Assembly: GCA_029258515.1 (NCBI GenBank)
Contig: JARHYK010000002.1
Span: 167,216 to 231,215, forward strand
DNA from: Clostridia bacterium
GTDB taxonomy: Bacteria; Bacillota; Clostridia; TANB77; CAG-508
Direction: 5' to 3'
DNA: 64,000 nt
The position numbers and the translations under genes were made by a program. Positions within the stretch are counted from its first letter, which is position 1; every line of letters starts with the position of its first letter. Below the pieces are notes generated by a model that worked only from the letters and a program-made list of their open reading frames with translations, was not told the origin of the DNA and ran no database searches. Shown here one piece after another: positions 1 through 64,000 of the stretch.

Positions 1-1465
1 TATGATCTTTTATTCTTTTTTTGGCGTAATCAACCATTGTTCCATTTGTAATAATAAAAAGCCAATCACTACTTTGGGCAAGTAATAGTTCTCTTGCACA
101 TTGATTTAATGTTTCTTTTTGAATATCAGTAGCATTAGGATATAGTGTAGCTAATTCACACATTCTGTCACCTGCAACATGAAGATGTTTATGGACATAA
201 TCATTTGAAGGATTAAGCCAAACTTCACTGTAACCGTTAGCACCCCAACTTGAACGGCAAGGTGTTGAAACTTGTATTTCTGGATATTTGTCGATATATT
301 CTGATGGTGTAATTAGTTCAAAGTTACAATTATCATAATATATTTTTTTGAATAATATATATAACCAATAAGGACCTTCATACCACCAATGCCCATAAAG
401 TTCAGCATCATATGGACATAAAATGATAGGTGGTTTATCCATATAGTTAGAAATTTCATTAATTTGTTTAGTTCTACAATCTAGAAAATGTCCTGCTTGT
501 TTTTCTGCTGAATCTTTAGCCCATTGAACGTTATAATAATCCTTAAATTCAGTTTTTCCTGTAATTCTATAATATTTAATACCAGTATGAACTCTAACAC
601 CATTATGAGCAATATATGGTTTAATATAATCATAATCAGCTTCATAACCAATATCACGATAAAATTCACGATAATTGAAATCTCCAGGATAACCATTTAT
701 TGAACTCCATACTTGTCTAGAAGATTCTAAGTCACGTCCAAATGCTACAATTCCGGTAGGAGATACGATTGGTGCAAATGTACCATATATTGGAGTTGGA
801 TTTGCATATAAAATACCATGTGTTTCTGTTATTACATAGTCTATTCCAAACTCTTTTAAATATTTATCTGCTTCTGGAACATATCCACATTCAGGAAGCC
901 AAATACCACGTGGCTTTCTTCCAAAGTATTTTTCATATGTTTGAACACCAACAGCTATTTGAGCTTTTACTGTTTTTTCATTTACATATAATATTGGAAA
1001 ATATCCATGTGTTGCTCCACATGTAATTATTTCTAAAACTCCAATGTCTTGAAAATGTTTAAAGGCATTTATTAAATTACAGTTATATACATCTTTAAAT
1101 AAATGTAAATCATTAGAATATCTATCATGATAGTAATGAGATAATTCATTTAGTCTAGAATCATAAGCTGTTCTTTTAATTTCTTTTTTTGATAATTCAA
1201 TTAATTGTTTTAAATAATGAATATATTTTTTTTGTAATAGTTTATTATCTAACATTGAAAGAAGGGGAGGTGTCATAGACATAGTAATTCTAAAATTAAC
1301 ACCTTCATCAACTAATTTTTGGAAATTTGTAAGTAATGGTATATATGTTTCTGAAATTGCCTCATATAACCAAGACTCTTCTAAATAATCATCACTTTCT
1401 GGATGATGTATAAATGGTAGATGTGCATGTAATACAAAACTTACATATCCTTTTTTCTCTTGCAT
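1..1465 (-). CDS. glycoside hydrolase family 57 protein (glycogen/alpha-glucan branching-type); C-terminus runs off the window start
   Basis: The minus-strand frame is open from the ATG at 1465..1463 to position 1. The translation begins MQEKKGYVSFVLHAHLPFIHHPE, typical of the GH57 N-terminus. An AAGGAG RBS lies 8 nt upstream. Confidence 0.7.
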   Translation of the reverse strand, partial: MQEKKGYVSFVLHAHLPFIHHPESDDYLEESWLYEAISETYIPLLTNFQKLVDEGVNFRITMSMTPPLLSMLDNKLLQKKYIHYLKQLIELSKKEIKRTAYDSRLNELSHYYHDRYSNDLHLFKDVYNCNLINAFKHFQDIGVLEIITCGATHGYFPILYVNEKTVKAQIAVGVQTYEKYFGRKPRGIWLPECGYVPEADKYLKEFGIDYVITETHGILYANPTPIYGTFAPIVSPTGIVAFGRDLESSRQVWSSINGYPGDFNYREFYRDIGYEADYDYIKPYIAHNGVRVHTGIKYYRITGKTEFKDYYNVQWAKDSAEKQAGHFLDCRTKQINEISNYMDKPPIILCPYDAELYGHWWYEGPYWLYILFKKIYYDNCNFELITPSEYIDKYPEIQVSTPCRSSWGANGYSEVWLNPSNDYVHKHLHVAGDRMCELATLYPNATDIQKETLNQCARELLLAQSSDWLFIITNGTMVDYAKKRIKDH

Positions 1466-1532
1466 TTTTAACTCCTTTTTTAAAGAGGAGAATAGAAGTT
1501 ATATTTTCCTCTTTTTTATATTACGTATTTTA

Positions 1533-2261
1533 TTACATAGAAGATGGGTTTGATAAAATATCTTCTATTATTTCATTTTCATATATTTTTTGATAGATTT
1601 TATTAATGTCATTTGATGTTATTTTTTTACTATATTGTTTATTAGTTTTTATATTTTTAACTTCAATAGAATTAATATTATTAGTATCTAGTACTTTATT
1701 ATTAGGAGATTGAAGTTCATTAGATGTAGAAATATGTAAAAAATTAGAATTAATTGGTTTTGATGGATATTTTTGTATTTCTTGTTCACTAAAATTAGTA
1801 GTTGAGGTATATTCTAAAATAGGTTTTCTACCAAGTTCGATTCTATAATTGCAATTACTATCAGTTACATTTAAATACCAGCAATTAGCAAAATCATTAA
1901 TATCTACTTCAAAACTGTAATTCATAGTATCATTATGAACAATTAAGATAGGGCGAGTTTTATAAAAAAAGTCATATCCATATTGCTTTTTAAAGTTTTC
2001 TATATCTTTGTCAGAGATTTCCCAATAAACAAATAAAGTTGTTGGAGTTTGGGCGAGAAGCTTAATAATAGTTTGATTATATTTATATGGTAAATCATAA
2101 TATTCAACAACTTCTATTTTTTTCTTTTTTACAGTAGGACTTTTTTTAGTAGATAAAGTTTTAGATGTTTTTTTATTTTTTGTTATTTTAGTACTTATTA
2201 GTTTTTTTGATTTTATTTCCTCTTTTTTATTGTATTTTTGTTCTTTAGTTTTCTCTGACAT
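1533..2261 (-). CDS. DUF4912-like protein, commonly paired with GH57 glycogen genes
   Basis: 242 aa ORF with a GGAGG RBS. Lys-rich N-terminus followed by a conserved C-terminal domain (LFVYWEISDKDIENF). Sits directly upstream of the GH57 gene on the same strand. Confidence 0.55.
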   Translation of the reverse strand: MSEKTKEQKYNKKEEIKSKKLISTKITKNKKTSKTLSTKKSPTVKKKKIEVVEYYDLPYKYNQTIIKLLAQTPTTLFVYWEISDKDIENFKKQYGYDFFYKTRPILIVHNDTMNYSFEVDINDFANCWYLNVTDSNCNYRIELGRKPILEYTSTTNFSEQEIQKYPSKPINSNFLHISTSNELQSPNNKVLDTNNINSIEVKNIKTNKQYSKKITSNDINKIYQKIYENEIIEDILSNPSSM

Positions 2262-2800
2262 AATAATCCTCCTATGTATAATTTTTCTTAATATATCTTA
2301 TACTAAAAACTAAATTAATTCAAGTAATTTTAATAATAAATTTTTAAAAAATCTGAAAGGAAAATTATTAAAATGTAAATATATAGTAGAACAGTTAAAA
2401 ATAAGTTTTATAATAATGTTTTGATAGATTTAGATAATTTTTAAATATTATTTAAAATGAAATATTTATAGATGTATGATATGATAAAGATGGGATTTTT
2501 TCCACGTAAATGTGGAAAAAAAGATGTTGATATTTTAAAAATGAAAATATATAATTTATATAAAATAATTGTAATATATAGTATAGAAAGACAAAGGTAA
2601 ATACAAATGAATAAGGATTTTTTAGAAGTATATAAAAATAGGATTATAAATAATTTTAAATATGGGAAAATAGATAAAAAGATGTATAATAGTAGCAATA
2701 ATGAGCTATGCTAATTTTAGTGTGGTTTATTATTGGTATTTTTGATTTAATTGAACTTAATACATAAATAGTATAAATAAGAAATAGGAGAAATTTTAAG

Positions 2801-4354
2801 ATGGAAAAAATAAAAATAAAGAAAACAAATGGTATTACTTTAATTGCATTAGTAATTACAATAATAGTTTTATTAATCTTAGCAGGTGTAACAATAGCAA
2901 GTTTAAGTGGAGATAATGGAATACTTCAAAGAGCAAGTGAAGCAAAGAAAAAAACTAACAAAGAAGATGCAGAAGAATCAATAAAATTACTATTAACAGA
3001 AGTTCAAATGGAGAAAAATTTAGGAACAAAACCATTAAAAGATTTGTTAGAAGAAAAATTTGGACAAAGTAATGTAAAGCCAAATGGAGATGGATTTAAA
3101 GTAATAAAAGATGGTTATGAAGCAACAATTGATGCTAATGGTAATTTAGTAGGAGAAGTAGTAAAAGTAGGAACAGGGGGAGAAATACCAATACCACCAA
3201 CAACAGGTAAAACAGATGGGAGTTGGGATGCAACAAAAGGTGTAAATTCACCTAAATTAAAAGATAATATGAAATTAGTAACATACAGCAATGGAAATTG
3301 GGTAGAAGATACAACTAATTTAGCTTATAAATATGTTGCAGGAACAGGAAATGAAGACAATATTTCAAGTGAATGGGCAAATGCTGTTTTAGATGGAAAT
3401 TATTATGTATGGATACCGAGGTATGCGTATAAAATAGATAATAGTGTAACATATACAAGTCAAGCAGGTACAAGTCATAAAATAGATGTTAAATTTGTTG
3501 ACAATAGTGTAAAAGGAACAACAAGTGATGGGTATATAGTACATCCCGCATTTACATTTGGAACAGAAGAGCTAAGTGGAATATGGGTAGGAAAATATGA
3601 AACAAGTAGAAGTGATGCAACAGAAACTCAAGAAGGAACAGCTATAACAGTAAAAATACAACCAAATGTTAGAAGTTATAGAAATATAACTGTATCAACA
3701 ATGTTTGAAGCAGCTAAAAGTTTAAGTAAGCCAAATGTAGATGCTCATATGATGAAAAATACAGAATGGGGAGCAGTAGCATATTTGGCACAAAGTCCAT
3801 ATGGAAGAAATGGAACAGAAGTAAGTGTGAATCAATGTAGTGATTATATAACAGGAGCAGGAAAGACTAAAGGAATAAATAAAATTTATGAAAGTACAAC
3901 TTATTCACAAGCAGACATAGAACCAGAACAAAAATATGATGGAGCTATAGGTAAAATGTCAAGTACAACAGGAAATGTATATGGAGTATATGATATGTCG
4001 GGTGGAGCATTGGAGTATGTAATGGGGGTATATGGAACAGGAAATCCATTAAAACCATCAATTGGCAGTTCTTCAGGATTTGATATTAATAAATTCCCAG
4101 AAAGTAAGCATTATGATGTATATGAAAATAAAACAAATGATTATGGAAATTATGAAGGTGGTAAAGATGGTGATGCAACTAAGGAAATTCAAAATTGGAA
4201 TAATGATTTTGCTTACTTTGTGAATTCTGACCATCCGTTTTTCTTACGAGGAGGTAGATATAATAATTCTGGCAATTCAGGTTTGCTTTGCTTTACCTGG
4301 GGTAATGGTAATGCTTACGGTGATCTCGGTTTTCGTCTTTGCCTTGTGGTATAG
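2801..4354 (+). CDS. type IV prepilin-like N-terminus fused to an FGE-sulfatase/C-type-lectin-fold domain protein; candidate DGR target
   Basis: Short basic leader ending in G (MEKIKIKKTNG), then a hydrophobic helix ITLIALVITIIVLLILAGV. FGE-sulfatase domain motifs TEWGAVAY, GVYDMSGGALEYV and RGG...GFRLC are present. The C-terminal 35 codons are A-depleted and Asn/Ser/Gly/Tyr-rich. Confidence 0.75.
   Translation: MEKIKIKKTNGITLIALVITIIVLLILAGVTIASLSGDNGILQRASEAKKKTNKEDAEESIKLLLTEVQMEKNLGTKPLKDLLEEKFGQSNVKPNGDGFKVIKDGYEATIDANGNLVGEVVKVGTGGEIPIPPTTGKTDGSWDATKGVNSPKLKDNMKLVTYSNGNWVEDTTNLAYKYVAGTGNEDNISSEWANAVLDGNYYVWIPRYAYKIDNSVTYTSQAGTSHKIDVKFVDNSVKGTTSDGYIVHPAFTFGTEELSGIWVGKYETSRSDATETQEGTAITVKIQPNVRSYRNITVSTMFEAAKSLSKPNVDAHMMKNTEWGAVAYLAQSPYGRNGTEVSVNQCSDYITGAGKTKGINKIYESTTYSQADIEPEQKYDGAIGKMSSTTGNVYGVYDMSGGALEYVMGVYGTGNPLKPSIGSSSGFDINKFPESKHYDVYENKTNDYGNYEGGKDGDATKEIQNWNNDFAYFVNSDHPFFLRGGRYNNSGNSGLLCFTWGNGNAYGDLGFRLCLVV
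2828..4010 (+). repeat. dispersed repeat copy A (paralogous to 30761..31900; about 95% identical over the first ~780 nt, patchy thereafter)
   Basis: By-eye nucleotide alignment of the two pilin/FGE genes. Identity begins exactly at the codons for NGITLIAL. Confidence 0.8.
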
Positions 4355-4715
4355 AAATGTGAATTTTGTAATTTGTAATGTGCATAATTTAATAAAATGT
4401 TAAATCTCTTATATAGTAGATATTATTGTGATATAAAATTGCAAAGATACTATATAGGAGTTTTTTATGATTGACAAAAGTTGTTAGTAAAGTTGTAAGA
4501 AAATATGTAAGTGAGAGTTTTAAATATTATACGAAAGATAGATATTATCTAAAGATATTAAATGTGATAAGATATAATTAAATAGACAAGCTAAAAAAAG
4601 AAAAGAAGATTACAGAAATTATTAAGTGATAAGAATTTTAAAAAATAATGACAAAAGATTAAAATATACTTGAAAAATAAAAAAAAGTGTGTTAATATAT
4701 AAAAGAATTGTTGAT

Positions 4716-4790
4716 AGGGGTATAGTGTCAATGGTAGCACATCGGTCTCCAAAACCGCCTGTGAGGGTTCGAATCCTTCTACCCCTGCCA
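4716..4790 (+). tRNA. tRNA-Trp (anticodon CCA)
   Basis: A cloverleaf can be folded by hand. Acceptor stem AGGGGTA/TACCCCT, anticodon loop CTCCAAA, T-loop TTCGAAT and a 3' CCA. Confidence 0.85.
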
Positions 4791-4799
4791 TATATATTT

Positions 4800-4995
4800 G
4801 CAATGAAGAAGAAAAAATGTGGTTTGTTATTTTTTAGAGAGCAAGTGATGGTGAAATACTTGTAAATAATACACATGGGGAGCTTTGGAGCAATTTAAAA
4901 TTAAGGTGCCTAATTTTTTTAGGAAATAGGGTGGAAACGCGGAAATTAACTTTCGTCCCTAGCTTTTAGTAGCTAGGTGCGAAAGTTTTTTATAT
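4800..4995 (+). promoter_or_regulatory. T-box riboswitch leader of glyQS
   Basis: Conserved T-box sequence AATAGGGTGGAAACGCGG at about 4925-4942. It is followed by a terminator hairpin, TCGTCCCTAGC...GCTAGGTGCGAAAG plus a T-run, ending about 35 nt before the glyQS RBS. Confidence 0.6.
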
Positions 4996-5021
4996 ATTTA
5001 TATTTTAAGGAGGAATTGTTT

Positions 5022-6404
5022 ATGTTAAAATCAATGGATCAAATAGTAAATTTATGTAAAAGCAGAGGATATATTTATCCAGGTTCAGAAATTTATGGAG
5101 GATTAGCTAATTCATGGGATTATGGACCACTAGGAGTTGAATTAAAAAATAATATAAAGAGAGCTTGGAGAAAAAAATTCATACAAGAAAAACAAAATGT
5201 AGTAGGATTAGATGCAGCAATATTAATGAATCCAGAAACATGGGTAGCATCAGGACATGTTGGTGGATTTTCAGATCCTTTAATAGATTGTAAAGAATGT
5301 AAAACAAGACACAGAGCAGATAAATTAATAGAAGAATGGGCACATGAACACGGAAAAGATATGGTAGCAGATGGAATGTCAGATGAAGAATTAATAAATT
5401 TTATTAATGAAAATAAAATAGCTTGTCCAAACTGTGGTAAAACTAATTTTACAGATGTAAGAAAATTTAATTTAATGTATAAAACATATCAAGGAGTGAC
5501 AGAAGATACAACATCAGAAATCTTTTTAAGACCAGAAACAGCACAAGGAATATTTGTAAATTATAAAAATGTAATGAGAACAACTAGAAAAAAATTACCA
5601 GTAGGAATAGGGCAAATAGGAAAAGCGTTTAGAAATGAAATAACACCAGGAAACTTTATTTTCAGAACACGTGAATTTGAACAAATGGAATTAGAATTTT
5701 TCTGTAAGCCAGGAACAGATTTAGAATGGTATGAATATTGGAAAGAATTTTGTAAGAATTGGTTATTAAATTTAGGAATGAAAGAAGAAAATATTAGATT
5801 AAGAGAACATACTCAAGAAGAATTAGTATTTTATAGTAAAGGAACAACAGATATAGAATATAAATTTCCATTTGGTTGGGGTGAGTTATGGGGAATAGCA
5901 GATAGAACAGACTATGACTTAAAACAACACATGGAACATTCAAAACAAGATTTGACATATCAAGATATAGAAAATAAAGAAAAATATATACCATATGTAA
6001 TAGAACCATCAGTAGGAGCAGATAGAGTATTGTTAGCGTTTTTATGTAATAGTTATGAAGAAGAAGAAATTGACAAAGGAGATACAAGAACAGTATTACA
6101 TCTTCATCCAGCATTAGCACCATTTAAAGCAGCAGTATTACCATTGTCTAAGAAATTATCAGAAAAAGCGAATGAAGTATATGAAAAATTATCAAAAGAC
6201 TTTATGTGTGATTATGATGAAGCTGGAAGTATAGGAAAAAGATATAGAAGAGAAGATGAAATAGGAACACCATATTCAATAACAGTTGATTTTGATACAT
6301 TAGAGGATGATACAGTAACTATAAGAGACCGTGATACTATGGAACAAGTAAGAGTTAAAATACATGAATTAAATGACTGGTTAAGTGAAAAAATCAAGTT
6401 TTAA
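5022..6404 (+). CDS. glyQS: glycine--tRNA ligase (alpha2 type)
   Basis: Strong class II GlyRS homology ([21 protein letters not shown]...). GGAGG RBS 9 nt upstream of the ATG at 5022. Confidence 0.9.
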
Positions 6405-6411
6405 GTAAAAA

Positions 6412-6440
6412 AATAAAAGGCTTCGTATGAAGCCTTTTTA
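6412..6440. terminator. bidirectional rho-independent terminator
   Basis: Hairpin AAGGCTTCGTATGAAGCCTT flanked by A- and T-runs, between convergent glyQS and the thioesterase gene. Confidence 0.6.
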
Positions 6441-7163
6441 ATATAAACTAATTAAAGCGTGTAAAATATTTTCTTCTTTGTTATATATTGCAACAATATG
6501 TTTATTATCATATAAAGAGTATTTACAAATCAATTTATCACCTAGTTTTATTTCTTTTTTGTATTGTATTTCTACATTATTAAAAGGTCTATCATTGATA
6601 TATACATCATCAGGTAGAGCATTATATGCAATATCTAGATAATATAAATTATGCATATGGCCATTTATATCAATATCTCTTCTAGAAGTAGTGTAAACTA
6701 TTGACTTTGAAAAAGAATCAGGAACTTTAATTTTTTCTATTTTTTTATTTTGGAAAATATCAATATTTTCTGGTTTGAAGCTAGTAATAATATCATCATT
6801 TAATCTAACCATTTTTCTAGTGTTAATATTAATTAAAGCCCATTTAGATGTGGCAATGGCACAAAGTTTATTTTCTTCATCATAAATTTCAAAATCACGG
6901 TATGTAAAAATTTTAGTCATATCTTTACCCCAAGTCTTAATATGAAGTTTTTGACCATATTTAGGTCTAGCTAAGACTTTTAATTTCCAAGCAAGTAAAA
7001 TCCAAGCTAAATGAGTAGTAGGAATATCATTTATGCCATATCCTGCCACATCAGAGTGATATGCACCAATATTTTCTAACATTTCTAAAATAGCTCTATT
7101 TTTAATCATATCATATTTTCCAACATCTTTTACACCTAATTCAAAATCGTGTTCAAAAATCAT
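6438..7163 (-). CDS. acyl-ACP thioesterase family protein
   Basis: 241 aa with the two hot-dog fold halves typical of FatA/FatB-type acyl-ACP thioesterases (PF01643-like). Confidence 0.7.
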   Translation of the reverse strand: MIFEHDFELGVKDVGKYDMIKNRAILEMLENIGAYHSDVAGYGINDIPTTHLAWILLAWKLKVLARPKYGQKLHIKTWGKDMTKIFTYRDFEIYDEENKLCAIATSKWALININTRKMVRLNDDIITSFKPENIDIFQNKKIEKIKVPDSFSKSIVYTTSRRDIDINGHMHNLYYLDIAYNALPDDVYINDRPFNNVEIQYKKEIKLGDKLICKYSLYDNKHIVAIYNKEENILHALISLY

Positions 7164-7185
7164 AAAGAATCAATCCTTTCAAGTG

Positions 7186-8493
7186 TTATTTGTTTTTTCC
7201 TAATAGTCTAAACATATTTTTTTTGTATTCTTCTACACCAGGTTGATTAAATGGATTAACGCCTAAAATCATACCTGACATTGCACAAGCTTTTTCAAAG
7301 AAATATAAAAGTTCACCTAAATTTAATTCATCTAGTTTATTCATTTCTATAACTATATTTGGTACATTACCACTGACATGAGCTTCAATAGTACCTTGAA
7401 TTGCTTTTTTATTTACAAAGTCCATAGTTTTATTTGCTAGATAGTTTAAACCATCTAAATTATCATCATCTGGGTTGATAGTAATGTCACTGTTTGGACT
7501 TTTTATAGTAACAACAGTTTCAAAAATATCTCTTCTACCTTCTTGTATATATTGGCCCATAGAATGTAAGTCAGTTGTAAAATCTACACCAGCAGGGAAG
7601 ATACCTTTATTTTCTTTTCCTTCACTTTCTCCATAAAGTTGTTTCCACCATTCTGTTAGATAGTGCATTTTAGGTTCGTAATTAACTAAAATTTCAGTTG
7701 TTTTTTCTAATTTTGAATATAAAATATTACGGGCAACTGCATATTGATAACATTCGTTATATTTTAAATTAGGGTCGTCAAATCTATTTTCAGCGATTCT
7801 AGCTCCTTCCATTAATTTGTCAATATCAATGCCTGCTACAGCGATAGGAAGTAAACCAACAGCTGTTAAAACAGAATATCTACCCCCAATATTATCAGGA
7901 ACTATAAATTGTTCATATCCTTCATTTTGAGCTAAAGTTTTTAAAGCACCTTTTTCTTTATCAGTTGTTGCATATATTCTACTTCTAGCTTCATCAATTC
8001 CATATTTATTTTCTAATATTTCTCTAAATATTCTAAAAGCAATAGCAGGTTCTGTTGTTGTTCCGGATTTAGAAATTATATTTATTGAAAAATCTTTGTT
8101 TCCAATATATTCAATTAAATCATTTATATAGTTTGGGCTTAAGTTGTTTCCTACATATAGAATTTTAGGGTGTTTTCTTAATTTATTTGGCAACATGTTA
8201 TAAAAAGTGCTTGTTAAACTTTCTATAACTGCTCTAGCACCTAAATATGAACCGCCAATACCAATAACTACTAAAATATCAGATTCTTTTGATATTTTTT
8301 TTGCAGCCTTTTTGATTTTTTTAAATTCTTCTTTATCATAATTTGAAGGTAAGTGTAACCAACCTACAAAGTCAGCTAAGCTATCTGCTCTTTTATGTAA
8401 TTCAGTGTGTATTTTTTTAACATTTGATTTATACTCTTCAATTTCTTTTTGTGTAATTGGAGTATTTTTTAAGTTTATTTTGATATTTGACAT
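7186..8493 (-). CDS. pgi: glucose-6-phosphate isomerase
   Basis: PGI family homology throughout. The start was reset to MSNIKIN, which has a GGAGG RBS. The longer ORF-track start at 8553 has no RBS. Confidence 0.9.
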
Positions 8494-8610
8494 GTTTTTT
8501 CCTCCTCGTATATTATTATTTTTCTTATGATTTAAGATAATTTTATAATACATTAATTTGTTATATTTTTCAAGTAGTTTATAGTATTTTAATATTAAAA
8601 ATAAAAAGAA

Positions 8611-8650
8611 GATACGTACTATTGCAAATGAGCTATAGTACGTATCAACA
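8611..8650 (-). terminator. rho-independent terminator for the upstream cupin gene
   Basis: Perfect 12-bp inverted repeat GATACGTACTAT/ATAGTACGTATC with an 11-nt loop, followed by a T-run on the minus strand. Confidence 0.6.
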
Positions 8651-8653
8651 AAA

Positions 8654-9118
8654 CTAGAAATCTCTTTTACTTGAGATTTCTACACTCAAAATGTATAATT
8701 CTGAGTTGGAAGTATTTTCTATACAATGCGATTCTCCAGGTTTACAGATTGAATCAATTCCATTTGGGTAAAATAGAATTTCTGTAATATTTTTTGCTTG
8801 TCCACCTTTTTTACCATTTTTGTTTACATATTTAGTATGGGAATGTTCACCTATTAAACTATGTGGTTCAAGGCATAACCATGTAAATTTGTGCATGGTG
8901 TGCTTATAGTAAAAAGTTCCAAGCTTTTGTACTTTTACTTTTCCAAATCCAGTTATTGTTTTTAATTGCAATTCTTTCCATACTTTGGGGTTTGAGGTAT
9001 GTAAAATAGTGTATAACTCTTTCCATAAAGCATGATAAGGATCTTTTTTAGGAAAATTAAAAAGGTTTTGCCGAATTTTCTTTAATTTCCGTAAAGTTGT
9101 AATAGTAAAATCTTCCAT
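8654..9118 (-). CDS. cupin-fold hypothetical protein
   Basis: 154 aa with a GGAGG RBS. The His-rich motif HSLIGEHSH...H suggests a cupin metal site. Confidence 0.4.
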
Positions 9119-9231
9119 GTTTGTACCTCCTAAAAATTATTATAGTATACATAATAACACAATGAAGCGTATATTTCAAGGAAATCATAGAAAATTATAA
9201 TTATTTAATAAAATATCTAAGTACTTTTTAT

Positions 9232-10458
9232 TTATATTTTTATAATTTTATTAGTATAATCTAAATTTCCGAGACAATTATTATCATAGCCTAAAGTGTA
9301 TATATTAGTTGCTAAAATATCTTTATATAGCAAATCTTTTAAATAAGTATTAGTACACTTATCTTCGAATTTTTTAACAGAAGTAATAATAGGTAAATTA
9401 GGATTAGATTTAGAAATTTTGGAAAGTAAATTTTGACCATTAGAATTAAATCCTAAAACTCTAATATATGGAGAAATTTTTTTAGAAAATTCCATATTGT
9501 CTTTTGTGATATCTAGCAAAATATAAAGTAAAATTCTCTGAATTCTAGTTATAGTATATCTTTTGGATTTAATCATTTTTATTAATTCAGGAATTGTGCT
9601 ACATGTTAAAGAGGCTTTTTTTATTAAATTTTCTAAACCTTCATTTACATCTGGTAGATTAGCTATTTCAGCAAGAGACATATTTCGAAGTTTATATAAA
9701 ATTAGTTTATCAAATTTTGAAATATCAACTAAGCGATTGTCTTTTATATTTTCTTTTAAGATTGAATAGGAAGATTCAGGCATAACTTTAGAAAGAATAG
9801 CTAAATTGTTATTTTTTAAAGCGTATCTAATAGCACTTCCACTTGCAATATTTCCATGAATGCATTTATCACTATAATCTGAAGAACGTTTTATAGAATA
9901 TGGAATAATTGAGGAATGAAGTTTTTTTAAGGCTTTTATGTATTCTATTGCTAAAATATTATTTGGATTAGATAAAATATCTATATATTTTTTATCATTT
10001 CCTAAAAATGAAAGTAAAGCGGTTTCTCTAGCTTTAGGGTAAGATAAACCTTTATTTAATTCTATATTTAATATTTTTTTATACTTTTCTGGCTCATTGA
10101 CTAAAATTTCAGAGACTTTGTAAAAAAGGGGAATATTAGAATATTCAGCACCAAAAGATATAGTGTCAACGATATTTAAACTATCTAAGATTTTAATGCT
10201 ACCAAAGGCAAAGTTTTCTGCACTTGAAATTGAATAAATTAAAGGGAGTTCAATAACTAAGTCAATACCATTTAATAAGGCCATCTTAGTTCTACTCCAT
10301 TTATCTACTATGGCAGTTTCTCCTCGTTCAGTAAAATTGCCATTCATAACAGCAATTGTATATTTACTGTTAGTTATTTTTTTACTAAGTTCTAAGTGCT
10401 GTAGATGTCCATTATGAAAAGGATTATATTCTGCAACAATACCTAAAACTCTATCCAT
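9232..10458 (-). CDS. tmcAL: tRNA(Met) cytidine acetate ligase (YlbM/UPF0348 family nucleotidyltransferase)
   Basis: N-terminal motif GIVAEYNPFHNGH characteristic of the TmcAL/YlbM family. GGAGG RBS present. Confidence 0.75.
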   Translation of the reverse strand: MDRVLGIVAEYNPFHNGHLQHLELSKKITNSKYTIAVMNGNFTERGETAIVDKWSRTKMALLNGIDLVIELPLIYSISSAENFAFGSIKILDSLNIVDTISFGAEYSNIPLFYKVSEILVNEPEKYKKILNIELNKGLSYPKARETALLSFLGNDKKYIDILSNPNNILAIEYIKALKKLHSSIIPYSIKRSSDYSDKCIHGNIASGSAIRYALKNNNLAILSKVMPESSYSILKENIKDNRLVDISKFDKLILYKLRNMSLAEIANLPDVNEGLENLIKKASLTCSTIPELIKMIKSKRYTITRIQRILLYILLDITKDNMEFSKKISPYIRVLGFNSNGQNLLSKISKSNPNLPIITSVKKFEDKCTNTYLKDLLYKDILATNIYTLGYDNNCLGNLDYTNKIIKI

Positions 10459-10573
10459 AAAAATTACCTCCTAGATTAAATTTAAAATAAAATAAAAAAA
10501 CATTGTTTTATTCTATTTTTATGGTATAATTATATCACAAAAGAAAATAAAAAACAATAGAAAAGAGGAAAAT

Positions 10574-11008
10574 ATGGAAAAAGTAACAATATATACAGAT
10601 GGTGCATGTTCAGGAAATCCAGGCCCTGGAGGTTGGGGTGCAATTTTGATGTATGGCGAAAATAAAAAGGAAATATCAGGAGGAAAAAATGATACAACAA
10701 ATAATGTAATGGAACTAACTGCAGCTTTGGAAGCATTAAAATTATTAAAATATGCTTGTGAAGTGGAACTATATAGTGATAGTGCATATTTGGTTAATGG
10801 TTTTGATAAAGGGTGGATATATGGCTGGAAGAAAAATAATTGGAAAACTTCTAGTAAAGAACCAGTTAAAAATAAAGAAATATGGGAAGAAATATATGAT
10901 TTAACAAAATTTCATAAAGTAAAATTTATAAAAGTTAAAGGCCATAGTGATAATGAGTATAATAATAGATGTGATGAATTAGCAAGAAATGCTATAAAGA
11001 AATTATAA
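10574..11008 (+). CDS. rnhA: ribonuclease HI
   Basis: [16 protein letters not shown] motif and overall RNase H fold. Confidence 0.85.
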
Positions 11009-11028
11009 CAAAGGAGGAATGTGTAAAG

Positions 11029-11820
11029 ATGGAGACATTTGCACAATATATATTAAATGAAAAAGCCTTGGGGTCTAAAATGGAAATAGTATATTATTTA
11101 GCTAAAAAGGAGAAAATATTTTTTGATAAATCTGTTATATTTAAAACAGAACTTTTAAGAATGTTTTTAAATAATTTGGAGTTAGGATTAGATAAAAATA
11201 TATTGTTAACTGCAAATTTATTAGCAAGTTGTAAAAAAATAGAAGTATCTGATGATTTAGAAAAAATTAAAGCTTTTTCAAAAGTAGGAGCAGAATATTT
11301 ATATAGTATAGGATTTGATGAGAAATTTTGTAAAATATGTGAAGGGATAAATAGATATACAAAGCAAGAAAAGAGGGAAAAAGAGAGCGATGTTTTAGAA
11401 TTAATTGATCAATTTGGTGGAATGATATTAGATAGACCAGAAAGAATAGGAATGAAGCCAGATGAAGCTTTAGTTATATTAGAACATAGAAATTTAAAAG
11501 GTCAATTTAATAGATATTTACAATCGTTTATTGATTTTATAAATGAGATAGAACAAATAACTATAAAACAAGATAGGGAAAGAACACCTATTGAATTATT
11601 GTTAAAACTATATAAAGAAACAGCTAATGAGAAAAGATATATTACAGCTGTTATTTACGAATATGAGCAGTTGGTTGATGAAGCTTTTTGTAAGGCAAGA
11701 GAGGGAAAAAATTGTGAAATTAGAAAAAATATGCTAGAATTAGAAAAAGGAAATCCAAATAGGTCATTATTTAGTGAAGAAACAACACAAAAAATAATAG
11801 GAAAATTGATAGAGAAGTAG
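11029..11820 (+). CDS. hypothetical protein
   Basis: 263 aa ORF tightly spaced before the EndoQ-like gene. No family recognised. Confidence 0.4.
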   Translation: METFAQYILNEKALGSKMEIVYYLAKKEKIFFDKSVIFKTELLRMFLNNLELGLDKNILLTANLLASCKKIEVSDDLEKIKAFSKVGAEYLYSIGFDEKFCKICEGINRYTKQEKREKESDVLELIDQFGGMILDRPERIGMKPDEALVILEHRNLKGQFNRYLQSFIDFINEIEQITIKQDRERTPIELLLKLYKETANEKRYITAVIYEYEQLVDEAFCKAREGKNCEIRKNMLELEKGNPNRSLFSEETTQKIIGKLIEK

Positions 11821-11837
11821 AGAAGGAAGGTAGATAA

Positions 11838-13025
11838 ATGTACGAAATATTTGCAGATTTACATGTTCACATTGGGAGGTCAGAAAGTGGTAAACCAATT
11901 AAAATAACTGCCGCTAGATCTTTGAATTTTGCGAATATAGCAAAGGAATGTGAAGCTAGAAAAGGAATACAAGTTGTAGGAGTTATTGATTGTGCGTCAC
12001 CATATGTAATAGAAGATATCGAAAAATTTTTAAGTAATGGCGATGCTTATGAGCTAAAAGATGGTGGAATAATATATAAAGATAAGGTTTGTATATTATT
12101 GGGAAGTGAAGTAGAAACATCAGAAAAAGGAAGAAATGGAAAGAGTGGTAGTGCTCACAATATTTGTTTTTTTCCGTATTTGGAAGATATAAAAGGTTTT
12201 TCAAAAGAGATGAGTACACATATAAAAAACATAACATTAAGTACTCAAAGGTCAAATGTTTCTGGATATGAATTAATAGATATAGTAGAAAAATATAATG
12301 GTATTTTGATTCCAGCACATGTTTTTACACCACATAAGAGTTATTATGGAAATTGTGTAGATAGTTTAAAAGAAATTTTCAGGGAAAAATATGATAAAGT
12401 ATTTGCAATAGAATTAGGATTAAGTTCAGATACTATGTTAGCAGATATGATATCAGAATTGGAAAATAAGACATTTTTGACAAATTCTGATGCTCATTCT
12501 CTTCCTAAAATTGCAAGAGAATATACTAAGATGTTAGTAGAAGATATATCATTTAAAGAAGTTGTAAAAGCTTTAAAAAATGAAGATGGAAGAAGAATTA
12601 TTGCTAATTATGGGTTAGATCCAAAACTTGGAAAATATCATAGGACATATTGTGATAATTGTGAAAAAACTATAGAAACTAAAGAACCAGTTAATAAATG
12701 TCCTTATTGTGGAAGTGAAAAGGTTACTTTTGGTGTTTTTGATAGGATAGAATTAATAAAAGATAAAAAAGAAAGTAAAAGTCCTAAAGATAGACCACAA
12801 TATATTTATCAAGTACCACTTGGATTTATTCCAGGTGTAGGAGGAAAAACTATTGAAAAATTATTAGATACTTTTGAAACCGAAATGAATATTTTACATA
12901 AGCTTTCAAAAGATGATATTGAAGCTGTGGTTGGAGAAAAAATTGCAAATAAGATTGATGAAGCAAGAAGAGGTAAATCAAAAGTTCATTCTGGTGGTGG
13001 AGGAAACTACGGAAAAATAGAATAG
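11838..13025 (+). CDS. PHP-domain protein, endonuclease Q-like (TIGR00375 family)
   Basis: N-terminal ADLHVHIGRS metal-binding motif of PHP domains. C-terminal zinc finger CDNCEK...CPYCG as in EndoQ. Confidence 0.5.
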   Translation: MYEIFADLHVHIGRSESGKPIKITAARSLNFANIAKECEARKGIQVVGVIDCASPYVIEDIEKFLSNGDAYELKDGGIIYKDKVCILLGSEVETSEKGRNGKSGSAHNICFFPYLEDIKGFSKEMSTHIKNITLSTQRSNVSGYELIDIVEKYNGILIPAHVFTPHKSYYGNCVDSLKEIFREKYDKVFAIELGLSSDTMLADMISELENKTFLTNSDAHSLPKIAREYTKMLVEDISFKEVVKALKNEDGRRIIANYGLDPKLGKYHRTYCDNCEKTIETKEPVNKCPYCGSEKVTFGVFDRIELIKDKKESKSPKDRPQYIYQVPLGFIPGVGGKTIEKLLDTFETEMNILHKLSKDDIEAVVGEKIANKIDEARRGKSKVHSGGGGNYGKIE

Positions 13026-13138
13026 AAAGATTAAGAAAATTTTAAATAATAAATATTTTATTGTTTATAGTAATAAAAAACTTCTTATTGAATACACATT
13101 AGGTAGAATATATGTGTAAATAAGGAGTTTTTTGTTTT

Positions 13139-13777
13139 ATGAAAGAAGTCAAAAGAAATAGATATTTAGAGATACTAAAAGATTATGTGATAAATAATTA
13201 TAAGGAATATTTAATAATAGTTATATTTTTTATTTTAGGAATATTTTTAGGTGTATTCTTTGTTAATAATATTGATGAGGAAAAAAGAATAGAGATTCAT
13301 AATTATTTAAGTAGTTTTATAACTGATTTTAAAAATATTGAGAATTTAGATTTAATGGATATTTTAAAAATAAGTATTAAAGATAAAATTGGGCTAACAT
13401 TAGGAATATGGTTTTTTGCAACTACAATTATAGGAATACCAATAGTGTTTGGGATAGTTGCACATAGAGGGTTTTGCCTAGGATATACGATATCTTCTAT
13501 TATTTCACTTATGGGATTTAATAAAGGATTTTTGTTTATTATAATATCTTTGGTAGGGCAAAATATAATATTTATACCAATATTAATATCGTTGGCTGTA
13601 AGTGGTTTTAAATTTTATAAAGCTATTTTAAAAGATAAGAGAAGAGAAAATATTAAAGTAGAATTTATAAGACATACGGTGTTTTCTATAGTTATGTTTA
13701 TAATTTTATGTTTATCAGCAATAATTGAAACATTTATATCTACAAATTTAATAAAAAGTTTTATAACGCATTTTTAG
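13139..13777 (+). CDS. spoIIM: stage II sporulation protein M-like membrane protein
   Basis: 212 aa polytopic membrane protein with SpoIIM-type topology and size, upstream of xerD. Confidence 0.55.
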   Translation: MKEVKRNRYLEILKDYVINNYKEYLIIVIFFILGIFLGVFFVNNIDEEKRIEIHNYLSSFITDFKNIENLDLMDILKISIKDKIGLTLGIWFFATTIIGIPIVFGIVAHRGFCLGYTISSIISLMGFNKGFLFIIISLVGQNIIFIPILISLAVSGFKFYKAILKDKRRENIKVEFIRHTVFSIVMFIILCLSAIIETFISTNLIKSFITHF

Positions 13778-13907
13778 AAAGGTTAGAAAAAATAAAAGTT
13801 AAAAAAGTCAAGAAAAAGTCAAAAATCTATTTACAATTTTAAAATAGTTTGATATAACATATATAGTTTATGTAAATAAAATATGAAATGAAGAGGTAGG
13901 GGGAAAA

Positions 13908-14789
13908 ATGGAAAGACAAATTAAACTATTTTTAAAATTTATAGAGACAGAAAAGAAGTTATCTAGTAATACTTTACAATCATACCAAAGAGATTTAAAA
14001 CAATTTGAGGATTATATAAATGATAATAAGGTGCTTTATACTCATGTACATGAAAAACATATTAAAAATTACATTGAGGAATTAGAAAAGGAAGGAAAAA
14101 AACCATCTACAATATCAAGAAATATAGCATCAATCCGTTCATTTTATTTATTTTTAGTAAGAAAATCAAAAGTAAAAGAAGATCCAACTGCAAATATTCA
14201 ATCACCTAAGATTGAAAAAAGAGTACCAAGTGTTTTAACTTCAAAAGAAGTAGAATTATTATTAGAACAACCTAAAACAGAAGATTTAAAAGGAATAAGA
14301 GATAAGGCAATGTTAGAATTTGCTTATGCGACAGGAATGAGAGTAACAGAAATTATTTCATTAAATATAGAAGATGCACATATAGATGAAAGTTATGTAG
14401 TTTGTAAAAATGGAAATAAACAAAGAACTATACCTCTAGGAAAATTAGCTCAAAAGGCATTAAAAGAATATATTGAAAAGTCAAGAAATATATTAATTAA
14501 AAATGATAAAGAACAAGCTTTATTTGTTAATATAAATGGAAGAAGATTAACAAGACAAGGTTTCTGGAAGATTATTAAATATTATAAAGAACAAGCTCAT
14601 ATTGAAAAAGATATAACACCACATGTATTAAGACATTCATTTGCAACACATTTATTGAAAAATGGAGCAGATTTAAAATCAATTCAAGTTATGCTTGGAC
14701 ATTCTGATATATCATCAACACAAGTTTATATGCAATTTCAAGATGATGGAATAAAAGATATTTATAAAAAAGCGCATCCACGTGCTTAA
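13908..14789 (+). CDS. xerD: site-specific tyrosine recombinase XerD
   Basis: Phage-integrase-family catalytic region with the conserved R...HxxR...Y pattern (LRHSFATHLL, HSDISSTQVY). The N-terminal SAM-like domain is typical of XerC/D. Confidence 0.8.
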   Translation: MERQIKLFLKFIETEKKLSSNTLQSYQRDLKQFEDYINDNKVLYTHVHEKHIKNYIEELEKEGKKPSTISRNIASIRSFYLFLVRKSKVKEDPTANIQSPKIEKRVPSVLTSKEVELLLEQPKTEDLKGIRDKAMLEFAYATGMRVTEIISLNIEDAHIDESYVVCKNGNKQRTIPLGKLAQKALKEYIEKSRNILIKNDKEQALFVNINGRRLTRQGFWKIIKYYKEQAHIEKDITPHVLRHSFATHLLKNGADLKSIQVMLGHSDISSTQVYMQFQDDGIKDIYKKAHPRA

Positions 14790-14895
14790 GAAGTTTTTTA
14801 TAATGTAAATAAAAATATTAAAGAAAGATAATTTTAAATTAAATTATCTTTTTTAATAGTAGAAGGAATTTTATATTGAAAAAATAAAAAATACT

Positions 14896-14930
14896 TGACA
14901 AATTTTAAAAATATGTTATAATATTTATTG
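14896..14930 (+). promoter_or_regulatory. sigma-A type promoter for the infC-rpmI-rplT operon
   Basis: TTGACA, a 16-nt spacer, then TATAAT. Confidence 0.5.
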
Positions 14931-14935
14931 TTACA

Positions 14936-15060
14936 AGAAGAAGTAATCAAACTTCTCACCTTATCAGATAGAAAAAGGTTAGATGAATAAGAAATAATAG
15001 CTTTATGCTAATTGTTTTTTGATGAGTTGACTTGTAACAAAAGTCAATTTTTTTTGTATG
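14936..15060 (+). promoter_or_regulatory. L20-responsive leader/attenuator of the infC operon
   Basis: Leader containing the hairpin TTGACTTGTAACAAAAGTCAA followed by T8. Position is analogous to the B. subtilis infC L20 autoregulatory leader. Confidence 0.4.
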
Positions 15061-15073
15061 GAGGTGTTTTAAT

Positions 15074-15583
15074 ATAAAACAAGAATTACCAATCAATGGT
15101 CAAATTAGAGAAAAAGAAATTCAATTAATAGGAGTAAATGGTGAAAAATTGGGTGTTATGCCAATTGATAAAGCTATGGAAATAGCTCAGAATGATAAGC
15201 TTGACTTAGTTTTAGTTGCACCAAATAGTAAACCAGTTGTTTGTAAAATTATGAATTACGGAAAATACAAATTTGAACAAGCTAAAAAAGAAAAAGAAGC
15301 TAAGAAGAAACAAAAAGTATTGGAAGTAAAAGAATTAAGAGTTACTCCAAATATTGAAGAACATGACTTTGGATTTAAAACTAAAAATGCAAGAAAATTT
15401 TTAGAAGCTGGAAACAAAGTTAAAATTACACTTAGATTTAGGGGAAGAGAAGTAAACAATGTTAAAGCAGGAGAAGTTATTTTAAATAAATTTATAGAAG
15501 AACTTGAAGATATTGCAACAGTGGAGAAAAAACCTAAATTAGAAGGTAGAAATATGTTTATAATTTTAGCTAAAAAAGCATAA
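15074..15583 (+). CDS. infC: translation initiation factor IF-3 (non-AUG, AUA/AUU start)
   Basis: The in-frame translation upstream of the ORF-track ATG continues IF-3 homology (IKQELPINGQIREKEIQLIGVNGE). A GGAGGTG RBS lies 7 nt before the ATA at 15074. Confidence 0.85.
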   Translation: MKQELPINGQIREKEIQLIGVNGEKLGVMPIDKAMEIAQNDKLDLVLVAPNSKPVVCKIMNYGKYKFEQAKKEKEAKKKQKVLEVKELRVTPNIEEHDFGFKTKNARKFLEAGNKVKITLRFRGREVNNVKAGEVILNKFIEELEDIATVEKKPKLEGRNMFIILAKKA

Positions 15584-15613
15584 TAAATATAAATCGAAAG
15601 GGAGGAATTAAAA

Positions 15614-15817
15614 ATGGCAAAACTTAAAACAAATAAAGCTGCTAGTAAAAGATATAAATTAACAGCAACAGGAAAAGTTAAAAGAACAAAAGCAAATAGA
15701 AAGCATTTATTTGCAAATAAAACAAGAAGACAAAAAAAATCAGGAAGAGTACAAAATGCTTATGCTGATAAATCATGTGAGAAAAATATCAAAAAATTAT
15801 TACCATATGGTGGATAA
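15614..15817 (+). CDS. rpmI: 50S ribosomal protein L35
   Basis: 67 aa basic protein beginning MAKLKTNKAASKRYK. Confidence 0.85.
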   Translation: MAKLKTNKAASKRYKLTATGKVKRTKANRKHLFANKTRRQKKSGRVQNAYADKSCEKNIKKLLPYGG

Positions 15818-15867
15818 TTTGTAACAAAATTTAGAATTTAAAAGAATAATTAAGGAAGGTGAAAAAA

Positions 15868-16218
15868 ATGGCAAGAGTAAAAACAGCAAGAACAACAAGA
15901 GCAAGACATAAGAAAATATTAAAACAAGCTAAAGGATATTATGGTGCAAAACACTATAGATTTAGAAATGCTAATCAAGCAGTAATGAAGTCATTATCAT
16001 ATGCATATGTAGGAAGAAAGGATAGAAAAAGTAATTTTAGAAAATTATGGATAGCAAGAATAAATGCTGCAGCTAGAATGAATGGTACAACATATAGCAA
16101 AATGATAGCAGGACTTAAAAAAGCAAATGTAGAAATAAATAGAAAAATGCTTGCAGATTTAGCAGTTACAGATGCAAAAGCATTTAGTGAATTAGCTGAA
16201 ATATCAAAAAAAGCATAG
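15868..16218 (+). CDS. rplT: 50S ribosomal protein L20
   Basis: L20 homology beginning [25 protein letters not shown] present. Confidence 0.9.
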
Positions 16219-16235
16219 ATAATATAAGGAAAAAC

Positions 16236-16263
16236 GGATAGATATAAAATCTATCCGTTTTTT
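16236..16263. terminator. bidirectional rho-independent terminator
   Basis: Hairpin AACGGATAGATATAAAATCTATCCGTT followed by T-runs on both sides. Confidence 0.7.
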
Positions 16264-16264
16264 G

Positions 16265-16447
16265 TTACAACAGGTTATTTTTCTTAATAAATTCAAGAAT
16301 TTGTTGTTCGGTTTCAGGTAATACTTCCCGAACAAACTTGATATCGCCATCTGAAGTGATGAAGGCGATTTCTTCTCCATTGTCATCAAAGATAGGAGTG
16401 TAAGAAACTCCAGATTTGTAAGAAAATTTATCGCGTTTTTTTCCCAT
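16265..16447 (-). CDS. small hypothetical protein (60 aa)
   Basis: AAAGGA RBS 8 nt before the ATG. Ends at the bidirectional terminator. Confidence 0.4.
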   Translation of the reverse strand: MGKKRDKFSYKSGVSYTPIFDDNGEEIAFITSDGDIKFVREVLPETEQQILEFIKKNNLL

Positions 16448-16624
16448 ATGTTATTCCTTTCTGCAAATTTGCTGAAAAAAGAATATTACTACTCTTGTTA
16501 CACCATCTAGATGGCTAATTTACATAAATATTATAATATAAGCTTTAAAAAAAGTCAATAATTACTGGAAAAAAAACTTTATTTATGATAAAATGTTGAA
16601 AAATATTGAGATGAGGTAGAAAAT

Positions 16625-18004
16625 ATGCCAGTTGAAAAAAATAAAGAATATATAGTAGACATAGTAGATAATGGATTTGAAGGTGAAGGAATAGCTAAAA
16701 TTGATGGTTTTACAATATTTATTCCTAATGCACTTAAAGGTGAGAAAGTCAAAATTTTAATAGTTAAAGTTCTTTCTTCACATGCTTTTGGTAAAATAGT
16801 GGATATTATTGATAAATCAGAATATAGAGTAGAGGCAGATTGCAGCACATATAAAAGATGTGGTGGATGTTCTTTAAGACATGTAACATATGAAGAAACT
16901 TTAAAAATTAAACAAAATAAAGTTCAAAATTTAGTAAATAAAACATTAAAAGACAAGTTAGAAGTTGGAGAAACTTTAGGAATGGAAGAACCATATTATT
17001 ACAGAAATAAAGTGCAATTTCCAGTGGGAAAAGATAAAAATGGTATTCCTAAATTAGGTGTATTTGCAAATAGAACACATGAAATTATTCCAGTTGAAAA
17101 ATGTATGATTCAAAATCAAAAATCAGAAGAAATTGCTAAAAATATTTTTGATTTTCTGATAAAAGAGCATATAAGTATCTATGATGAGAAGGAAAGAAAA
17201 GGATTATTAAGACATATTGTTATAAAAGTTGGTGTAAAAACTAATCAGTACATGTGTATTATTGTTATAAATGGGAAAAAATTGTTAAATGATAGAAAAG
17301 AAGAAATAGAAAAAAAATTAGAAGAATTTTTGGTAAAGAATTTTCCAGAAATTAAAACTAGTATAATTAATTCAAATATGGAAAATACAAATGTAATATT
17401 AGGAAAAGAAAATAGTGTGATTTTTGGGGATGGATATATTAATGATAAATTAGGAGATTATTATTTTAAAATATCACCATTTTCGTTTTATCAAGTAAAT
17501 CCTATTCAAACAGAAAAGCTATATGATTTAGCTGTAAAAAGTGCGGATATAACAAAAGAAGATATTGTTTTTGATTTATATTCTGGAATAGGTACTATTT
17601 CAATTTTTATGGCTAAATATGCCAAAAAAGTATATGGAATCGAAATTGTAAAAGAAGCAGTAGAGATGGCAAAAGAAAATGCTAAAATAAATAATATAGA
17701 AAATACAGAATTTATAGCAGGGGATGTAGAAGAAAATTTAGATGAATTAATAAATGAGAAAAATATTATTCCAGATATATTAATGATAGATCCACCAAGA
17801 AAAGGGCTAGATAGACATTCAATAGGAAACATAAGAAAAATAAAAGCTAAAAAAGTAGTGTATATTAGTTGTAATCCAGCTACATTAGTTAGAGATTTGG
17901 CTTTATTAGAAGATATATATGAAATAAGAAGTATTAAACCAGTTGATATGTTTCCATTCACAAGTCACGTAGAATGTGTAGGAAGTTTGGAAATAAAAAG
18001 ATAA
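16625..18004 (+). CDS. rlmD: 23S rRNA (uracil-C5)-methyltransferase RlmD/RumA family (TRAM domain plus SAM methyltransferase)
   Basis: TRAM domain at the N-terminus. Fe-S cysteine cluster CGGCSLRH. C-terminal methyltransferase motifs DLYSGIG and DPPRKG. Confidence 0.8.
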   Translation: MPVEKNKEYIVDIVDNGFEGEGIAKIDGFTIFIPNALKGEKVKILIVKVLSSHAFGKIVDIIDKSEYRVEADCSTYKRCGGCSLRHVTYEETLKIKQNKVQNLVNKTLKDKLEVGETLGMEEPYYYRNKVQFPVGKDKNGIPKLGVFANRTHEIIPVEKCMIQNQKSEEIAKNIFDFLIKEHISIYDEKERKGLLRHIVIKVGVKTNQYMCIIVINGKKLLNDRKEEIEKKLEEFLVKNFPEIKTSIINSNMENTNVILGKENSVIFGDGYINDKLGDYYFKISPFSFYQVNPIQTEKLYDLAVKSADITKEDIVFDLYSGIGTISIFMAKYAKKVYGIEIVKEAVEMAKENAKINNIENTEFIAGDVEENLDELINEKNIIPDILMIDPPRKGLDRHSIGNIRKIKAKKVVYISCNPATLVRDLALLEDIYEIRSIKPVDMFPFTSHVECVGSLEIKR

Positions 18005-18046
18005 TATAGTTTTAATTTGGTAAGTATTACTGAGGAGTGGAGAAAA

Positions 18047-18943
18047 ATGGAAAAAGTAAAAATATTTAGCACAGATAATTATGTATTGAATTTACATGTT
18101 TTTGAAGTAGAAAATCCTAAAGGATATATTCAAATTATTCATGGAATGGAAGAACATCAAGAAAGATATGAAAGGCTTATATTAGAATTAAATAAACAAG
18201 GGTATATGGTTATATCTTCAAATATGAGAGGACATGGAGAAGATGCACCAACACTAGGTTATTTTAAAGAAAAACAAGGGTATTTTTATTTATTAGAAGA
18301 CCAAAAGAAGATTACTAAATATATTTGTGATCGTTATAATATTACAAAGGTGATTCTTATTGCACATTCTATGGGAACAATTATTACTAGAAATTTATTG
18401 CAAACAGAATCAGATAAATATGAAAAAGTTATTCTTATAGGATATCCTTGTCCTCAAAAATTTGCTGATATAGGTTTATGGTTAACAAATATAATAAAAT
18501 TAGTTAAAGGACCTAAATATTATTCTAAGTTTATAGAAAAAATGTCAGTAGGTCAATTTAATAGAAAAATAGGAAAAACGAAAACTAATGTTGATTGGAT
18601 TAGTTTTAATGAAGATAATGTAAAAAAATATCAGGAAGATAAATATTGTGGTCATGGATTTAAGGTTTCTGCATATAATGATTTATTTCATTTAGTGAAA
18701 AATATGAGTAAGTTTAAAGCATATAAGGATGTAAATGTGAATATGCCATTACTTCTTTTAAGGGGAGATAGTGATCCTTGTACTGGCTATGATAAAGGTA
18801 GTCAAAAAAGTATTGATGTTTTAAAGAATGCAGGATTTAAAAATATTAAAATGATTAAATATGATCATATGAGGCATGAAATATTAAATGAATGTAATTA
18901 CAAAGATGTTCATAATGATATTATTAATTTTTTAGAGAAGTAA
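18047..18943 (+). CDS. alpha/beta hydrolase (lysophospholipase / monoacylglycerol lipase-like)
   Basis: HGMEEH...HSMGT nucleophile elbow. The start was reset to the ATG that has a GAGGAG RBS. Confidence 0.7.
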   Translation: MEKVKIFSTDNYVLNLHVFEVENPKGYIQIIHGMEEHQERYERLILELNKQGYMVISSNMRGHGEDAPTLGYFKEKQGYFYLLEDQKKITKYICDRYNITKVILIAHSMGTIITRNLLQTESDKYEKVILIGYPCPQKFADIGLWLTNIIKLVKGPKYYSKFIEKMSVGQFNRKIGKTKTNVDWISFNEDNVKKYQEDKYCGHGFKVSAYNDLFHLVKNMSKFKAYKDVNVNMPLLLLRGDSDPCTGYDKGSQKSIDVLKNAGFKNIKMIKYDHMRHEILNECNYKDVHNDIINFLEK

Positions 18944-19069
18944 TTAATATAAAATTATTAAATATTAACAAAGATATTGCAAAAATAAGTAAAAAATGAT
19001 AAAGATATATATATAATAGAATTGATTAATAATTTTATTTTAAAAATATAAAGAGAAAGGATGATTAAT

Positions 19070-19858
19070 ATGAAACTAGAAGGAAAAACAGCTGTTATAA
19101 CAGGAGGCGCAATGGGAAATGGTTTGGGAATAGTAAAAGTATTTTTAAAATATGGAGCAAAAGTTGTAATTTTGGATTATGATGAAAAAGTAGGAGAAGT
19201 TGTAGAAGATTTCAAAGCTAAAAATTATGAAGTAGAAGGATATAAAGTAGATATTAGAGATATAAATAGACTAAATGAAATTGCAAAAGATGTAGAAGTA
19301 AAATTTGGAAAAGTAGATATTATTGTAAATAATGCAGGAATATGTGTTTTAGATAGCTTTGAAAATACAAGTGATGAACTACGTGATAGACATTTTGATA
19401 TAAATATAAAAGGAACATGGAATGTAACAAAAGCATTTTTACCATTAATGAAAAAAGGAGAGAAAGGAGCAATTGTTAATTTATCAAGTGTAACAGGAGT
19501 ATCTGTTGCAGATGCAGGGGAAGTAGCATATGCAACAACAAAAGCTGCAGTATATGGATTTACAAAAGGATTAGCAATGGAACTTGTAAAAGATAATATA
19601 AGAGTAAATGCAATTTTACCTGGATATATAATGACACCAATGGTAGAAAAAATGGCAGTACAATCAAATGAAGAAAATCCACAAAGTGTTGTGGATGGAA
19701 TTGCAGGAGCAATACCTATGAATAGATTAGGAAAAGTGGAAGAATTAGGAGAACTTGCAGCATTTTTAGCAAGTGATGAATCAAGTTATATAACAGGACA
19801 AGGAATAGTGATAGATGGAGCATCAACACTTCCAGAAACTTTGACAATGGGAGTTTAA
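19070..19858 (+). CDS. SDR family oxidoreductase
   Basis: TGGAMGNG Rossmann motif and the YxxxK catalytic motif. Confidence 0.8.
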   Translation: MKLEGKTAVITGGAMGNGLGIVKVFLKYGAKVVILDYDEKVGEVVEDFKAKNYEVEGYKVDIRDINRLNEIAKDVEVKFGKVDIIVNNAGICVLDSFENTSDELRDRHFDINIKGTWNVTKAFLPLMKKGEKGAIVNLSSVTGVSVADAGEVAYATTKAAVYGFTKGLAMELVKDNIRVNAILPGYIMTPMVEKMAVQSNEENPQSVVDGIAGAIPMNRLGKVEELGELAAFLASDESSYITGQGIVIDGASTLPETLTMGV

Positions 19859-20110
19859 AAAAGAATAAATTAAAGCAAATGTTAATGGCAATGTACTTAA
19901 ATAAATGTGTATGTTGAAGAAAGTTAAAAAAATATAAAGAGTAAAAGAAAGTTTAAGATGAAAAAACATATAGTATTAAGGCCTTTTTATTATTTTTTAG
20001 GAAGTAAATTATCTAGCTACTAAAAAAATTTAAATTTTTTGAATTTGTCACTTACTTGTCACATTAGGTAGAGTATAATCAAAGTATAAAATTGAAAGGA
20101 GAAAACATTT

Positions 20111-20782
20111 ATGGAAATTTTGAAAGTAGAAAATTTAAGTAAAACTTATGGAAAAGGCACAACAGAAGTAAAAGCATTGGATAATGTTTCGTTTAAAGTT
20201 GAAAAAGGAGAATTTGTTGCAATAGTAGGAGCTTCTGGAAGCGGAAAATCAACATTATTACATCTAATAGGTGGAGTAGATAGACCAACTTCAGGTAAGG
20301 TGATTATAGAAGGAAAAGATATATATAAGTATAACAATGATGAACTTGCAATATTTAGAAGAAGGCAAGTAGGACTTATATATCAGTTTTATAATTTAAT
20401 ACCAATATTAAATGTTGAAGAAAATATAACACTTCCTTTGGATTTAGATAATAGAAAAATTGATAATTCAAAATTAAATGAATTATTAAAAACATTAGGA
20501 TTAGAAACAAGAAGAAAGCATTTACCGAATGAATTATCAGGGGGACAACAACAAAGAACATCAATTGGTAGGGCGATGATAACATCTCCTGCGATTATAC
20601 TTGCAGATGAACCAACAGGAAATTTAGACTCAAAAGCAAGTGATGAAATTGTAAGTTTGTTAAAAAAGTCAAATAAGGACTATAAACAAACAATAGTAAT
20701 GATTACACACAATTTAGAAATTGCAAAAATGGCAGATAGAGTTATAACACTTGAAGATGGAAAAATTGTTAAGGAGGTATAA
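20111..20782 (+). CDS. ABC transporter ATP-binding protein (MacB/BceA-like)
   Basis: Walker A motif GASGSGKST, signature LSGGQQQR and Walker B motif ILADEPT. Confidence 0.85.
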   Translation: MEILKVENLSKTYGKGTTEVKALDNVSFKVEKGEFVAIVGASGSGKSTLLHLIGGVDRPTSGKVIIEGKDIYKYNNDELAIFRRRQVGLIYQFYNLIPILNVEENITLPLDLDNRKIDNSKLNELLKTLGLETRRKHLPNELSGGQQQRTSIGRAMITSPAIILADEPTGNLDSKASDEIVSLLKKSNKDYKQTIVMITHNLEIAKMADRVITLEDGKIVKEV

Positions 20783-20786
20783 AAAG

Positions 20787-23342
20787 GTGAACGTTCTTAA
20801 CAAATTATCAATAAAAAATTTAAAATTGAATAAAAAAAGATCTATTAGTACAATTGTAGGAATTATTTTATCAGTAGCATTAATTTGTGCTGTAGCAACA
20901 ATGTGTATAAGTCTTAAAGAAACACTAGTACAAAACACAATAGCTAGGTCAGGGTATTGGCATTTAAAACTAGAGAATGTCAGTAATGAAGATATTTTAA
21001 CATTGAAAAATAATAGAGATATAAAAGATATTTATGAAACAAGCGAAATAGGGTATAGTAAGTTAGCTGAAATCAAAAATGAAGATAAGCCATATTTAAA
21101 AGTATATTCAATGGATGAAAATGTATTTAACAACCTTAAATTTCACTTAGTAGAAGGAAGATTTCCTAAAAATGAAAATGAAATAATAATAAGTTCTCAT
21201 TTGAAAAGTAATGGAGAAGTGGATAAAAAAATAGGAGATAAAATTAAGTTAAATATAGGAAAGAGAATGACATTAGATAATTGTAAATTATATTCAAGCA
21301 ATTCATATATTAAAGATAATGAGAAAATAGATGATGCAAAAGAATTTGAATTTACAATTGTTGGAATAATAGAAAGACCAAATTATGATTTTGAAAAACA
21401 TGGAGAAGCAGCATATACAGCAATTACTACTAATATAGAAAAAGATAAAAATAATATTTATATATCACTAAAAAATCCTAAAGAATATAAAACATCAATA
21501 GCTCAAATATTGGGAATAAAAGATTATTCTGAAATAGAAAAAAATTTAACAAAATTAAAATATGAAAATTTTGAAGAAAATAGTGAATTATTAAGATGGG
21601 AAGTTTTATCAGTTAGTCAAACAAGTATGAATATGATTAATTCTGTTGTAGGAGTTGTAATTTTGATAATAATATTTACAAGTGTATTTTGTATAAGAAA
21701 TTCTTTTGCAATATCTACCACAGAAAAAGTGAAAATGTATGGTATGCTTGCAAGTGTAGGAACAACAAAAAAACAAATAAGAAAAAATGTAATATTTGAA
21801 GCTTTTGCTTTAGGATTAATAGGAATACCAGTAGGAATAGTAGCTGGAATATTTGCAGTATTTATATTAATAAAAATAATAAATGTTTTGGTTGGAAATT
21901 TTTTATTTTATGATGGAGCAGGAATGGTATTTAAGACTTCCATTTTTCCTATTGTTATATCAGTATTTTTAGGAATAATAACTATATATTTATCTGCAAT
22001 AGCGTCAGCTAAGAGAGCTAGTAAAGTAACACCAATAGAAAGTCTAAGAAGTTCTAATGAAATAAAAATACAAAGTAAAAAATTAAAAACACCTAAAATT
22101 ATTAAGAAAATATTTGGAATGGGTGGAGTAATAGCATATAAGAATTTAAAAAGAAGTAAGAAAAAATATAGAACAACGGTAATATCACTAGCAGTAAGTA
22201 TTTGTATATTCATAACAATGAATGCTTTTTTGACAAATATGTTTGGAATGACGGAAAGGTATTATAAAGATTATGAATATAATATAAGAATAATGTCTAG
22301 AGATACTATTTCAGAAGAAGAATATAGAGAAATATCAAAATTAGAAAATATTGAGGAAAAATTTACAATTTATAATATGCCACAAATTAGTTCAATAGAA
22401 ATAACAGATATGTCTAAAGTTAATGTAACAAAAAAAGATGATTCAATAAATGGTAAAAATGGGGTAAGTGATACTGCAGAAAAATATTATTTAAATGTTG
22501 TAGCGTTTGATAGTAAAACATTTGAAAAATATGCTAAAAAACTTGGTATGAATTTAGATAAGACAAAAAAACAAGGTATATTATATGATGTAGATATGGA
22601 ATTTGATGAAAATGGCAAAGAAAAAGAAATTAGAACATGTAAATATAACAAGGGTGATATAATCGAAGGAAAATTATATCATAATAAAAAAGATGTAAAT
22701 ATTAAAATTGCAGAAGTAACCAATAAAGCTCCTTATGGGTTTGAAAATAGTTATTCTAATTCAGGATATTTGTTTTTAAATGTTGATGATTTTAAAGAAT
22801 TTGATTTTGAAATAACTGGAATTTTAATTCAATCTAATAATGCAAGTCAGTTTGAAGAAGATTTTTTGAAAGGACATAAAAAGTTAACTTGTGACAATCG
22901 TGATAGAATGATGAAAGAAGAAAAATCGATGAATTTAGTAATATCTATCTTTTTATATGGATTTATCACAGTAATTACTTTAATAGGAGTAACAAATATA
23001 TTTAATACAATTACATCAAATATAGAATTAAGACAAAAAGAATTTGCTATGCTTAAAAGTATTGGAATGACTAAAAAAGAATTCAATAAAATGGTGAATT
23101 TAGAAACCATTTTTTATAGTATAAAATCTTTAATTTATGGAATTATTTTAGGACTATTAGGAACATTTGCATTGTATAAATCTTTTTCAGTAAAAATAGA
23201 TAGTGGAATGTATATACCAATAAAACCAATTATAATTTCAATAGTTGCGGTATTTATTTTAGTATTTATAATAATGAAATATTCTGTAAATAAGATTAAT
23301 AAACAAAATACTATAGAGACTATTAGAAAAGAAAATATATAG
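20787..23342 (+). CDS. ABC transporter permease with two FtsX domains (BceB-like)
   Basis: About 850 aa with a ten-TM FtsX-type architecture. A GTG start 9 nt after the AAGGAGG that overlaps the ATPase stop. Confidence 0.8.
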   Translation: MNVLNKLSIKNLKLNKKRSISTIVGIILSVALICAVATMCISLKETLVQNTIARSGYWHLKLENVSNEDILTLKNNRDIKDIYETSEIGYSKLAEIKNEDKPYLKVYSMDENVFNNLKFHLVEGRFPKNENEIIISSHLKSNGEVDKKIGDKIKLNIGKRMTLDNCKLYSSNSYIKDNEKIDDAKEFEFTIVGIIERPNYDFEKHGEAAYTAITTNIEKDKNNIYISLKNPKEYKTSIAQILGIKDYSEIEKNLTKLKYENFEENSELLRWEVLSVSQTSMNMINSVVGVVILIIIFTSVFCIRNSFAISTTEKVKMYGMLASVGTTKKQIRKNVIFEAFALGLIGIPVGIVAGIFAVFILIKIINVLVGNFLFYDGAGMVFKTSIFPIVISVFLGIITIYLSAIASAKRASKVTPIESLRSSNEIKIQSKKLKTPKIIKKIFGMGGVIAYKNLKRSKKKYRTTVISLAVSICIFITMNAFLTNMFGMTERYYKDYEYNIRIMSRDTISEEEYREISKLENIEEKFTIYNMPQISSIEITDMSKVNVTKKDDSINGKNGVSDTAEKYYLNVVAFDSKTFEKYAKKLGMNLDKTKKQGILYDVDMEFDENGKEKEIRTCKYNKGDIIEGKLYHNKKDVNIKIAEVTNKAPYGFENSYSNSGYLFLNVDDFKEFDFEITGILIQSNNASQFEEDFLKGHKKLTCDNRDRMMKEEKSMNLVISIFLYGFITVITLIGVTNIFNTITSNIELRQKEFAMLKSIGMTKKEFNKMVNLETIFYSIKSLIYGIILGLLGTFALYKSFSVKIDSGMYIPIKPIIISIVAVFILVFIIMKYSVNKINKQNTIETIRKENI

Positions 23343-23473
23343 TAAAAATAGAACACATCTATAAAATTTATTAATAGATGTGTTTTTTAAAATGTTAACT
23401 ATATTGGTATTGAGTAGTATTTTAAAAAATGCTATAATAATATATGATAGAAATTTGAAAGGAAAATTCAAAA

Positions 23474-24133
23474 ATGAAAATTTTATTAATTGAAGATGAT
23501 GTAACAATTTATAAAGGGCTTAAATATTTACTAGAACAAAATAAATTTGAATTAATATATATAAATAGAGGAAAAGAAATAGAAAAATATATAGTAGAAA
23601 GTGGCATTGATTTAATTATTTTAGATATAACACTTCCAGATTGTAATGGATTTGATTTGTATAAAAATGAAATTAAAAAGTTTGATATACCCACAATATT
23701 TTTAACTGCTAAGGATGAAGAAGATGATATTGTTAAAGGATTAGAACTGGGGGCAGAAGAATATATAACAAAACCTTTTTTAAATAAAGAATTATTAGCT
23801 AGAATTAATAAAATTATTAGAAGGCAAAAGAAAAATACTATTATAACTGTTAAAAATATAAAATTTGATATAGATAAAATGGTAGTATATAGAGAAAATG
23901 AGCTTTTAAATTTAACAAGTTTGGAAATAAAAATATTATATTTATTATTTAGTAATATAAATAAAGTTGTAACAAGAGATAGTATCATAGAAAAAATATG
24001 GGAATGGACAGGAAATGATGTAAATGATAACACAGTAACTGTATATCTTAAAAGAATTAGAAAAAAGTTACAAACTGATATTATATTAACAATAAAAGGA
24101 ATAGGATATAGGATTGATAAAGATGAAAAATAA
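23474..24133 (+). CDS. OmpR-family response regulator
   Basis: Receiver domain (LIEDD...DLIILDITLPD) plus a winged-helix C-terminus. Confidence 0.85.
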   Translation: MKILLIEDDVTIYKGLKYLLEQNKFELIYINRGKEIEKYIVESGIDLIILDITLPDCNGFDLYKNEIKKFDIPTIFLTAKDEEDDIVKGLELGAEEYITKPFLNKELLARINKIIRRQKKNTIITVKNIKFDIDKMVVYRENELLNLTSLEIKILYLLFSNINKVVTRDSIIEKIWEWTGNDVNDNTVTVYLKRIRKKLQTDIILTIKGIGYRIDKDEK

Positions 24134-25340
24134 AATAGAATTAAAAAAATATGTGTATATAAGTGTGTTAACAATAATAGTAACTAGTTTTGTATTTGTA
24201 GTGATGAGTTATTTTCAGTACAAGATATATACAAATAATTTTAACAAGAAAATAGAAATGATTACACAAAAAGTTTTAAATGAGTATCCTAATATTAATA
24301 AGAATGAATTAGTTAAGCTTTTGAATTCAACTAATTTAGAAGATATAAATCTATTTAGAGAATATGGAATAGATTTAGAAAAAGATTCTATAATTCTTGA
24401 AAATGATAGATATTCAAAAAAATTTTTAATATCTAATATATCTATAATACTAGTAGGATTTATACTAATCATTGCAAATTTTCTTATATATAATAAGAAA
24501 AAAGATGATGAAATAGAAGAAATTACAAGATATATAGAGGAAATAAATAAAAGAAATTATAAATTAAATATTGATGATAATACAGAAGATGAATTATCAA
24601 TATTAAAAAATGAATTATATAAGATAACAGTTATGTTAAAAGAACAAGCAGAAAATTCTAAAGAAGATAAAATAAAGTTAAAAGATTCTTTATCAGATAT
24701 ATCACACCAATTAAAAACCCCTTTAACATCAATTTTGATTATGTTAGATAATATTATAGATAATCCAGATATGCAAAAGGAAATCAAAGAAGATTTTATA
24801 AGAGACATAAAAAGAAAAATATTAAATATTAATTTTTTGGTACAAGCATTATTAAAATTATCAAAATTTGATACAAATACAATTATTTTTATAGATAAAA
24901 AAGTTCAAGTAAAAGAAATTTTAAAAAATGCAATTAACAATATTTCAGTATTAATTGATTTGAAAGATGTTAATATTGAAATGAGTGGAGATATGGAAAA
25001 ATCAATATATTGTGATTTTAAATGGCAAGTTGAAGCTATAACTAATATTTTAAAAAATGCTGTTGAATATTCTAATATTGGAGATAAGATTAATATTAAT
25101 TTCACTCATAATAAACTTTTTTCAGAAATAATAATAAAGGATAGTGGAAAGGGAATTAGTAGGGAAGACTTAAGTCATATTTTTGAAAGGTTTTATAAAG
25201 GTAAAAATTCTTCAAATGACAGTATAGGTATAGGTCTTGCTCTTGCAAAGGCTATAATAGAAAAAGACAATGGACAAGTTTTAGTTGAGTCAGAAATAAA
25301 TAAAGGTACAACGTTTATTATAAAATATTTTAATAATTAA
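24123..25340 (+). CDS. sensor histidine kinase
   Basis: Two N-terminal TM segments. H-box DISHQLKTPLTS. HATPase motifs GIGLALAK. Confidence 0.8.
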   Translation: MKNKIELKKYVYISVLTIIVTSFVFVVMSYFQYKIYTNNFNKKIEMITQKVLNEYPNINKNELVKLLNSTNLEDINLFREYGIDLEKDSIILENDRYSKKFLISNISIILVGFILIIANFLIYNKKKDDEIEEITRYIEEINKRNYKLNIDDNTEDELSILKNELYKITVMLKEQAENSKEDKIKLKDSLSDISHQLKTPLTSILIMLDNIIDNPDMQKEIKEDFIRDIKRKILNINFLVQALLKLSKFDTNTIIFIDKKVQVKEILKNAINNISVLIDLKDVNIEMSGDMEKSIYCDFKWQVEAITNILKNAVEYSNIGDKININFTHNKLFSEIIIKDSGKGISREDLSHIFERFYKGKNSSNDSIGIGLALAKAIIEKDNGQVLVESEINKGTTFIIKYFNN

Positions 25341-25436
25341 TTAGCAAAAATTTAGCTAAAAAATTTTAATGTTATTAAATAAAAATTATTGTTATATATT
25401 TTTTGGTATGCTATATAATTAGCATAGGGGTGGATT

Positions 25437-25895
25437 ATGAATAATTTAAAAATTTATTTAAAATCAATATTGATACCAGTTATATTAGGAGGCATTGTAG
25501 GTTTTGTTATATACAAGAATATAGGTTATGATAATTTAGTAAAGCCAAACTTTGCACCACCTGGTAATATATTTCCTATTATATGGACAATATTATATAT
25601 TTTAATGGGAACATCATATGGAATATTGGAAAGTAATCAATTAATAGATAAGAAAATAGATGTATTATATTATACACAATTAATAGTAAATATGTTATGG
25701 CCTGTATTTTTCTTTACTTTTGAATTGAGGCTAATTGCTTTTATAATAATAATTATACTTACTATATTAATAGTTGTTATGATAGTAGAATTTTACAAAA
25801 AAAATAAAATAGCAGGTTTATTACAAATACCTTATTTAATATGGGTAGTTTTTGCAGGATTTTTGAATATAGGTATATATTTGCTTAATAAATAA
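25437..25895 (+). CDS. tspO: TspO/MBR family tryptophan-rich sensory protein
   Basis: 152 aa five-TM protein with the conserved W/P-rich TspO motifs (PPGNIFPIIWTILY). Confidence 0.75.
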   Translation: MNNLKIYLKSILIPVILGGIVGFVIYKNIGYDNLVKPNFAPPGNIFPIIWTILYILMGTSYGILESNQLIDKKIDVLYYTQLIVNMLWPVFFFTFELRLIAFIIIIILTILIVVMIVEFYKKNKIAGLLQIPYLIWVVFAGFLNIGIYLLNK

Positions 25896-25904
25896 TTATA
25901 AAAA

Positions 25905-25942
25905 AGGATACTAATTTAAATTTTAAATTAGTATTCTTTTAT
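25905..25942. terminator. rho-independent terminator after tspO
   Basis: Inverted repeat GATACTAATTTAAA/TTTAAATTAGTATTC followed by a T-run. Confidence 0.5.
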
Positions 25943-26092
25943 TATATAAAATATAAAAGGAAGATAAGGGGAATTTTAAAAAAATCTCATAGAGAACAAA
26001 TAATTAGTTGTTCTTTATGAGATTAATTAAAGGCTGTTGCTATTAAATTTAATAGTAATTTTTTGAATGTTTTTATTTTTATTTGAGTTTTT

Positions 26093-26899
26093 TTAGAAAT
26101 ACTTGTCAAGTTCTTGAATAATTTTTGCAATGAGACAAAAAGATTTTAGATATGTAGGTACATTGATTACAATCCGTTTCTTGTTGTAGTTGATTTTAAA
26201 ATTAGCTGGAATCTTAGTAGATTTTAAGATTTGTGAAAGTGTTGTAGAAATCTTATTCAAATTGCTAATGTTTTCCAACAAAAATGATATTTTATATGTA
26301 TTTTCAACTAATTTAACAGAAAATACTTTTTTATAAGGGATTTGCTGATTGGCAATTTCTCGTACTTTTAGAGCTAATATTGACTCTTTTCTTGATATAT
26401 TACTTTGAGAAACACCTATTTTCTTTGCAATATCCTTTTGAGATAAGTTTCCTATTTTATAAAGCATTATAATTCTATCTTTTTCTTTTAGGCAGTTTAG
26501 AACAATACTAATTAACTCAATAAAATCTTCTTTAGCTAGTATTTTTTCGATAAAATTAGAATTAGGATCTTCAATGATGTTACTTAAAACAAATTCATCA
26601 CTATTTGTATTGGCTGTGATGGGCTCATCAATAGAAATATTTCTTGCATATTTGTTATTTTTCCGGCAGTACATAAAAAATTCGTTGTTTATGCATTTTG
26701 TGGCATATGTTGAAAAAGCAATTCTTTTTGATGCATTAAAAGTAATAGCAGCTTTTACTAATCCAAGTGTACCTATAGAAATAAATTCTTCATATTCTGA
26801 AGAATTTTTAGTTATGCCAAATTTATCTACTAGATAATAAACTAATTTCAGATTTTCTAAAACCAAATATTCTTTTTCATTGTTAAGCTTTGTATTCAT
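26093..26899 (-). CDS. sporulation-type (SigE/SigK-like) sigma-70 family factor with an unexplained ~75 aa C-terminal extension
   Basis: Region 2 (ISIGTLGLVKAAITFNASKRIAFSTYATKCINNEFFMYCRKNNKY) and region 4 (LSQKDIAKKIGVSQSNISRKESI) align with SigE/SigK. About 75 additional residues follow the HTH. The start was set to the ATG of MNTK. The ORF-track TTG start at 26968 would add a hydrophobic, pro-sequence-like segment. Confidence 0.7.
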   Translation of the reverse strand: MNTKLNNEKEYLVLENLKLVYYLVDKFGITKNSSEYEEFISIGTLGLVKAAITFNASKRIAFSTYATKCINNEFFMYCRKNNKYARNISIDEPITANTNSDEFVLSNIIEDPNSNFIEKILAKEDFIELISIVLNCLKEKDRIIMLYKIGNLSQKDIAKKIGVSQSNISRKESILALKVREIANQQIPYKKVFSVKLVENTYKISFLLENISNLNKISTTLSQILKSTKIPANFKINYNKKRIVINVPTYLKSFCLIAKIIQELDKYF

Positions 26900-27214
26900 A
26901 GTAGTAAGTCCTTTCTTTAATAATGTTGATAAAAACAAAAATAAAAATTTAATACCTCCTTTTTGCAATATTAGACAAATTGTCTATATAAGTAGTTTAC
27001 CATAAATTTCCATAAAATGCAAAAATGTTATTTTTTTTTATTTTGTAATAATAATCTAGGAAATAATTTTTTTGTTAGTAATCTTATATTATATTAATTT
27101 TATTTATTATATCGTTTATTATTATTTTTATATATCAAAACTATTGACAAAAGAATAAAAAAAATATATATTTGTACTAGCACAGATAGTACAAATAAAA
27201 ATAGGAGGTAAGTT

Positions 27215-28114
27215 ATGATAGAAATTAGAGGTTTGACAAAGTCATATGGCAAGAAAAAAGTATTAGATAAGTTAAATTGTAACATTAAAACAGGTTCGAT
27301 ATATGGCTTAATAGGTGCAAATGGTGCAGGAAAATCAACATTACTAAGAATTATTAATGATATTTTTAAAAAAGATGAAGGAAATATCTTAATAGATGGA
27401 AAAGAGGTAGAACATAATCAAGAATTAAAGCAAAAGTTAGTTTTTGTACCAGATGATTTATATTTTTTTCCTTCATATACACTAAAAGATATGGCAAAAT
27501 TTTATCAAGGCATGTATAAAAAATTTGATATGAAATACTTAGAAGAATTAGCTGGAATTTTAAAATTAAACTTAAATGAGAAAATTCAAAATTTTTCAAA
27601 AGGAATGAAAAGACAATGTAGTTTAATATGTGCAATTGCAACAAATGCTGATTATATGTTTTTTGATGAAACATTTGATGGTTTGGATCCAGTAGTAAGA
27701 AATTTAATGAAAAGAATTTTAGCAAAACAAATGGAAAGTAAAGATACTACAATAATTATGACAAGCCATAATTTACGAGAATTAGAGGATATATGTGATA
27801 ATTTAGGACTTTTATATAAAGGTGGTATTTTATTTGAAAGTGAAGTAGATGATTTAAAAACAAATATTTTTAAAGTACAAATTTCATTAAGAGAAGATTT
27901 TTCGGAAAAGGATTTTGAAAAATTAAATATTCTAAATTTCAAAAAAACAGGAAGTGTTGCAACAATGATAGTAAAAGGAGAAAAAGAAGAATATGAAGAG
28001 TATTTGAAAAATAAAAATCCACTAATATTAGACTTTTTAACATTAACACTAGAAGAAATATTTATTTATGAAATGGAGGTATTAGGTTATGAATTTAATG
28101 AAGTTATTCAATAA
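27215..28114 (+). CDS. ABC transporter ATP-binding protein
   Basis: Walker A motif GANGAGKST, signature FSKGMKRQ and Walker B motif FFDETFDGLD. GGAGG RBS present. Confidence 0.85.
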   Translation: MIEIRGLTKSYGKKKVLDKLNCNIKTGSIYGLIGANGAGKSTLLRIINDIFKKDEGNILIDGKEVEHNQELKQKLVFVPDDLYFFPSYTLKDMAKFYQGMYKKFDMKYLEELAGILKLNLNEKIQNFSKGMKRQCSLICAIATNADYMFFDETFDGLDPVVRNLMKRILAKQMESKDTTIIMTSHNLRELEDICDNLGLLYKGGILFESEVDDLKTNIFKVQISLREDFSEKDFEKLNILNFKKTGSVATMIVKGEKEEYEEYLKNKNPLILDFLTLTLEEIFIYEMEVLGYEFNEVIQ

Positions 28115-30011
28115 AAATTACTTGAAGCAAAACTTGAAAAAATCTAGAACAGGACTAGGAATTACAATATTGATAGTTCCACTTTTAACAGTATTAGTTA
28201 TGATAAATAATAGTTCTGGATTTCGATCATCTGTAATTATTTCTAATATTATAAGTATGCTAGGAATGTTTACAATACCAATTGCAATATCAAAAATGTT
28301 ATTTGGATATGTTTTTAAAAGGAAAAGTGTAGATTTTATAGGCTCAATGCCATTGAGTAGAAAAACAATATTTGTAACTAATTTAATTGGTGGAATTTTA
28401 GTAATAGTATTTATTCAATTACTAACTAGTATATCAATTGGAATCACATCACTATTTTTAGATAATATTATAATAAATATGAAAATGTTAATAGACTTTT
28501 TTGTTTTAGGGGTTATATCATATACATTTGTATATACAGCAACAAATATAGGAATGGCTATTTCTGGGAATTTATTGACACAAATTGCAGTAACTATGCT
28601 AATATTATTTTTAATACCATTTACCATAGATGCAGTTAATGGTTTTGATTTTTATAATCAAGTAGAATTTGTAAAAGAAGATGGTCAAAATATAGAAATT
28701 GGACTAAAAGATTATCAAAATTATACAATGCCATATAATTTTGTAAGAAACTTTTTTATAAATGAGAGTTTGGCATATACTACAAGTAGTATAGTTAGAA
28801 TGTTGATTTTAATAGCTATATATTCAGTTATAGGAATTATATTATTCCAAAAAAGAAAAATGGAAAACACAGAAGAGGCATTTTCAAATGTTTATGTTCA
28901 TTTATTGGTAAAAGGATTAACATTGATACCAATAGTAGCAATAGTAACATTAACTAATATGTCAGTTAATGGGCTATCATTAGTAATAGCTATTATGTTT
29001 ATATATTATTATATCTATGATATGATAACAAAAAGAAAAGTTAAGTTAAGAATAGAAATAGTAGCATTTATTTTAACAACAGTTGTACTATTTGGAACAT
29101 TTAATTTTACAAAAAGCATGAATAATAAAAAAATAAAAATATATACAAAAGAAGATATTAAAAGTATAGGAATTATCGAAAATAGTATTTATTACAGTAG
29201 TTATGAGAATAATATAAAAGATTTAGAAGAAATAAATTATCAATTTGAAAATCAAGATATTATTGATGAATTTTATAAAGGAATGAAAAATTTTTCATAT
29301 ATTTCGCCTGTTGAACTATATGGGAAAATAAAATTAAAAAATGGAAAAGAAGTATTTTCAAAATTCCCAATGAATATTGAAAATTTTGAAAAAATACAAA
29401 AAATGATTAAAGAAGATAAAAAATATTTAGAAGCAAAGAAAAGAGATTTAGAAATAAAAAATAACAATGAGTATATAATGGTTTTAAATAATAGTAAAAT
29501 AAATGGAGAAGATAAAGAAAAATTGGTTAAGCTAATAAATAAGGTGGTAAGTAAACAAAATAGTTTAATAGAACATAGTATGATAAGTGGAAATTCAATA
29601 GATTGTTATTATTATGAAAATCATGATTTAAAGAAAATAAAAATACCTTTAAGTTTAGATGATGAATTAAAAAGTTTTGCAATGAATCTAACAAACAAAC
29701 TAACTAAAGAAAAGTTAAAAAACATTAATTTAGATGAAAAAGGATTATATACATCATGTACTATTAAAGAGTTAGAAACAGAACCGAAAGATGATTATGT
29801 AAGAAGAAGAAGCAAAGAAATGATTGAATTTGTAAAAAATGCAGGAGAAAATGTTGATATAACTAGACCAATATATTCAATAAGCTTATATTTTAGCAAA
29901 GTGATAGATGGAACTATAACTTTTTATACTAATGATATAAAAGAAGTAGATAGATTAATAGATTCAGGAAAAGATATAATAAATATACCAGATACATATT
30001 TAAAATATTAA
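28089..30011 (+). CDS. ABC-2-type permease with a large (~300 aa) C-terminal soluble domain
   Basis: About six predicted TM helices in the first 330 aa, then a hydrophilic Lys/Glu/Asn-rich domain. Translationally coupled to the ATPase (overlap). Confidence 0.55.
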   Translation: MNLMKLFNKNYLKQNLKKSRTGLGITILIVPLLTVLVMINNSSGFRSSVIISNIISMLGMFTIPIAISKMLFGYVFKRKSVDFIGSMPLSRKTIFVTNLIGGILVIVFIQLLTSISIGITSLFLDNIIINMKMLIDFFVLGVISYTFVYTATNIGMAISGNLLTQIAVTMLILFLIPFTIDAVNGFDFYNQVEFVKEDGQNIEIGLKDYQNYTMPYNFVRNFFINESLAYTTSSIVRMLILIAIYSVIGIILFQKRKMENTEEAFSNVYVHLLVKGLTLIPIVAIVTLTNMSVNGLSLVIAIMFIYYYIYDMITKRKVKLRIEIVAFILTTVVLFGTFNFTKSMNNKKIKIYTKEDIKSIGIIENSIYYSSYENNIKDLEEINYQFENQDIIDEFYKGMKNFSYISPVELYGKIKLKNGKEVFSKFPMNIENFEKIQKMIKEDKKYLEAKKRDLEIKNNNEYIMVLNNSKINGEDKEKLVKLINKVVSKQNSLIEHSMISGNSIDCYYYENHDLKKIKIPLSLDDELKSFAMNLTNKLTKEKLKNINLDEKGLYTSCTIKELETEPKDDYVRRRSKEMIEFVKNAGENVDITRPIYSISLYFSKVIDGTITFYTNDIKEVDRLIDSGKDIINIPDTYLKY

Positions 30012-30026
30012 AAAGGAGTTGATAGT

Positions 30027-30377
30027 ATGATTATTTTAGACTATAAAAGTAGAACTCCAATTTATAAACAAATAATAGAACAAATTGAAAAGTATGTAGC
30101 AGTAGGAATATTAAAGCCAGATGAACAAATACCAGCAGTTAGGGAACTTGCAACTAGTTTAGGGATTAATCCAAACACTGTAAAAAAAGCATATACAGAA
30201 TTAGAAAGAAAGGGAGTTACTAAAACATTATCTACAAAAGGAACATTTATTTCTAATAATACTGAAAAGGTTGTAGAACAAAAAATTGAAGAAAAAATAA
30301 AAAAGATAAAAGATTTAGTGGAAGAAATAGAGCAGTTAGGAATAAAGAAAGAAGAAATAATTAAAAAAATTAGCTGA
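30027..30377 (+). CDS. GntR-family (YtrA-like) transcriptional regulator
   Basis: 116 aa winged HTH (IPAVRELATSLGINPNTVKKAYTELERKG), short form without an effector domain. Confidence 0.75.
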   Translation: MIILDYKSRTPIYKQIIEQIEKYVAVGILKPDEQIPAVRELATSLGINPNTVKKAYTELERKGVTKTLSTKGTFISNNTEKVVEQKIEEKIKKIKDLVEEIEQLGIKKEEIIKKIS

Positions 30378-30733
30378 ACATAAAAAGATGATATATATTT
30401 TATATTGAATCAAAAAACAAGGTCGATTAGTTTAGGAATAAATGTTGTATTGAACAATGTTTATTCCTTTTAATTTGAAAAAATTATTAAATTTTCAATT
30501 TTAAGAATTGGATTACGTACAAAAGATTGCTTTTGTATTAAAAGTTAAAAATCAAATTTTAATTAATTTACACAAGAGAACTATTGAAAATTAAAAGTTA
30601 TAAATATGGATATAAGTGCACATAATGTTGATGGAAATCTGAAAAATAAAAAATTAGTTAAAATTGTTGTGTTAAAGTTAAAAATATTGTAAAATACGTT
30701 TATAAGGATAGAAAGCTAAGGAGGAATTTTAAA

Positions 30734-32233
30734 GTGAAAAAATCTAAAGAAAGAAACACAAATGGTATTACTTTAATTGCATTAGTAATTACAATAATAG
30801 TTTTATTAATCTTAGCAGGTGTAACAATAGCAAGTTTAAGTGGAGAAAATGGGATACTTCAAAAAGCAAGTGAAGCAAAGGAAAAAACTAATAAAGAAGA
30901 TGCAGAAGAATCAATAAAATTACTAGTAACAGAAGTTCAAATGGAGAAAAATCTAGGAACAAAACCATTAAAAGATTTGTTAGAAGAAAAATTTGGACAA
31001 AGTAATGTAAAGCCAAATGGAGATGGATTTAAAGTAATAAAAGATGGTTATGAAGCAACAATTGATGCTAATGGCAATTTAGTAGGAGAAGTGGAAAAAG
31101 TAGGAACAGGGGGAGAAATACCAACAACTGGTAAAACAGATGGAAGTTGGGATGAAACAAAAGGTGTAAATGTACCTAAACTAAAAGATAATATGAAATT
31201 AGTAATATATAGTAATGGAAATTGGGTAGAAGATACAACAAATTCAGCTTATAAATATGTTGCAGGAACAGGGAATGAAGATAATAATTCAAGTGAATGG
31301 GCAAATGCTGTTTTAGATGGAAATTATTATGTATGGATACCAAGGTATGCGTATAAAATAGATAATAGTGTAACATATACAAGTCAGGCAGGTACGAGTC
31401 ATAAAATAGATGTTAAATTTGTTGACACTAGTGTAAAAGGAACAACAAGTGATGGGTATATAGTACATCCCGCATTTACATTTGGAACAGAAGAGCTAAG
31501 TGGAATATGGGTAGGAAAATACGAAACGTCAGGTGATATTGCAAAACCAACAATAAAACCTGATCAAGTAGCATTAACAGATATTAATGTTGCAACGATG
31601 TTTGGAACAGCTAAAAAATTAAGTAAAATAAATATAGATGCTCATATGATGAAAAATACAGAATGGGGAGCAGTAGCATATTTGACACAAAGTTCATATG
31701 GGAGAAATGGAACAGAAGTAAGTGTGAATCAGTGTAGTAATTATATAACAGGTGCAGGGAGAGGAATTGGTAATCCAATAGATAATCCAATTTATAATGG
31801 AATATATTCAAATCCAGAACTTAATCAAAAATATAATGGAGCAATAGGACGATTATCAAGTACAACAGGAAATGTATATGGGGTATATGATATGTCTGGA
31901 GGAACAGTTGAATATGTGATGGGAGTATATGGGACAGATAAAAATAATATAAGTTTTAGGTATTCTGGTTTTGATATCAATTCTTTTCCAAAAGAAGAAA
32001 AATATTATGATTTGTATACTAAAACAAGTACAGATATAACTAATATTGGTGATAGTTTGTTTGAAACATCTGGTTGGAATAATGATAATAAATCTTTTTT
32101 TAATCTCGACTTTCCTTTTTCTAGACGTGGTGGTCGTTATAATTCTTCTAGTGATGCCGGTATTTTTTATCATAATCCTTACAATGGTGCCAATGATAGT
32201 TCGTACGGTTTTCGAGTGTGTCTTTCAGTATGA
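30734..32233 (+). CDS. type IV prepilin-like N-terminus fused to an FGE-sulfatase/C-type-lectin-fold domain protein (paralog of 2801..4354); candidate DGR target
   Basis: GTG start with an AAGGAGG RBS. Leader MKKSKERNTNG followed by ITLIALVITIIVLLILAGV. The FGE motifs are conserved. The divergent C-terminal 36 codons are A-depleted and Asn/Ser/Tyr/Asp/Gly-rich. Confidence 0.75.
   Translation: MKKSKERNTNGITLIALVITIIVLLILAGVTIASLSGENGILQKASEAKEKTNKEDAEESIKLLVTEVQMEKNLGTKPLKDLLEEKFGQSNVKPNGDGFKVIKDGYEATIDANGNLVGEVEKVGTGGEIPTTGKTDGSWDETKGVNVPKLKDNMKLVIYSNGNWVEDTTNSAYKYVAGTGNEDNNSSEWANAVLDGNYYVWIPRYAYKIDNSVTYTSQAGTSHKIDVKFVDTSVKGTTSDGYIVHPAFTFGTEELSGIWVGKYETSGDIAKPTIKPDQVALTDINVATMFGTAKKLSKINIDAHMMKNTEWGAVAYLTQSSYGRNGTEVSVNQCSNYITGAGRGIGNPIDNPIYNGIYSNPELNQKYNGAIGRLSSTTGNVYGVYDMSGGTVEYVMGVYGTDKNNISFRYSGFDINSFPKEEKYYDLYTKTSTDITNIGDSLFETSGWNNDNKSFFNLDFPFSRRGGRYNSSSDAGIFYHNPYNGANDSSYGFRVCLSV
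30761..31900 (+). repeat. dispersed repeat copy B (paralogous to 2828..4010)
   Basis: By-eye alignment with copy A. Contains a 6-codon indel (PIPPTT vs PTT) and scattered substitutions. Confidence 0.8.
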
Positions 32234-32800
32234 AAAAATGAACATATAATATAACTTGTCAAGTTCAATGTGCCAAATTATTATTTATATATTAAAAGTG
32301 ATGTGATTGTGTTAATTATGTCACTTTTTTCATTTTTTAAACGAAATTAGGCTTAATTCATAATATTATATTGAAAAAAATTATCTAGGAATTGTGATGG
32401 GAAATAAAAAAATGGAGAATAAATATTAAAGTAAGATTTTAGCTAGATTTTTATACCAGAGATATAAAAATAGGAAAAAGTTTGAAGAAAAAAGAAATTT
32501 AAATATGTAATAGCTAATGAAAAGATAATAATCATGGTTTATGGATGAAAATATAAAATTTAGATAAAAAGTTGATAAATTATAATATATAATATATAAT
32601 CAAATAAAATAAAGATACATATGAAATATGCTCTTAATTATAAAACTAAAATATTTGTATCAATTACTAATAAAAAGATTTTTAAGTCTTTTTATATAAC
32701 TATTAGTAAAGATAAAGAAGGTGGTTAGTTTAAATAATTTATAGTTGCATAATGAAAAAGACTAGATAAAGAAAAAGATAAGTGAAAGGAAATGGTAAAA

Positions 32801-33766
32801 ATGGAGATTAATGAAAATGTGAAAGTAGCATGTGTAGGTGCTGGAGTAATTGGCTATAGTTTTGCGTTAGGATTTGCTTTAAAAGTTAGAGAGGTATATC
32901 TATATGATATAACAGAAGATGTTTTAAAATTGGCAAAAGAACGTGTTCATGAAAGTATGAAATTGTTAATAAAAAATAAAGTATTAGATGAGGAAGAAGC
33001 AAAAAATGTAGAAGAAAAAATACATTATACAACATCTATGGAAGAAGCGGTAAAAGATGCAGTATTTATTCAAGAATCTGGACCAGAACATTATGACGTA
33101 AAACATAAAATAGTGGAAGAAATGGAAAAATATGCAAGAGAAGATGCAATAATTGCAAGTTCAACATCAGGGTTATTAATTACAGAAATTGCTAAATTTG
33201 CTAAACATAAAGAACGTTTTGTAGGAGGTCATCCATATAATCCACCACACTTAATTCCATTAATAGAAATTACAAAAGGAGAAGAAACAACAGAAGAAAA
33301 TGTTAAGCTAGCAAAAGAATTTTATGAATTTGTTGGAAAAGAACCAGTAGTATTACAAAAAGAAGCATTAGGATTTATTTGTAATAGATTGCAAATGGCA
33401 TTATATAGAGAGGTTTGTGCACTTGTAATGGATGGAGTTTGTTCGGTAGAAGATGCAGATAAAGCAGTAACTTTTGGACCAGGACTTCGTTGGGGAATTA
33501 TGGGACCATCATTAATTTTTCAATTAGGAGGCGGAAAAGTCGGAGTAGATGGATTAATGAAACACTTAGAAAGTTCAATAAGCTTGTGGTTAGAAGATAT
33601 GGCAGATTTTAAAAAATTCCCAGAAGAATGGGCAAGTGTTGCAAGAAAAGGTGTAGAAGAAGAGTTAAAAAATAGAAAACCAGAAATTGGAAATGATGAA
33701 AAAAGTTTGGAAGAATATAGAGATAATATGCTAGTTGAATTATTAAAACTGCATAAAAAATTATAA
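32801..33766 (+). CDS. 3-hydroxyacyl-CoA dehydrogenase family protein (L-carnitine/L-gulonate dehydrogenase-like)
   Basis: NAD-binding motif VGAGVIGYSFA. 3HCDH C-terminal domain. The start was chosen at the second ATG for RBS spacing. Confidence 0.7.
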   Translation: MEINENVKVACVGAGVIGYSFALGFALKVREVYLYDITEDVLKLAKERVHESMKLLIKNKVLDEEEAKNVEEKIHYTTSMEEAVKDAVFIQESGPEHYDVKHKIVEEMEKYAREDAIIASSTSGLLITEIAKFAKHKERFVGGHPYNPPHLIPLIEITKGEETTEENVKLAKEFYEFVGKEPVVLQKEALGFICNRLQMALYREVCALVMDGVCSVEDADKAVTFGPGLRWGIMGPSLIFQLGGGKVGVDGLMKHLESSISLWLEDMADFKKFPEEWASVARKGVEEELKNRKPEIGNDEKSLEEYRDNMLVELLKLHKKL

Positions 33767-33902
33767 AACTATAAAGTATTAACAAAATAAGCTTTTACCA
33801 TTTTTTAATAGTAAAAGCTTTATTTTTATTTAAAAAAAGTATTGTGAAAGTACTGTGAAATGTATTGAGAAATGATTATATATATGATATAAATAAAATA
33901 TA

Positions 33903-34286
33903 ATGAAGGGAAAAAGTGATATAGTGGAAGATATGAAAATTGAAAATATATTAAAAGAATTGTCAAAATCAAATTTTAGAAGTAAATTTCATTTAAAGGT
34001 AGAGGATAAAAAATATATTGAAAAAAAGGGAATAGATACAATAAGAAAACATGCATATGATTTGATAACTAAAAGATTAGCACCTAAAGATTTAAAAAAT
34101 GATGGTAGACAAACACCAATGAAAGGACATCCTGTTTTTATTGCACAACATGCAACAGCAACTTGTTGTAGAGGATGCTTATATCAATGGCATAAAATAC
34201 CACAAGGAATGGAATTAGATAAAAAACAAATAGATTATGTAGTAAATGTTATAATGGCATGGATAAACAAAGAATATAATAGTTAA
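33903..34286 (+). CDS. DUF4186 family protein
   Basis: Conserved [15 protein letters not shown] cysteine motif. Confidence 0.5.
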
Positions 34287-34309
34287 TTTATAGAAAGGAC
34301 AAGAAGAAA

Positions 34310-34873
34310 ATGAAATTAAGAGAAAGTATAAAAGAATATAATCCATATAATGAGCAGGAAGAAAAAGATAAAAAGTTAATGTTAAATTTTATAGATAAAT
34401 TTGATGATGTGTTAACAAGAAATAATAATTTAGGACATTTTACAGCGTCAGTTTGGGCAGTTAATAAAGAAAGAACAAAGGTATTGATGATATATCATAA
34501 TATATATAAATCATGGTCTTGGATAGGAGGACATGCTGATGGAGAAGAAGACTTATTAAGTGTTGCAATTAAAGAATTAAAAGAAGAAACAGGAATAAAA
34601 AATCCTAAGATTTTAGATGATAATATTTTTGCACTTGATGCTATTTGTGTAAATGGTCATATAAAAAATGGAGAATATGTGTCATCACATTTACATTTAG
34701 ATTTGGCATATCTTGTAGAAGTAAGTGAAAATGAAATTTTAAAGATAAAAGAAGATGAAAATAGTGGAGTTAAATGGATTAATATAGAAGATGTAGAAAA
34801 AGTTTCTAATGAAAAATGGATGGTAGAAAATGTATATAAAAAAATGATAGATAAATTAAAAAAATTATATTAA
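34310..34873 (+). CDS. NUDIX hydrolase
   Basis: Nudix box [24 protein letters not shown]. Confidence 0.8.
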
Positions 34874-34887
34874 GGAGTAGTGATAAA

Positions 34888-36450
34888 ATGAAAAAAGTTT
34901 ATTTTAATGGTAAAATATTGACGTTAGAATATAAGCTATATGAAGAAAGTGTAATGATAGAAGATGGAAAAATTACATATGTAGGAGATTTTGAAAATAT
35001 AAAAAATCAAGATGCTGAATTTATTGACTTACAAGGAAAAACATTAATGCCATCATTCATAGATCCACATAGTCATATATCTCCTTTTGCTTCAACATTA
35101 TTAATAGCAGATTTATCAGGAGTAAAATCATATGAAGAAATTGTTGAAAAACTAGAAGAATATAAGAAGAATAATAATTTTGATGATGGAAAATGGTTAA
35201 TTGGTTTTGGGTATGACCATAATGACTTAAAAGAAAAAGAACATCCGACAAAAGAAATCTTAGATAAGGTAAGTACAACTATACCAATTATGCTTACTCA
35301 TAAATCAGGACATATGGGGGTTGTTAATTCAAAAGGAATAGATGTCTTAGATTTAAAAAATAGACTTAAAAATATAGAAGGTGGTAGTTATGGGAAAACT
35401 TCTACTGGAGAACTTACAGGATATTTGGAAGAAGGAGCTTTTATTGGAGTATTAGAGAAAGTAAATTCTTTTTCAATAGTAGATTTAGAAAATGCTTTAA
35501 AGAAGGCAGAAGATATTTATTTGAGTTATGGTATAACAACAGTACAAGATGGTTTAACTAAGAAAAATGATTTCTATTTATTAAAAAAATTAGCAGAAGA
35601 AAATAAACTAAGATTAGACATAGTAAGTTATATTGATATAAAAGATAATAGCGATATTTTAAAAGAAAATAAAAAATATTTAAAATATAGTAATAGGCTT
35701 AGAATAGGTGGATATAAATTAATATTAGATGGAAGTCCACAAGGAAAAACAGCTTGGCTTTCAAAACCATATGAGAATGAAGAAAGTTATTTAGGCTATC
35801 CAGCATATAAGGATGAAGAAGTAGAAAATTATGTTAAACAAGCAGTTGGTGAAAAAATGCAGTTATTAACTCATTGTAATGGAGATGCTGCAAGTGAACA
35901 ATTAATAAAAAGTTATGAAAAATTGGACCAAAAAGATTTTTATAGGCCAGTTATGATACATGCACAAACAGTAAGAAAAGATCAGATTGAAAGAATGAAA
36001 AGAATATCAATGATACCATCATTTTTTATAGCACATATATATCATTGGGGAGATATTCATATTAAAAATTTAGGAAAAAGAGCTCAAGATATAAGTCCTG
36101 TAAAATGGGCAATAGAAGAAAATATGAATTATACTTTTCATCAAGATACACCAGTATTATTACCAAATATGTGGGAAACTATATGGTGTGCTTGTAAAAG
36201 ACAAACTAAAAATGGAGTGATTTTAGGAAATCAACAAATAAGTGTATTAGATGCTATAAAAGGAGTAACTAAGATGGCTGCATATCAATATTTTGAAGAA
36301 AATCAAAAAGGAACAATAGCAGTAGGTAAAAAAGCTGATTTTATAATAATAAAAGAAAATCCATTGGAAATTGATATTGATAAAATAAAAGATATAGAGA
36401 TAATGGAAACTATAAAAGAAGGAAAAGTATTATATAAAAAAGAAAGATAA
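34888..36450 (+). CDS. amidohydrolase family (amidohydrolase_3) metal-dependent hydrolase
   Basis: The DPHSH metal-binding motif near the N-terminus. 520 aa. Good RBS. Confidence 0.75.
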   Translation: MKKVYFNGKILTLEYKLYEESVMIEDGKITYVGDFENIKNQDAEFIDLQGKTLMPSFIDPHSHISPFASTLLIADLSGVKSYEEIVEKLEEYKKNNNFDDGKWLIGFGYDHNDLKEKEHPTKEILDKVSTTIPIMLTHKSGHMGVVNSKGIDVLDLKNRLKNIEGGSYGKTSTGELTGYLEEGAFIGVLEKVNSFSIVDLENALKKAEDIYLSYGITTVQDGLTKKNDFYLLKKLAEENKLRLDIVSYIDIKDNSDILKENKKYLKYSNRLRIGGYKLILDGSPQGKTAWLSKPYENEESYLGYPAYKDEEVENYVKQAVGEKMQLLTHCNGDAASEQLIKSYEKLDQKDFYRPVMIHAQTVRKDQIERMKRISMIPSFFIAHIYHWGDIHIKNLGKRAQDISPVKWAIEENMNYTFHQDTPVLLPNMWETIWCACKRQTKNGVILGNQQISVLDAIKGVTKMAAYQYFEENQKGTIAVGKKADFIIIKENPLEIDIDKIKDIEIMETIKEGKVLYKKER

Positions 36451-36619
36451 ACGAAGTTTTTATTTGCTATATTTGTGATATTTATATTATTTTTCTTAAT
36501 GTGCGATACGAAAAATAAAGTAAATAAGCTATAATTATATAAGTATATATTATGCCGGAGGGGATCTTCTGGCATAATATTATTTGATATTTTATAATGG
36601 AAGAAGAGGTGTAAAAAAG

Positions 36620-36880
36620 ATGGGAAATTTAGCATATTTTGGATTAGGAATATTATTAGGACTAGGAATTTCAATATATTTTATTGTAAGCAGAGAAGAA
36701 AGAATTGAAAAGAAAATAGCAATGAATCAAAAAATGTATTCGACAGAAAAATTGGATAAGACAATGGAAATAGTTGTTGAAAAAATTAGTAAGGATATAA
36801 AAAGATTAAGAAGAGAATTAACAGAGGAAGAAAAAAATCAAATTATTATAGAGAGCTATAAAGAAAAATTTTTGATATAA
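36620..36880 (+). CDS. small membrane protein, YtxH-like
   Basis: N-terminal glycine-zipper TM helix (FGLGILLGLGISIYF) followed by a charged coiled coil. Confidence 0.4.
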   Translation: MGNLAYFGLGILLGLGISIYFIVSREERIEKKIAMNQKMYSTEKLDKTMEIVVEKISKDIKRLRRELTEEEKNQIIIESYKEKFLI

Positions 36881-37231
36881 TTATTTAATTGTATTAAAAA
36901 TTTTAGAAATAAAAGTAAAGTGATATGTACTGATAATTAATGATTAGATAAAAGAATGCAAAAAAATAGACTTATCTATTGATAAGTCTATGGTGTTATT
37001 GAAGTAGTTATCTACAACTTTTTTTGAATCTCATAACGATTGGTATAAAAAAATCAATTATTCATTAATTGTCTTTATTTTAACATAAAATTTATAAACT
37101 TTTAAGTTTTTTAGATGATGGTTAGATTATTGATAAAAACATAAATTTATGATATCATATATTTGTGCAAATAGTTATTTATATAATTGTTTAAGTTTCA
37201 ATAATTAAATAAATGGAGATGATGCATTATT

Positions 37232-37765
37232 ATGAGAAAGAAAACTATAAGTAAAACTTATATGAGAGGTGTTACAGATTGGGAATTTATTTCAATAAAA
37301 AGAAAAGAGGAGAATTTTCATATTTGCATAAAAAAGATAAATGAAGTTGATAAACCATTCATTCTAGATAGATATGGAAAAGAAACTGCATTTATTGATA
37401 ATGGATACTATATTGTTGAATTTACACCATTAAATGAGCTTTATAACGCAAGAGCGTTTCTTGATAAAAATTTAGATATTATAGGATATTACTTTGACAT
37501 AAGTCTTGAAAATGGTGTAGAAGATTGTATACCGTATTATGATGATTTGTATTTAGATGTTATTTATGACGGAAAACCTAAATTTGTTATAGAAATTGAA
37601 GATAAAGATGAGTTAGAGGAGGCACTAAATAGTGGAAAGATAACACAAGAACAATATGATTTGGCAAATAAAAAATGTTCGGATTTAGTCGAAGAAATTG
37701 TCAGTAATAGAAATATATTTATTAATATGAATATAAAAGATTTAATTCATAAGTATTTCAAATAA
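37232..37765 (+). CDS. DUF402 family protein (Ntdp/FomD-like nucleoside di/triphosphatase fold)
   Basis: Acidic motif cluster YYFDISLENGVEDCIPYYDDLYLDVIYDG...EIEDKDELEEAL, typical of DUF402. Good RBS. Confidence 0.55.
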   Translation: MRKKTISKTYMRGVTDWEFISIKRKEENFHICIKKINEVDKPFILDRYGKETAFIDNGYYIVEFTPLNELYNARAFLDKNLDIIGYYFDISLENGVEDCIPYYDDLYLDVIYDGKPKFVIEIEDKDELEEALNSGKITQEQYDLANKKCSDLVEEIVSNRNIFINMNIKDLIHKYFK

Positions 37766-37909
37766 AATAATACTTATATAATTAAAACTTGAAACTTTAA
37801 AAAGTTGCATAATACACAAGATTATGTTATAGTAGTAGATAATCCAGGCTTAAACCTGATTTATGTAAGCAAAAGTAAAATGTTTGTAATTAAAAAGGAG
37901 AGTTTTACT

Positions 37910-38803
37910 ATGGAAAACAACAGTAACAGTCAGGATAACTACAATGCATTAGTAAATCGGAGTGGTATAACAAAACACATTAGAGAAATTATGGACTTAA
38001 GAGAACTGTATGTTCTTTTATCCTATGAATGTAATGGGAATTGTGAATACTGCATAGAAAGAAATGCTCATCAAAAATCAATGATAACGGATGAAAATTT
38101 TAATAAAGCATTAGATTTTGCAAGAGAAAATGACTTGCATATAATTTTTTTGCATGGTGGAGAACCAACTATTCATCCTAATGTTGTTGAGTATGCAAAG
38201 CAAGCGAAAGAAGCAGGGTTTTTGGTAAAAATGTTTACAAATGGAATTGCTATTGAGACCATTAAAAAACTGGATGGTATACTTGATGAGATTATCTTTT
38301 CATACAGAGGAGACTATTCTTTGCATGATCAAAGCAAATGGAAATCTTCTTTGTCATTGCAAATTCTTGTAGCAGAGTCTGACTTTCCTACGCTAGAATC
38401 ATTGAGAAAGTTCATTCTCGAAAAAAAGAAAACAGGTATGAAAATAAGACTGCATACATTGAACCCAGTTAATCAGTATTCATATGATAATCAGTATGTT
38501 TCGTATCTAGAGGACATGTTCATGCAAACACCAGACAATCAGATTTATTGTGTTAACAATAAGGCGATGCTGTCGTTTGAAGGAGTTGGAATAAGATTAA
38601 CTAATAAATCATTAAATCCTATGCATCTTAAATATAGTATGAGTCCAGATGGTGAAATCAGAAAAAATTTTAAAAGATATTTTGAAGAAATTGTCAAAAA
38701 CGATGCAATGGAAGAACTATTACAAAGGTCTAACGATAAACTTATGAGAATAAGGACAGATACTACGCCTATTTCTTTGGAAGAAGTAAAGAATTTTTTT
38801 TAG
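37910..38803 (+). CDS. radical SAM protein (no SPASM or B12 domain)
   Basis: CX3CX2C motif CNGNCEYC near the N-terminus and GGEPT SAM-binding motif. The start was reset to the ATG with an AAAAAGGAGAG RBS. The ORF-track TTG start at 37805 lacks an RBS. Confidence 0.7.
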   Translation: MENNSNSQDNYNALVNRSGITKHIREIMDLRELYVLLSYECNGNCEYCIERNAHQKSMITDENFNKALDFARENDLHIIFLHGGEPTIHPNVVEYAKQAKEAGFLVKMFTNGIAIETIKKLDGILDEIIFSYRGDYSLHDQSKWKSSLSLQILVAESDFPTLESLRKFILEKKKTGMKIRLHTLNPVNQYSYDNQYVSYLEDMFMQTPDNQIYCVNNKAMLSFEGVGIRLTNKSLNPMHLKYSMSPDGEIRKNFKRYFEEIVKNDAMEELLQRSNDKLMRIRTDTTPISLEEVKNFF

Positions 38804-39160
38804 CAATTTACTTAAAAAGATTAAAGTATTATTCTAATCTTAGCTAGTGGCAAATTTTAAATGCTGCTAGCTTTTTTAATAAAAATAATTGTACAATTAA
38901 ATTACAATTTTAAATATTATAAAAATAAATAAAAATCTATTGACTATACTATTAAGGCTTTAATTATAGAAGTTCGAGCAGATTAGTTGTTGAAGAGGTT
39001 GATACTATTAAATAATTATACTGCTACTTTATTAAAAATTATCTTTTCTCATAGGATGATTTTAATGTATTGTTTTTAGGCAAAAAAAAAAAATCAAGCA
39101 GATTTTTTTCTGGTTGATTTTAGTATAATTCTATTTGATTAGTTCGAATAGAAATGTTTA

Positions 39161-39249
39161 TGGTGCAGATGGCCGGAATCGAACCGGCACGAGGTTTAAC
39201 CCTCGCAGGATTTTAAGTCCTGTGCGTCTACCTGTTCCGCCACATCTGC
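39161..39249 (-). tRNA. tRNA-Leu (anticodon TAA), long variable arm
   Basis: The reverse complement folds as a class II tRNA. Acceptor stem GCAGATG/CATCTGC, anticodon loop CTTAAAA, T-loop TTCGATT and CCA end. Confidence 0.85.
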
Positions 39250-39459
39250 ATATATTAAAAACAGGTTTGCCTTAACGACAATTAGTATTATAATATTTAA
39301 AATAAGATTTGTCAATGATATTTTGAAAAAAAGTTTAAAAAATTTAAAAAAATTTATTTCAATAATAAAAATTGTAGAATTGATGCAAAATATAAGAAAA
39401 ATAATTGATTTTATGTTTGATTTATAGTAAAATGTAAACATTGAAAGGGGGCATGTATA

Positions 39460-41037
39460 ATGGGAGAAACATTTTATGTAACAACACCGATATATTATCC
39501 AAGTGGAAAATTCCATATAGGAACAGCATATACAACAGTATTAGCTGATAGTTTAAAAAGATTAAATAAATTAAAGGGAAAAGATTGTTTTATGCTAACA
39601 GGAACAGATGAACACGGACAAAAAATACAAGAAGTGGCTCAAAAAAATAATTTAACTCCTAAAGAATATGTAGATAAAATGGCTGAAATGGCACAAGATT
39701 TATGGAAAACAATGAATATAGATTATGATTATTTTATTAGGACAACTGAAGAAAGACATGAAAAAGTAATACAAGAAATATTTGAAAAACTTTTAAAACA
39801 AGGTGATATTTATAAAGGAACATATGAAGGAATGTATTGTGTACCATGTGAGACATATTTTACAGAAACTCAGTTAGTAGATGGTAAATGTCCAGATTGT
39901 GGTAGAGAAGTTAGAAAAATGCAAGAAGAATCATATTTCTTTAATATGAAAAAATATACAGATAGATTGTTAAAATATTATGATGAACATCCGGATTTTA
40001 TAAAACCTGAGTATAGAAAAACAGAAATGATAAATAATTTCATAAAGCCAGGATTGGAAGATTTATGTATAACAAGAACAACATTTGATTGGGGAATAAA
40101 AGTACCATCAGATCCTAAACATGTAGTATATGTGTGGTTAGATGCCTTATTTAATTATTTGACTGCATTAGGATATATGTCAGAAGATGATTCTTTATAT
40201 CAAAAATTTTGGCCAGCAAATGTTCAGATAGTAGGAAAAGATATAGCAAGATTTCATTTAATATATTGGCCAATATTTTTAATGGCATTAGATTTACCAT
40301 TGCCAAAAACAATATTTGTTCATAACTGGATAATGATGAAAGATGGTAAAATGTCAAAATCAAAAGGAAATGTAATTTATCCAGAAACTTTAATTGAGAG
40401 ATATGGACTAGATGCAACAAGATATTTTCTATTAAGAGAAATGCCACTTGCACAAGATGGAATATTTTCACCAGAAGAATTTGTAGAAAGATATAATTAT
40501 GATTTATGTAATGATTTAAGTAATCTATTAAATAGAACAGTTTCAATGGTAAACAGATATTTTGAAGGGCAAGTTCCGGGGAAAACAAAAAATGTAAATG
40601 ATGTTGATGAACAATTAGAAAAAGAGACAATAGAACATATAAATAAATTTAATGAATTAATAGATAATTTCGAAATAGCAGAAAGTTTAAAAGAAATATG
40701 GAAAGTTGTATCAAGAACAAATAAATATATAGATGAAACATCTCCATGGAAATTGGCAAAAGAAGAGGAAAAAGAAAAGCTAGAATCAAGTATGTATCAT
40801 TTGATAGAAAATTTAAGAAAAATAGCAATATTAATAAAACCATTTATGAATGATACAGCAGATAATATATTAAGACAAATTGGAATACAAGATGAAAATT
40901 TAAAAACATATGACAGTTTATTAAATTATCAAGAATTACAAAATGTTAAAGTAATTGAAAAAGGTGAACCTATTTTTATGAGATTAAATTCAGAAGAAGA
41001 AATAAACTATATAAAAGAAATTATGAAAAATAAATAA
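39460..41037 (+). CDS. metG: methionine--tRNA ligase (short form lacking the C-terminal tRNA-binding domain)
   Basis: PIYYPSGKFHIGTAYT (HIGH region), KMSKS, and zinc knuckles CVPCE...CPDCG. Confidence 0.9.
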   Translation: MGETFYVTTPIYYPSGKFHIGTAYTTVLADSLKRLNKLKGKDCFMLTGTDEHGQKIQEVAQKNNLTPKEYVDKMAEMAQDLWKTMNIDYDYFIRTTEERHEKVIQEIFEKLLKQGDIYKGTYEGMYCVPCETYFTETQLVDGKCPDCGREVRKMQEESYFFNMKKYTDRLLKYYDEHPDFIKPEYRKTEMINNFIKPGLEDLCITRTTFDWGIKVPSDPKHVVYVWLDALFNYLTALGYMSEDDSLYQKFWPANVQIVGKDIARFHLIYWPIFLMALDLPLPKTIFVHNWIMMKDGKMSKSKGNVIYPETLIERYGLDATRYFLLREMPLAQDGIFSPEEFVERYNYDLCNDLSNLLNRTVSMVNRYFEGQVPGKTKNVNDVDEQLEKETIEHINKFNELIDNFEIAESLKEIWKVVSRTNKYIDETSPWKLAKEEEKEKLESSMYHLIENLRKIAILIKPFMNDTADNILRQIGIQDENLKTYDSLLNYQELQNVKVIEKGEPIFMRLNSEEEINYIKEIMKNK

Positions 41038-41183
41038 AATGTACAAAAGAACTTCAATAAATGTATTGGGGTTCTTTTTATTCTAAAAAGAAGAAAAATC
41101 TTAAAAAGTGCTATTAAAAATTTTGAAAATGGTGTATAATATAGAAGTAAAATGTAGAAAAATGTAGGAGGAAGATAAGAAAA

Positions 41184-42110
41184 ATGGGTAAGTATCAAAA
41201 TTTTTATGCCATAGAAACTTTGAATGATGTTGAAAAAAGAAATAAAAAAAATAAAATATTAATAATATTTTTGTTGCTTGTTATTTTTAGTATTTTGTTA
41301 TTTTTAATAGTAAATGTAAATAGCAATATTAAAAAGTTAAAGCAAGCTAAGGAATATGAAAAACAAGTATTAGAGTTTAAGGAAAAATATGAAAAAGAAG
41401 AATTAAGAAAAAAACAAGAAGAAGAACAAAAAAAACAAGCTAGATTACCTAGAATAACAGAACAGGGAAAAGAAAATTTCAGAACGATTTTTCATTCTGA
41501 TAAAAAACGAGCATTTTTAACATTTGATGATGGACCATCTACTGTAACACATAAAATATTAGATACATTGGATGAAAAAGGAGTAAAAGCAACATTTTTC
41601 ATATTGGGAGTAAATGCTGAGAAAAACAAAGAATTAGTAAATCAAATGTATGAAAAAGGGCACTATATTGCAAATCATGGTTATTCACATGTGTATTCAT
41701 CAATATATTCAAGCCCACAAGCAGTTTTAGATGAGTATAATAAAACAAATGATATAATAAAAGAAGCTATTAAACAACCAGAATTTAATTCATATTTATT
41801 TAGATTTCCAGGTGGATTTTATGGTGGAAAATATGCAAATATTAAAAAAGAAGCAAATGAAATGTTAAAGCAAAATGATATTTCTAATATTGATTGGAAT
41901 TGTTTAACTGGTGATTCTGAAACAAGTAGTCCTACGCCAGAATATGTTATAAAAAGATTAAAAGAAACGTCTAAAGGAAAAAATAGTTTAGTAGTATTGA
42001 TGCATGATGCACAAGCTAAAAAAGTTACAGCAGAGATGCTACCACAAATTATAGATTATCTAAGTAGTGAAGGATATGAATTTAAGACATTTTATGATAT
42101 ATTTATATGA
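41184..42110 (+). CDS. polysaccharide deacetylase (NodB-homology) with an N-terminal TM anchor and coiled coil
   Basis: NodB motifs FLTFDDGP and ANHGYSH. Confidence 0.75.
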   Translation: MGKYQNFYAIETLNDVEKRNKKNKILIIFLLLVIFSILLFLIVNVNSNIKKLKQAKEYEKQVLEFKEKYEKEELRKKQEEEQKKQARLPRITEQGKENFRTIFHSDKKRAFLTFDDGPSTVTHKILDTLDEKGVKATFFILGVNAEKNKELVNQMYEKGHYIANHGYSHVYSSIYSSPQAVLDEYNKTNDIIKEAIKQPEFNSYLFRFPGGFYGGKYANIKKEANEMLKQNDISNIDWNCLTGDSETSSPTPEYVIKRLKETSKGKNSLVVLMHDAQAKKVTAEMLPQIIDYLSSEGYEFKTFYDIFI

Positions 42111-44467
42111 GTTATAAAATAAAATGTTTTGATTTTTGTAATTTATTTTCAATAAAGAAAGGAGCAATAAAATTGCCTAGAAAGAAGAAGACAAATTTTG
42201 AACCAGAGATAGAAGAAAACTTAAAATACATAGGATTAGATTTAGAAAAGTTACCTCAAAATATTATTGATTTTGAACCATTAAAATTTAGGCCTACAAA
42301 AACATATGACGAGAAAAAATATATACAATATAGATTTGTATCTATTCAGGATATTCAAATATTAATTTCACCAACAAATAGGTTAGAAGAATTAGAAGAA
42401 AAATATAAAAAAGCAAGACCGTTAGTAGATTATATGGATAACAAAAAAGAAGATAATTTGTTGAGATTTACAGTGTTTTTGAATATGATCAAACAAATGG
42501 ATATTGCTGAAATAGAAAAAGTAGAAGAAGAACAAAAAAAACTTGCTCAAAAACTTCCTTTTAATGTTAAATATGAAGGTAATTATTTATGGCAAATTTA
42601 TTATTCAGAGATAAGTGATAAATATTTTATGCTTGTTCCTATGGAAGAAACAAATTATTCAGCGTTTTTCTATTTATTAAAGAAGAAAATTGAAAATAAT
42701 AAAAATGATAAGATATTTGTACCTGTTTGTAATATTGGATATTCAAGAGAATTTTTTACAAAGACAGAATATAAAGATATAGAAGATTATTTATGGTTAT
42801 TTACTAAAAATTGGACATCTATTTATGAGGTGTATGATGAAAATAATAAACTTTCAGTTAATATAGTTGGAGAAACTGCAATTTATAATAATATAAAAAG
42901 TAAATATAAAATAAATATAAATAATCAAAAAGAAGCAAATCATTTTTATAAACTTTTAAAGGCATTATTTATTTTGCAAACAGAATTACCAAATTATTAT
43001 AAGTTTGATACAAATGTAGATGAGAAGGGTAATTTGCAATTTTATTTTAGAGATACACAAATTGAATATTCTAAAATGGCATCATTTATTAAAGAAGAAT
43101 TTTCTCAAGGAGAGATTTTAGAAATAGACATCTTAAAGAAAATAGAAAATGCTGATAAGAGATTAGAAGAATTAAAGCAAATAGCCTCTATGCAAGAAAT
43201 TGAATATAGAGATAAAGAAAAGCAAATATCAACTTTTTTAGAGTGTAAGAAAACATTTTTTGGGAAAGTTAAGTATTATTTTAAAATTAGTAAAAAAAAT
43301 AAAAAGAAGAAAAATCAAGAAGAGTTTGAAGAAAAAACAGTACAAGAGGATAGTTGTGAATTTTATAATGAAGAGAATGTACCTAAAGCTTTGAATTCAA
43401 AAAATCACACAATAGAAGAGCTAATAGAAAAATATAAAAATATTGATAATCAAGAGAATTTGTTAAAAAACATGGTTATGGATATAAATGCAATTAAATT
43501 AAAAAATAAAAATATGGCTAAAAAGATTGAAAATGCAACACTTTTTATAGAAGAAATTGATAATCATAAAAGAAGTATTTTTGAATTTTGGAAATATAGT
43601 AATAAAGATGCTATTAGTGTATTACCAGAAGGAGAAGAAGAAGAAATAGGAGTTGTTAAGAAAAAAATCGAAAAAGCTTTTGATTTTGAAGAAGATTTTG
43701 AAAAGTTTGGAATAAAATTAGATAATTTGCAAAGAGAAAAATTATCAATAGATGAAACAGATAGTATATATATTGCAACAACTAATATGTTAGATCTTTT
43801 GAATAAAATTCTTCTAAATGAAGTTGGACCTAAAGATGTTGAAAATGAATTAAAAAATTTAAAAAAAGAGTTGAAAGAAAAACAAGTGATTGAAACAGAT
43901 GAAGAATTTGATATCTTTGGAAGTTTAATTGAAGATAGTAGGAAGATAAAGAAAATAGGAAATAAGATACATAGAGAAATATCAAAAGACAAGTTTGATA
44001 TTCTTGAAATTACAAAAATGACTAGACAAATAGGGTTTAAGCTATCTTTGGAACAAGTTATTAAAAATATTAAAAATTCATTGGATAAGGTAAAATCTCC
44101 AGATGATTTAACTATCTATAAAGCAATTGTAGATGATAAGTTAGATGAAAATAAGATTAATGTTTTTGATATTAATTCTGAAAATGAAATGAAAAAAGCG
44201 TGCAAAAAAGAAGGAAATATGATTAATTTATATAAGATTAATTTAAAACGAGGTGAAAATATTTTAGGTTTTACAAATATAATTTATTATGATAATCAAA
44301 ATGATACTTTGCCTGCTGGAATGGATTTATCTACAAATGTTATAGTAGATATTTCAAAAATTGATTTGAATATTAAAAAGAAGAAAACTTTCCAAATTGC
44401 ATGTTTAGAAGATGAAAAAGATGAATTTTCTGATGTGATAGTTAAAAAAGTAACTGTTTATGAATAA
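42107..44467 (+). CDS. large hypothetical protein (786 aa, Lys/Glu-rich, coiled-coil-like), translationally coupled to the deacetylase
   Basis: ATGA start/stop overlap with the upstream gene. No signal peptide. No recognisable domain. Confidence 0.5.
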   Translation: MSYKIKCFDFCNLFSIKKGAIKLPRKKKTNFEPEIEENLKYIGLDLEKLPQNIIDFEPLKFRPTKTYDEKKYIQYRFVSIQDIQILISPTNRLEELEEKYKKARPLVDYMDNKKEDNLLRFTVFLNMIKQMDIAEIEKVEEEQKKLAQKLPFNVKYEGNYLWQIYYSEISDKYFMLVPMEETNYSAFFYLLKKKIENNKNDKIFVPVCNIGYSREFFTKTEYKDIEDYLWLFTKNWTSIYEVYDENNKLSVNIVGETAIYNNIKSKYKININNQKEANHFYKLLKALFILQTELPNYYKFDTNVDEKGNLQFYFRDTQIEYSKMASFIKEEFSQGEILEIDILKKIENADKRLEELKQIASMQEIEYRDKEKQISTFLECKKTFFGKVKYYFKISKKNKKKKNQEEFEEKTVQEDSCEFYNEENVPKALNSKNHTIEELIEKYKNIDNQENLLKNMVMDINAIKLKNKNMAKKIENATLFIEEIDNHKRSIFEFWKYSNKDAISVLPEGEEEEIGVVKKKIEKAFDFEEDFEKFGIKLDNLQREKLSIDETDSIYIATTNMLDLLNKILLNEVGPKDVENELKNLKKELKEKQVIETDEEFDIFGSLIEDSRKIKKIGNKIHREISKDKFDILEITKMTRQIGFKLSLEQVIKNIKNSLDKVKSPDDLTIYKAIVDDKLDENKINVFDINSENEMKKACKKEGNMINLYKINLKRGENILGFTNIIYYDNQNDTLPAGMDLSTNVIVDISKIDLNIKKKKTFQIACLEDEKDEFSDVIVKKVTVYE

Positions 44468-44984
44468 AAATATATTAATATCAAAAATAATACCAACTAA
44501 ATTTTAGTGTGGTATTATTTTTGATATTTCAATTGTACTTTATATAAATTTTAAAAAGCAGCTATTTGTAATAGCTGAAAAAAATTTTTGGTTTTTTGAT
44601 AAATGTAATCCTTGTGTTAAAATAAGATAAGGAATACCACAAGGAAGAATATGGCATAATTCTCTTGGAAGATAGTAATTCATGAGCTTTGGTCCAATTG
44701 CTAAAACTACAAGTTGTTCACAAATTGTGTCATCTTTGGTCTACAACAATTTTCATTTGCTGTTGCGAATGTTAAGAAAAGAAGTTCCTTTTTAAAATTT
44801 AGTTTCTAGTAATTCTTTTTACTTTAACATAATTGCTAGAAGTACATATTGCATTTATATTAAGTATAATATGATTTATATAATATACAAATTTTAGTAA
44901 TATAAATGTTATATAAGTCAGTAATTAGAAAAATATATTTTGATAAATTTAGTATAGTATATTATAATTATATATGTAATAAAA

Positions 44985-45012
44985 AATCCCTATGCAGTAG
45001 GGATTTTTATTG
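44985..45012. terminator. rho-independent terminator (serves ssrA on the minus strand)
   Basis: Hairpin AAAAATCCCTATGCAGTAGGGATTTTT. Confidence 0.6.
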
Positions 45013-45051
45013 TTTAAAATAAATTTAGTTTTTGTATAATAATATAATTTT

Positions 45052-45411
45052 TGGTGGAGATGAGGAGAGTCGAACTCCTGTCCATAACACATTCCATATA
45101 AATTTCTACAAGTTTAGTTTATTATTTATCCTTTTTTTTATATCTTCAACAAACAGAATATATAAAACGAAAGCTCTTTTAAATACCTACTATATTAAGA
45201 GCAAATATAGTTTTGTTTCCTACATAAATGACACTTTAGCCTAAAGCGTAGGGACTTATAGGTAAAGCGTAGCTACAACTTAGGCAGCTAGTGCAAATTC
45301 TCTATTATTATCTGCATTTATATTTAAATTTCCCGTTTTTTAAAGTGGCCAACGAGAATCCACTACTTGCTATTTATACTTCTTGTGTAATGTCGAAACC
45401 ATTACATCCCC
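45052..45411 (-). ncRNA. ssrA: tmRNA (SsrA)
   Basis: 5' GGGGATGTAATGGTTTCGAC pairs with the 3' tRNA-like end GGACAGGAGTTCGACTCTCCTCATCTCCACCA. An internal tag reading frame GCA GAT AAT AAT AGA GAA TTT GCA CTA GCT GCC TAA (ADNNREFALAA) lies at 45315..45280. Confidence 0.8.
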
Positions 45412-45539
45412 AAGTACAAATATATTATACAATATATTTAAAATGTGGTCAACAAAAAACATAAAATTACTTGTAAAATTAATGTTTATGGTGTAAAATA
45501 CAAATATATTGTAAATAATAAAATAGGAGGAAAATATAA

Positions 45540-46604
45540 ATGAGATTTGTAACAGATGATGAATCAAAAAAACAATATAAACAATTTTTAGAAGAAAATA
45601 AAAGATGTAATTTTCAACAATCATTAGAATGGGCAGAAGTTAAAAAACCTAATTGGATACCAGAAGTAATTTTAGCAGAAGATACAGATAAGAAAATAAT
45701 AGGTTCACTGTGTGTATGGATACGTAAAATACCAATTTTTGGAAATATAATGTATGCGCCAAGAGGTCCAGTTTGTGATGTACATGATGAAGAGGTTTTG
45801 AAACAATTAACAGATGGAGCAAAAGAATTAGCTAAAAAATATAATGCTATTGTTTTAAGAGTTGAACCAGATGTAGAAAGTGATGATGAAGAATTTCGAA
45901 AAATAGTAAGTAAATTAGGGTATCATATAAAAGATGATGCAAAAGATTTTATGGATGAAATTCAACCAAGATATGTATTTAGATTAGACATAAAAGATAA
46001 AACAGAGGAAGAAGTAATGGCAGGTTTTCACCAAAAATGGAGATATAATATAAGACTAGCAGGAAGAAAGGGTGTAGTTGTAAAAGAAGGAACAAGAGAA
46101 GATTTGAAAGATTTTCATAAAATAATGATGGAAACAGGTTCAAGAGATGGATTTATTATTCGTCCTCTAGAATATTTTGAAAAAATGTATGATAATTTAG
46201 CACCAAATCATATGAAGCTATTAATGGCATATTATGAGGATAAACCAATATCAGGCGTAATACCAATATTTTATGGTAATAAAACATGGTATTTATATGG
46301 AGCAAGTAGCAATGAACATAGAAATTTGATGCCAAACTATTTGTTACAATGGGAAATGATAAAAATGGCAATTGCAAGAAAAGATGATATATATGATTTT
46401 AGGGGAGTATCTGGAGTAGTTGATGAAACACATCCACAATATGGATTATATAGATTTAAAAAAGGATTTGGAGGAAAGTTTACAGAGTTTTTAGGAGAAA
46501 TATATATTCCATATAAGCCTTTAAAATATAAATTATATAAATTTTCAGAAAAGTTATTTAGAAATTTAAGACAATTAAAAATGAAACTAACAAATAAAAA
46601 ATAG
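45540..46604 (+). CDS. FemAB-family peptidoglycan aminoacyltransferase
   Basis: 354 aa with overall FemX/FemAB-family resemblance (two GNAT-like halves). Confidence 0.7.
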   Translation: MRFVTDDESKKQYKQFLEENKRCNFQQSLEWAEVKKPNWIPEVILAEDTDKKIIGSLCVWIRKIPIFGNIMYAPRGPVCDVHDEEVLKQLTDGAKELAKKYNAIVLRVEPDVESDDEEFRKIVSKLGYHIKDDAKDFMDEIQPRYVFRLDIKDKTEEEVMAGFHQKWRYNIRLAGRKGVVVKEGTREDLKDFHKIMMETGSRDGFIIRPLEYFEKMYDNLAPNHMKLLMAYYEDKPISGVIPIFYGNKTWYLYGASSNEHRNLMPNYLLQWEMIKMAIARKDDIYDFRGVSGVVDETHPQYGLYRFKKGFGGKFTEFLGEIYIPYKPLKYKLYKFSEKLFRNLRQLKMKLTNKK

Positions 46605-46616
46605 AAAGGTAAATAA

Positions 46617-47735
46617 ATGAGTAAACTTGTAATTGAAAAAAAAGATTTGCAACATAATATAAAAAAAATAAAAGAACATGCTAAAGTCAATGGAGAAAAT
46701 GATAGTGGAGAAGATGTAAAAATCATAGCAGTAATAAAAGCAAATGCGTATGGATTAGATATGAAGCAATATGTGCAATTTTTAATTGATAATGGTATAA
46801 GCTTTTTTGCGGTTTCAACAGTAGAAGAAGCAGTTAAATTTAGAAAATTAGGGTTCAAAGAAAAACTTTTAATGCTTTCTTCAACTTCAGTAAAAGAAGA
46901 TGTTGAAAAATTAGTAGAAAATAATGTTATATTATCAGTTGGATCAAAAGAAGCAATGACTATTGCAAGTGAGATAGCAAAAGCAAACAATAAGAAGTTA
47001 AAAGTACACTTAAAAATAGATACAGGTTTTGGTAGATATGGTTTTATGTATTATAACCGAGAAGAAATAGTAGAAAGTATTAAGAATAATGACAATTTAG
47101 AAATAGATGGTACATTTACGCATTTTTCAAATGCTTTTTATGATGATAAATATACTAAAATGCAATTTGATAGGTTTATTGATTGTATAGAAGTTTTAAA
47201 AATGAATGATATAAACCCAGGAATGTTACATGTATGTAATTCATCAGCTTTTATTAAGTTTCCAGAGATGCATTTAAATGCAGTTAGAGTAGGTTCAGCT
47301 TTTTTAGGAAGATTATCATTTCAAAATAATTTAGGATTGAAAAAGATAGCAAAATTAGAATCTAAAGTAGTAGAAGTAAAGGAAATAAAAAAAGGTGAGT
47401 ATATAGGATATTCAAATGGGTATAAAACAAAAAAGAAAATTAAAATTGCAGTTATACCTTGTGGATATATAGAAGGGTTTAATTTAAAAACTGGTAGAGA
47501 TTTATTTAGAACAGTTGATAAAATAAGAAATCTAGTAACAGAAATTAAAAATTTATTTAAAAAACAAAGAATCTATGTAGAAATAAAAGGAAAAAATTGT
47601 GAGGTTTTAGGAAGAATTGGAACTTATCATGTTATTGCAGATATTACAAATAAAGATATAGAGATTGGGGATAAAGTAGAACTTTCAATAAATCCAACAT
47701 TAGTAGATAGTATAGTAGAAAGAAAATATATTTAG
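46617..47735 (+). CDS. alr: alanine racemase
   Basis: PLP-binding motif VIKANAYG. Length and C-terminal beta domain are typical. Confidence 0.85.
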   Translation: MSKLVIEKKDLQHNIKKIKEHAKVNGENDSGEDVKIIAVIKANAYGLDMKQYVQFLIDNGISFFAVSTVEEAVKFRKLGFKEKLLMLSSTSVKEDVEKLVENNVILSVGSKEAMTIASEIAKANNKKLKVHLKIDTGFGRYGFMYYNREEIVESIKNNDNLEIDGTFTHFSNAFYDDKYTKMQFDRFIDCIEVLKMNDINPGMLHVCNSSAFIKFPEMHLNAVRVGSAFLGRLSFQNNLGLKKIAKLESKVVEVKEIKKGEYIGYSNGYKTKKKIKIAVIPCGYIEGFNLKTGRDLFRTVDKIRNLVTEIKNLFKKQRIYVEIKGKNCEVLGRIGTYHVIADITNKDIEIGDKVELSINPTLVDSIVERKYI

Positions 47736-47744
47736 AAAGGGCTG

Positions 47745-48812
47745 ATGAATGTGAAGGAAGAAAAGAAAAAAGATGAGAAAATATCATACAAAAAAGGTTT
47801 TTTTCAAAAAGCAAAATTATCAATATTTAATATTGAAAAATATCCAGAATTGGCAGTAGAAGGTGTACCTAGAGCTATTACGTATTTAGTAAAACTTGTT
47901 GCAATATTAGTATTAGTACTTTGTATTTCAATGATAGTTACAACAAGTAAAAATATAAAAGAAGGGGTAAACTATTTAGAAAAAGAATTTCCTAATTTTT
48001 CATACAAAGATGGAATATTAAATGTTGAAACAGATAAAGAAATAAAAACAGAAAATGATGATTATTTAGGAAAAGTAATTATTGATACTAAAACAGATAA
48101 TGAAGAAATCAAAAATCAGTATATAAATGAGATAACAGAACATGGATTTGGATTATTAATATTAAAAGACAAAATGATTTTAAAAAATACTGCAATTATG
48201 GGAACAACAACTTTTGAATTTAAAGAATTAATGGGTCAAATGGGAATAACAGAATTTGTTAAACAAGATTTAATCAATTATGCAAATAGTTCTTTGGTTT
48301 ATAGTATATATTTTAGTTTATTTATTGTAATATTTATTTATGGCTTTATGATTTCATTTATAACTACATTGTTAAATGTATTATTAATAAGCTTATTTGG
48401 GAATCTTGCAGGAATGATATCAAAAGTAAAGATGCGTTATGCAGCGATATTTAATATGTCAATATATGCAATTACTTTATCAACATTATTAAACATCATA
48501 TATATATTTGTAAATATCTTTACTGATTTTCAAATTCAATATTTTGATGTTATGTATATAGCAGTTGCAACAATATATTTGTTTGCTGCAATATTTATAA
48601 TTAAAGATGATTTAATAAAAAAACAAGTTGAATTGATGAAAATAGCAAAAGTACAAGATGAAGTTAGAAAAGAATTACAAGAAAAGAAAAATAATGAAGA
48701 AAAAAAAGACGAAAAAAAGGAAGAAGAAAAGAAAAGTTCAAAAGAAAATGAAAATGCTGAAGATGAAAAAGATAATAATATAGGTGAGCAACCAGAAGGT
48801 GGAAAAGCATAG
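47745..48812 (+). CDS. membrane protein (DUF1189-like) with an acidic Lys/Glu-rich tail
   Basis: Predicted TM helices in the N-terminal and central parts. Tail KKDEKKEEEKK. Confidence 0.45.
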   Translation: MNVKEEKKKDEKISYKKGFFQKAKLSIFNIEKYPELAVEGVPRAITYLVKLVAILVLVLCISMIVTTSKNIKEGVNYLEKEFPNFSYKDGILNVETDKEIKTENDDYLGKVIIDTKTDNEEIKNQYINEITEHGFGLLILKDKMILKNTAIMGTTTFEFKELMGQMGITEFVKQDLINYANSSLVYSIYFSLFIVIFIYGFMISFITTLLNVLLISLFGNLAGMISKVKMRYAAIFNMSIYAITLSTLLNIIYIFVNIFTDFQIQYFDVMYIAVATIYLFAAIFIIKDDLIKKQVELMKIAKVQDEVRKELQEKKNNEEKKDEKKEEEKKSSKENENAEDEKDNNIGEQPEGGKA

Positions 48813-48848
48813 GAAGGAGGCTACTGATTAGATAATCAGTAAAAATAG

Positions 48849-50639
48849 ATGAAGGATAATAAAAAAGATAATAAAAAATCTTTAATTGGAATAATAATTT
48901 TATTAATTATACTTTTATGTTCAATAATTGGAACAGCTATTATGTTAAAACAAAAAAATAATAGTGAGGAAAAGAAAGATTTAGCATATACAGAATTGAT
49001 TAAAGAAATAGCAGAAGGAAAAATTGAAAAGATAGAGATGACAGTAGGTAGTACATCTGTCAAAGTTAAAGAAAAAGATGTAGAAAAAGAAAAATCAGCA
49101 ATAGTACCTAATATTGAAGCTTTTATGGGATTAGTACAACAAAAAGTAGCAGAAGGAAATAATATAGAGTTAATACAAAAGCCAGTAAATCCATTACTTA
49201 AAATATCATCAGTATTATTTACACTTTTTCCAACACTTGTAATGATTGGATTGTTTGTTATGATATTTAAAATGCAAGGGTTAGGAGATAAAGGAAAAGT
49301 ATATGAAGAAACAGAAAGAAAGACAAAAGTAAGATTTGATGATGTTGCAGGATTAGATGAAGAAAAAGAAGAATTGATAGAAATAGTTGATTTTCTAAAA
49401 AGACCAGAAAAATTCACTAAAATGGGTGCTAAAATTCCCAAAGGAGTTTTGTTATATGGAAAACCAGGAACAGGAAAAACTTTAATTGCTAAAGCAATAG
49501 CTGGAGAAGCAAATGTTCCATTTATCTCAATAAGTGGTTCTGAATTTATAGAAATGTTTGCAGGATTAGGAGCGTCTAGAGTAAGAAAATTATTTGATAG
49601 AGCTAGAAAAGTAGCTCCTTGTATAGTTTTCATTGATGAAATTGATGCAATAGGTTCAAGAAGATCATCAAATAATGGAGCTGAAAGTGAAAATAACCAG
49701 ACATTAAATCAATTATTAGTTGAAATGGATGGTTTTAGCTCAGAAGAAACTATAATAGTATTGGCTGCGACAAATAGACCAGAAATGTTAGATAGTGCGT
49801 TATTAAGGCCAGGAAGATTTGATAGGCAAATAACTATTCCGGCACCAGATATAAAAGGAAGATTAGAAATATTAAAAATACATGCAAAAGATAAAAAAAT
49901 AGCAGATGATGTAAATTTAGAAAGTATTGCAGAGGATACAGCAGGATTTACAGGTGCAGAACTTGCAAATATTTTAAATGAAGGTGCAATTATTGCTACA
50001 ATAAATAAACATGATGAAATAGAAAATGGAGATATAGAAGAAGCGGTAAAGAAAGTAACTGTTGGATTAGAGAAAAAAGCAAGAGTTATTTCAGATAAAG
50101 ATAAAAAATTAACTGCTTATCATGAAGCAGGACATGCAGTAGTAAGTAGATATCTTCCAACACAAGCAAATATCAAAGAGGTTTCAATTATACCTAGAGG
50201 AGTAGCTGGTGGTTATACAATGTATAAATCAGATGAGGATAAATACTATATCTCAAAAACAGAAATGCAAGAAAAATTAATTGCTTTATTAGGTGGTAGA
50301 GCAGCAGAAAAATTAGTGTTAGATGATATATCGACAGGAGCTAGTAATGATATTGAAGTTGCAACTAAAATTGCAAGGGATATGGTTACTAAATATGGTA
50401 TGAGTGATGAATTAGGACCTATTGATTTTCAAGGTAAAGAGCCATATGAAATTCAACTATTTGGTGAAAATATTGGAGATAAAATTGGTCAAGAAGTTAA
50501 AAATATTATTGATATAGCATATATGGATGCACAAAGGTTATTAATGGAACATAGAGATAAATTAGATGCAATAGCTAATACTTTGCTAGAAAAAGAAAAG
50601 ATAAATGAAGTGGAATTCAATCAAATATTTGAAAGATAA
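48849..50639 (+). CDS. ftsH: ATP-dependent zinc metalloprotease FtsH
   Basis: AAA motif GKPGTGKTLIAKA, second region of homology, and the zinc-binding motif HEAGHAV. Confidence 0.9.
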   Translation: MKDNKKDNKKSLIGIIILLIILLCSIIGTAIMLKQKNNSEEKKDLAYTELIKEIAEGKIEKIEMTVGSTSVKVKEKDVEKEKSAIVPNIEAFMGLVQQKVAEGNNIELIQKPVNPLLKISSVLFTLFPTLVMIGLFVMIFKMQGLGDKGKVYEETERKTKVRFDDVAGLDEEKEELIEIVDFLKRPEKFTKMGAKIPKGVLLYGKPGTGKTLIAKAIAGEANVPFISISGSEFIEMFAGLGASRVRKLFDRARKVAPCIVFIDEIDAIGSRRSSNNGAESENNQTLNQLLVEMDGFSSEETIIVLAATNRPEMLDSALLRPGRFDRQITIPAPDIKGRLEILKIHAKDKKIADDVNLESIAEDTAGFTGAELANILNEGAIIATINKHDEIENGDIEEAVKKVTVGLEKKARVISDKDKKLTAYHEAGHAVVSRYLPTQANIKEVSIIPRGVAGGYTMYKSDEDKYYISKTEMQEKLIALLGGRAAEKLVLDDISTGASNDIEVATKIARDMVTKYGMSDELGPIDFQGKEPYEIQLFGENIGDKIGQEVKNIIDIAYMDAQRLLMEHRDKLDAIANTLLEKEKINEVEFNQIFER

Positions 50640-50687
50640 ATGTTAAAAGTCAAATAGTAAAATAAATAGTAGATAGGGGTATATATT

Positions 50688-51266
50688 ATGAATAAGGATA
50701 TAATGATTATAGTAGAAGGACCACAAGGAGTTGGAAAAACAACTGTAACAAATTATTTAAGAGAACATATTGCAGCTGCTGATTTATATAGATTATCTGG
50801 AATAAAAGATAGAACAGAAAGAGGAAAAGAGAAAATAAAATTAAAATATGATAAGTTATTGGATTATATGGAAAATTGTTCAGATATCAATATGATATTT
50901 GATAGGACATTTTTTTCAAATGAAGTATATTCAAGATTAGGATTTCAAAAATATGATTTTAAAGATGTTTATGATGATTTATTAAAAAGATTGGATAATA
51001 TAGAAAATGTAAAAAATTATGATATATATTTTATGGTATTATATTTAGAAGATGAAAAACTATATCATTCAAGAATAAAAAGAGGTAAACATCAATACCA
51101 AAAATTCGAAGCAGAAAGTAGTATAAATCAACAAAGAGAATATTTGAAAATGGCAGATGAAGTAGAACAAAATACTAAAAACATTAAAGTTATTAGATTT
51201 GCAAATGATACTGAAGAAATATTTGAGGAAAATATTAAAAAGTATTTTGGAAAGTATTTTAAATAA
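50688..51266 (+). CDS. P-loop NTPase / nucleoside-kinase-like hypothetical
   Basis: Walker A motif GPQGVGKTT at the N-terminus. 192 aa. Confidence 0.5.
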   Translation: MNKDIMIIVEGPQGVGKTTVTNYLREHIAAADLYRLSGIKDRTERGKEKIKLKYDKLLDYMENCSDINMIFDRTFFSNEVYSRLGFQKYDFKDVYDDLLKRLDNIENVKNYDIYFMVLYLEDEKLYHSRIKRGKHQYQKFEAESSINQQREYLKMADEVEQNTKNIKVIRFANDTEEIFEENIKKYFGKYFK

Positions 51267-51272
51267 AATAAA

Positions 51273-51306
51273 AAAAGACTTAATTACTAAAAAATTAGGT
51301 CTTTTT
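51273..51306. terminator. bidirectional terminator
   Basis: Hairpin AGACTTAATT...AATTAGGTCT with flanking A- and T-runs. Confidence 0.5.
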
Positions 51307-51335
51307 ATTTTTAATTTATTAGGCACTTTTATTTT

Positions 51336-52199
51336 TTATACTGGTTCTACATGTACAAATGTTTTATAGACTTTTTCTAAACCATCTACATTTCGTTCTA
51401 AGCTGTCTGCTAGTTTGTGACTTTCAAATGTTGTTAAGTTTCCATTTACTAGAATTGTTATGAAAATCATATATTTTGCTCCAACAGGAGAAGAAGTTAA
51501 ATTTTCTACTTTTATAATTTTAGGATAAGCTTTTGCTAAATCTAATATAAGGTCTTTGGTTTTTTCATCAACTGATATATCCATTAGGACATTGTAACTT
51601 TCCATAAAAATTGTAATTCCTGTATAACATATCCAAATTGATATTCCAATTCCTACTATGCTATCAAACCAATAAATATTTAATTGAGTAAGCAAAATAG
51701 AAATAAGGGTAAAGGTTGTTACAATACAGTCATTTTTGTGATCTTTTAAGTTTGCGTATAACAAAATGTTTTTATTTTTTTTATATGCTCTTTTGGTGTA
51801 TATGTATAATAATAATTTAGTTATTATTGTGATAATACATATAATAATTAAAAGATAGGAAAACTTTAATTTACTTCCAGTAATTAAAGTAATTACTGAA
51901 TCATATAGTGATTTTGCAGCTACTAGAATCATAGAAATTCCAATAAACATAGAAAATATATATTCTGCTTTTCCGTGTCCAAAGTTGTGATCAGCATCTT
52001 GTGGGACACTGGCAATTTTGTTTCCTATAAATGTCATAAGTGAAGCAAAAATGTCTCCTGCGCTATTTATACTATCTGCTATCATAGATTGACTTTTGCT
52101 TGCAAAACCAACAATTGCTTTGATAATTAGTAAGATGACATTTCCTATTATTCCATAAATTCCAGCTTTTTTAGTAATTGAATATTTTTCGTTTTCCAT
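51336..52199 (-). CDS. cation diffusion facilitator family transporter
   Basis: CDF signature in TM2 and six TM helices (SMIADSINSAGD...HNFGHGKAE). Confidence 0.8.
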   Translation of the reverse strand: MENEKYSITKKAGIYGIIGNVILLIIKAIVGFASKSQSMIADSINSAGDIFASLMTFIGNKIASVPQDADHNFGHGKAEYIFSMFIGISMILVAAKSLYDSVITLITGSKLKFSYLLIIICIITIITKLLLYIYTKRAYKKNKNILLYANLKDHKNDCIVTTFTLISILLTQLNIYWFDSIVGIGISIWICYTGITIFMESYNVLMDISVDEKTKDLILDLAKAYPKIIKVENLTSSPVGAKYMIFITILVNGNLTTFESHKLADSLERNVDGLEKVYKTFVHVEPV

Positions 52200-52281
52200 A
52201 AATTATTTTCCTTTCTTTTATTTTATGACTAATAATATAATTATAGCACAAAAAATAATAAAAACAATTAAATTTTAATAA

Positions 52282-52318
52282 AAAATAACTAGACCTTGTT
52301 TTGATAGGTCTAGTTATT
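52282..52318. terminator. rho-independent terminator
   Basis: Hairpin AACTAGACCTTGTTTTGATAGGTCTAGTT. Confidence 0.55.
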
Positions 52319-52334
52319 GACTATTTTTATTAAT

Positions 52335-52937
52335 TTAAGTTTCAATTTGATAAAAATAGTCTTTTTTGCAAGTACATTTTGCTTCTACCATAAAATTAGG
52401 AATGTTGGTGCTGCATTGGAAGAAAAATTGTTTACCAAATTTTTTCCAAATAATAGTTTCAACTGGTTGATCCCAATTGGGTTTGTGCATCCAGATACCA
52501 TCTTTTGTCCTACATATAAAATGCCAAGTTGAACATATATTATAGTTTTTTAAAATTTCTATAGCTTGTTTACCTAGATTTAATTTGTTTACAGAAGCAT
52601 AACAAATTCCGATATAACTATATCCATCATTTTCTTTTATATCATCAAAGAAAATTTTTTTAGTTTTTTGTTCAAGTGCTTTACTGTCCAATAATAAGCA
52701 ATATTCTAGAAGATTAAAATTAGTTTGCGATAGTATTATAGGACCATGGTCAAATTGAATGTTATGTATCATTCCTGGAGTGTAGATAGAATGAAATTCA
52801 TCTTGGTAGGTAAGATGTCTTGCAAAAGCATAGCAATTGATATTTGGAGTTGCTATTAACTCAGAAATATCTGAGCTTTGAGAATTTTTAATTAATTGAA
52901 CAAGATACTGTTCATGTAGCCGTGTTCTTTCAAACAT
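52335..52937 (-). CDS. hypothetical protein, possible Cys-His-Asp hydrolase fold
   Basis: 200 aa ORF. The Cys in NCYAFA and the downstream H/D residues are only suggestive. Confidence 0.35.
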   Translation of the reverse strand: MFERTRLHEQYLVQLIKNSQSSDISELIATPNINCYAFARHLTYQDEFHSIYTPGMIHNIQFDHGPIILSQTNFNLLEYCLLLDSKALEQKTKKIFFDDIKENDGYSYIGICYASVNKLNLGKQAIEILKNYNICSTWHFICRTKDGIWMHKPNWDQPVETIIWKKFGKQFFFQCSTNIPNFMVEAKCTCKKDYFYQIET

Positions 52938-53046
52938 AGATTAATCCTCCTCAAATATTTAGTTATAAGCATTATACTATAAAAAATAAATTATGTAAAT
53001 GTTCTTTTGAAAAATAACAAAGCACCCTAAATGGATGCTTTGTTAA

Positions 53047-53952
53047 TTAATTTTCTTTTTTATTTTTAGCAACTTCACTCATTGTACCTAAACTAGCTAA
53101 AGTTTGTGTTGCTTCAAATGGAATAAATACTTTGTTTGCATCACCTTTAGCAACTTCTTTTAAAGCTTCTAAAGATTTTAATTGAACTAATTTATCGTTA
53201 GGATCAGCTTTTTTCATTGCGTCATAAACCATTTGAATTTCTTTAGCTTTTGCATCTGCAACTTCTTTAATAGCTTGGGCTTCACCGGCAGCTCTTCTGA
53301 TTTGAGCTTCTCTATCTGCTTCAGCTTCTAAGATAGCAGCTTGTTTTTTACCTTCTGCAATAGTAATTGCAGCTTGTCTTTGAGCTTCTGATTCTAGGAT
53401 TAAAGCTCTTTTATTTCTTTCTGCATTCATTTCTTTTTCCATTGCATCACGGATATCTGCAGGTGGAGTAATGTCTTTAATTTCAACTCTATCAACTTTA
53501 CATCCCCATCTATCTGTTGCTTCATCTAAAACAACTCTTAATCTTGTATTTATTCCGTCTCTTGAACTAAATGTTTCATCTAAGTCCATTTTTCCTATGA
53601 TATCACGAATTGTTGTAATTGCTAAATATTCAATACCTTTTTTTAAATTTTGAATTTCATATACAGCTTTTGCAGGATCTGTTATTTGGTAGAATACAAC
53701 TGTATCTATTGTTATTGTTACATTGTCTTTAGTTATAACTCCTTGAGGTGGAACATCCATTGTTTGTTGTTTTAAACTAACAACACTTCTTACATGATCA
53801 AAAAATGGAATTATTACTGTAAGACCAGCATCTGCAACTTTATAGAATTTACCTAACCTTTCAATAATATATACCTCAGCTTGTTTTACGATTTTAATAG
53901 AACTTAATGCTATTGCTACTATAATAGCTAATAATACTAAAAAAAACCACAT
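53047..53952 (-). CDS. SPFH/band-7 (stomatin/slipin-like) protein
   Basis: N-terminal TM segment, SPFH domain, and a C-terminal Ala/Glu-rich coiled coil. Confidence 0.8.
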   Translation of the reverse strand: MWFFLVLLAIIVAIALSSIKIVKQAEVYIIERLGKFYKVADAGLTVIIPFFDHVRSVVSLKQQTMDVPPQGVITKDNVTITIDTVVFYQITDPAKAVYEIQNLKKGIEYLAITTIRDIIGKMDLDETFSSRDGINTRLRVVLDEATDRWGCKVDRVEIKDITPPADIRDAMEKEMNAERNKRALILESEAQRQAAITIAEGKKQAAILEAEADREAQIRRAAGEAQAIKEVADAKAKEIQMVYDAMKKADPNDKLVQLKSLEALKEVAKGDANKVFIPFEATQTLASLGTMSEVAKNKKEN

Positions 53953-54028
53953 AATTTTAACCTCCTTATAAGTAAAAATATTTTTACTTTTATTTTATAT
54001 AATATAAAAAAATTTAAAACTTAATTAA

Positions 54029-54472
54029 TTATTTTTGTGTAGCTTTGACTGATATTGGTTTAATAATTGTTTTTACTCCTTCAATTTTAATTATTTCTAC
54101 TTCTGAACCAATAGGAATTATTTCATTTGTTTCACAAAGTGCTGTCCACATTTCTCCATTTACTTTAATTTGTCCTGTTCCTTTTAAGTTATCAATTTCT
54201 TGAACAACAATAGCATCTTTTCCAATTAAAGAAGAAAAATTTGTTGTTATTGTTTTATGATTCATGAATTTATTAATTAAAGGTTTTGTACTTAAAATTA
54301 GAATAGTAGATGTTACTAAAAATATACTCATTTGTATAATTATATTTGAAGTAAAGAAACTAACAAACATTGTAATTAAACTTGCAATTCCAAACCAAAA
54401 AAGTAAAAATCCAACAGTGAATATTTCACCTACAAAGAAAATACCTGCTGCAATTAACCAATATTGCCACAT
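54029..54472 (-). CDS. NfeD-family membrane protein (partner of the SPFH protein)
   Basis: Three TM helices plus a C-terminal OB-fold beta domain. Sits directly upstream of the SPFH gene on the same strand. Confidence 0.7.
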   Translation of the reverse strand: MWQYWLIAAGIFFVGEIFTVGFLLFWFGIASLITMFVSFFTSNIIIQMSIFLVTSTILILSTKPLINKFMNHKTITTNFSSLIGKDAIVVQEIDNLKGTGQIKVNGEMWTALCETNEIIPIGSEVEIIKIEGVKTIIKPISVKATQK

Positions 54473-54608
54473 AAAAATACCTCCTTTATTAATCTATATA
54501 ATATATTATACTATATTTTATGAAAAAAATAAAGGTTTTAGGGAAAAAATGTTAAGTTATATTAAAAATATGTTATAGTAGTCTAAAATTAAAATGGGGG
54601 CAAAAAAT

Positions 54609-54770
54609 ATGAGTAGACAAAATCGTCGTCATAAGAATTATCCAATTAGTGCAAATTTTGATTCTAATTTATGTGTAAGTAAGAAACGGATAAAAGATCA
54701 ACCAACTCAAAAGGTGGAGGCTAGGAGTAAAGGCAGAAATAATCTTATTGCTAGAAGAAAGAGAATATAA
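54609..54770 (+). CDS. small basic protein (53 aa), not in the ORF track
   Basis: ATG preceded by a GGGGG RBS. An open frame through MSRQNRRHKNYPISANFDSNLCVSKKRIKDQPTQKVEARSKGRNNLIARRKRI. Immediately followed by the terminator hairpin ATCCAGCTATTTTGTTAGCTGGAT plus a T-run. Confidence 0.4.
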   Translation: MSRQNRRHKNYPISANFDSNLCVSKKRIKDQPTQKVEARSKGRNNLIARRKRI

Positions 54771-54778
54771 AAATTGAT

Positions 54779-54806
54779 ATCCAGCTATTTTGTTAGCTGG
54801 ATTTTT
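54779..54806 (+). terminator. rho-independent terminator
   Basis: Perfect 8-bp stem with an 8-nt loop followed by TTTTTATTT. Confidence 0.6.
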
Positions 54807-54832
54807 ATTTCTATGTTAAAGTGAAAAAATTA

Positions 54833-54861
54833 TTGACTATGTTCGTAAAAATTGATAAAAT
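54833..54861 (+). promoter_or_regulatory. putative sigma-A promoter of the glycosyltransferase operon
   Basis: TTGACT, a 17-nt spacer, then TAAAAT, 35 nt upstream of the first GT gene. Confidence 0.4.
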
Positions 54862-54894
54862 GAGGCTATAATTTAGAAAAAAGGAAGAAAAAAT

Positions 54895-55977
54895 ATGAAA
54901 AAAATATTATTAGCCACATATTCTTTAGATATTGGTGGAATAGAAAAAGCATTTATTTCTTTAGTGAATAGTTTAAAAGAAGAATATGATATAACAATTG
55001 TATTAGAAAAAAAACAAGGGATATTTCTAAATGAAATAGATAAAAAAATTAATGTAATTGAATATAGCCCAGCAAGTGATAAGAATGTACTTGTTAGAAA
55101 ATTAAAAAATATTTGTAAAAGAATTAAATTTATACTTAAATATAAAAATAGATTTGATTTTTCGGCAAGTTTTGCAACATATTCAAAGTCGTGTTCATTT
55201 GTAGCAAGGATTGCATCAAAAAATTGTTGTTTGTGGGGACATGCTGATTATTTAACTTTATTTGATGGTGAGGAAGAAAAAGTAAAGGGATTTTTTGAAG
55301 ATGTTAAGTATGATAAATTTAAAAATATTGTTTTTGTTTCTAATGAAGGTAAAAATAGTTTTTTGCAAGTTTTTCCTAAAATGAATGAAAAAGTTAGTGT
55401 TTGTAATAATTTGATAGAGTATAAGAAAATCAAAGAAAAAGCAAATGAAAAAATAGAAATGAATAAAAATAAATGTGTTACATTTTTGAATGTAGGTAGA
55501 CATGATGAAAGGCAAAAGAAATTAACAAGACTAATTGAAGCAGCAAGTATGTTAAAAAAAGATGGATATGATTTTGAAATTTTACTTGTGGGAGATGGAA
55601 AAGATAGTAGCTTATATAAAGAAAAAGTAAAACAATTGAATTTAGAAAAAAATATTATATTTTTGGGTAAAAAACAAAATCCATATCCATATTTTAAAAT
55701 GGCAGATTGTATAATTTTAACTTCAGATTATGAAGGATATCCAGTTGTATTTTTGGAAAGTTTTATTTTGGAAAGACCAATTATAACAACTAAAGTTTCA
55801 GATTATAAAGAAGTTCAAGAAAAATATGGTTTAGTAACTGAAAAAACAGTTGACGATATATATGCTAAAATGAAAGAATTTATTGAAAAAGGATTTGAAA
55901 TTAAAGGAAAATTTGATGGAGAAGAATATAATAGAAAAATTATTACGAAGATTAAAGATTTAATTGAAAGGAAATAA
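54895..55977 (+). CDS. glycosyltransferase family 4 (GT-B)
   Basis: GT1/GT4 fold. Conserved E...E region near the C-terminus (YEGYPVVFLESFILERP). Confidence 0.75.
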   Translation: MKKILLATYSLDIGGIEKAFISLVNSLKEEYDITIVLEKKQGIFLNEIDKKINVIEYSPASDKNVLVRKLKNICKRIKFILKYKNRFDFSASFATYSKSCSFVARIASKNCCLWGHADYLTLFDGEEEKVKGFFEDVKYDKFKNIVFVSNEGKNSFLQVFPKMNEKVSVCNNLIEYKKIKEKANEKIEMNKNKCVTFLNVGRHDERQKKLTRLIEAASMLKKDGYDFEILLVGDGKDSSLYKEKVKQLNLEKNIIFLGKKQNPYPYFKMADCIILTSDYEGYPVVFLESFILERPIITTKVSDYKEVQEKYGLVTEKTVDDIYAKMKEFIEKGFEIKGKFDGEEYNRKIITKIKDLIERK

Positions 55978-55981
55978 AACT

Positions 55982-56932
55982 ATGGAAATATTAAGTGTTA
56001 TTATTCCGGTATATAATGCAGAAAAAGAAATTAAAAAATGTTTAGATTCTGTTATTAAACAAAGTGGTTTGGAAAATGTGGAGATAATTGTAATTAATGA
56101 TGGATCTTGTGATAAATCAGAAGAAGTAATATTTAAATATATAGAAGAACATAAAAATTGCAACATAAAATATTACGCCAAAGAAAATGAAGGAATTGCA
56201 AAAACTAGAAATTTTGGGATTCAAAAGGCAACAGGTAAATATATAATGTTTATAGATGCAGATGATTATATAAAAAAGGATACTTTTCAAAAATTAAGTA
56301 AATATTTAGAAGAGGATATTGATTTAATAAAATTTAAATTACAAAGAGTGGATGAAAATGGAAATGTATTGGAAAAGGTAGATGGTCCTGTGTTTGAAAA
56401 AATATCAGGAGAAGAGGCTTTTAATAGGTTATATTATACAGATTTATTACTTGACTCACCTTGTTTATACATTATTAAAAAAGAAATATTTACAAATAAT
56501 AATTTTTTATTTCAAAGAACATATCATGAGGATTTTGGATTAATTCCTCTTGTTATTTTAGCTAGTGACAAAGTAGTTTCAACACCATATTATTTTTATC
56601 AATATGTACAAGTACCAAATAGTATAACTAGAAATGAGAGTTATGAAAAAACTATTAAAAAGATGCAAGATGTTTTAGCTCATTATGATAATATGATAAA
56701 TGTTATAGAAAAAATGGATATAACAAAAGAAACAAAAGAAAATATTAAGATATATTATACAAATGCTATAATATTGAAATTGAATGAACTAGAAAAAAAA
56801 GAGCAGAAGTTTTTTATTAAAGAAATTAGAAAAAGAAAGATGGAAAAAAATATAAAAGTAAGAAACTTAAAGCAGTTAATAAAAAGAATAATTTTAAAAA
56901 TAGATATTAAATTATATTTGAAAATGAGGTGA
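55982..56932 (+). CDS. glycosyltransferase family 2
   Basis: LSVIIPVYNAEK...INDGSCD and DADD motifs. Confidence 0.75.
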   Translation: MEILSVIIPVYNAEKEIKKCLDSVIKQSGLENVEIIVINDGSCDKSEEVIFKYIEEHKNCNIKYYAKENEGIAKTRNFGIQKATGKYIMFIDADDYIKKDTFQKLSKYLEEDIDLIKFKLQRVDENGNVLEKVDGPVFEKISGEEAFNRLYYTDLLLDSPCLYIIKKEIFTNNNFLFQRTYHEDFGLIPLVILASDKVVSTPYYFYQYVQVPNSITRNESYEKTIKKMQDVLAHYDNMINVIEKMDITKETKENIKIYYTNAIILKLNELEKKEQKFFIKEIRKRKMEKNIKVRNLKQLIKRIILKIDIKLYLKMR

Positions 56933-56937
56933 GAAGT

Positions 56938-57897
56938 ATGCCAAAAGTAAGTGTTATTGTTCCAGTATATAATGTGGAAAAATATATAGAAAAATGTTTA
57001 GATACATTAGTAAATCAAACTTTAGAAGATATAGAAATAATAATTGTAAATGATGGATCAAAGGATAATTCTAAAAAAATAATAGAAAAATATATTGAGA
57101 AATATCCTAGAAAAATAAAGTATTTAGATAAAGAAAATGGAGGATTGTCAGATGCTAGAAATTATGGAATGCCATATGCAAAAGGTGAATATATTGCATT
57201 TTTAGATTCAGATGACTATGTGGAATTAGATATGTATGAAAAAATGTATGAATTGGCTAAAAAAGAAGATTCAGATATGGTAGAATGTGATTTTTATTGG
57301 GAATATGAAGATAAAATTAGAGAAGATATTGGTGCTATATATAGTAATAAAAAGGAAATGTTAGAAAAAATAAGAGTTGTTGCTTGGAATAAATTAATAA
57401 AAAGAGAAATTATTGAAAAATCAAAAATAGAATTTCCTAAAGGGTATAGATATGAGGATGTTGAATTTACTTATAAATTAATTCCATATTTAGATAAGTT
57501 TTCTTTTTTAAAAAAATCATGTGTTCATTATATACAAAGAGCTAATTCAATATCAAATGTACAAAATGAAAGAACAAAAGAAATATTAGATGTGTTAGAC
57601 AATGTACTAGAGTATTATAAAGAAAATGGACTATATGAAGAATATAAAATGGAACTTGAATATATATATACTAGATATTTACTTTGTAGTTCGCTTCTAC
57701 GAATGGTAAAAATTGAAAATAAGGATTCTAGAAAAAAAATATTAAAAGAAACATGGAATAATCTAAATACTAAATTCCCTAACTGGAAGAAAAATGAAAT
57801 ATTAATAAATAATAATTGCAAAAAAAATATATATATGAGAACTGTAAACAAAGTTACATATAGAATTTATTGTGGAATATTTAGGAGAATAAAATGA
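56938..57897 (+). CDS. glycosyltransferase family 2
   Basis: VSVIVPVYNVEK...VNDGSKD and DSDD motifs. The start overlaps the upstream gene's end. Confidence 0.75.
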   Translation: MPKVSVIVPVYNVEKYIEKCLDTLVNQTLEDIEIIIVNDGSKDNSKKIIEKYIEKYPRKIKYLDKENGGLSDARNYGMPYAKGEYIAFLDSDDYVELDMYEKMYELAKKEDSDMVECDFYWEYEDKIREDIGAIYSNKKEMLEKIRVVAWNKLIKREIIEKSKIEFPKGYRYEDVEFTYKLIPYLDKFSFLKKSCVHYIQRANSISNVQNERTKEILDVLDNVLEYYKENGLYEEYKMELEYIYTRYLLCSSLLRMVKIENKDSRKKILKETWNNLNTKFPNWKKNEILINNNCKKNIYMRTVNKVTYRIYCGIFRRIK

Positions 57898-59303
57898 AAA
57901 AAATAAATGCAGAAAAAATATTAAGCTTGTTTATTATACTTTGTCCAATATTGGATAGTTTGAGTTTTATTTTTAGAAATAGTTTAAGTGTTAATTTTTC
58001 ACCATCAACTATTGTAAGAACATTAATACCAATAGTGTTACTTATATATTTATTTTTTAAAAATGATAAAAAATTCAAAAAAAATATATTACTTATAGGG
58101 GGAACATATTTAATATATGGAATTATACATTTGATTTTATTTCAAAGTGCTGTAACAAAATCAAGTTATAGTAATATAGTTCATGAGGCACAATATATAG
58201 TAAATTATACATTTATGATAATAAATTTAATAAATTTCCTTTATATATTTGCTAAACAAAAAGATTGTTTTGAAAAATTATCAAAAAGTATTTTGATATC
58301 AAATATGATCTATATAGTATTAATATATATTTCTATATTTACTAAAACATCTTCAAGTACATATATTGAGGGGATGGGGTATAAAGGATGGTTTGAATCT
58401 GGAAATAGTTTAGGAACTATATTGATACTATCGCTATTTATTATAATTTTATATATAAAAGATCAAAAAAATATAAAAATAGTTATTCCTTTTATTGTAT
58501 TTGAGGGTATATTTTTAACAATGTTACTAGGAACAAGAGTAGGGTTAATAGGGTTTATATTTGTTTTAGTAGTATTTTTCTTAGTAGAATTAATATATAG
58601 TTTCTTGAAAAATAAGAAAAGTTTTAAGAAGATTTTTGTAGCGTCAATAGTAACAGTATCAACCGTAATATTAGTTATAATGGCAATTGGTTCTACAACT
58701 ATTCAAAGAAGAAAACATTTACATGATATTGAAAAGAATATATTTGATGAGAATAAAAACGAGCAGGCACATATCACAGGTAGTTTGATGGAAATAAAAG
58801 AGAAAATTGATAGTGGGGTTTTAGAAGAAGGATATATGAATAAGCCACAGCAAAAATCAATTTTGGAGTTATATAATATTGCAAATAGAGTTAATACAAG
58901 AAATAATGATCAAAGAATGCAACAGTTAATATATAATATGTTACTTGTCAAAAATCAAAATAATTTTGGATATATATTGTTTGGAAATGGCTATGTAGCT
59001 AATTTTAGGGAACTAGTGTTAGAAATGGAGATACCAGCATTTATATTTAACTTTGGAATTTATGGATTTATATTATATTTTATGCCATTTTTATTGATTT
59101 GGTTTTATGGATTATATATTGGAATTAAAAATATAAAGAAGATAGATAGTAAATATGTTATCTTAGAAATTGCATGTGGTTTTGTATTTTTATTATCATT
59201 TTTTGCGGGATATACTTTTTTTAATTCTTCTAGTATGATAATAATAGTTACAATAAATACAATGCTTGTCAATAAAATTTACTTGTTAAAAAAAGGAGAA
59301 TAG
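57894..59303 (+). CDS. O-antigen ligase/polymerase (Wzy-like) family membrane protein
   Basis: 469 aa with at least ten predicted TM helices and a large periplasmic-type loop. Embedded in the GT operon. Confidence 0.55.
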   Translation: MKKINAEKILSLFIILCPILDSLSFIFRNSLSVNFSPSTIVRTLIPIVLLIYLFFKNDKKFKKNILLIGGTYLIYGIIHLILFQSAVTKSSYSNIVHEAQYIVNYTFMIINLINFLYIFAKQKDCFEKLSKSILISNMIYIVLIYISIFTKTSSSTYIEGMGYKGWFESGNSLGTILILSLFIIILYIKDQKNIKIVIPFIVFEGIFLTMLLGTRVGLIGFIFVLVVFFLVELIYSFLKNKKSFKKIFVASIVTVSTVILVIMAIGSTTIQRRKHLHDIEKNIFDENKNEQAHITGSLMEIKEKIDSGVLEEGYMNKPQQKSILELYNIANRVNTRNNDQRMQQLIYNMLLVKNQNNFGYILFGNGYVANFRELVLEMEIPAFIFNFGIYGFILYFMPFLLIWFYGLYIGIKNIKKIDSKYVILEIACGFVFLLSFFAGYTFFNSSSMIIIVTINTMLVNKIYLLKKGE

Positions 59304-59306
59304 TGA

Positions 59307-60425
59307 ATGAAAAAGGTTTTATTTGGTATAACGAGTTTGACTTTAGGGGGAGCTGAAAGGGTCTTAGTTGATATTGCAAATAGTTTATGTGAAAAATATG
59401 ATATAACAATTTTTACAATATATGCTAATGGAGAATTGGAAAAACAGTTAAATAAAAAAATAAAGTTAAAAACTATATATTCTGTATCTTATAAGAAATT
59501 ATCTAAGATTAAACAAAAAATATTAGCACCACTAAAAATATTATTATTTAAAAATATGATTTATAAGAAGAAAATAAAAGGTGATTATGATGTTGAGATT
59601 GCTTTCTTGGAAGGACCAATTACTCGCTTATTTAGTGTAAAAAATACTAAAGCAAAAAAAATAGTTTGGATTCATAATGATATATCAAATGTTTTTGGGA
59701 GTGGTATTAAGTCAAAAGTAAAAAAAGTAATTGATAAAAGAATTTATGGAAAATATAATGAATTAATTTTTGTTAGTAAAGATAACTTGAAAAAGTTTAA
59801 TATGTTTTATCCTAAATTGAGTAATATAAAAAAGAGGGTTATATATAATTATTTAGACAAAGATAGTATTTTAAAAAAAGCAAATGAAGAAATTGATTTT
59901 AAATTTGAAAATGATGTTTTGAATTTTGTAACTGTTGCAAGGTTAGTAAAACAAAAAGGTATTGATAGAATAATTAGAGTTCATAAAAGACTTTTAGAAG
60001 AAGATTTATTACATAATTTTTATGTAATAGGTGATGGACCAGAAAAAGATGGTTTGGAAGCTATGGTAAAAAAATATAAAATTGCTAATACTTTTTACTT
60101 ACTAGGTAAAAAAGAAAATCCTTATCCATATATTAAAAATGCAGATTGTTTTTGCTTACTTTCTAATTATGAAGGGTATGGAATGGTTTTGGAAGAAGCT
60201 AAAATATTAAATAAGTATATTTTAATTACTGATACTGCTGCAAGAGAAGCGGTAGAAGATTACGAAAGCAAGCAAATAACAGAAAATTCAGAAGAAGGTA
60301 TTTATGATGGAATAAAAAATGTGATAAAACAGAAAAATGTCGAAAAATGTCTTGAAAAAAGAAAAAAATTAGAATACAATAATAAGGAACTATTAGATGA
60401 TGTTATTAAACTAATAGAAGAGTAA
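59307..60425 (+). CDS. glycosyltransferase family 4
   Basis: GT-B fold with EGYGMVLEEA motif. Confidence 0.75.
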   Translation: MKKVLFGITSLTLGGAERVLVDIANSLCEKYDITIFTIYANGELEKQLNKKIKLKTIYSVSYKKLSKIKQKILAPLKILLFKNMIYKKKIKGDYDVEIAFLEGPITRLFSVKNTKAKKIVWIHNDISNVFGSGIKSKVKKVIDKRIYGKYNELIFVSKDNLKKFNMFYPKLSNIKKRVIYNYLDKDSILKKANEEIDFKFENDVLNFVTVARLVKQKGIDRIIRVHKRLLEEDLLHNFYVIGDGPEKDGLEAMVKKYKIANTFYLLGKKENPYPYIKNADCFCLLSNYEGYGMVLEEAKILNKYILITDTAAREAVEDYESKQITENSEEGIYDGIKNVIKQKNVEKCLEKRKKLEYNNKELLDDVIKLIEE

Positions 60426-60434
60426 GGTGAGAAG

Positions 60435-61322
60435 ATGAAAATATCAGTACTAACTCCAACATATAACAGAGGAGAATTATTAAAAAGATTATATAACAGT
60501 TTGATTAAAAACTTAAAATACCAAGTAGATATTCAATGGCTTATTATGGACGATGGTTCTACTGACGATACAAAAAGAATTGTAAAAGATTTTATAGAAG
60601 AAAATAAGATTGATATAGTTTACTTAGAACAAGAAAATCAAGGCAAAATGATAGCAATTAATAATTTAGTAAAATATGCAACAGGTGATGTTATAGTAGA
60701 TTGTGATTCAGATGATTATTTCACAACAGATGCTTTTGAAATTATTAAAAATGAATATGAAAAATTGGAAGATGAAAATGTTTATGGAATATGTTTTTTA
60801 AAATATGATCAAGATGGAAAAAATATGGGGGATGAATTTAAAAAGATGCAAACGACAATGTTTGATTTATATTTTAAAGAAGGAGAGACAGGAGAAAAAG
60901 CTATAGCATTTAAGGCTGATGTAAGAAAAAAATATATGCATAAATTGGAAAAAAATGAAAGATTCATAACAGAAGCTAGAATGTATCATAAAATGGATGA
61001 AAAATATAAATTGATTTGTGTAAATAAGCCAATTATGATATGTGAATATCAAAAGCAAGGTTATACAAAAAATATTAGAAACCAATTTTTAAATAATCCT
61101 TATGGTTATTATGAATATTTTAAAGAGATTTTAGAAAAAGATTTTAAGGGAGTTAGCTTTTCAAAAAGAATGTATGTAATAAAGCAATATATATTATTTT
61201 CATACTTAACTAAAAAAATTAAAATTAAAGAAATTAAAAATTTCGAAAATAAATTGTTGTTTTTGATTTTATTTATACCAGGAATAATAAAAAGTTGTTT
61301 ATATAATAAAAAGTGTAGATAA
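60435..61322 (+). CDS. glycosyltransferase family 2
   Basis: ISVLTPTYNRGE...MDDGSTDDT and DSDD motifs. Confidence 0.7.
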   Translation: MKISVLTPTYNRGELLKRLYNSLIKNLKYQVDIQWLIMDDGSTDDTKRIVKDFIEENKIDIVYLEQENQGKMIAINNLVKYATGDVIVDCDSDDYFTTDAFEIIKNEYEKLEDENVYGICFLKYDQDGKNMGDEFKKMQTTMFDLYFKEGETGEKAIAFKADVRKKYMHKLEKNERFITEARMYHKMDEKYKLICVNKPIMICEYQKQGYTKNIRNQFLNNPYGYYEYFKEILEKDFKGVSFSKRMYVIKQYILFSYLTKKIKIKEIKNFENKLLFLILFIPGIIKSCLYNKKCR

Positions 61323-61355
61323 AAAAATTGAATAACAGTAATAAGAAACGAAGGA

Positions 61356-62075
61356 ATGATATGGATGTATAAATTAGATAAAAAAACTTATGATACATAT
61401 AAAGAATTTTTCTTTTTTGGAATTGATGATAATGGCAAAAGACAGTTTATGGATGCTCTTTTATATTTTACTTATTACAAAGAAATATTTAATAAGTCTA
61501 TATTGGATGAAGATAAAAAACTAGAAGAAGGAATTAAAGAAAGATTAATAAAAAAAGCAGCTATAATATATTTACAATATTATAAATTTATTGAAATGAA
61601 TAATAGTGTAGAAAAAAATCGTAATTATTTTAAAGAAAAAAAAGTACAAATAAATGAAATGGCAGAAATGCAAATTAGAGAAATTTTAAATAGAAAAGTC
61701 CAAAATGGAGAAATTAAAATAAAAAAAGATGAGATTACTTTTTCAAGAGATTATATGAAAAAGTATTTACATTATCCAGAATTTTCAATACCTCAAGATC
61801 CACAAGAATATATTATAAGAAATTGGACTGAGGAAGTTTATGATATTTTGAAGTATTTAGAAGAAGCTGAAAAAAATAATCCTAAAGGATATTATGATAT
61901 TTGGCTAAGAACGAGAATAAAAAGATTAGAGAAAAATCAATATAAAAATCAAGATGAAATATTAAAATTAAAACAATTGGCTAAAAAAGTTAGAAAGAGA
62001 AGATTAGAAGAGAAAAATCAAGAACCAAAGGATAATATTCTTGTTAAGAGTTTAGATGAACAATTAGAATTTTAA
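61356..62075 (+). CDS. hypothetical cytoplasmic protein at the end of the GT operon
   Basis: 239 aa, Lys/Glu-rich. No family recognised. Confidence 0.4.
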   Translation: MIWMYKLDKKTYDTYKEFFFFGIDDNGKRQFMDALLYFTYYKEIFNKSILDEDKKLEEGIKERLIKKAAIIYLQYYKFIEMNNSVEKNRNYFKEKKVQINEMAEMQIREILNRKVQNGEIKIKKDEITFSRDYMKKYLHYPEFSIPQDPQEYIIRNWTEEVYDILKYLEEAEKNNPKGYYDIWLRTRIKRLEKNQYKNQDEILKLKQLAKKVRKRRLEEKNQEPKDNILVKSLDEQLEF

Positions 62076-62217
62076 AGATTTATTTAATGTAGTAAGCATA
62101 TTATATGTTTACTATATTTTTTTTATTTAATATAAATATTGTAATTATGTCAAAAAAATGATATATTAGTGGAAAAGAAAGAATAAAATATACTATATTA
62201 AAAATAGAGGTGTAGAT

Positions 62218-63144
62218 ATGCAAATTAAGGATCTAATAGAAAAATCAAATTTAAGTATTCCTAAAGAACAAATTATATATGATGAACCTATGAAAAAACA
62301 TACTAGCTTTAAAATTGGTGGAGAAGCAGAGGTATTTATAAAAGCAAAAAGTGAATTGGAATTGAAGTCTTTATTAGAATTTGTAAATAAAAATAAAATT
62401 CCTAGTTATATTGTAGGAAATGGAAGTAATTTATTAGTGCAAGATGAAGGAATTGAAGGAATTGTAATTAAAATAGATATTCAAAAGTTAGAAATTCAAA
62501 AAAAAGAAAATGGTGATATATTTGTAAAAGTGGGTGCAGGTAATAAATTGGGAAAATTAGCATTTGAACTTGCTAATGATAATGTTTCAGGACTAGAAGA
62601 ATTAGCAGGAATACCAGGAAGCATTGGTGGAGCAATAAGGATGAATGCTGGTGCTCATGGGAAAGAAATGAAAGATATTGTTCAAGAGGCAAGAATAATA
62701 GATAGAGAAGGCAAAAGTAGAGTTTTAAAAAATGAAGAATTAAAGTTTGAATATAGAAATAGTATTTTTTCTAAGAAAGACTATATTGTAACAGAGGTTA
62801 CTTTAAAATTACAAGAAGGAAAAAGAGAAGAAATATTAAAAAAAATAAAAGAATATGCCGATATAAGAAGAGAAAAGCAACCATTGGAATATCCTAGTGC
62901 AGGAAGTACTTTTAAAAGAGGAGATACATATATAACAGCAAAATTAATTGATGAATGTGGATTAAAAGGATATAAAATAGGTGGAGCAGAAGTATCTAAA
63001 AAACATGCAGGTTTTATTGTGAACAAAGGAAATGCAACAGAAAATGATATATTGAAATTAGTAGAGCATGTTAAAAAAGAAGTATTTAGAAAATTTGGAG
63101 AAGATATTGAATTAGAAATTGAAATATTGGGAGGAAAAAAATGA
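62218..63144 (+). CDS. murB: UDP-N-acetylenolpyruvoylglucosamine reductase
   Basis: FAD-binding domain motifs (GGEAEVF, VGNGSNLL) and a MurB C-terminal domain. Confidence 0.85.
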   Translation: MQIKDLIEKSNLSIPKEQIIYDEPMKKHTSFKIGGEAEVFIKAKSELELKSLLEFVNKNKIPSYIVGNGSNLLVQDEGIEGIVIKIDIQKLEIQKKENGDIFVKVGAGNKLGKLAFELANDNVSGLEELAGIPGSIGGAIRMNAGAHGKEMKDIVQEARIIDREGKSRVLKNEELKFEYRNSIFSKKDYIVTEVTLKLQEGKREEILKKIKEYADIRREKQPLEYPSAGSTFKRGDTYITAKLIDECGLKGYKIGGAEVSKKHAGFIVNKGNATENDILKLVEHVKKEVFRKFGEDIELEIEILGGKK

Positions 63145-64000
63145 AAGGATTTTTAAAATGGTTTAATAACAATTCAAAAATGAAAAGATGGATGTTTTTA
63201 ATATTATTAGGTATAATACTTACATGTTTTGGAATAGCTGAAGTGTTAGTTTTAGAAGATATGTCATTTCAAAAAGTAGGAGTAATAATTTTAATATTTG
63301 TAGTGGGATTTGTATTAGCTGTAACAGGTCTTGTAGGCTTAAATAAAAGAACTTTAGAAGTATTAGTTGAATCAACAGATGGAAGAATGCAAAATAGAAA
63401 AAATGTAAATGTTAAATCATTAATATTTGATAAAAAAGTATATGATAGAGGACCTAATATTGTTGTAATAGGTGGAGGAACAGGATTAAATACAGTTCTT
63501 TCAGGATTAAAAAAATATACTAATAATTTAACTGCAATAGTTACAATATCTGATTATGGAGAGAAAAAAAGTAGTTTGAAACAAGAATTGGGATTATTAC
63601 CATTAAATGATGTAAAAGATAGTATAATTGCATTGTCTAATGATGAAAATGAGATGAGTAGCTTATTAAATTATGAATTTGATGAAGGAAAATTAAAAGG
63701 TTTATCATTTGCTGATATATATTTTTCAGCTATGAAAAATGTAAATAAAGATTTTGCTGCATCAGTAATGAAAAGTGATGAAATTTTAAATATGACAGGA
63801 AAGGTGTTACCTGTAACATTAGATGAAATGAATATTACAGCTGAACTTGAAAATGGGTATGTAATAACAGAAAAATCAAGAATTCCAGAAGTAGTGTATG
63901 ATAAAGTAACTAAAATAAATAGAATATATTTAAATCCATCAAATTGTAGACCAGCACCAGGAGTAATTGATGAAATTAAAAATGCAGACTGTATAATAAT
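63141..64000 (+). CDS. YvcK/CofD-like gluconeogenesis-factor family protein with an extra N-terminal TM anchor (3' end beyond the window)
   Basis: Motif IVVIGGGTGLNTVLSGLK. The preceding two hydrophobic helices are not typical of YvcK. Overlaps the murB stop. Confidence 0.6.
   Translation, partial: MKGFLKWFNNNSKMKRWMFLILLGIILTCFGIAEVLVLEDMSFQKVGVIILIFVVGFVLAVTGLVGLNKRTLEVLVESTDGRMQNRKNVNVKSLIFDKKVYDRGPNIVVIGGGTGLNTVLSGLKKYTNNLTAIVTISDYGEKKSSLKQELGLLPLNDVKDSIIALSNDENEMSSLLNYEFDEGKLKGLSFADIYFSAMKNVNKDFAASVMKSDEILNMTGKVLPVTLDEMNITAELENGYVITEKSRIPEVVYDKVTKINRIYLNPSNCRPAPGVIDEIKNADCII

Follow-up and report, generated by a model that had tools for sequence, protein, structure and literature searches.

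The window, a stretch of 64,000 nt of DNA from a Clostridia bacterium, carries two paralogous genes, here called A and B, which like all their parts described below lie on the + strand. According to the ORF list, gene A (2801-4354) encodes a protein of 517 aa with a pilin-like N-terminus, a helical and beta-rich middle part and a predicted C-terminal FGE/C-type-lectin-like domain, the tail of which resembles the variable region (VR) of a DGR target. Gene B (30734-32233), which has a GTG start, encodes its paralog of 499 aa. Their start codons lie 27,933 nt from each other, in line with the 27.9 kb or so of the original prediction. The genes are 74% identical over their full length and are each other's best match, the next homolog being at 56%, and they account for the sole long repeat within the window (2786-4040 versus 30719-31937, 87.8% over 1267 nt in blastn); the second repeat found by blastn is a tandem gene pair unrelated to A and B, and there are no further repeats. 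The leaders, codons 1-8 (MEKIKIKK in A, 2801-2824; MKKSKERN in B, 30734-30757), differ at five of the seven residues after the first. Upstream of the genes the similarity is limited to the ribosome-binding site (AGGAGnAATTTTAA), and the flanks are unrelated, which bears out the expectation that each copy has its own leader and promoter. Promoter and terminator scans at both loci stayed at chance level, and an Rfam search gave tRNAs and one tmRNA and nothing else.

Downstream of the leaders the two genes share a block that covers the 5' 60% or so of the gene and is probably a gene-conversion tract. In the codon-level alignment it extends over codons 9-269 (2825-3607 in A, 30758-31531 in B) and consists of 774 aligned nt with 33 substitutions (95.7% nt identity, dS 0.12, dN 0.024), which confirms the near-identity over about 780 nt noted earlier. 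In addition there is one 9-nt indel, an insertion of CCA ATA CCA (P-I-P) found only in A (3188-3196). The block had been thought to begin precisely at the NGITLIAL codons; the start is indeed sharp and lies 3 nt further upstream, at codon 9 (ACA AAT GGT, T-N-G; 2825 in A and 30758 in B), and the end is at alignment codon 268-269 (3604-3607 in A, 31528-31531 in B). The window seems to come from a draft assembly, on a contig of 246.5 kb, and a repeat that was collapsed or made chimeric when the metagenome was assembled could give such a pattern, but the copies sit in unique flanks and are told apart by the 33 substitutions and the indel. Moreover, positions 1-2854 of the window are reproduced at 100% identity by an independent assembly in Logan (SRR14857245), which stops exactly 30 nt inside the shared block. 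As a graph with k=31 is expected to break at a true repeat, a break k-1 nt into the block indicates that the two-copy repeat is genuine, and we consider an artefact of assembly extremely unlikely.

The N-terminus of both proteins has the layout of a class III signal, a short basic leader that ends in Gly and is followed by about 20 hydrophobic residues (MEKIKIKKTNG and then ITLIALVITIIVLLILAGV in A, MKKSKERNTNG and then ITLIAL... in B). Gly stands at position -1 in 96 of 99 family members, with a median leader of 10 aa, and the AF2 model of B places a helix at residues 10-36, in the N-terminal part that is invariant as a helix across the family. The name pilin was thus apt for the leader and the hydrophobic helix, but not for position +5, which is Ala in A and B and in 93 of the 99 members, Ser in the other six and Glu in none. 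Nor do the two proteins reach the 21.2-bit cutoff of N_methyl (PF07963), to which they score 11.4 and 12.1 bits; the same profile is found at E <= 0.01 in 12 of 37 relatives, and N-termini of pilins in the PDB were matched only at E = 0.013-1.4. No prepilin peptidase or filament assembly genes were found among the approximately 40 window ORFs scanned or in the 8-11 kb flanks.

Singly, A and B stayed below the Pfam thresholds and matched nothing at E <= 0.01 in Pfam or NCBIfam and nothing in the PDB (phmmer), and family-level profiles were needed for an assignment. PF03781 was matched by 24 of 37 family members (best E = 2.4e-5), and the family profile matched 5vf4 in the PDB, the DGR variable protein TaqVP (E = 4e-6). 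The same structure was the sole significant Foldseek match in the PDB (E = 8e-5, probability 1.0, TM-score 0.35-0.44) for the AF2 model of B, which is of moderate confidence (pLDDT 69.6, pTM 0.64). The similarity of the family to PF03781 is remote, and its nearest structural relative, 5vf4, is a non-enzymatic DGR variable protein. The label FGE given earlier is upheld by these matches, in that the C-terminal domain is predicted to have an FGE/C-type-lectin-like fold of the kind found in DGR targets. Judged by sequence, A and B are stand-alone members of a very large gut-Firmicute family (at least 8000 clusters at 90% identity) of FGE/C-lectin-type, DGR-associated proteins, a family left almost unannotated in public sources.

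Synonymous divergence between A and B is 5-10 times greater outside the shared block than inside it: dS rises from 0.12 over codons 9-269 to 0.65 in the remainder, and to 1.33 if only the final 100 codons are taken (p = 1e-10 in a Fisher test on the synonymous counts). The maximum chi-square method, a form of the recombination test that had been proposed for this pair, put a breakpoint at codon 266-268 with all sites as well as with synonymous sites only, and none of 500 permutations reached the observed value. The trees of the two parts are incongruent. In the N-terminal block A and B form a cherry in 200/200 bootstraps (numpy NJ) at a distance of 0.044, the next relative being at about 0.55, and they are 96% identical in aa compared to about 60% for the next homolog. 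Over the C-terminal 250 residues they are only 56-59% identical, which ranks 33rd-47th among 233 homologs; B is 63-68% identical to the group P0003-P0010, and the A-B distance in this part (0.50) exceeds the distances to outside homologs (0.41-0.45). The C-terminal halves still form a weak NJ cherry (about 55% of bootstraps), so that they could be sisters of deep origin and not separate lineages. Sharp edges, low divergence that includes the synonymous sites, and incongruent trees for tract and remainder are the marks of a gene-conversion tract, and gene conversion, one of the two options in the original prediction, fits both the synonymous heterogeneity and the tree incongruence.

Two other accounts of the near-identical block can be weighed against these data. 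The N-terminal helix does not vary within the family, and stronger purifying and codon-level constraint might keep the block similar with no recombination at all. In the family, however, the N-terminal block is no better conserved than the C-terminal one (about 60% versus 63-68% to the nearest outside homologs), and the synonymous sites are homogenised too, with a synonymous-codon difference between A and B of 0.08 compared to 0.29 to an outgroup; this comparison refutes constraint, to which we give next to no credence. The other option of the original prediction was that the whole gene had recently been duplicated and that its C-terminus then diverged at a faster pace under diversifying selection, DGR mutagenesis or both. 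The mutual best full-length match of A and B (74%, next 56%) speaks for it. Yet in the segments outside the block the difference between A and B equals that to the outgroup, at synonymous codons too, so that the 3' 40% of the two genes are as far from each other as either is from homologs in other organisms, and neither the leader and promoter nor the flanks were duplicated along with the gene. The genome is AT-rich and codon-biased, and the synonymous difference saturates low in it (about 0.29 even to the outgroup gene, which is 55% identical), so absolute ages are unreliable.

The region after the shared block and the C-terminus had been described as divergent, which is correct as far as it goes but overlooks two re-conserved stretches. 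The first divergent island (3608-3715 in A, 31532-31612 in B, with a length difference of 27 nt) is about 40% identical in aa, and its version in A resembles the homologs P0080 and P0046, that in B P0041 and P0026. It is followed by a first re-conserved block (3716-3862 in A, 31613-31759 in B; about 91% nt identity), then by a second island (3863-3928 in A, 31760-31825 in B), in which A and B have no BLAST match to each other and each match different family members, and by a second re-conserved block (3929-4039 in A, 31826-31936 in B; about 85% nt identity). In the first of these blocks the synonymous-codon difference between A and B (5/40) is not significantly below those to the outgroup (8/39 and 11/41), and the block is either a second small conversion patch or a product of strong constraint. 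In the second it amounts to 0.30, at or above the outgroup values (0.24, 0.14), which indicates that constraint and not conversion has kept this block. The islands have dN/dS of at least 1, as would be expected after a whole-gene duplication with diversifying selection. Selection for diversity, as had been proposed, nevertheless cannot account for raised synonymous divergence and indels over approximately 750 nt, of which a DGR rewrites only about 150 nt.

The last part of each gene, the tail (4202-4351 in A, 32081-32230 in B), is homologous to a verified DGR VR and depleted of adenine. The homolog P0012, which is 54% identical to B, is the target of a canonical DGR at its locus (L001), where the VR (11399-11548) and the template repeat (TR; 11697-11846, 150 nt) have 24 mismatches, 22 of them at TR adenines, and are accompanied by bAvd (12033-12401) and RT (12386-13408); the tail of A aligns to this VR and TR. 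The adenine fraction is 0.18 in the tail of A compared to 0.44 in the gene body, and 0.19 compared to 0.43 in B, and synonymous codons ending in A make up 0.22 versus 0.75 in A (p = 1e-7) and 0.17 versus 0.68 in B (p = 1e-6). Together with third-position A of 0.15 and 0.10 in the tails of A and B, the adenine fractions equal the values of the verified VR (0.18/0.17), the controls being at 0.47/0.52, and no such depletion was seen at the 3' ends of 19 control genes. The tail codons are adenine-poor and NNY-rich, as the codons of a VR are. Homology and composition thus point to a link of A and B with DGRs. The depletion was also considered as a marker that would separate cassette-adjacent from orphan targets and was rejected, as a target lacking a cassette (L087) is still third-position depleted.

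The DGR signature of the tails could be taken as support for divergence by mutagenesis after a whole-gene duplication, but the differences between the tails are not those that adenine mutagenesis leaves. The tails differ at 53 of 123 positions, spread over the codon positions as 20/14/19, compared to 11/11/2 for the adenine mutagenesis at L001, and the indels and the divergence reach about 600 nt upstream of the VR of approximately 150 nt, to which DGR rewriting is limited. We therefore regard a recent whole-gene duplication as very improbable. Moreover, 28 of the 53 differing positions have no adenine in either copy, so the two tails cannot share one template; a single TR for both would have to consist of adenine to 52% or more, with adenine at 19 of 41 third-codon positions.

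These numbers lead us to reject the idea that A and B are two remote targets of a single DGR, and the search for its machinery points the same way. An adenine-tolerant sliding scan and a degenerate 93-nt IUPAC pattern (<= 3 mismatches) recovered only the two tails and no template repeat in the window, and no template-compatible sequence was present in the flanks of 8-11 kb beyond it (L082, L083). Neither RT nor Avd was detected in the window, where tblastn with the Avd and RT of a relative gave noise and the YxDD motif was also searched for, or among the genes called 8-11 kb beyond each window end, and none of the best 120 RT homologs lies on the source contig of 246,528 bp. Four RT candidates for this genome (P0307, P0336, P0346 and P0340) were rejected as belonging to other MAGs. 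Targets and cassettes are also found apart in relatives, as MSL-bAvd-RT cassettes without an adjacent target (L084, L086, L090) and as targets without a cassette (L087, L088).

The mosaic could also have arisen in another way, if a full copy was recently duplicated or transposed and its 3' 40% was later replaced through homologous recombination with a diverged allele that came from a different strain or species, a head swap by HGT. The family is modular, and in the islands A matches one subset of homologs and B another. In the close strains represented by L001 and L087, homology ceases precisely where the VR starts, with different DNA downstream. A tandem pair in another genome (L077) has the same pattern as A and B, a 5' part that is identical and a 3' part that is divergent, a recurrence that we count in favour of conversion; on the side of duplication stands that this pair shares its promoter together with the 5' part at 100%. 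The pair in the window, however, has no common promoter or leader, which a fresh duplication would normally carry, no mobile-element genes were found flanking either copy, and two events would be needed instead of the one of conversion. With two sequences and no genome of a close relative, conversion of the 5' part of old paralogs is not formally separable from recent duplication with 3' replacement, which we consider unlikely, though less so than the alternatives above.

The explanation that we find probable is that A and B are paralogs of long standing in which gene conversion has homogenised the 5' 60%, while the heads have diverged and carry DGR-type tails from different templates. The two genes would have started as old members of a large gut-Firmicute surface-protein family, with a protein plan of basic leader, pilin-like helix, helical and beta-rich stalk and FGE/C-type-lectin domain, the last 50 codons or so being a DGR-type variable region. 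Codons 9 to about 268, which encode the anchor, the stalk and the opening strands of the lectin domain, would then have been transferred between the copies, in whichever direction, by non-reciprocal homologous recombination. This would have happened about 0.12 synonymous substitutions per site ago, without touching the leaders, the promoters, the flanks and the 3' 40%, which kept their long-standing divergence. The outcome would be two different binding heads, presumably displayed on the cell surface, on a near-identical anchor and stalk. Judging by the adenine-poor tails, adenine-specific DGR retrohoming has shaped each head, either still today or only in the past, and from a different template in each case.

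On this reading the case of A and B is a clear but fairly ordinary one of gene conversion, and its main value lies in the correct annotation of the two genes. It also illustrates how the family may evolve, by exchange or homogenisation of the anchor and stalk module between copies, with binding heads that remain different and are marked by retroelement hypermutation. If a DGR with matching templates is present elsewhere in the genome, the pair would cleanly exemplify the targeting of remote genes through several templates in a commensal that forms spores, and if there is no such DGR, the tails would be relics that could be used to date its loss; neither outcome would alter the current understanding of DGRs or gene conversion. 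More speculatively, A and B could be live in-trans targets of one or more unlinked DGRs with at least two templates. The targeted proteins would be modular, pilin-like adhesins of a gut Firmicute that forms spores, and recurrent conversion would keep anchor and stalk identical so that different hypervariable lectin heads fit the same assembly or anchoring machinery. We hold this to be rather doubtful; if true, it would be a two-tier diversification, by paralog heads and by DGR rewriting, on pilin-like DGR targets of a kind barely mentioned in the searchable literature.

Among known systems, the closest in the C-terminal part are TaqVP of Thermus aquaticus (5vf4) and TvpA of Treponema denticola, in which, as in A and B, a C-terminal FGE/CLec-like domain has its VR in the last 50 codons or so and ends in G-F-R-x-C-L. 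These proteins lack the N-terminal pilin-like anchor and the stalk of A and B. They are DGR-targeted, whereas the DGR role of A and B is putative, TR, Avd and RT being absent from the window and from 8-11 kb on either side. FGE-type proteins make up approximately 19% of DGR targets (PMC5758913), and the DGR of Treponema denticola has seven remote targets (Wu et al. 2018, PMC5758913). A and B resemble such remote targets in that they are target-type genes standing alone among housekeeping genes, at a DUF4912/tRNA-Trp/glyS locus and an ABC-GntR/3HCDH locus, and distant from any cassette. The remote targets of one DGR, however, match a single TR except at adenines, unlike the tails of A and B with their 28 adenine-free differences among 53.

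The homogenised 5' part finds its parallel elsewhere. In Neisseria, the paralogous surface-protein genes pilE/pilS and opa evolve in concert or by partial gene conversion, and they share with A and B a sharp-edged near-identical tract in otherwise diverged paralogs, with the synonymous sites homogenised. In A and B it is instead the constant N-terminal part that is homogenised, and both genes are complete and separately promoted, with no silent-cassette donor and no sign of programmed switching. As to architecture, PilB and PilC of Streptococcus sanguinis are modular type IV pilins onto which a C-terminal functional module has been grafted. The family of A and B departs from them in having Ala or Ser and not Glu at +5, a sub-threshold N_methyl match and no assembly genes in the window, but the plan is alike: a short basic leader up to a Gly, then some 20 hydrophobic residues, and further globular domains with a lectin-like one at the end.

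Genes A (2801-4354, 517-aa ORF) and B (30734-32233, 499-aa ORF with a GTG start) lie in the same orientation on the forward strand and share the only long repeat detected when the window was compared with itself (2786-4040 vs 30719-31937; 87.8% identity over 1267 nt). The second and sole other repeat, near 56-57 kb, is an unrelated tandem pair of adjacent 322-aa glycosyltransferase family 2 paralogs (55964-57897; 73% nt identity between 55992-56269 and 56948-57219), whose setting is a cell-envelope polysaccharide cluster that also holds an O-antigen-ligase-like gene (57894-59303). According to the codon alignment, the identity of A and B is strongly uneven. In the leader (codons 1-8) five of seven residues are unlike, and the upstream DNA can be aligned only at the ribosome-binding site. 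The near-identical N-block follows, from codon 9 to ~268 on the forward strand (A, 2825 to 3604-3607; B, 30758 to 31528-31531), opening with T-N-G-I-T-L-I-A-L and differing by 33 substitutions in 774 nt (95.7% identity) and one 9-nt indel. Beyond it, a divergent island rich in indels precedes the first conserved stretch (A 3716-3862) and a further island precedes the second (A 3929-4039), after which comes the tail, where nucleotide identity is 52-62%. An independent Logan assembly of SRR14857245, a run holding the same organism, matches window 1-2854 at 100% identity and ends exactly 30 nt inside the shared block, a point at which a k=31 graph breaks, and the repeat is thus genuine. The original prediction had described and placed it correctly to within 3 nt.

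That prediction offered a recent duplication or gene conversion as the origin of the repeat, and the synonymous divergence is informative on both. Nei-Gojobori estimates were dS 0.12 and dN 0.024 over codons 9-269, whereas dS was 0.65 in the remainder of the gene and 1.33 in the last ~100 codons (synonymous counts of N-block vs remainder, Fisher p = 1e-10). Scanning for recombination between the copies by maximum chi-square gave a single dominant breakpoint at codon 266-268, with the observed value reached in none of 500 permutations, and the breakpoint persisted with the analysis restricted to synonymous differences at identical-residue codons. Segment-wise BLAST against 233 family members gave the same split: A and B are 96% identical in the N-block, where the next relative is at ~60%, but only 56-59% identical in the C-terminal 250 residues, ranking just 33rd-47th, with B at 63-68% to the P0003-P0010 group of homologs and A at 59-64% to P0011/P0007. 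Neighbour-joining paired A and B in 200/200 bootstraps for the N-block (distance 0.044), whereas for the C-block their distance (0.50) exceeded that to outside homologs (0.41-0.45) and they paired in ~55% of replicates. With the family gene of the fetched locus L001 as outgroup, the synonymous-codon difference in the N-block was 0.08 between A and B vs 0.29 to the outgroup, and in other segments the two values were equal. The stretch 3929-4039 is therefore conserved by constraint, since its synonymous differences match the outgroup level, and 3716-3862 is ambiguous (5/40 between A and B vs 8/39 to the outgroup). A recent whole-gene duplication followed by selection for diversity or DGR mutagenesis cannot produce this pattern, because neither process lifts synonymous divergence or makes indels over ~750 nt, and because a fresh duplication normally brings leader and promoter along, which A and B do not share. 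Conversion, in contrast, fits both the low-dS tract and the contrast between the trees. We are highly confident that A and B are a recombination-generated mosaic of some kind, and the simplest account is probably that they are old paralogs in which codons 9-268 form a conversion tract, which RecA-type non-reciprocal recombination would have copied from one onto the other. Alternatively, a recent copy could have had its 3' part later replaced by a diverged allele, which is the same class of event.

Singly, A and B matched nothing at useful thresholds in Pfam, NCBIfam or PDB, but they are part of a very large family with at least 8000 members (8000/8000 scored candidates were significant), and almost all of 577 relatives in genomes stem from MAGs of gut origin that carry the labels Bacilli, Clostridia, Mollicutes or Erysipelotrichaceae. 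When 37 members were aligned, 24 matched PF03781 (FGE-sulfatase) and 12 matched N_methyl. The family profile matched 5vf4, a Thermus aquaticus DGR variable protein (E = 4e-6), which was also the sole significant Foldseek match of the AlphaFold model of B (E = 8e-5, probability 1.0, TM 0.35-0.44). In the model (pLDDT 69.6, pTM 0.64), a long helix at the N-terminus (residues 10-36) is accompanied by more helices, two regions rich in beta structure and a C-terminal domain. The predicted FGE-type C-terminal domain is thus upheld, and membership in an FGE/C-lectin-type DGR-target family is supported. The "pilin" part of the name stands as a resemblance: a basic leader of ~10 residues, Gly at -1 (96/99 family members) and a hydrophobic helix recall a class III (prepilin) signal, but position +5 is Ala (93/99) or Ser (6/99) and never Glu, the N_methyl scores of 11-12 bits fall below the cutoff of 21.2, and filament machinery genes were not seen in the window. 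Judging from fold and homology, a common N-terminal anchor or stalk would display both proteins on the cell surface with different lectin-type heads. A gene for a germination protease (Peptidase_A25; L082:4917-5855), some 3.6-4.5 kb beyond the left end of the window, along with YtxC and others indicates an endospore-forming Firmicute, in accord with a codon usage that is AT-rich and favours A endings.

The last 150 nt of each gene (A, 4202-4351; B, 32081-32230; forward strand) are homologous to the variable repeat (VR) of a canonical DGR cassette on L001, in which the target gene P0012 (54% identical to B) is followed by the VR (11399-11548), a template repeat (TR; 11697-11846) built of AAC codons, bAvd and a 340-aa reverse transcriptase (RT). 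There, 22 of the 24 positions differing between VR and TR are at template adenines. Adenine makes up 0.18/0.19 of the tails of A/B vs 0.44/0.43 of the gene bodies, and 0.15/0.10 of third codon positions in the tails; the same two measures are 0.18/0.17 in the verified VR and 0.47/0.52 at the 3' ends of 19 other window genes (minima 0.36/0.35). In the tails, 22%/17% of the codons with an A-ending synonym end in A, as against 75%/68% in the bodies (p = 1e-7 and 1e-6), and glycine shifts from mainly GGA to GGT. As amino-acid composition cannot explain this synonymous shift, the tails appear to have once been written from adenine-poor templates, and it is quite likely that DGR retrohoming would in the past have written the last ~50 codons of each head from different templates. 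The suggestion that one DGR serves both genes did not hold: of 53 differences in 123 ungapped nt of tail, 28 lack adenine in either copy, the 53 are spread 20/14/19 over the three codon positions vs 11/11/2 for the L001 VR-TR pair, and a template common to both would have to be at least 52% adenine (L001 TR, 32%). Neither an RT motif nor an Avd or RT match by tblastn was present in the window, and no TR emerged there from an adenine-tolerant scan or from a 93-nt degenerate pattern allowing up to 3 mismatches. All genes called within the adjoining 8-11 kb on each side were housekeeping, and none of the best 120 RT homologs lay on the 246.5-kb source contig. Continued writing through unlinked cassettes seems possible but rather doubtful.

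As for the surroundings, a tRNA-Trp (CCA) gene (4716-4790) lies between gene A, directly upstream, and a glycyl-tRNA synthetase gene (4977-6404); tRNA genes are common insertion sites, and no integrase or repeat was seen beside this one. A XerC/XerD-type tyrosine recombinase gene (13908-14789; Phage_integrase and SAM-like N-terminal domains) has housekeeping neighbours and no prophage genes around it. On the reverse strand are tRNA-Leu (TAA; 39161-39249) and tmRNA (45052-45411; tag ADNNREFALAA). A 786-aa ORF (42107-44467) downstream of a polysaccharide deacetylase gene had no Pfam match at E <= 1e-4.

Elsewhere, RT or Avd was found near a family member at only ~6 of 81 loci (fetched flanks up to 10 kb), and two to five family copies, at times in tandem, were counted in at least 19 of 61 MAGs. 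MutS_I-like (MSL)-bAvd-RT cassettes of known architecture also occur without an adjoining target gene (L084:5127-7116, L086:5206-7095, L090:7233-9095), which suggests frequent remote targeting in these gut MAGs. One of the three adjoins a ribosomal protein operon, and L086 has a TR-like match inside the called MSL ORF. L087 and L001, from two strains, have their chromosomal context (leuS, HD, topA, mfd, target) in common, with 97.5% nt identity as far as the exact first VR base, after which L001 has TR-bAvd-RT and L087 another tail, unrelated genes and no cassette (L001:11399-13408, L087:10001-12977); the cassette and VR thus behave as a replaceable unit. L088 holds a near-identical gene at a different locus, with no cassette. 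In a mouse-gut Clostridia MAG, two family genes in tandem, 2.9 kb apart (L077:1067-5648) are 100% identical over at least 120 nt upstream and ~203 codons and then abruptly 55-75%, on a short 6.5-kb contig where mis-assembly is possible. This mosaic is like that of A and B but sharper, younger and inclusive of the promoter. Family members thus appear habitually to exchange or homogenise their 5' module and to turn over their 3' end.

No paper in the literature searched was found to connect type IV pilin-like proteins of Firmicutes with DGRs, and PMC11661182 gives VRs in pilin-type domains only as scarcely represented. DGR targets that are remote or multiple, FGE-type targets and MSL have already been described (PMC5758913). 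A and B belong to known phenomena, a family of DGR-type variable proteins and, probably, gene conversion over part of two paralogs.

Follow-up and report, generated by a model that had tools for sequence, protein, structure and literature searches.

Genetic Organization of the Locus

The genes studied here lie within a 64-kb stretch of DNA, referred to in the following as the window. The first gene (37232-37765, + strand) encodes a protein of 177 aa assigned to Pfam PF04167 (DUF402), the second (37910-38803, + strand) a single-cluster radical SAM (rSAM) protein of 297 aa with a CNGNCEYC motif that is assigned to Pfam PF04055. Both open reading frames are present as described in the original prediction, i.e., a DUF402 gene and a gene for an rSAM protein of ~297 aa with CNGNCEYC, and the gap between them, previously put at about 140 nt, measures 144 nt (37766-37909, + strand). 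This spacer carries the ribosome-binding site of the rSAM gene (AAGGAGAG, 37895-37902). The mechanically derived open reading frame for the rSAM protein opens at TTG 37805; ATG 37910 is favored as the start, giving 297 aa, because it agrees with the N-termini of homologs and because AAGGAGAG is located 7 nt upstream.

A terminator scan detected no terminator in the 144-nt spacer, folding revealed no significant structure (z-score -0.86), and an Rfam search yielded no match in the spacer or in the flanks except for the tRNA mentioned below. These results lend no support to a riboswitch or a structured leader, either in the spacer or in the flanks, and this possibility was set aside. Upstream of the DUF402 gene, a consensus scan indicated a candidate promoter of the two-gene unit (37130-37158, + strand; TTGATA-17-TATCAT with TG extension, 10/12 matches), which is regarded as a candidate only since promoter-like sites are not more common here than in shuffled sequence. 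An intrinsic-terminator-like hairpin with an 11-bp stem (38842-38872) followed by a U-run is located downstream of the rSAM gene (38842-38877, + strand; RNA fold -14.7 kcal/mol, z = -3.1) and probably represents the end of the transcription unit. Judging from these sequence features, the DUF402 and rSAM genes appear to constitute one transcription unit.

The pair is bordered by AT-rich spacers, one of 351 nt (36881-37231) and the other of 357 nt (38804-39160), whose GC contents are around 0.19-0.25. The second spacer leads to tRNA-Leu(taa) (39161-39249, - strand), in line with the ~350-nt spacers and the neighboring tRNA-Leu noted earlier. With regard to the other side, where an amidohydrolase/YtxH block had been proposed, the Pfam search recovered the amidohydrolase (34888-36450), while the small protein encoded at 36584-36880 matched DUF3810 below threshold only and did not match YtxH. 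A NUDIX protein encoded in the window (34310-34873) was rejected as part of the module, as only the Nudix box is common to it and the cassette-linked NUDIX proteins discussed below. No gene for a HAD-like, PHP or orthologous NUDIX protein was found in the 64-kb window, so that the cassette consists here of the two core genes only.

The Radical SAM Protein

The second protein of the pair is a member of the radical SAM superfamily. It matches PF04055 with 44.9 bits (cutoff 29.5), and its cluster motif, C41-N-G-N-C45-E-Y-C48, constitutes the single predicted [4Fe-4S] site. An alignment of 38 homologs contains 36 invariant columns; C41, C45 and C48 are invariant in all of them, as are residues G83-G84-E85 of an LHGGEP motif (positions 81-86), while the only further cysteine, C214, is not conserved. 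A family-specific C-terminal domain is characterized by the motifs TLNPVNQ (183-189) and NKSLNPxHxKYS (232-243). Neither a SPASM/twitch nor a cobalamin-binding domain was matched in Pfam and the C-terminus is not rich in cysteine, which bears out the proposed lack of SPASM and B12 domains. The AlphaFold2 model (pLDDT 91.7) features a partial beta/alpha barrel, for which fold searches against PDB and BFVD returned generic rSAM matches only, those in PDB at a TM-score of ~0.5.

Among solved structures, the best sequence relatives are AbmM (2e-10) and BlsE (1e-9), followed by viperins and MoaA, all of which act on nucleosides or nucleotides; the homology to nucleotide-acting rSAM enzymes is confined to the SAM-binding N-terminal ~100-120 residues. 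None of the NCBIfam models reaches its cutoff with the window protein, neither those for NrdG2 (TIGR02495, 40.5 vs. 131), QueE (TIGR03963, 32.4 vs. 260) and MoaA (TIGR02666, 34.1 vs. 284) nor the peptide maturase models (25-35 bits vs. cutoffs of 340-425), and the cysteine triad for a second, C-terminal [4Fe-4S] cluster of the MoaA type is absent. The profile checks against pVip, QueE, PflA/NrdG and peptide maturases that had been suggested with the original prediction thus identified no curated family and no housekeeping activase that fits. As judged by profile scores, the rSAM family belongs to no curated family, and its members carry the name 'radical SAM domain protein' only in public data.

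Small size, a single cluster and an N-terminal CX3CX2C motif are just what a housekeeping activase of the NrdG/PflA type would exhibit, and PFL-AE is found among the local fold matches. An activase identity, or an accidental proximity of two functionally unrelated genes, is nevertheless hardly credible in view of the NrdG2 score, of the large conserved C-terminal domain that is missing in activases and of the linkage data presented below, with an adjacency kept through three rearrangements. In addition, no glycyl-radical enzyme (Gly_radical, NRDD, PFL) is encoded among the large open reading frames of the window or beside the rSAM gene in any of the sampled loci.

Viperins are among the nearest curated and structural relatives and resemble the window protein in their single cluster, similar size and partial barrel with C-terminal extension. 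The viperin model NF038283 is the second-best NCBIfam match, PADLOC pVip profiles score 50-51 bits (E=3e-14) with one of them spanning residues 37-200, and viperin structures occur among the fold matches. These similarities would fit an anti-phage system of the prokaryotic viperin type, in which the rSAM enzyme would make a chain-terminating nucleotide upon infection and DUF402 would limit self-toxicity. On the other hand, the match to NF038283 (44.9 bits vs. a cutoff of 180) extends over residues 39-132 only, profile E-values to PDB viperin chains of ~1e-4 concern the N-terminal part only, and the C-terminal domain differs. Furthermore, neither a consistent defense family nor a recurrent kinase family occurs among 86 neighbor proteins (two per side of the module); the neighbors are housekeeping genes and do not support a defense-island context. 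Viperins are partnered by nucleotide kinases, whereas the partners in the window family are hydrolases (10.1101/2023.09.13.557418), and a chain terminator would be destroyed by a constitutively linked NTP/NDP hydrolase. The absence of the core family from viral contigs and phage genomes (see below) has a weak bearing on host defense. With a score far below cutoff, an N-terminal match, no defense context and no linked kinase, viperin/pVip membership was rejected, and we consider a defense function very unlikely. Viperins act on NTPs, and a nucleotide is also the proposed substrate of the window rSAM protein (see below).

The DUF402 Protein

The protein encoded by the first gene is a DUF402-fold member (PF04167, 38.9 bits vs. 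a cutoff of 23.9) with acidic metal-ligand positions and represents a divergent subfamily. When its AlphaFold2 model (pLDDT 92.6) was compared with PDB using Foldseek, all nine significant matches were DUF402 proteins, including RNase W, Ntdp/Sa1684 (TM 0.65), SC4828, FomD and 2p12. The best whole-chain TM-score was obtained for the nucleotide phosphatase Ntdp (0.65/0.66), while the RNase W/FAU-1 domain, not Ntdp or FomD, is nearest by E-value in sequence as well as in structure searches. Identities in the structural alignments amount to 10-22% for Ntdp (Sa1684), SC4828 and the RNase W domain and to 10-17% for Ntdp or FomD. At the sequence level, the profile reaches RNase W domains weakly (E=0.005), and neither Ntdp nor FomD was found at E<=1, whether the single sequence or the profile of the family served as the query. 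The earlier assignment to the family of Ntdp and FomD therefore holds for the fold, while the searches find no sequence link to either enzyme, and membership in the Ntdp or FomD subfamily was rejected for lack of a detectable sequence relationship. RNase W membership was likewise rejected, since the window protein consists of the DUF402 domain alone (177 aa) and is devoid of S1 and 5'-sensor/N-terminal domains.

Residues D89, D105, D109 and D124 are invariant in the DUF402 homologs and correspond to N404, D420, D424 and D437 of FAU-1 in a profile alignment (FAU-1 positions according to PMC11602121). Equivalent acidic metal-ligand positions on the same fold are present in Ntdp (Sa1684), SC4828 and the RNase W domain (PMC11602121). 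Among characterized stand-alone DUF402 enzymes, Ntdp and SC4828 hydrolyze NTP/NDP and FomD a CMP-conjugate, while the DUF402 domain of RNase W is a proven RNase (PMC11602121). Fold and ligand positions predict the window protein to be a metal-dependent phosphohydrolase.

Occurrence and Conservation of the Gene Pair

The rSAM family is rare, with 18 representatives at E<=1e-30 among 1.84 billion, and is restricted to metagenome-assembled genomes of low-GC gut Clostridia/Bacillota, recurring in many human-gut metagenomes. The pair is conserved across relatives, a point that the original prediction had proposed to check: DUF402 adjoins the rSAM gene in 24 of 26 species-level genomes (GTDB species) and in 41 of 42 judgeable metagenome contigs, and this in three arrangements, i.e., rSAM>DUF402, DUF402>rSAM and rSAM divergent from NUDIX>DUF402. 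The genes flanking the cassette are unrelated between lineages. By sequence, the window pair clusters with the rSAM>DUF402 clade, yet its gene order is the opposite; the adjacency has therefore outlived a rearrangement. Pairwise-identity matrices for the rSAM and DUF402 proteins are correlated with r=0.95, a value reached in 0/2000 Mantel permutations. The two proteins co-diversify, and shared vertical descent could account for part of this.

The linkage is not reciprocal. An rSAM gene is missing beside many close DUF402 relatives (52-53% identity), and the HAD-like family introduced below is mostly located away from the cassette, so that the hydrolase families as such are not specific to it. 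Among the cassette neighbors, no exporter, kinase or regulator recurs with any consistency. The core rSAM family was not found on IMG/VR viral contigs or in phage genomes, and a phage origin was dismissed accordingly. Two viral contigs and Vibrio megaplasmids encode distant 'shell' rSAM relatives, which lie amid hypothetical genes and were uninformative.

Additional Partners of the Cassette

Every recurrent extra partner is a phosphoesterase, namely a MutT-type NUDIX protein, a small HAD protein or a PHP protein, and a GNAT domain is fused to DUF402 in some lineages. The cassette-linked NUDIX protein contains an intact Nudix box and most closely resembles MutT/NUDT15, with a weak match to the model for the RNA pyrophosphohydrolase YtkD. 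The HAD-like partner carries DMDGT and IDDD motifs and displays weak NT5C/PNKP affinities; it was rejected as a dedicated component, as members are abundant elsewhere, near nrdDG, ogt and tag. For the PHP partner, the nearest models are those for RNase RNM and 3',5'-bisphosphate phosphatase.

Taken with the proximity by E-value of DUF402 to the RNase W/FAU-1 domains, a proven RNase (PMC11602121), the RNM, PNKP phosphatase domain and YtkD matches are compatible with an RNA-directed system, in which the rSAM enzyme would modify or repair tRNA or rRNA while DUF402 and the other hydrolases process RNA ends. All these matches, however, lie far below the family cutoffs, the top whole-chain TM-score of DUF402 goes to a nucleotide phosphatase, and DUF402 has neither an S1 nor a 5'-sensor domain, both of which are present in RNase W. 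With pI values of 5.95 and 4.86, the two core proteins are acidic, and neither has a recognizable RNA-binding domain; the rSAM family is too rare and patchy for core RNA maturation. We therefore consider an RNA substrate quite unlikely.

An NTP-transferase gene adjoining the rSAM gene in two loci (L006 and L024) was followed up as a pathway clue and encodes a genuine GlmU (577 bits vs. a cutoff of 450); this adjacency is probably coincidental. P0199, a distant shell relative of the rSAM protein outside the core family, carries a fused GlmU-like nucleotidyltransferase domain. A DUF402 paralog is located in a glycan-type cluster (L046), and an rSAM fragment in the same cluster was discarded as a relative because it bears no similarity.

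Proposed Function and Comparison With Known Systems

The near-constant adjacency of DUF402 suggests a hitherto undescribed nucleotide-modifying pathway. Of the earlier notion of a nucleotide-modifying, viperin-like module, the functional combination of an rSAM enzyme and a nucleotide hydrolase is supported, membership in the viperins failed at the cutoff, and the remainder serves as a working analogy. We see about an even chance that the rSAM enzyme transforms a nucleotide and that DUF402 and its helpers strip phosphates, thereby processing the product or protecting the producer. The two genes would then form a dedicated cassette; that its substrate is a nucleotide, in which order the reactions follow, by which chemistry they proceed and what biological role they have, we infer from linkage, motifs and folds. 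At its [4Fe-4S]/SAM site, the rSAM enzyme would abstract a hydrogen atom from a nucleotide, most likely from the sugar of an NTP, NDP or NDP-linked compound, and give rise to a modified nucleotide. DUF402, acting as a two-metal phosphohydrolase, would cut the phosphoanhydride of this product and leave the monophosphate; a MutT-type NUDIX, nucleotidase-like small HAD or PHP phosphoesterase present in other lineages may take dephosphorylation further, and the GNAT domain may acetylate the product. Hydrolysis could yield a mature nucleoside-type metabolite ready for export, shield the polymerases of the producer from a toxic triphosphate analogue, or do both.

Nucleotide-acting rSAM enzymes have given antiviral and antibiotic molecules (ddhCTP, oxetanocin, 4'-thionucleosides) as well as new chemistry. 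The family described here is unclaimed by curated models, and its genomic context points with unusual clarity to the class of substrate. As the core cassette comprises two genes and about 1.6 kb, it is directly testable and open to heterologous expression and metabolomics. Confirmation of a role in nucleotide metabolism would for the first time assign a physiological role to a large subfamily of DUF402 proteins in Firmicutes. The more specific idea that common but uncultured human-gut Clostridia use a new rSAM family to produce a novel nucleotide or nucleoside derivative that serves as an antimetabolite or a signal, with DUF402 providing maturation and self-protection, is speculative and rather doubtful; if true, it would extend nucleotide-directed rSAM chemistry by a new type of reaction and reveal a new class of nucleoside analogues from the microbiome.

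Only for fosfomycin biosynthesis in Streptomyces has a DUF402 step been characterized that immediately follows an rSAM reaction; here, FomD removes the CMP handle from the product of Fom3 acting on a CMP-conjugate (PMC9088020; PMC11602121). By analogy with Fom1/Fom3/FomD, the window rSAM enzyme might modify a small molecule, such as a sugar or phosphonate, that is carried on an NMP or NDP, with DUF402 (and NUDIX) cutting the handle and HAD taking the last phosphate. NUDIX enzymes by definition cleave NDP-X, and the P0199 fusion and the DUF402 paralog within the glycan-type cluster would agree with such a pathway. However, P0199 stands outside the core family, no conserved nucleotidyltransferase accompanies the cassette, that in L006/L024 being a genuine GlmU, and other biosynthetic genes do not recur beside it. 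The fosfomycin pathway needs the cytidylyltransferase Fom1 and further enzymes, none of which is linked to the window pair. Fom3 is a B12-dependent methyltransferase, whereas the window rSAM protein has no B12 domain, and FomD and the window DUF402 protein share no detectable sequence similarity. Such a nucleotide-handle pathway is, in our opinion, unlikely.

For direct transformation of a nucleotide followed by removal of phosphates, which remains our preferred reading, two published systems offer precedents. In oxetanocin A biosynthesis in Bacillus megaterium, the rSAM enzyme OxsB acts on dAMP, dADP or dATP and needs OxsA to be present, a dedicated nucleotide phosphohydrolase that takes one to three phosphates off the OxsB product (PMC13331322). 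The two-gene logic of an rSAM enzyme and a phosphate-stripping partner is the same, but OxsB is a cobalamin-dependent protein of four domains, OxsA is an HD-domain enzyme and not a DUF402 protein, and no specific homology is detectable between the two pairs. The ThmA-C cluster for 4'-thiothymidine in Photorhabdus is a minimal cluster of an rSAM enzyme and a nucleoside triphosphatase, the latter alone conferring self-resistance, and the surrounding genes vary between species (PMC12691670). Compared by cluster description only, it resembles the window family in behaving as a portable cassette. It differs in including a nucleoside kinase, ThmB, which has no counterpart in the window cassette, and in its hosts, which are Gammaproteobacteria as opposed to the Clostridia/Bacillota that harbor the window family.

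Organization of the Locus

The window is chromosomal DNA of low GC content (about 25%) and carries common housekeeping genes, among them those for MetRS, FtsH, PGI, other aminoacyl-tRNA synthetases and tmRNA. In agreement with the original prediction, a DUF402 gene (37232-37765, plus strand; 177 aa) is followed by a radical SAM (rSAM) gene (37910-38803, plus strand; 297 aa), and the products exceed the Pfam DUF402 and Radical_SAM thresholds, respectively. The mechanically derived rSAM ORF begins with TTG at 37805; its start was reassigned to ATG 37910, yielding the 297-aa protein, since homolog N-termini point to this codon and AAGGAGAG, a strong Shine-Dalgarno sequence, precedes it by 7 nt. 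The two genes are thus 144 nt apart, where about 140 nt had been given, and neither a terminator nor an Rfam match nor significant structure was found in this spacer. The AT-rich spacers flanking the pair, put at 350 nt in the prediction, measure 351 and 357 nt. A strong hairpin ends the upstream gene (36966-36991), a candidate promoter-like site precedes the DUF402 gene (37130-37158, plus strand), and an 11-bp hairpin with U-run (38842-38877, plus strand) lies 3' of the rSAM gene, followed by the tRNA-Leu(taa) already noted there (39161-39249), which is on the minus strand. Of the elements described in the prediction, only the label YtxH for a small upstream protein was not borne out by Pfam.

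Several further features of the window were recorded. A perfect promoter consensus, TTGACA-17-TATAAT, is located just upstream of tRNA-Leu(taa) (39287-39315, minus strand). GC content within the rSAM gene (37950-38550) is 0.30-0.33 vs. 0.19-0.28 in the DUF402 gene and flanks. The DUF4186, NUDIX and Amidohydro_3 genes at 33903-36450 are separated by gaps of 23 and 14 nt and resemble a separate operon. No Pfam match at E<=1e-5 was obtained for three large ORFs (42107-44467, 2801-4354 and 30734-32233; 786, 517 and 499 aa), the first of which overlaps a polysaccharide deacetylase gene (41184-42110) at the latter's stop codon.

Conservation of the Gene Pair

The rSAM and DUF402 genes form a genuine pair, and its conservation is strong. 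When GTDB species were scanned with one genome each, 26 rSAM loci were recovered, all but one from low-GC uncultured gut Clostridia/Bacillota MAGs, e.g., Clostridium sp. CAG:571 and CAG:343, and according to tblastn and HMM mapping a DUF402 gene directly adjoins the rSAM gene in 24 of the 26. The two loci without an adjacent DUF402 gene are L031, where the rSAM gene lies between rpoD and rplU, and L042, an outlier that is the most divergent family member (38% identity), from a high-GC MAG labelled Rickettsiales, in which the rSAM context may be different. Downstream of the rSAM gene in L042 (7974-10468) come a 215-aa ORF and another rSAM gene (341 aa) whose product has a cysteine-rich C-terminus. 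Among metagenome contigs, many of them repeats of the same species, the pair is present in 41 of the 42 loci with flanks sufficient to judge.

Three architectures were distinguished: rSAM>DUF402>PHP (A), DUF402<NUDIX divergent from rSAM, often with a convergent HAD-like gene next (B), and (HAD-like>)DUF402>rSAM (C). Genes beyond the module vary by lineage and are of housekeeping type (FtsY, SpoIVA, GlmU, copper ATPase, sigma factors, aminoacyl-tRNA synthetases). The window pair groups with clade A by sequence (rSAM 68-69%, DUF402 54-63% identical) but its gene order is reversed, and the genes have therefore been kept together through rearrangement. Pairwise-identity matrices of both proteins from 24 loci correlate with r=0.95, a value reached in 0 of 2000 Mantel permutations, which shows co-inheritance to which shared species phylogeny contributes. 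The association is asymmetric: rSAM nearly always resides beside DUF402, whereas DUF402 relatives (52-53% identity) are found by themselves or within a cluster of glycan type. The latter (locus L046:1-6426) contains a DUF402 paralog 53% identical to that of the window together with an unrelated rSAM gene and genes for a guanylate-kinase-like protein, HAD, polysaccharide pyruvyl transferase, an FrhB-like protein, a methyltransferase and GT2.

The Radical SAM Protein

The rSAM protein contains only four cysteines, three of which form the cluster motif C41-N-G-N-C45-E-Y-C48, and Pfam detects no SPASM or B12 domain, as predicted. Judged by sequence, it is a member of no known family. No curated NCBIfam cutoff is reached, the best matches falling far below: W-cofactor maturase (58 bits vs. 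380), Viperin (45 vs. 180), NrdG2 (40.5 vs. 131), MoaA (34-38 vs. 231-325), QueE (32 vs. 260) and SPASM maturases (25-35 vs. 340-425), with all alignments confined to residues ~25-135. Sequence and profile searches against the PDB retrieved AbmM (2e-10), BlsE (1e-9), PqqE and then viperins and MoaA near 1e-4, matching the N-terminal part only. The AF2 model (pLDDT 91.7) comprises a partial beta/alpha barrel and a C-terminal domain of beta-sheet and helices, for which Foldseek against PDB and BFVD returned only generic rSAM matches (TM about 0.5). Many of the 36 invariant positions of the family alignment are in the C-terminal half (T183, N185, P186, Y192, Q195, Y199, K218, H239, K241), for which these searches gave no counterpart elsewhere.

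That the protein is an activase, or its adjacency to DUF402 fortuitous, has a practically negligible probability given the model scores, the linkage data and the absence of a glycyl-radical enzyme from the window and from the module neighbours; classification as a housekeeping activase, named in the original reading as an outcome that would refute it, did not occur. The viperin-like resemblance suggested there serves as a working analogy. A pVip-like defence function appears highly improbable, since the viperin cutoff is missed, the rSAM loci show no defence context and the partners are hydrolases, not kinases (10.1101/2023.09.13.557418).

Of 1.84 billion representatives searched exhaustively by profile, only 18 matched at E<=1e-30, and the sole public name for the family is 'radical SAM domain protein'. 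Around this core lies a looser shell of 230-330-aa relatives, likewise in no curated family. One of these, P0199, is a GlmU-like nucleotidyltransferase::rSAM fusion. Others are encoded on viral contigs or Vibrio plasmids (L051:6001-6711, L052:5998-6692, L130:5007-5741, L131:4956-5690); on two viral contigs they lie near ATP-grasp R2K, YqeY and C39 peptidase genes, and on ~0.9-Mb Vibrio plasmids they sit amid hypothetical genes.

DUF402 and Accessory Hydrolases

The AF2 model of the DUF402 protein (pLDDT 92.6) matches DUF402 structures only, i.e., RNase W/FAU-1, SC4828, Ntdp/Sa1684 (TM 0.65), FomD and 2p12. Sequence profiles weakly reach RNase W domains (E=0.005), while single-sequence and profile searches do not reach Ntdp or FomD, and the protein is therefore assigned to a divergent subfamily. 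In the profile alignment to the RNase W domain, D89, D105, D109 and D124 fall on FAU-1 positions described as metal ligands (PMC11602121). The invariance of all four in homologs makes it very probable that the protein is active as a metal-dependent phosphohydrolase. In some DUF402>rSAM lineages, an N-terminal extension of DUF402 of ~190 aa occurs, which is a fused GNAT domain in L033:806-1906 and L035:195-1304 and is similar but without Pfam GNAT match in L030:793-1758 and L034:6922-7884.

Among the accessory proteins, the cassette NUDIX, whose Nudix box is complete, comes closest to MutT/NUDT15, the HAD-like protein (161-172 aa) has DxDxT and DDD motifs with weak NT5C/PNKP affinities, and the PHP protein is nearest, below cutoff, to RNase RNM and 3',5'-bisphosphate phosphatase models. 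Neither these genes nor the GNAT fusion occur in the 64 kb of the window, whose own NUDIX (34310-34873) is unrelated and has the Nudix box alone in common with the cassette type. The four hydrolases have affinities to RNase W, RNase RNM, PNKP and YtkD that could point to an RNA-directed role, but such a role is decidedly unlikely, as all of these affinities are sub-threshold and the proteins are acidic and lack RNA-binding domains.

The HAD-like family is mostly located elsewhere than in the cassette. Abundant members without rSAM (L194-L199:5001-5495) lie in a region that is conserved and located a few kb downstream of nrdD-nrdG, adjoining mgsA/rarA, His_Phos_1 and 2-phosphosulfolactate-phosphatase genes, with ogt and tag just downstream in L194-L196. 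A frame change divides the HAD-like gene next to rSAM into two ORFs in the lineage resembling Clostridium sp. CAG:343 (L010:1927-2412, L025:8872-9357, L161-L170). Since the split is seen repeatedly, in many independent metagenome samples, it is either a pseudogene that has become fixed or a site of recoding.

Proposed Function

What is constant in the module is the combination of an rSAM protein and a hydrolase of phosphoanhydrides or phosphoesters; what varies is the addition of further phosphoesterases and an acetyltransferase. As a hypothesis for the function of the cassette, to which we give an even chance, the rSAM protein would act on a nucleotide and the hydrolases would dephosphorylate the resulting product as far as the monophosphate or nucleoside, either in maturation or for protection of the producer. 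This nucleotide model is best supported because of the hydrolase partners, the nucleoside- or nucleotide-acting nearest rSAM relatives and the acidic core proteins (pI 5.95 and 4.86), and the original reading as an rSAM-nucleotide hydrolase module is upheld as far as it went. The reaction itself could be a dehydration, rearrangement, epimerisation or other single-cluster-accessible chemistry. A pathway using a nucleotide handle or NDP-sugar has the precedent of FomD and the nucleotidyltransferase fusion in the distant relative P0199, yet it is rather unlikely, as no transferase is linked to the core family and the lone neighbouring candidate is GlmU.

The nucleotide model shares the logic of rSAM plus hydrolase with three characterized systems. 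In OxsB/OxsA, an HD phosphohydrolase removes phosphates from the oxetanocin nucleotide and its presence is required by OxsB (PMC13331322); in ThmA/ThmC, the triphosphatase is by itself enough for self-resistance and the cluster shifts between genomic contexts (PMC12691670); and Fom3/FomD is the sole known case of a DUF402 enzyme acting after an rSAM enzyme (PMC9088020). Known rSAM-nucleotide hydrolase cassettes have an HD enzyme or NTPase where the window module has a divergent DUF402. Full-text literature searches on DUF402 and on radical SAM combined with Nudix, nucleotide or nucleoside returned no description of the pairing or of this rSAM family. Within a logic resembling that of known cassettes, both components are new, the rSAM protein as a member of an orphan family and its DUF402 partner as a divergent one. 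With its small size, the core cassette lends itself to direct experimental tests.
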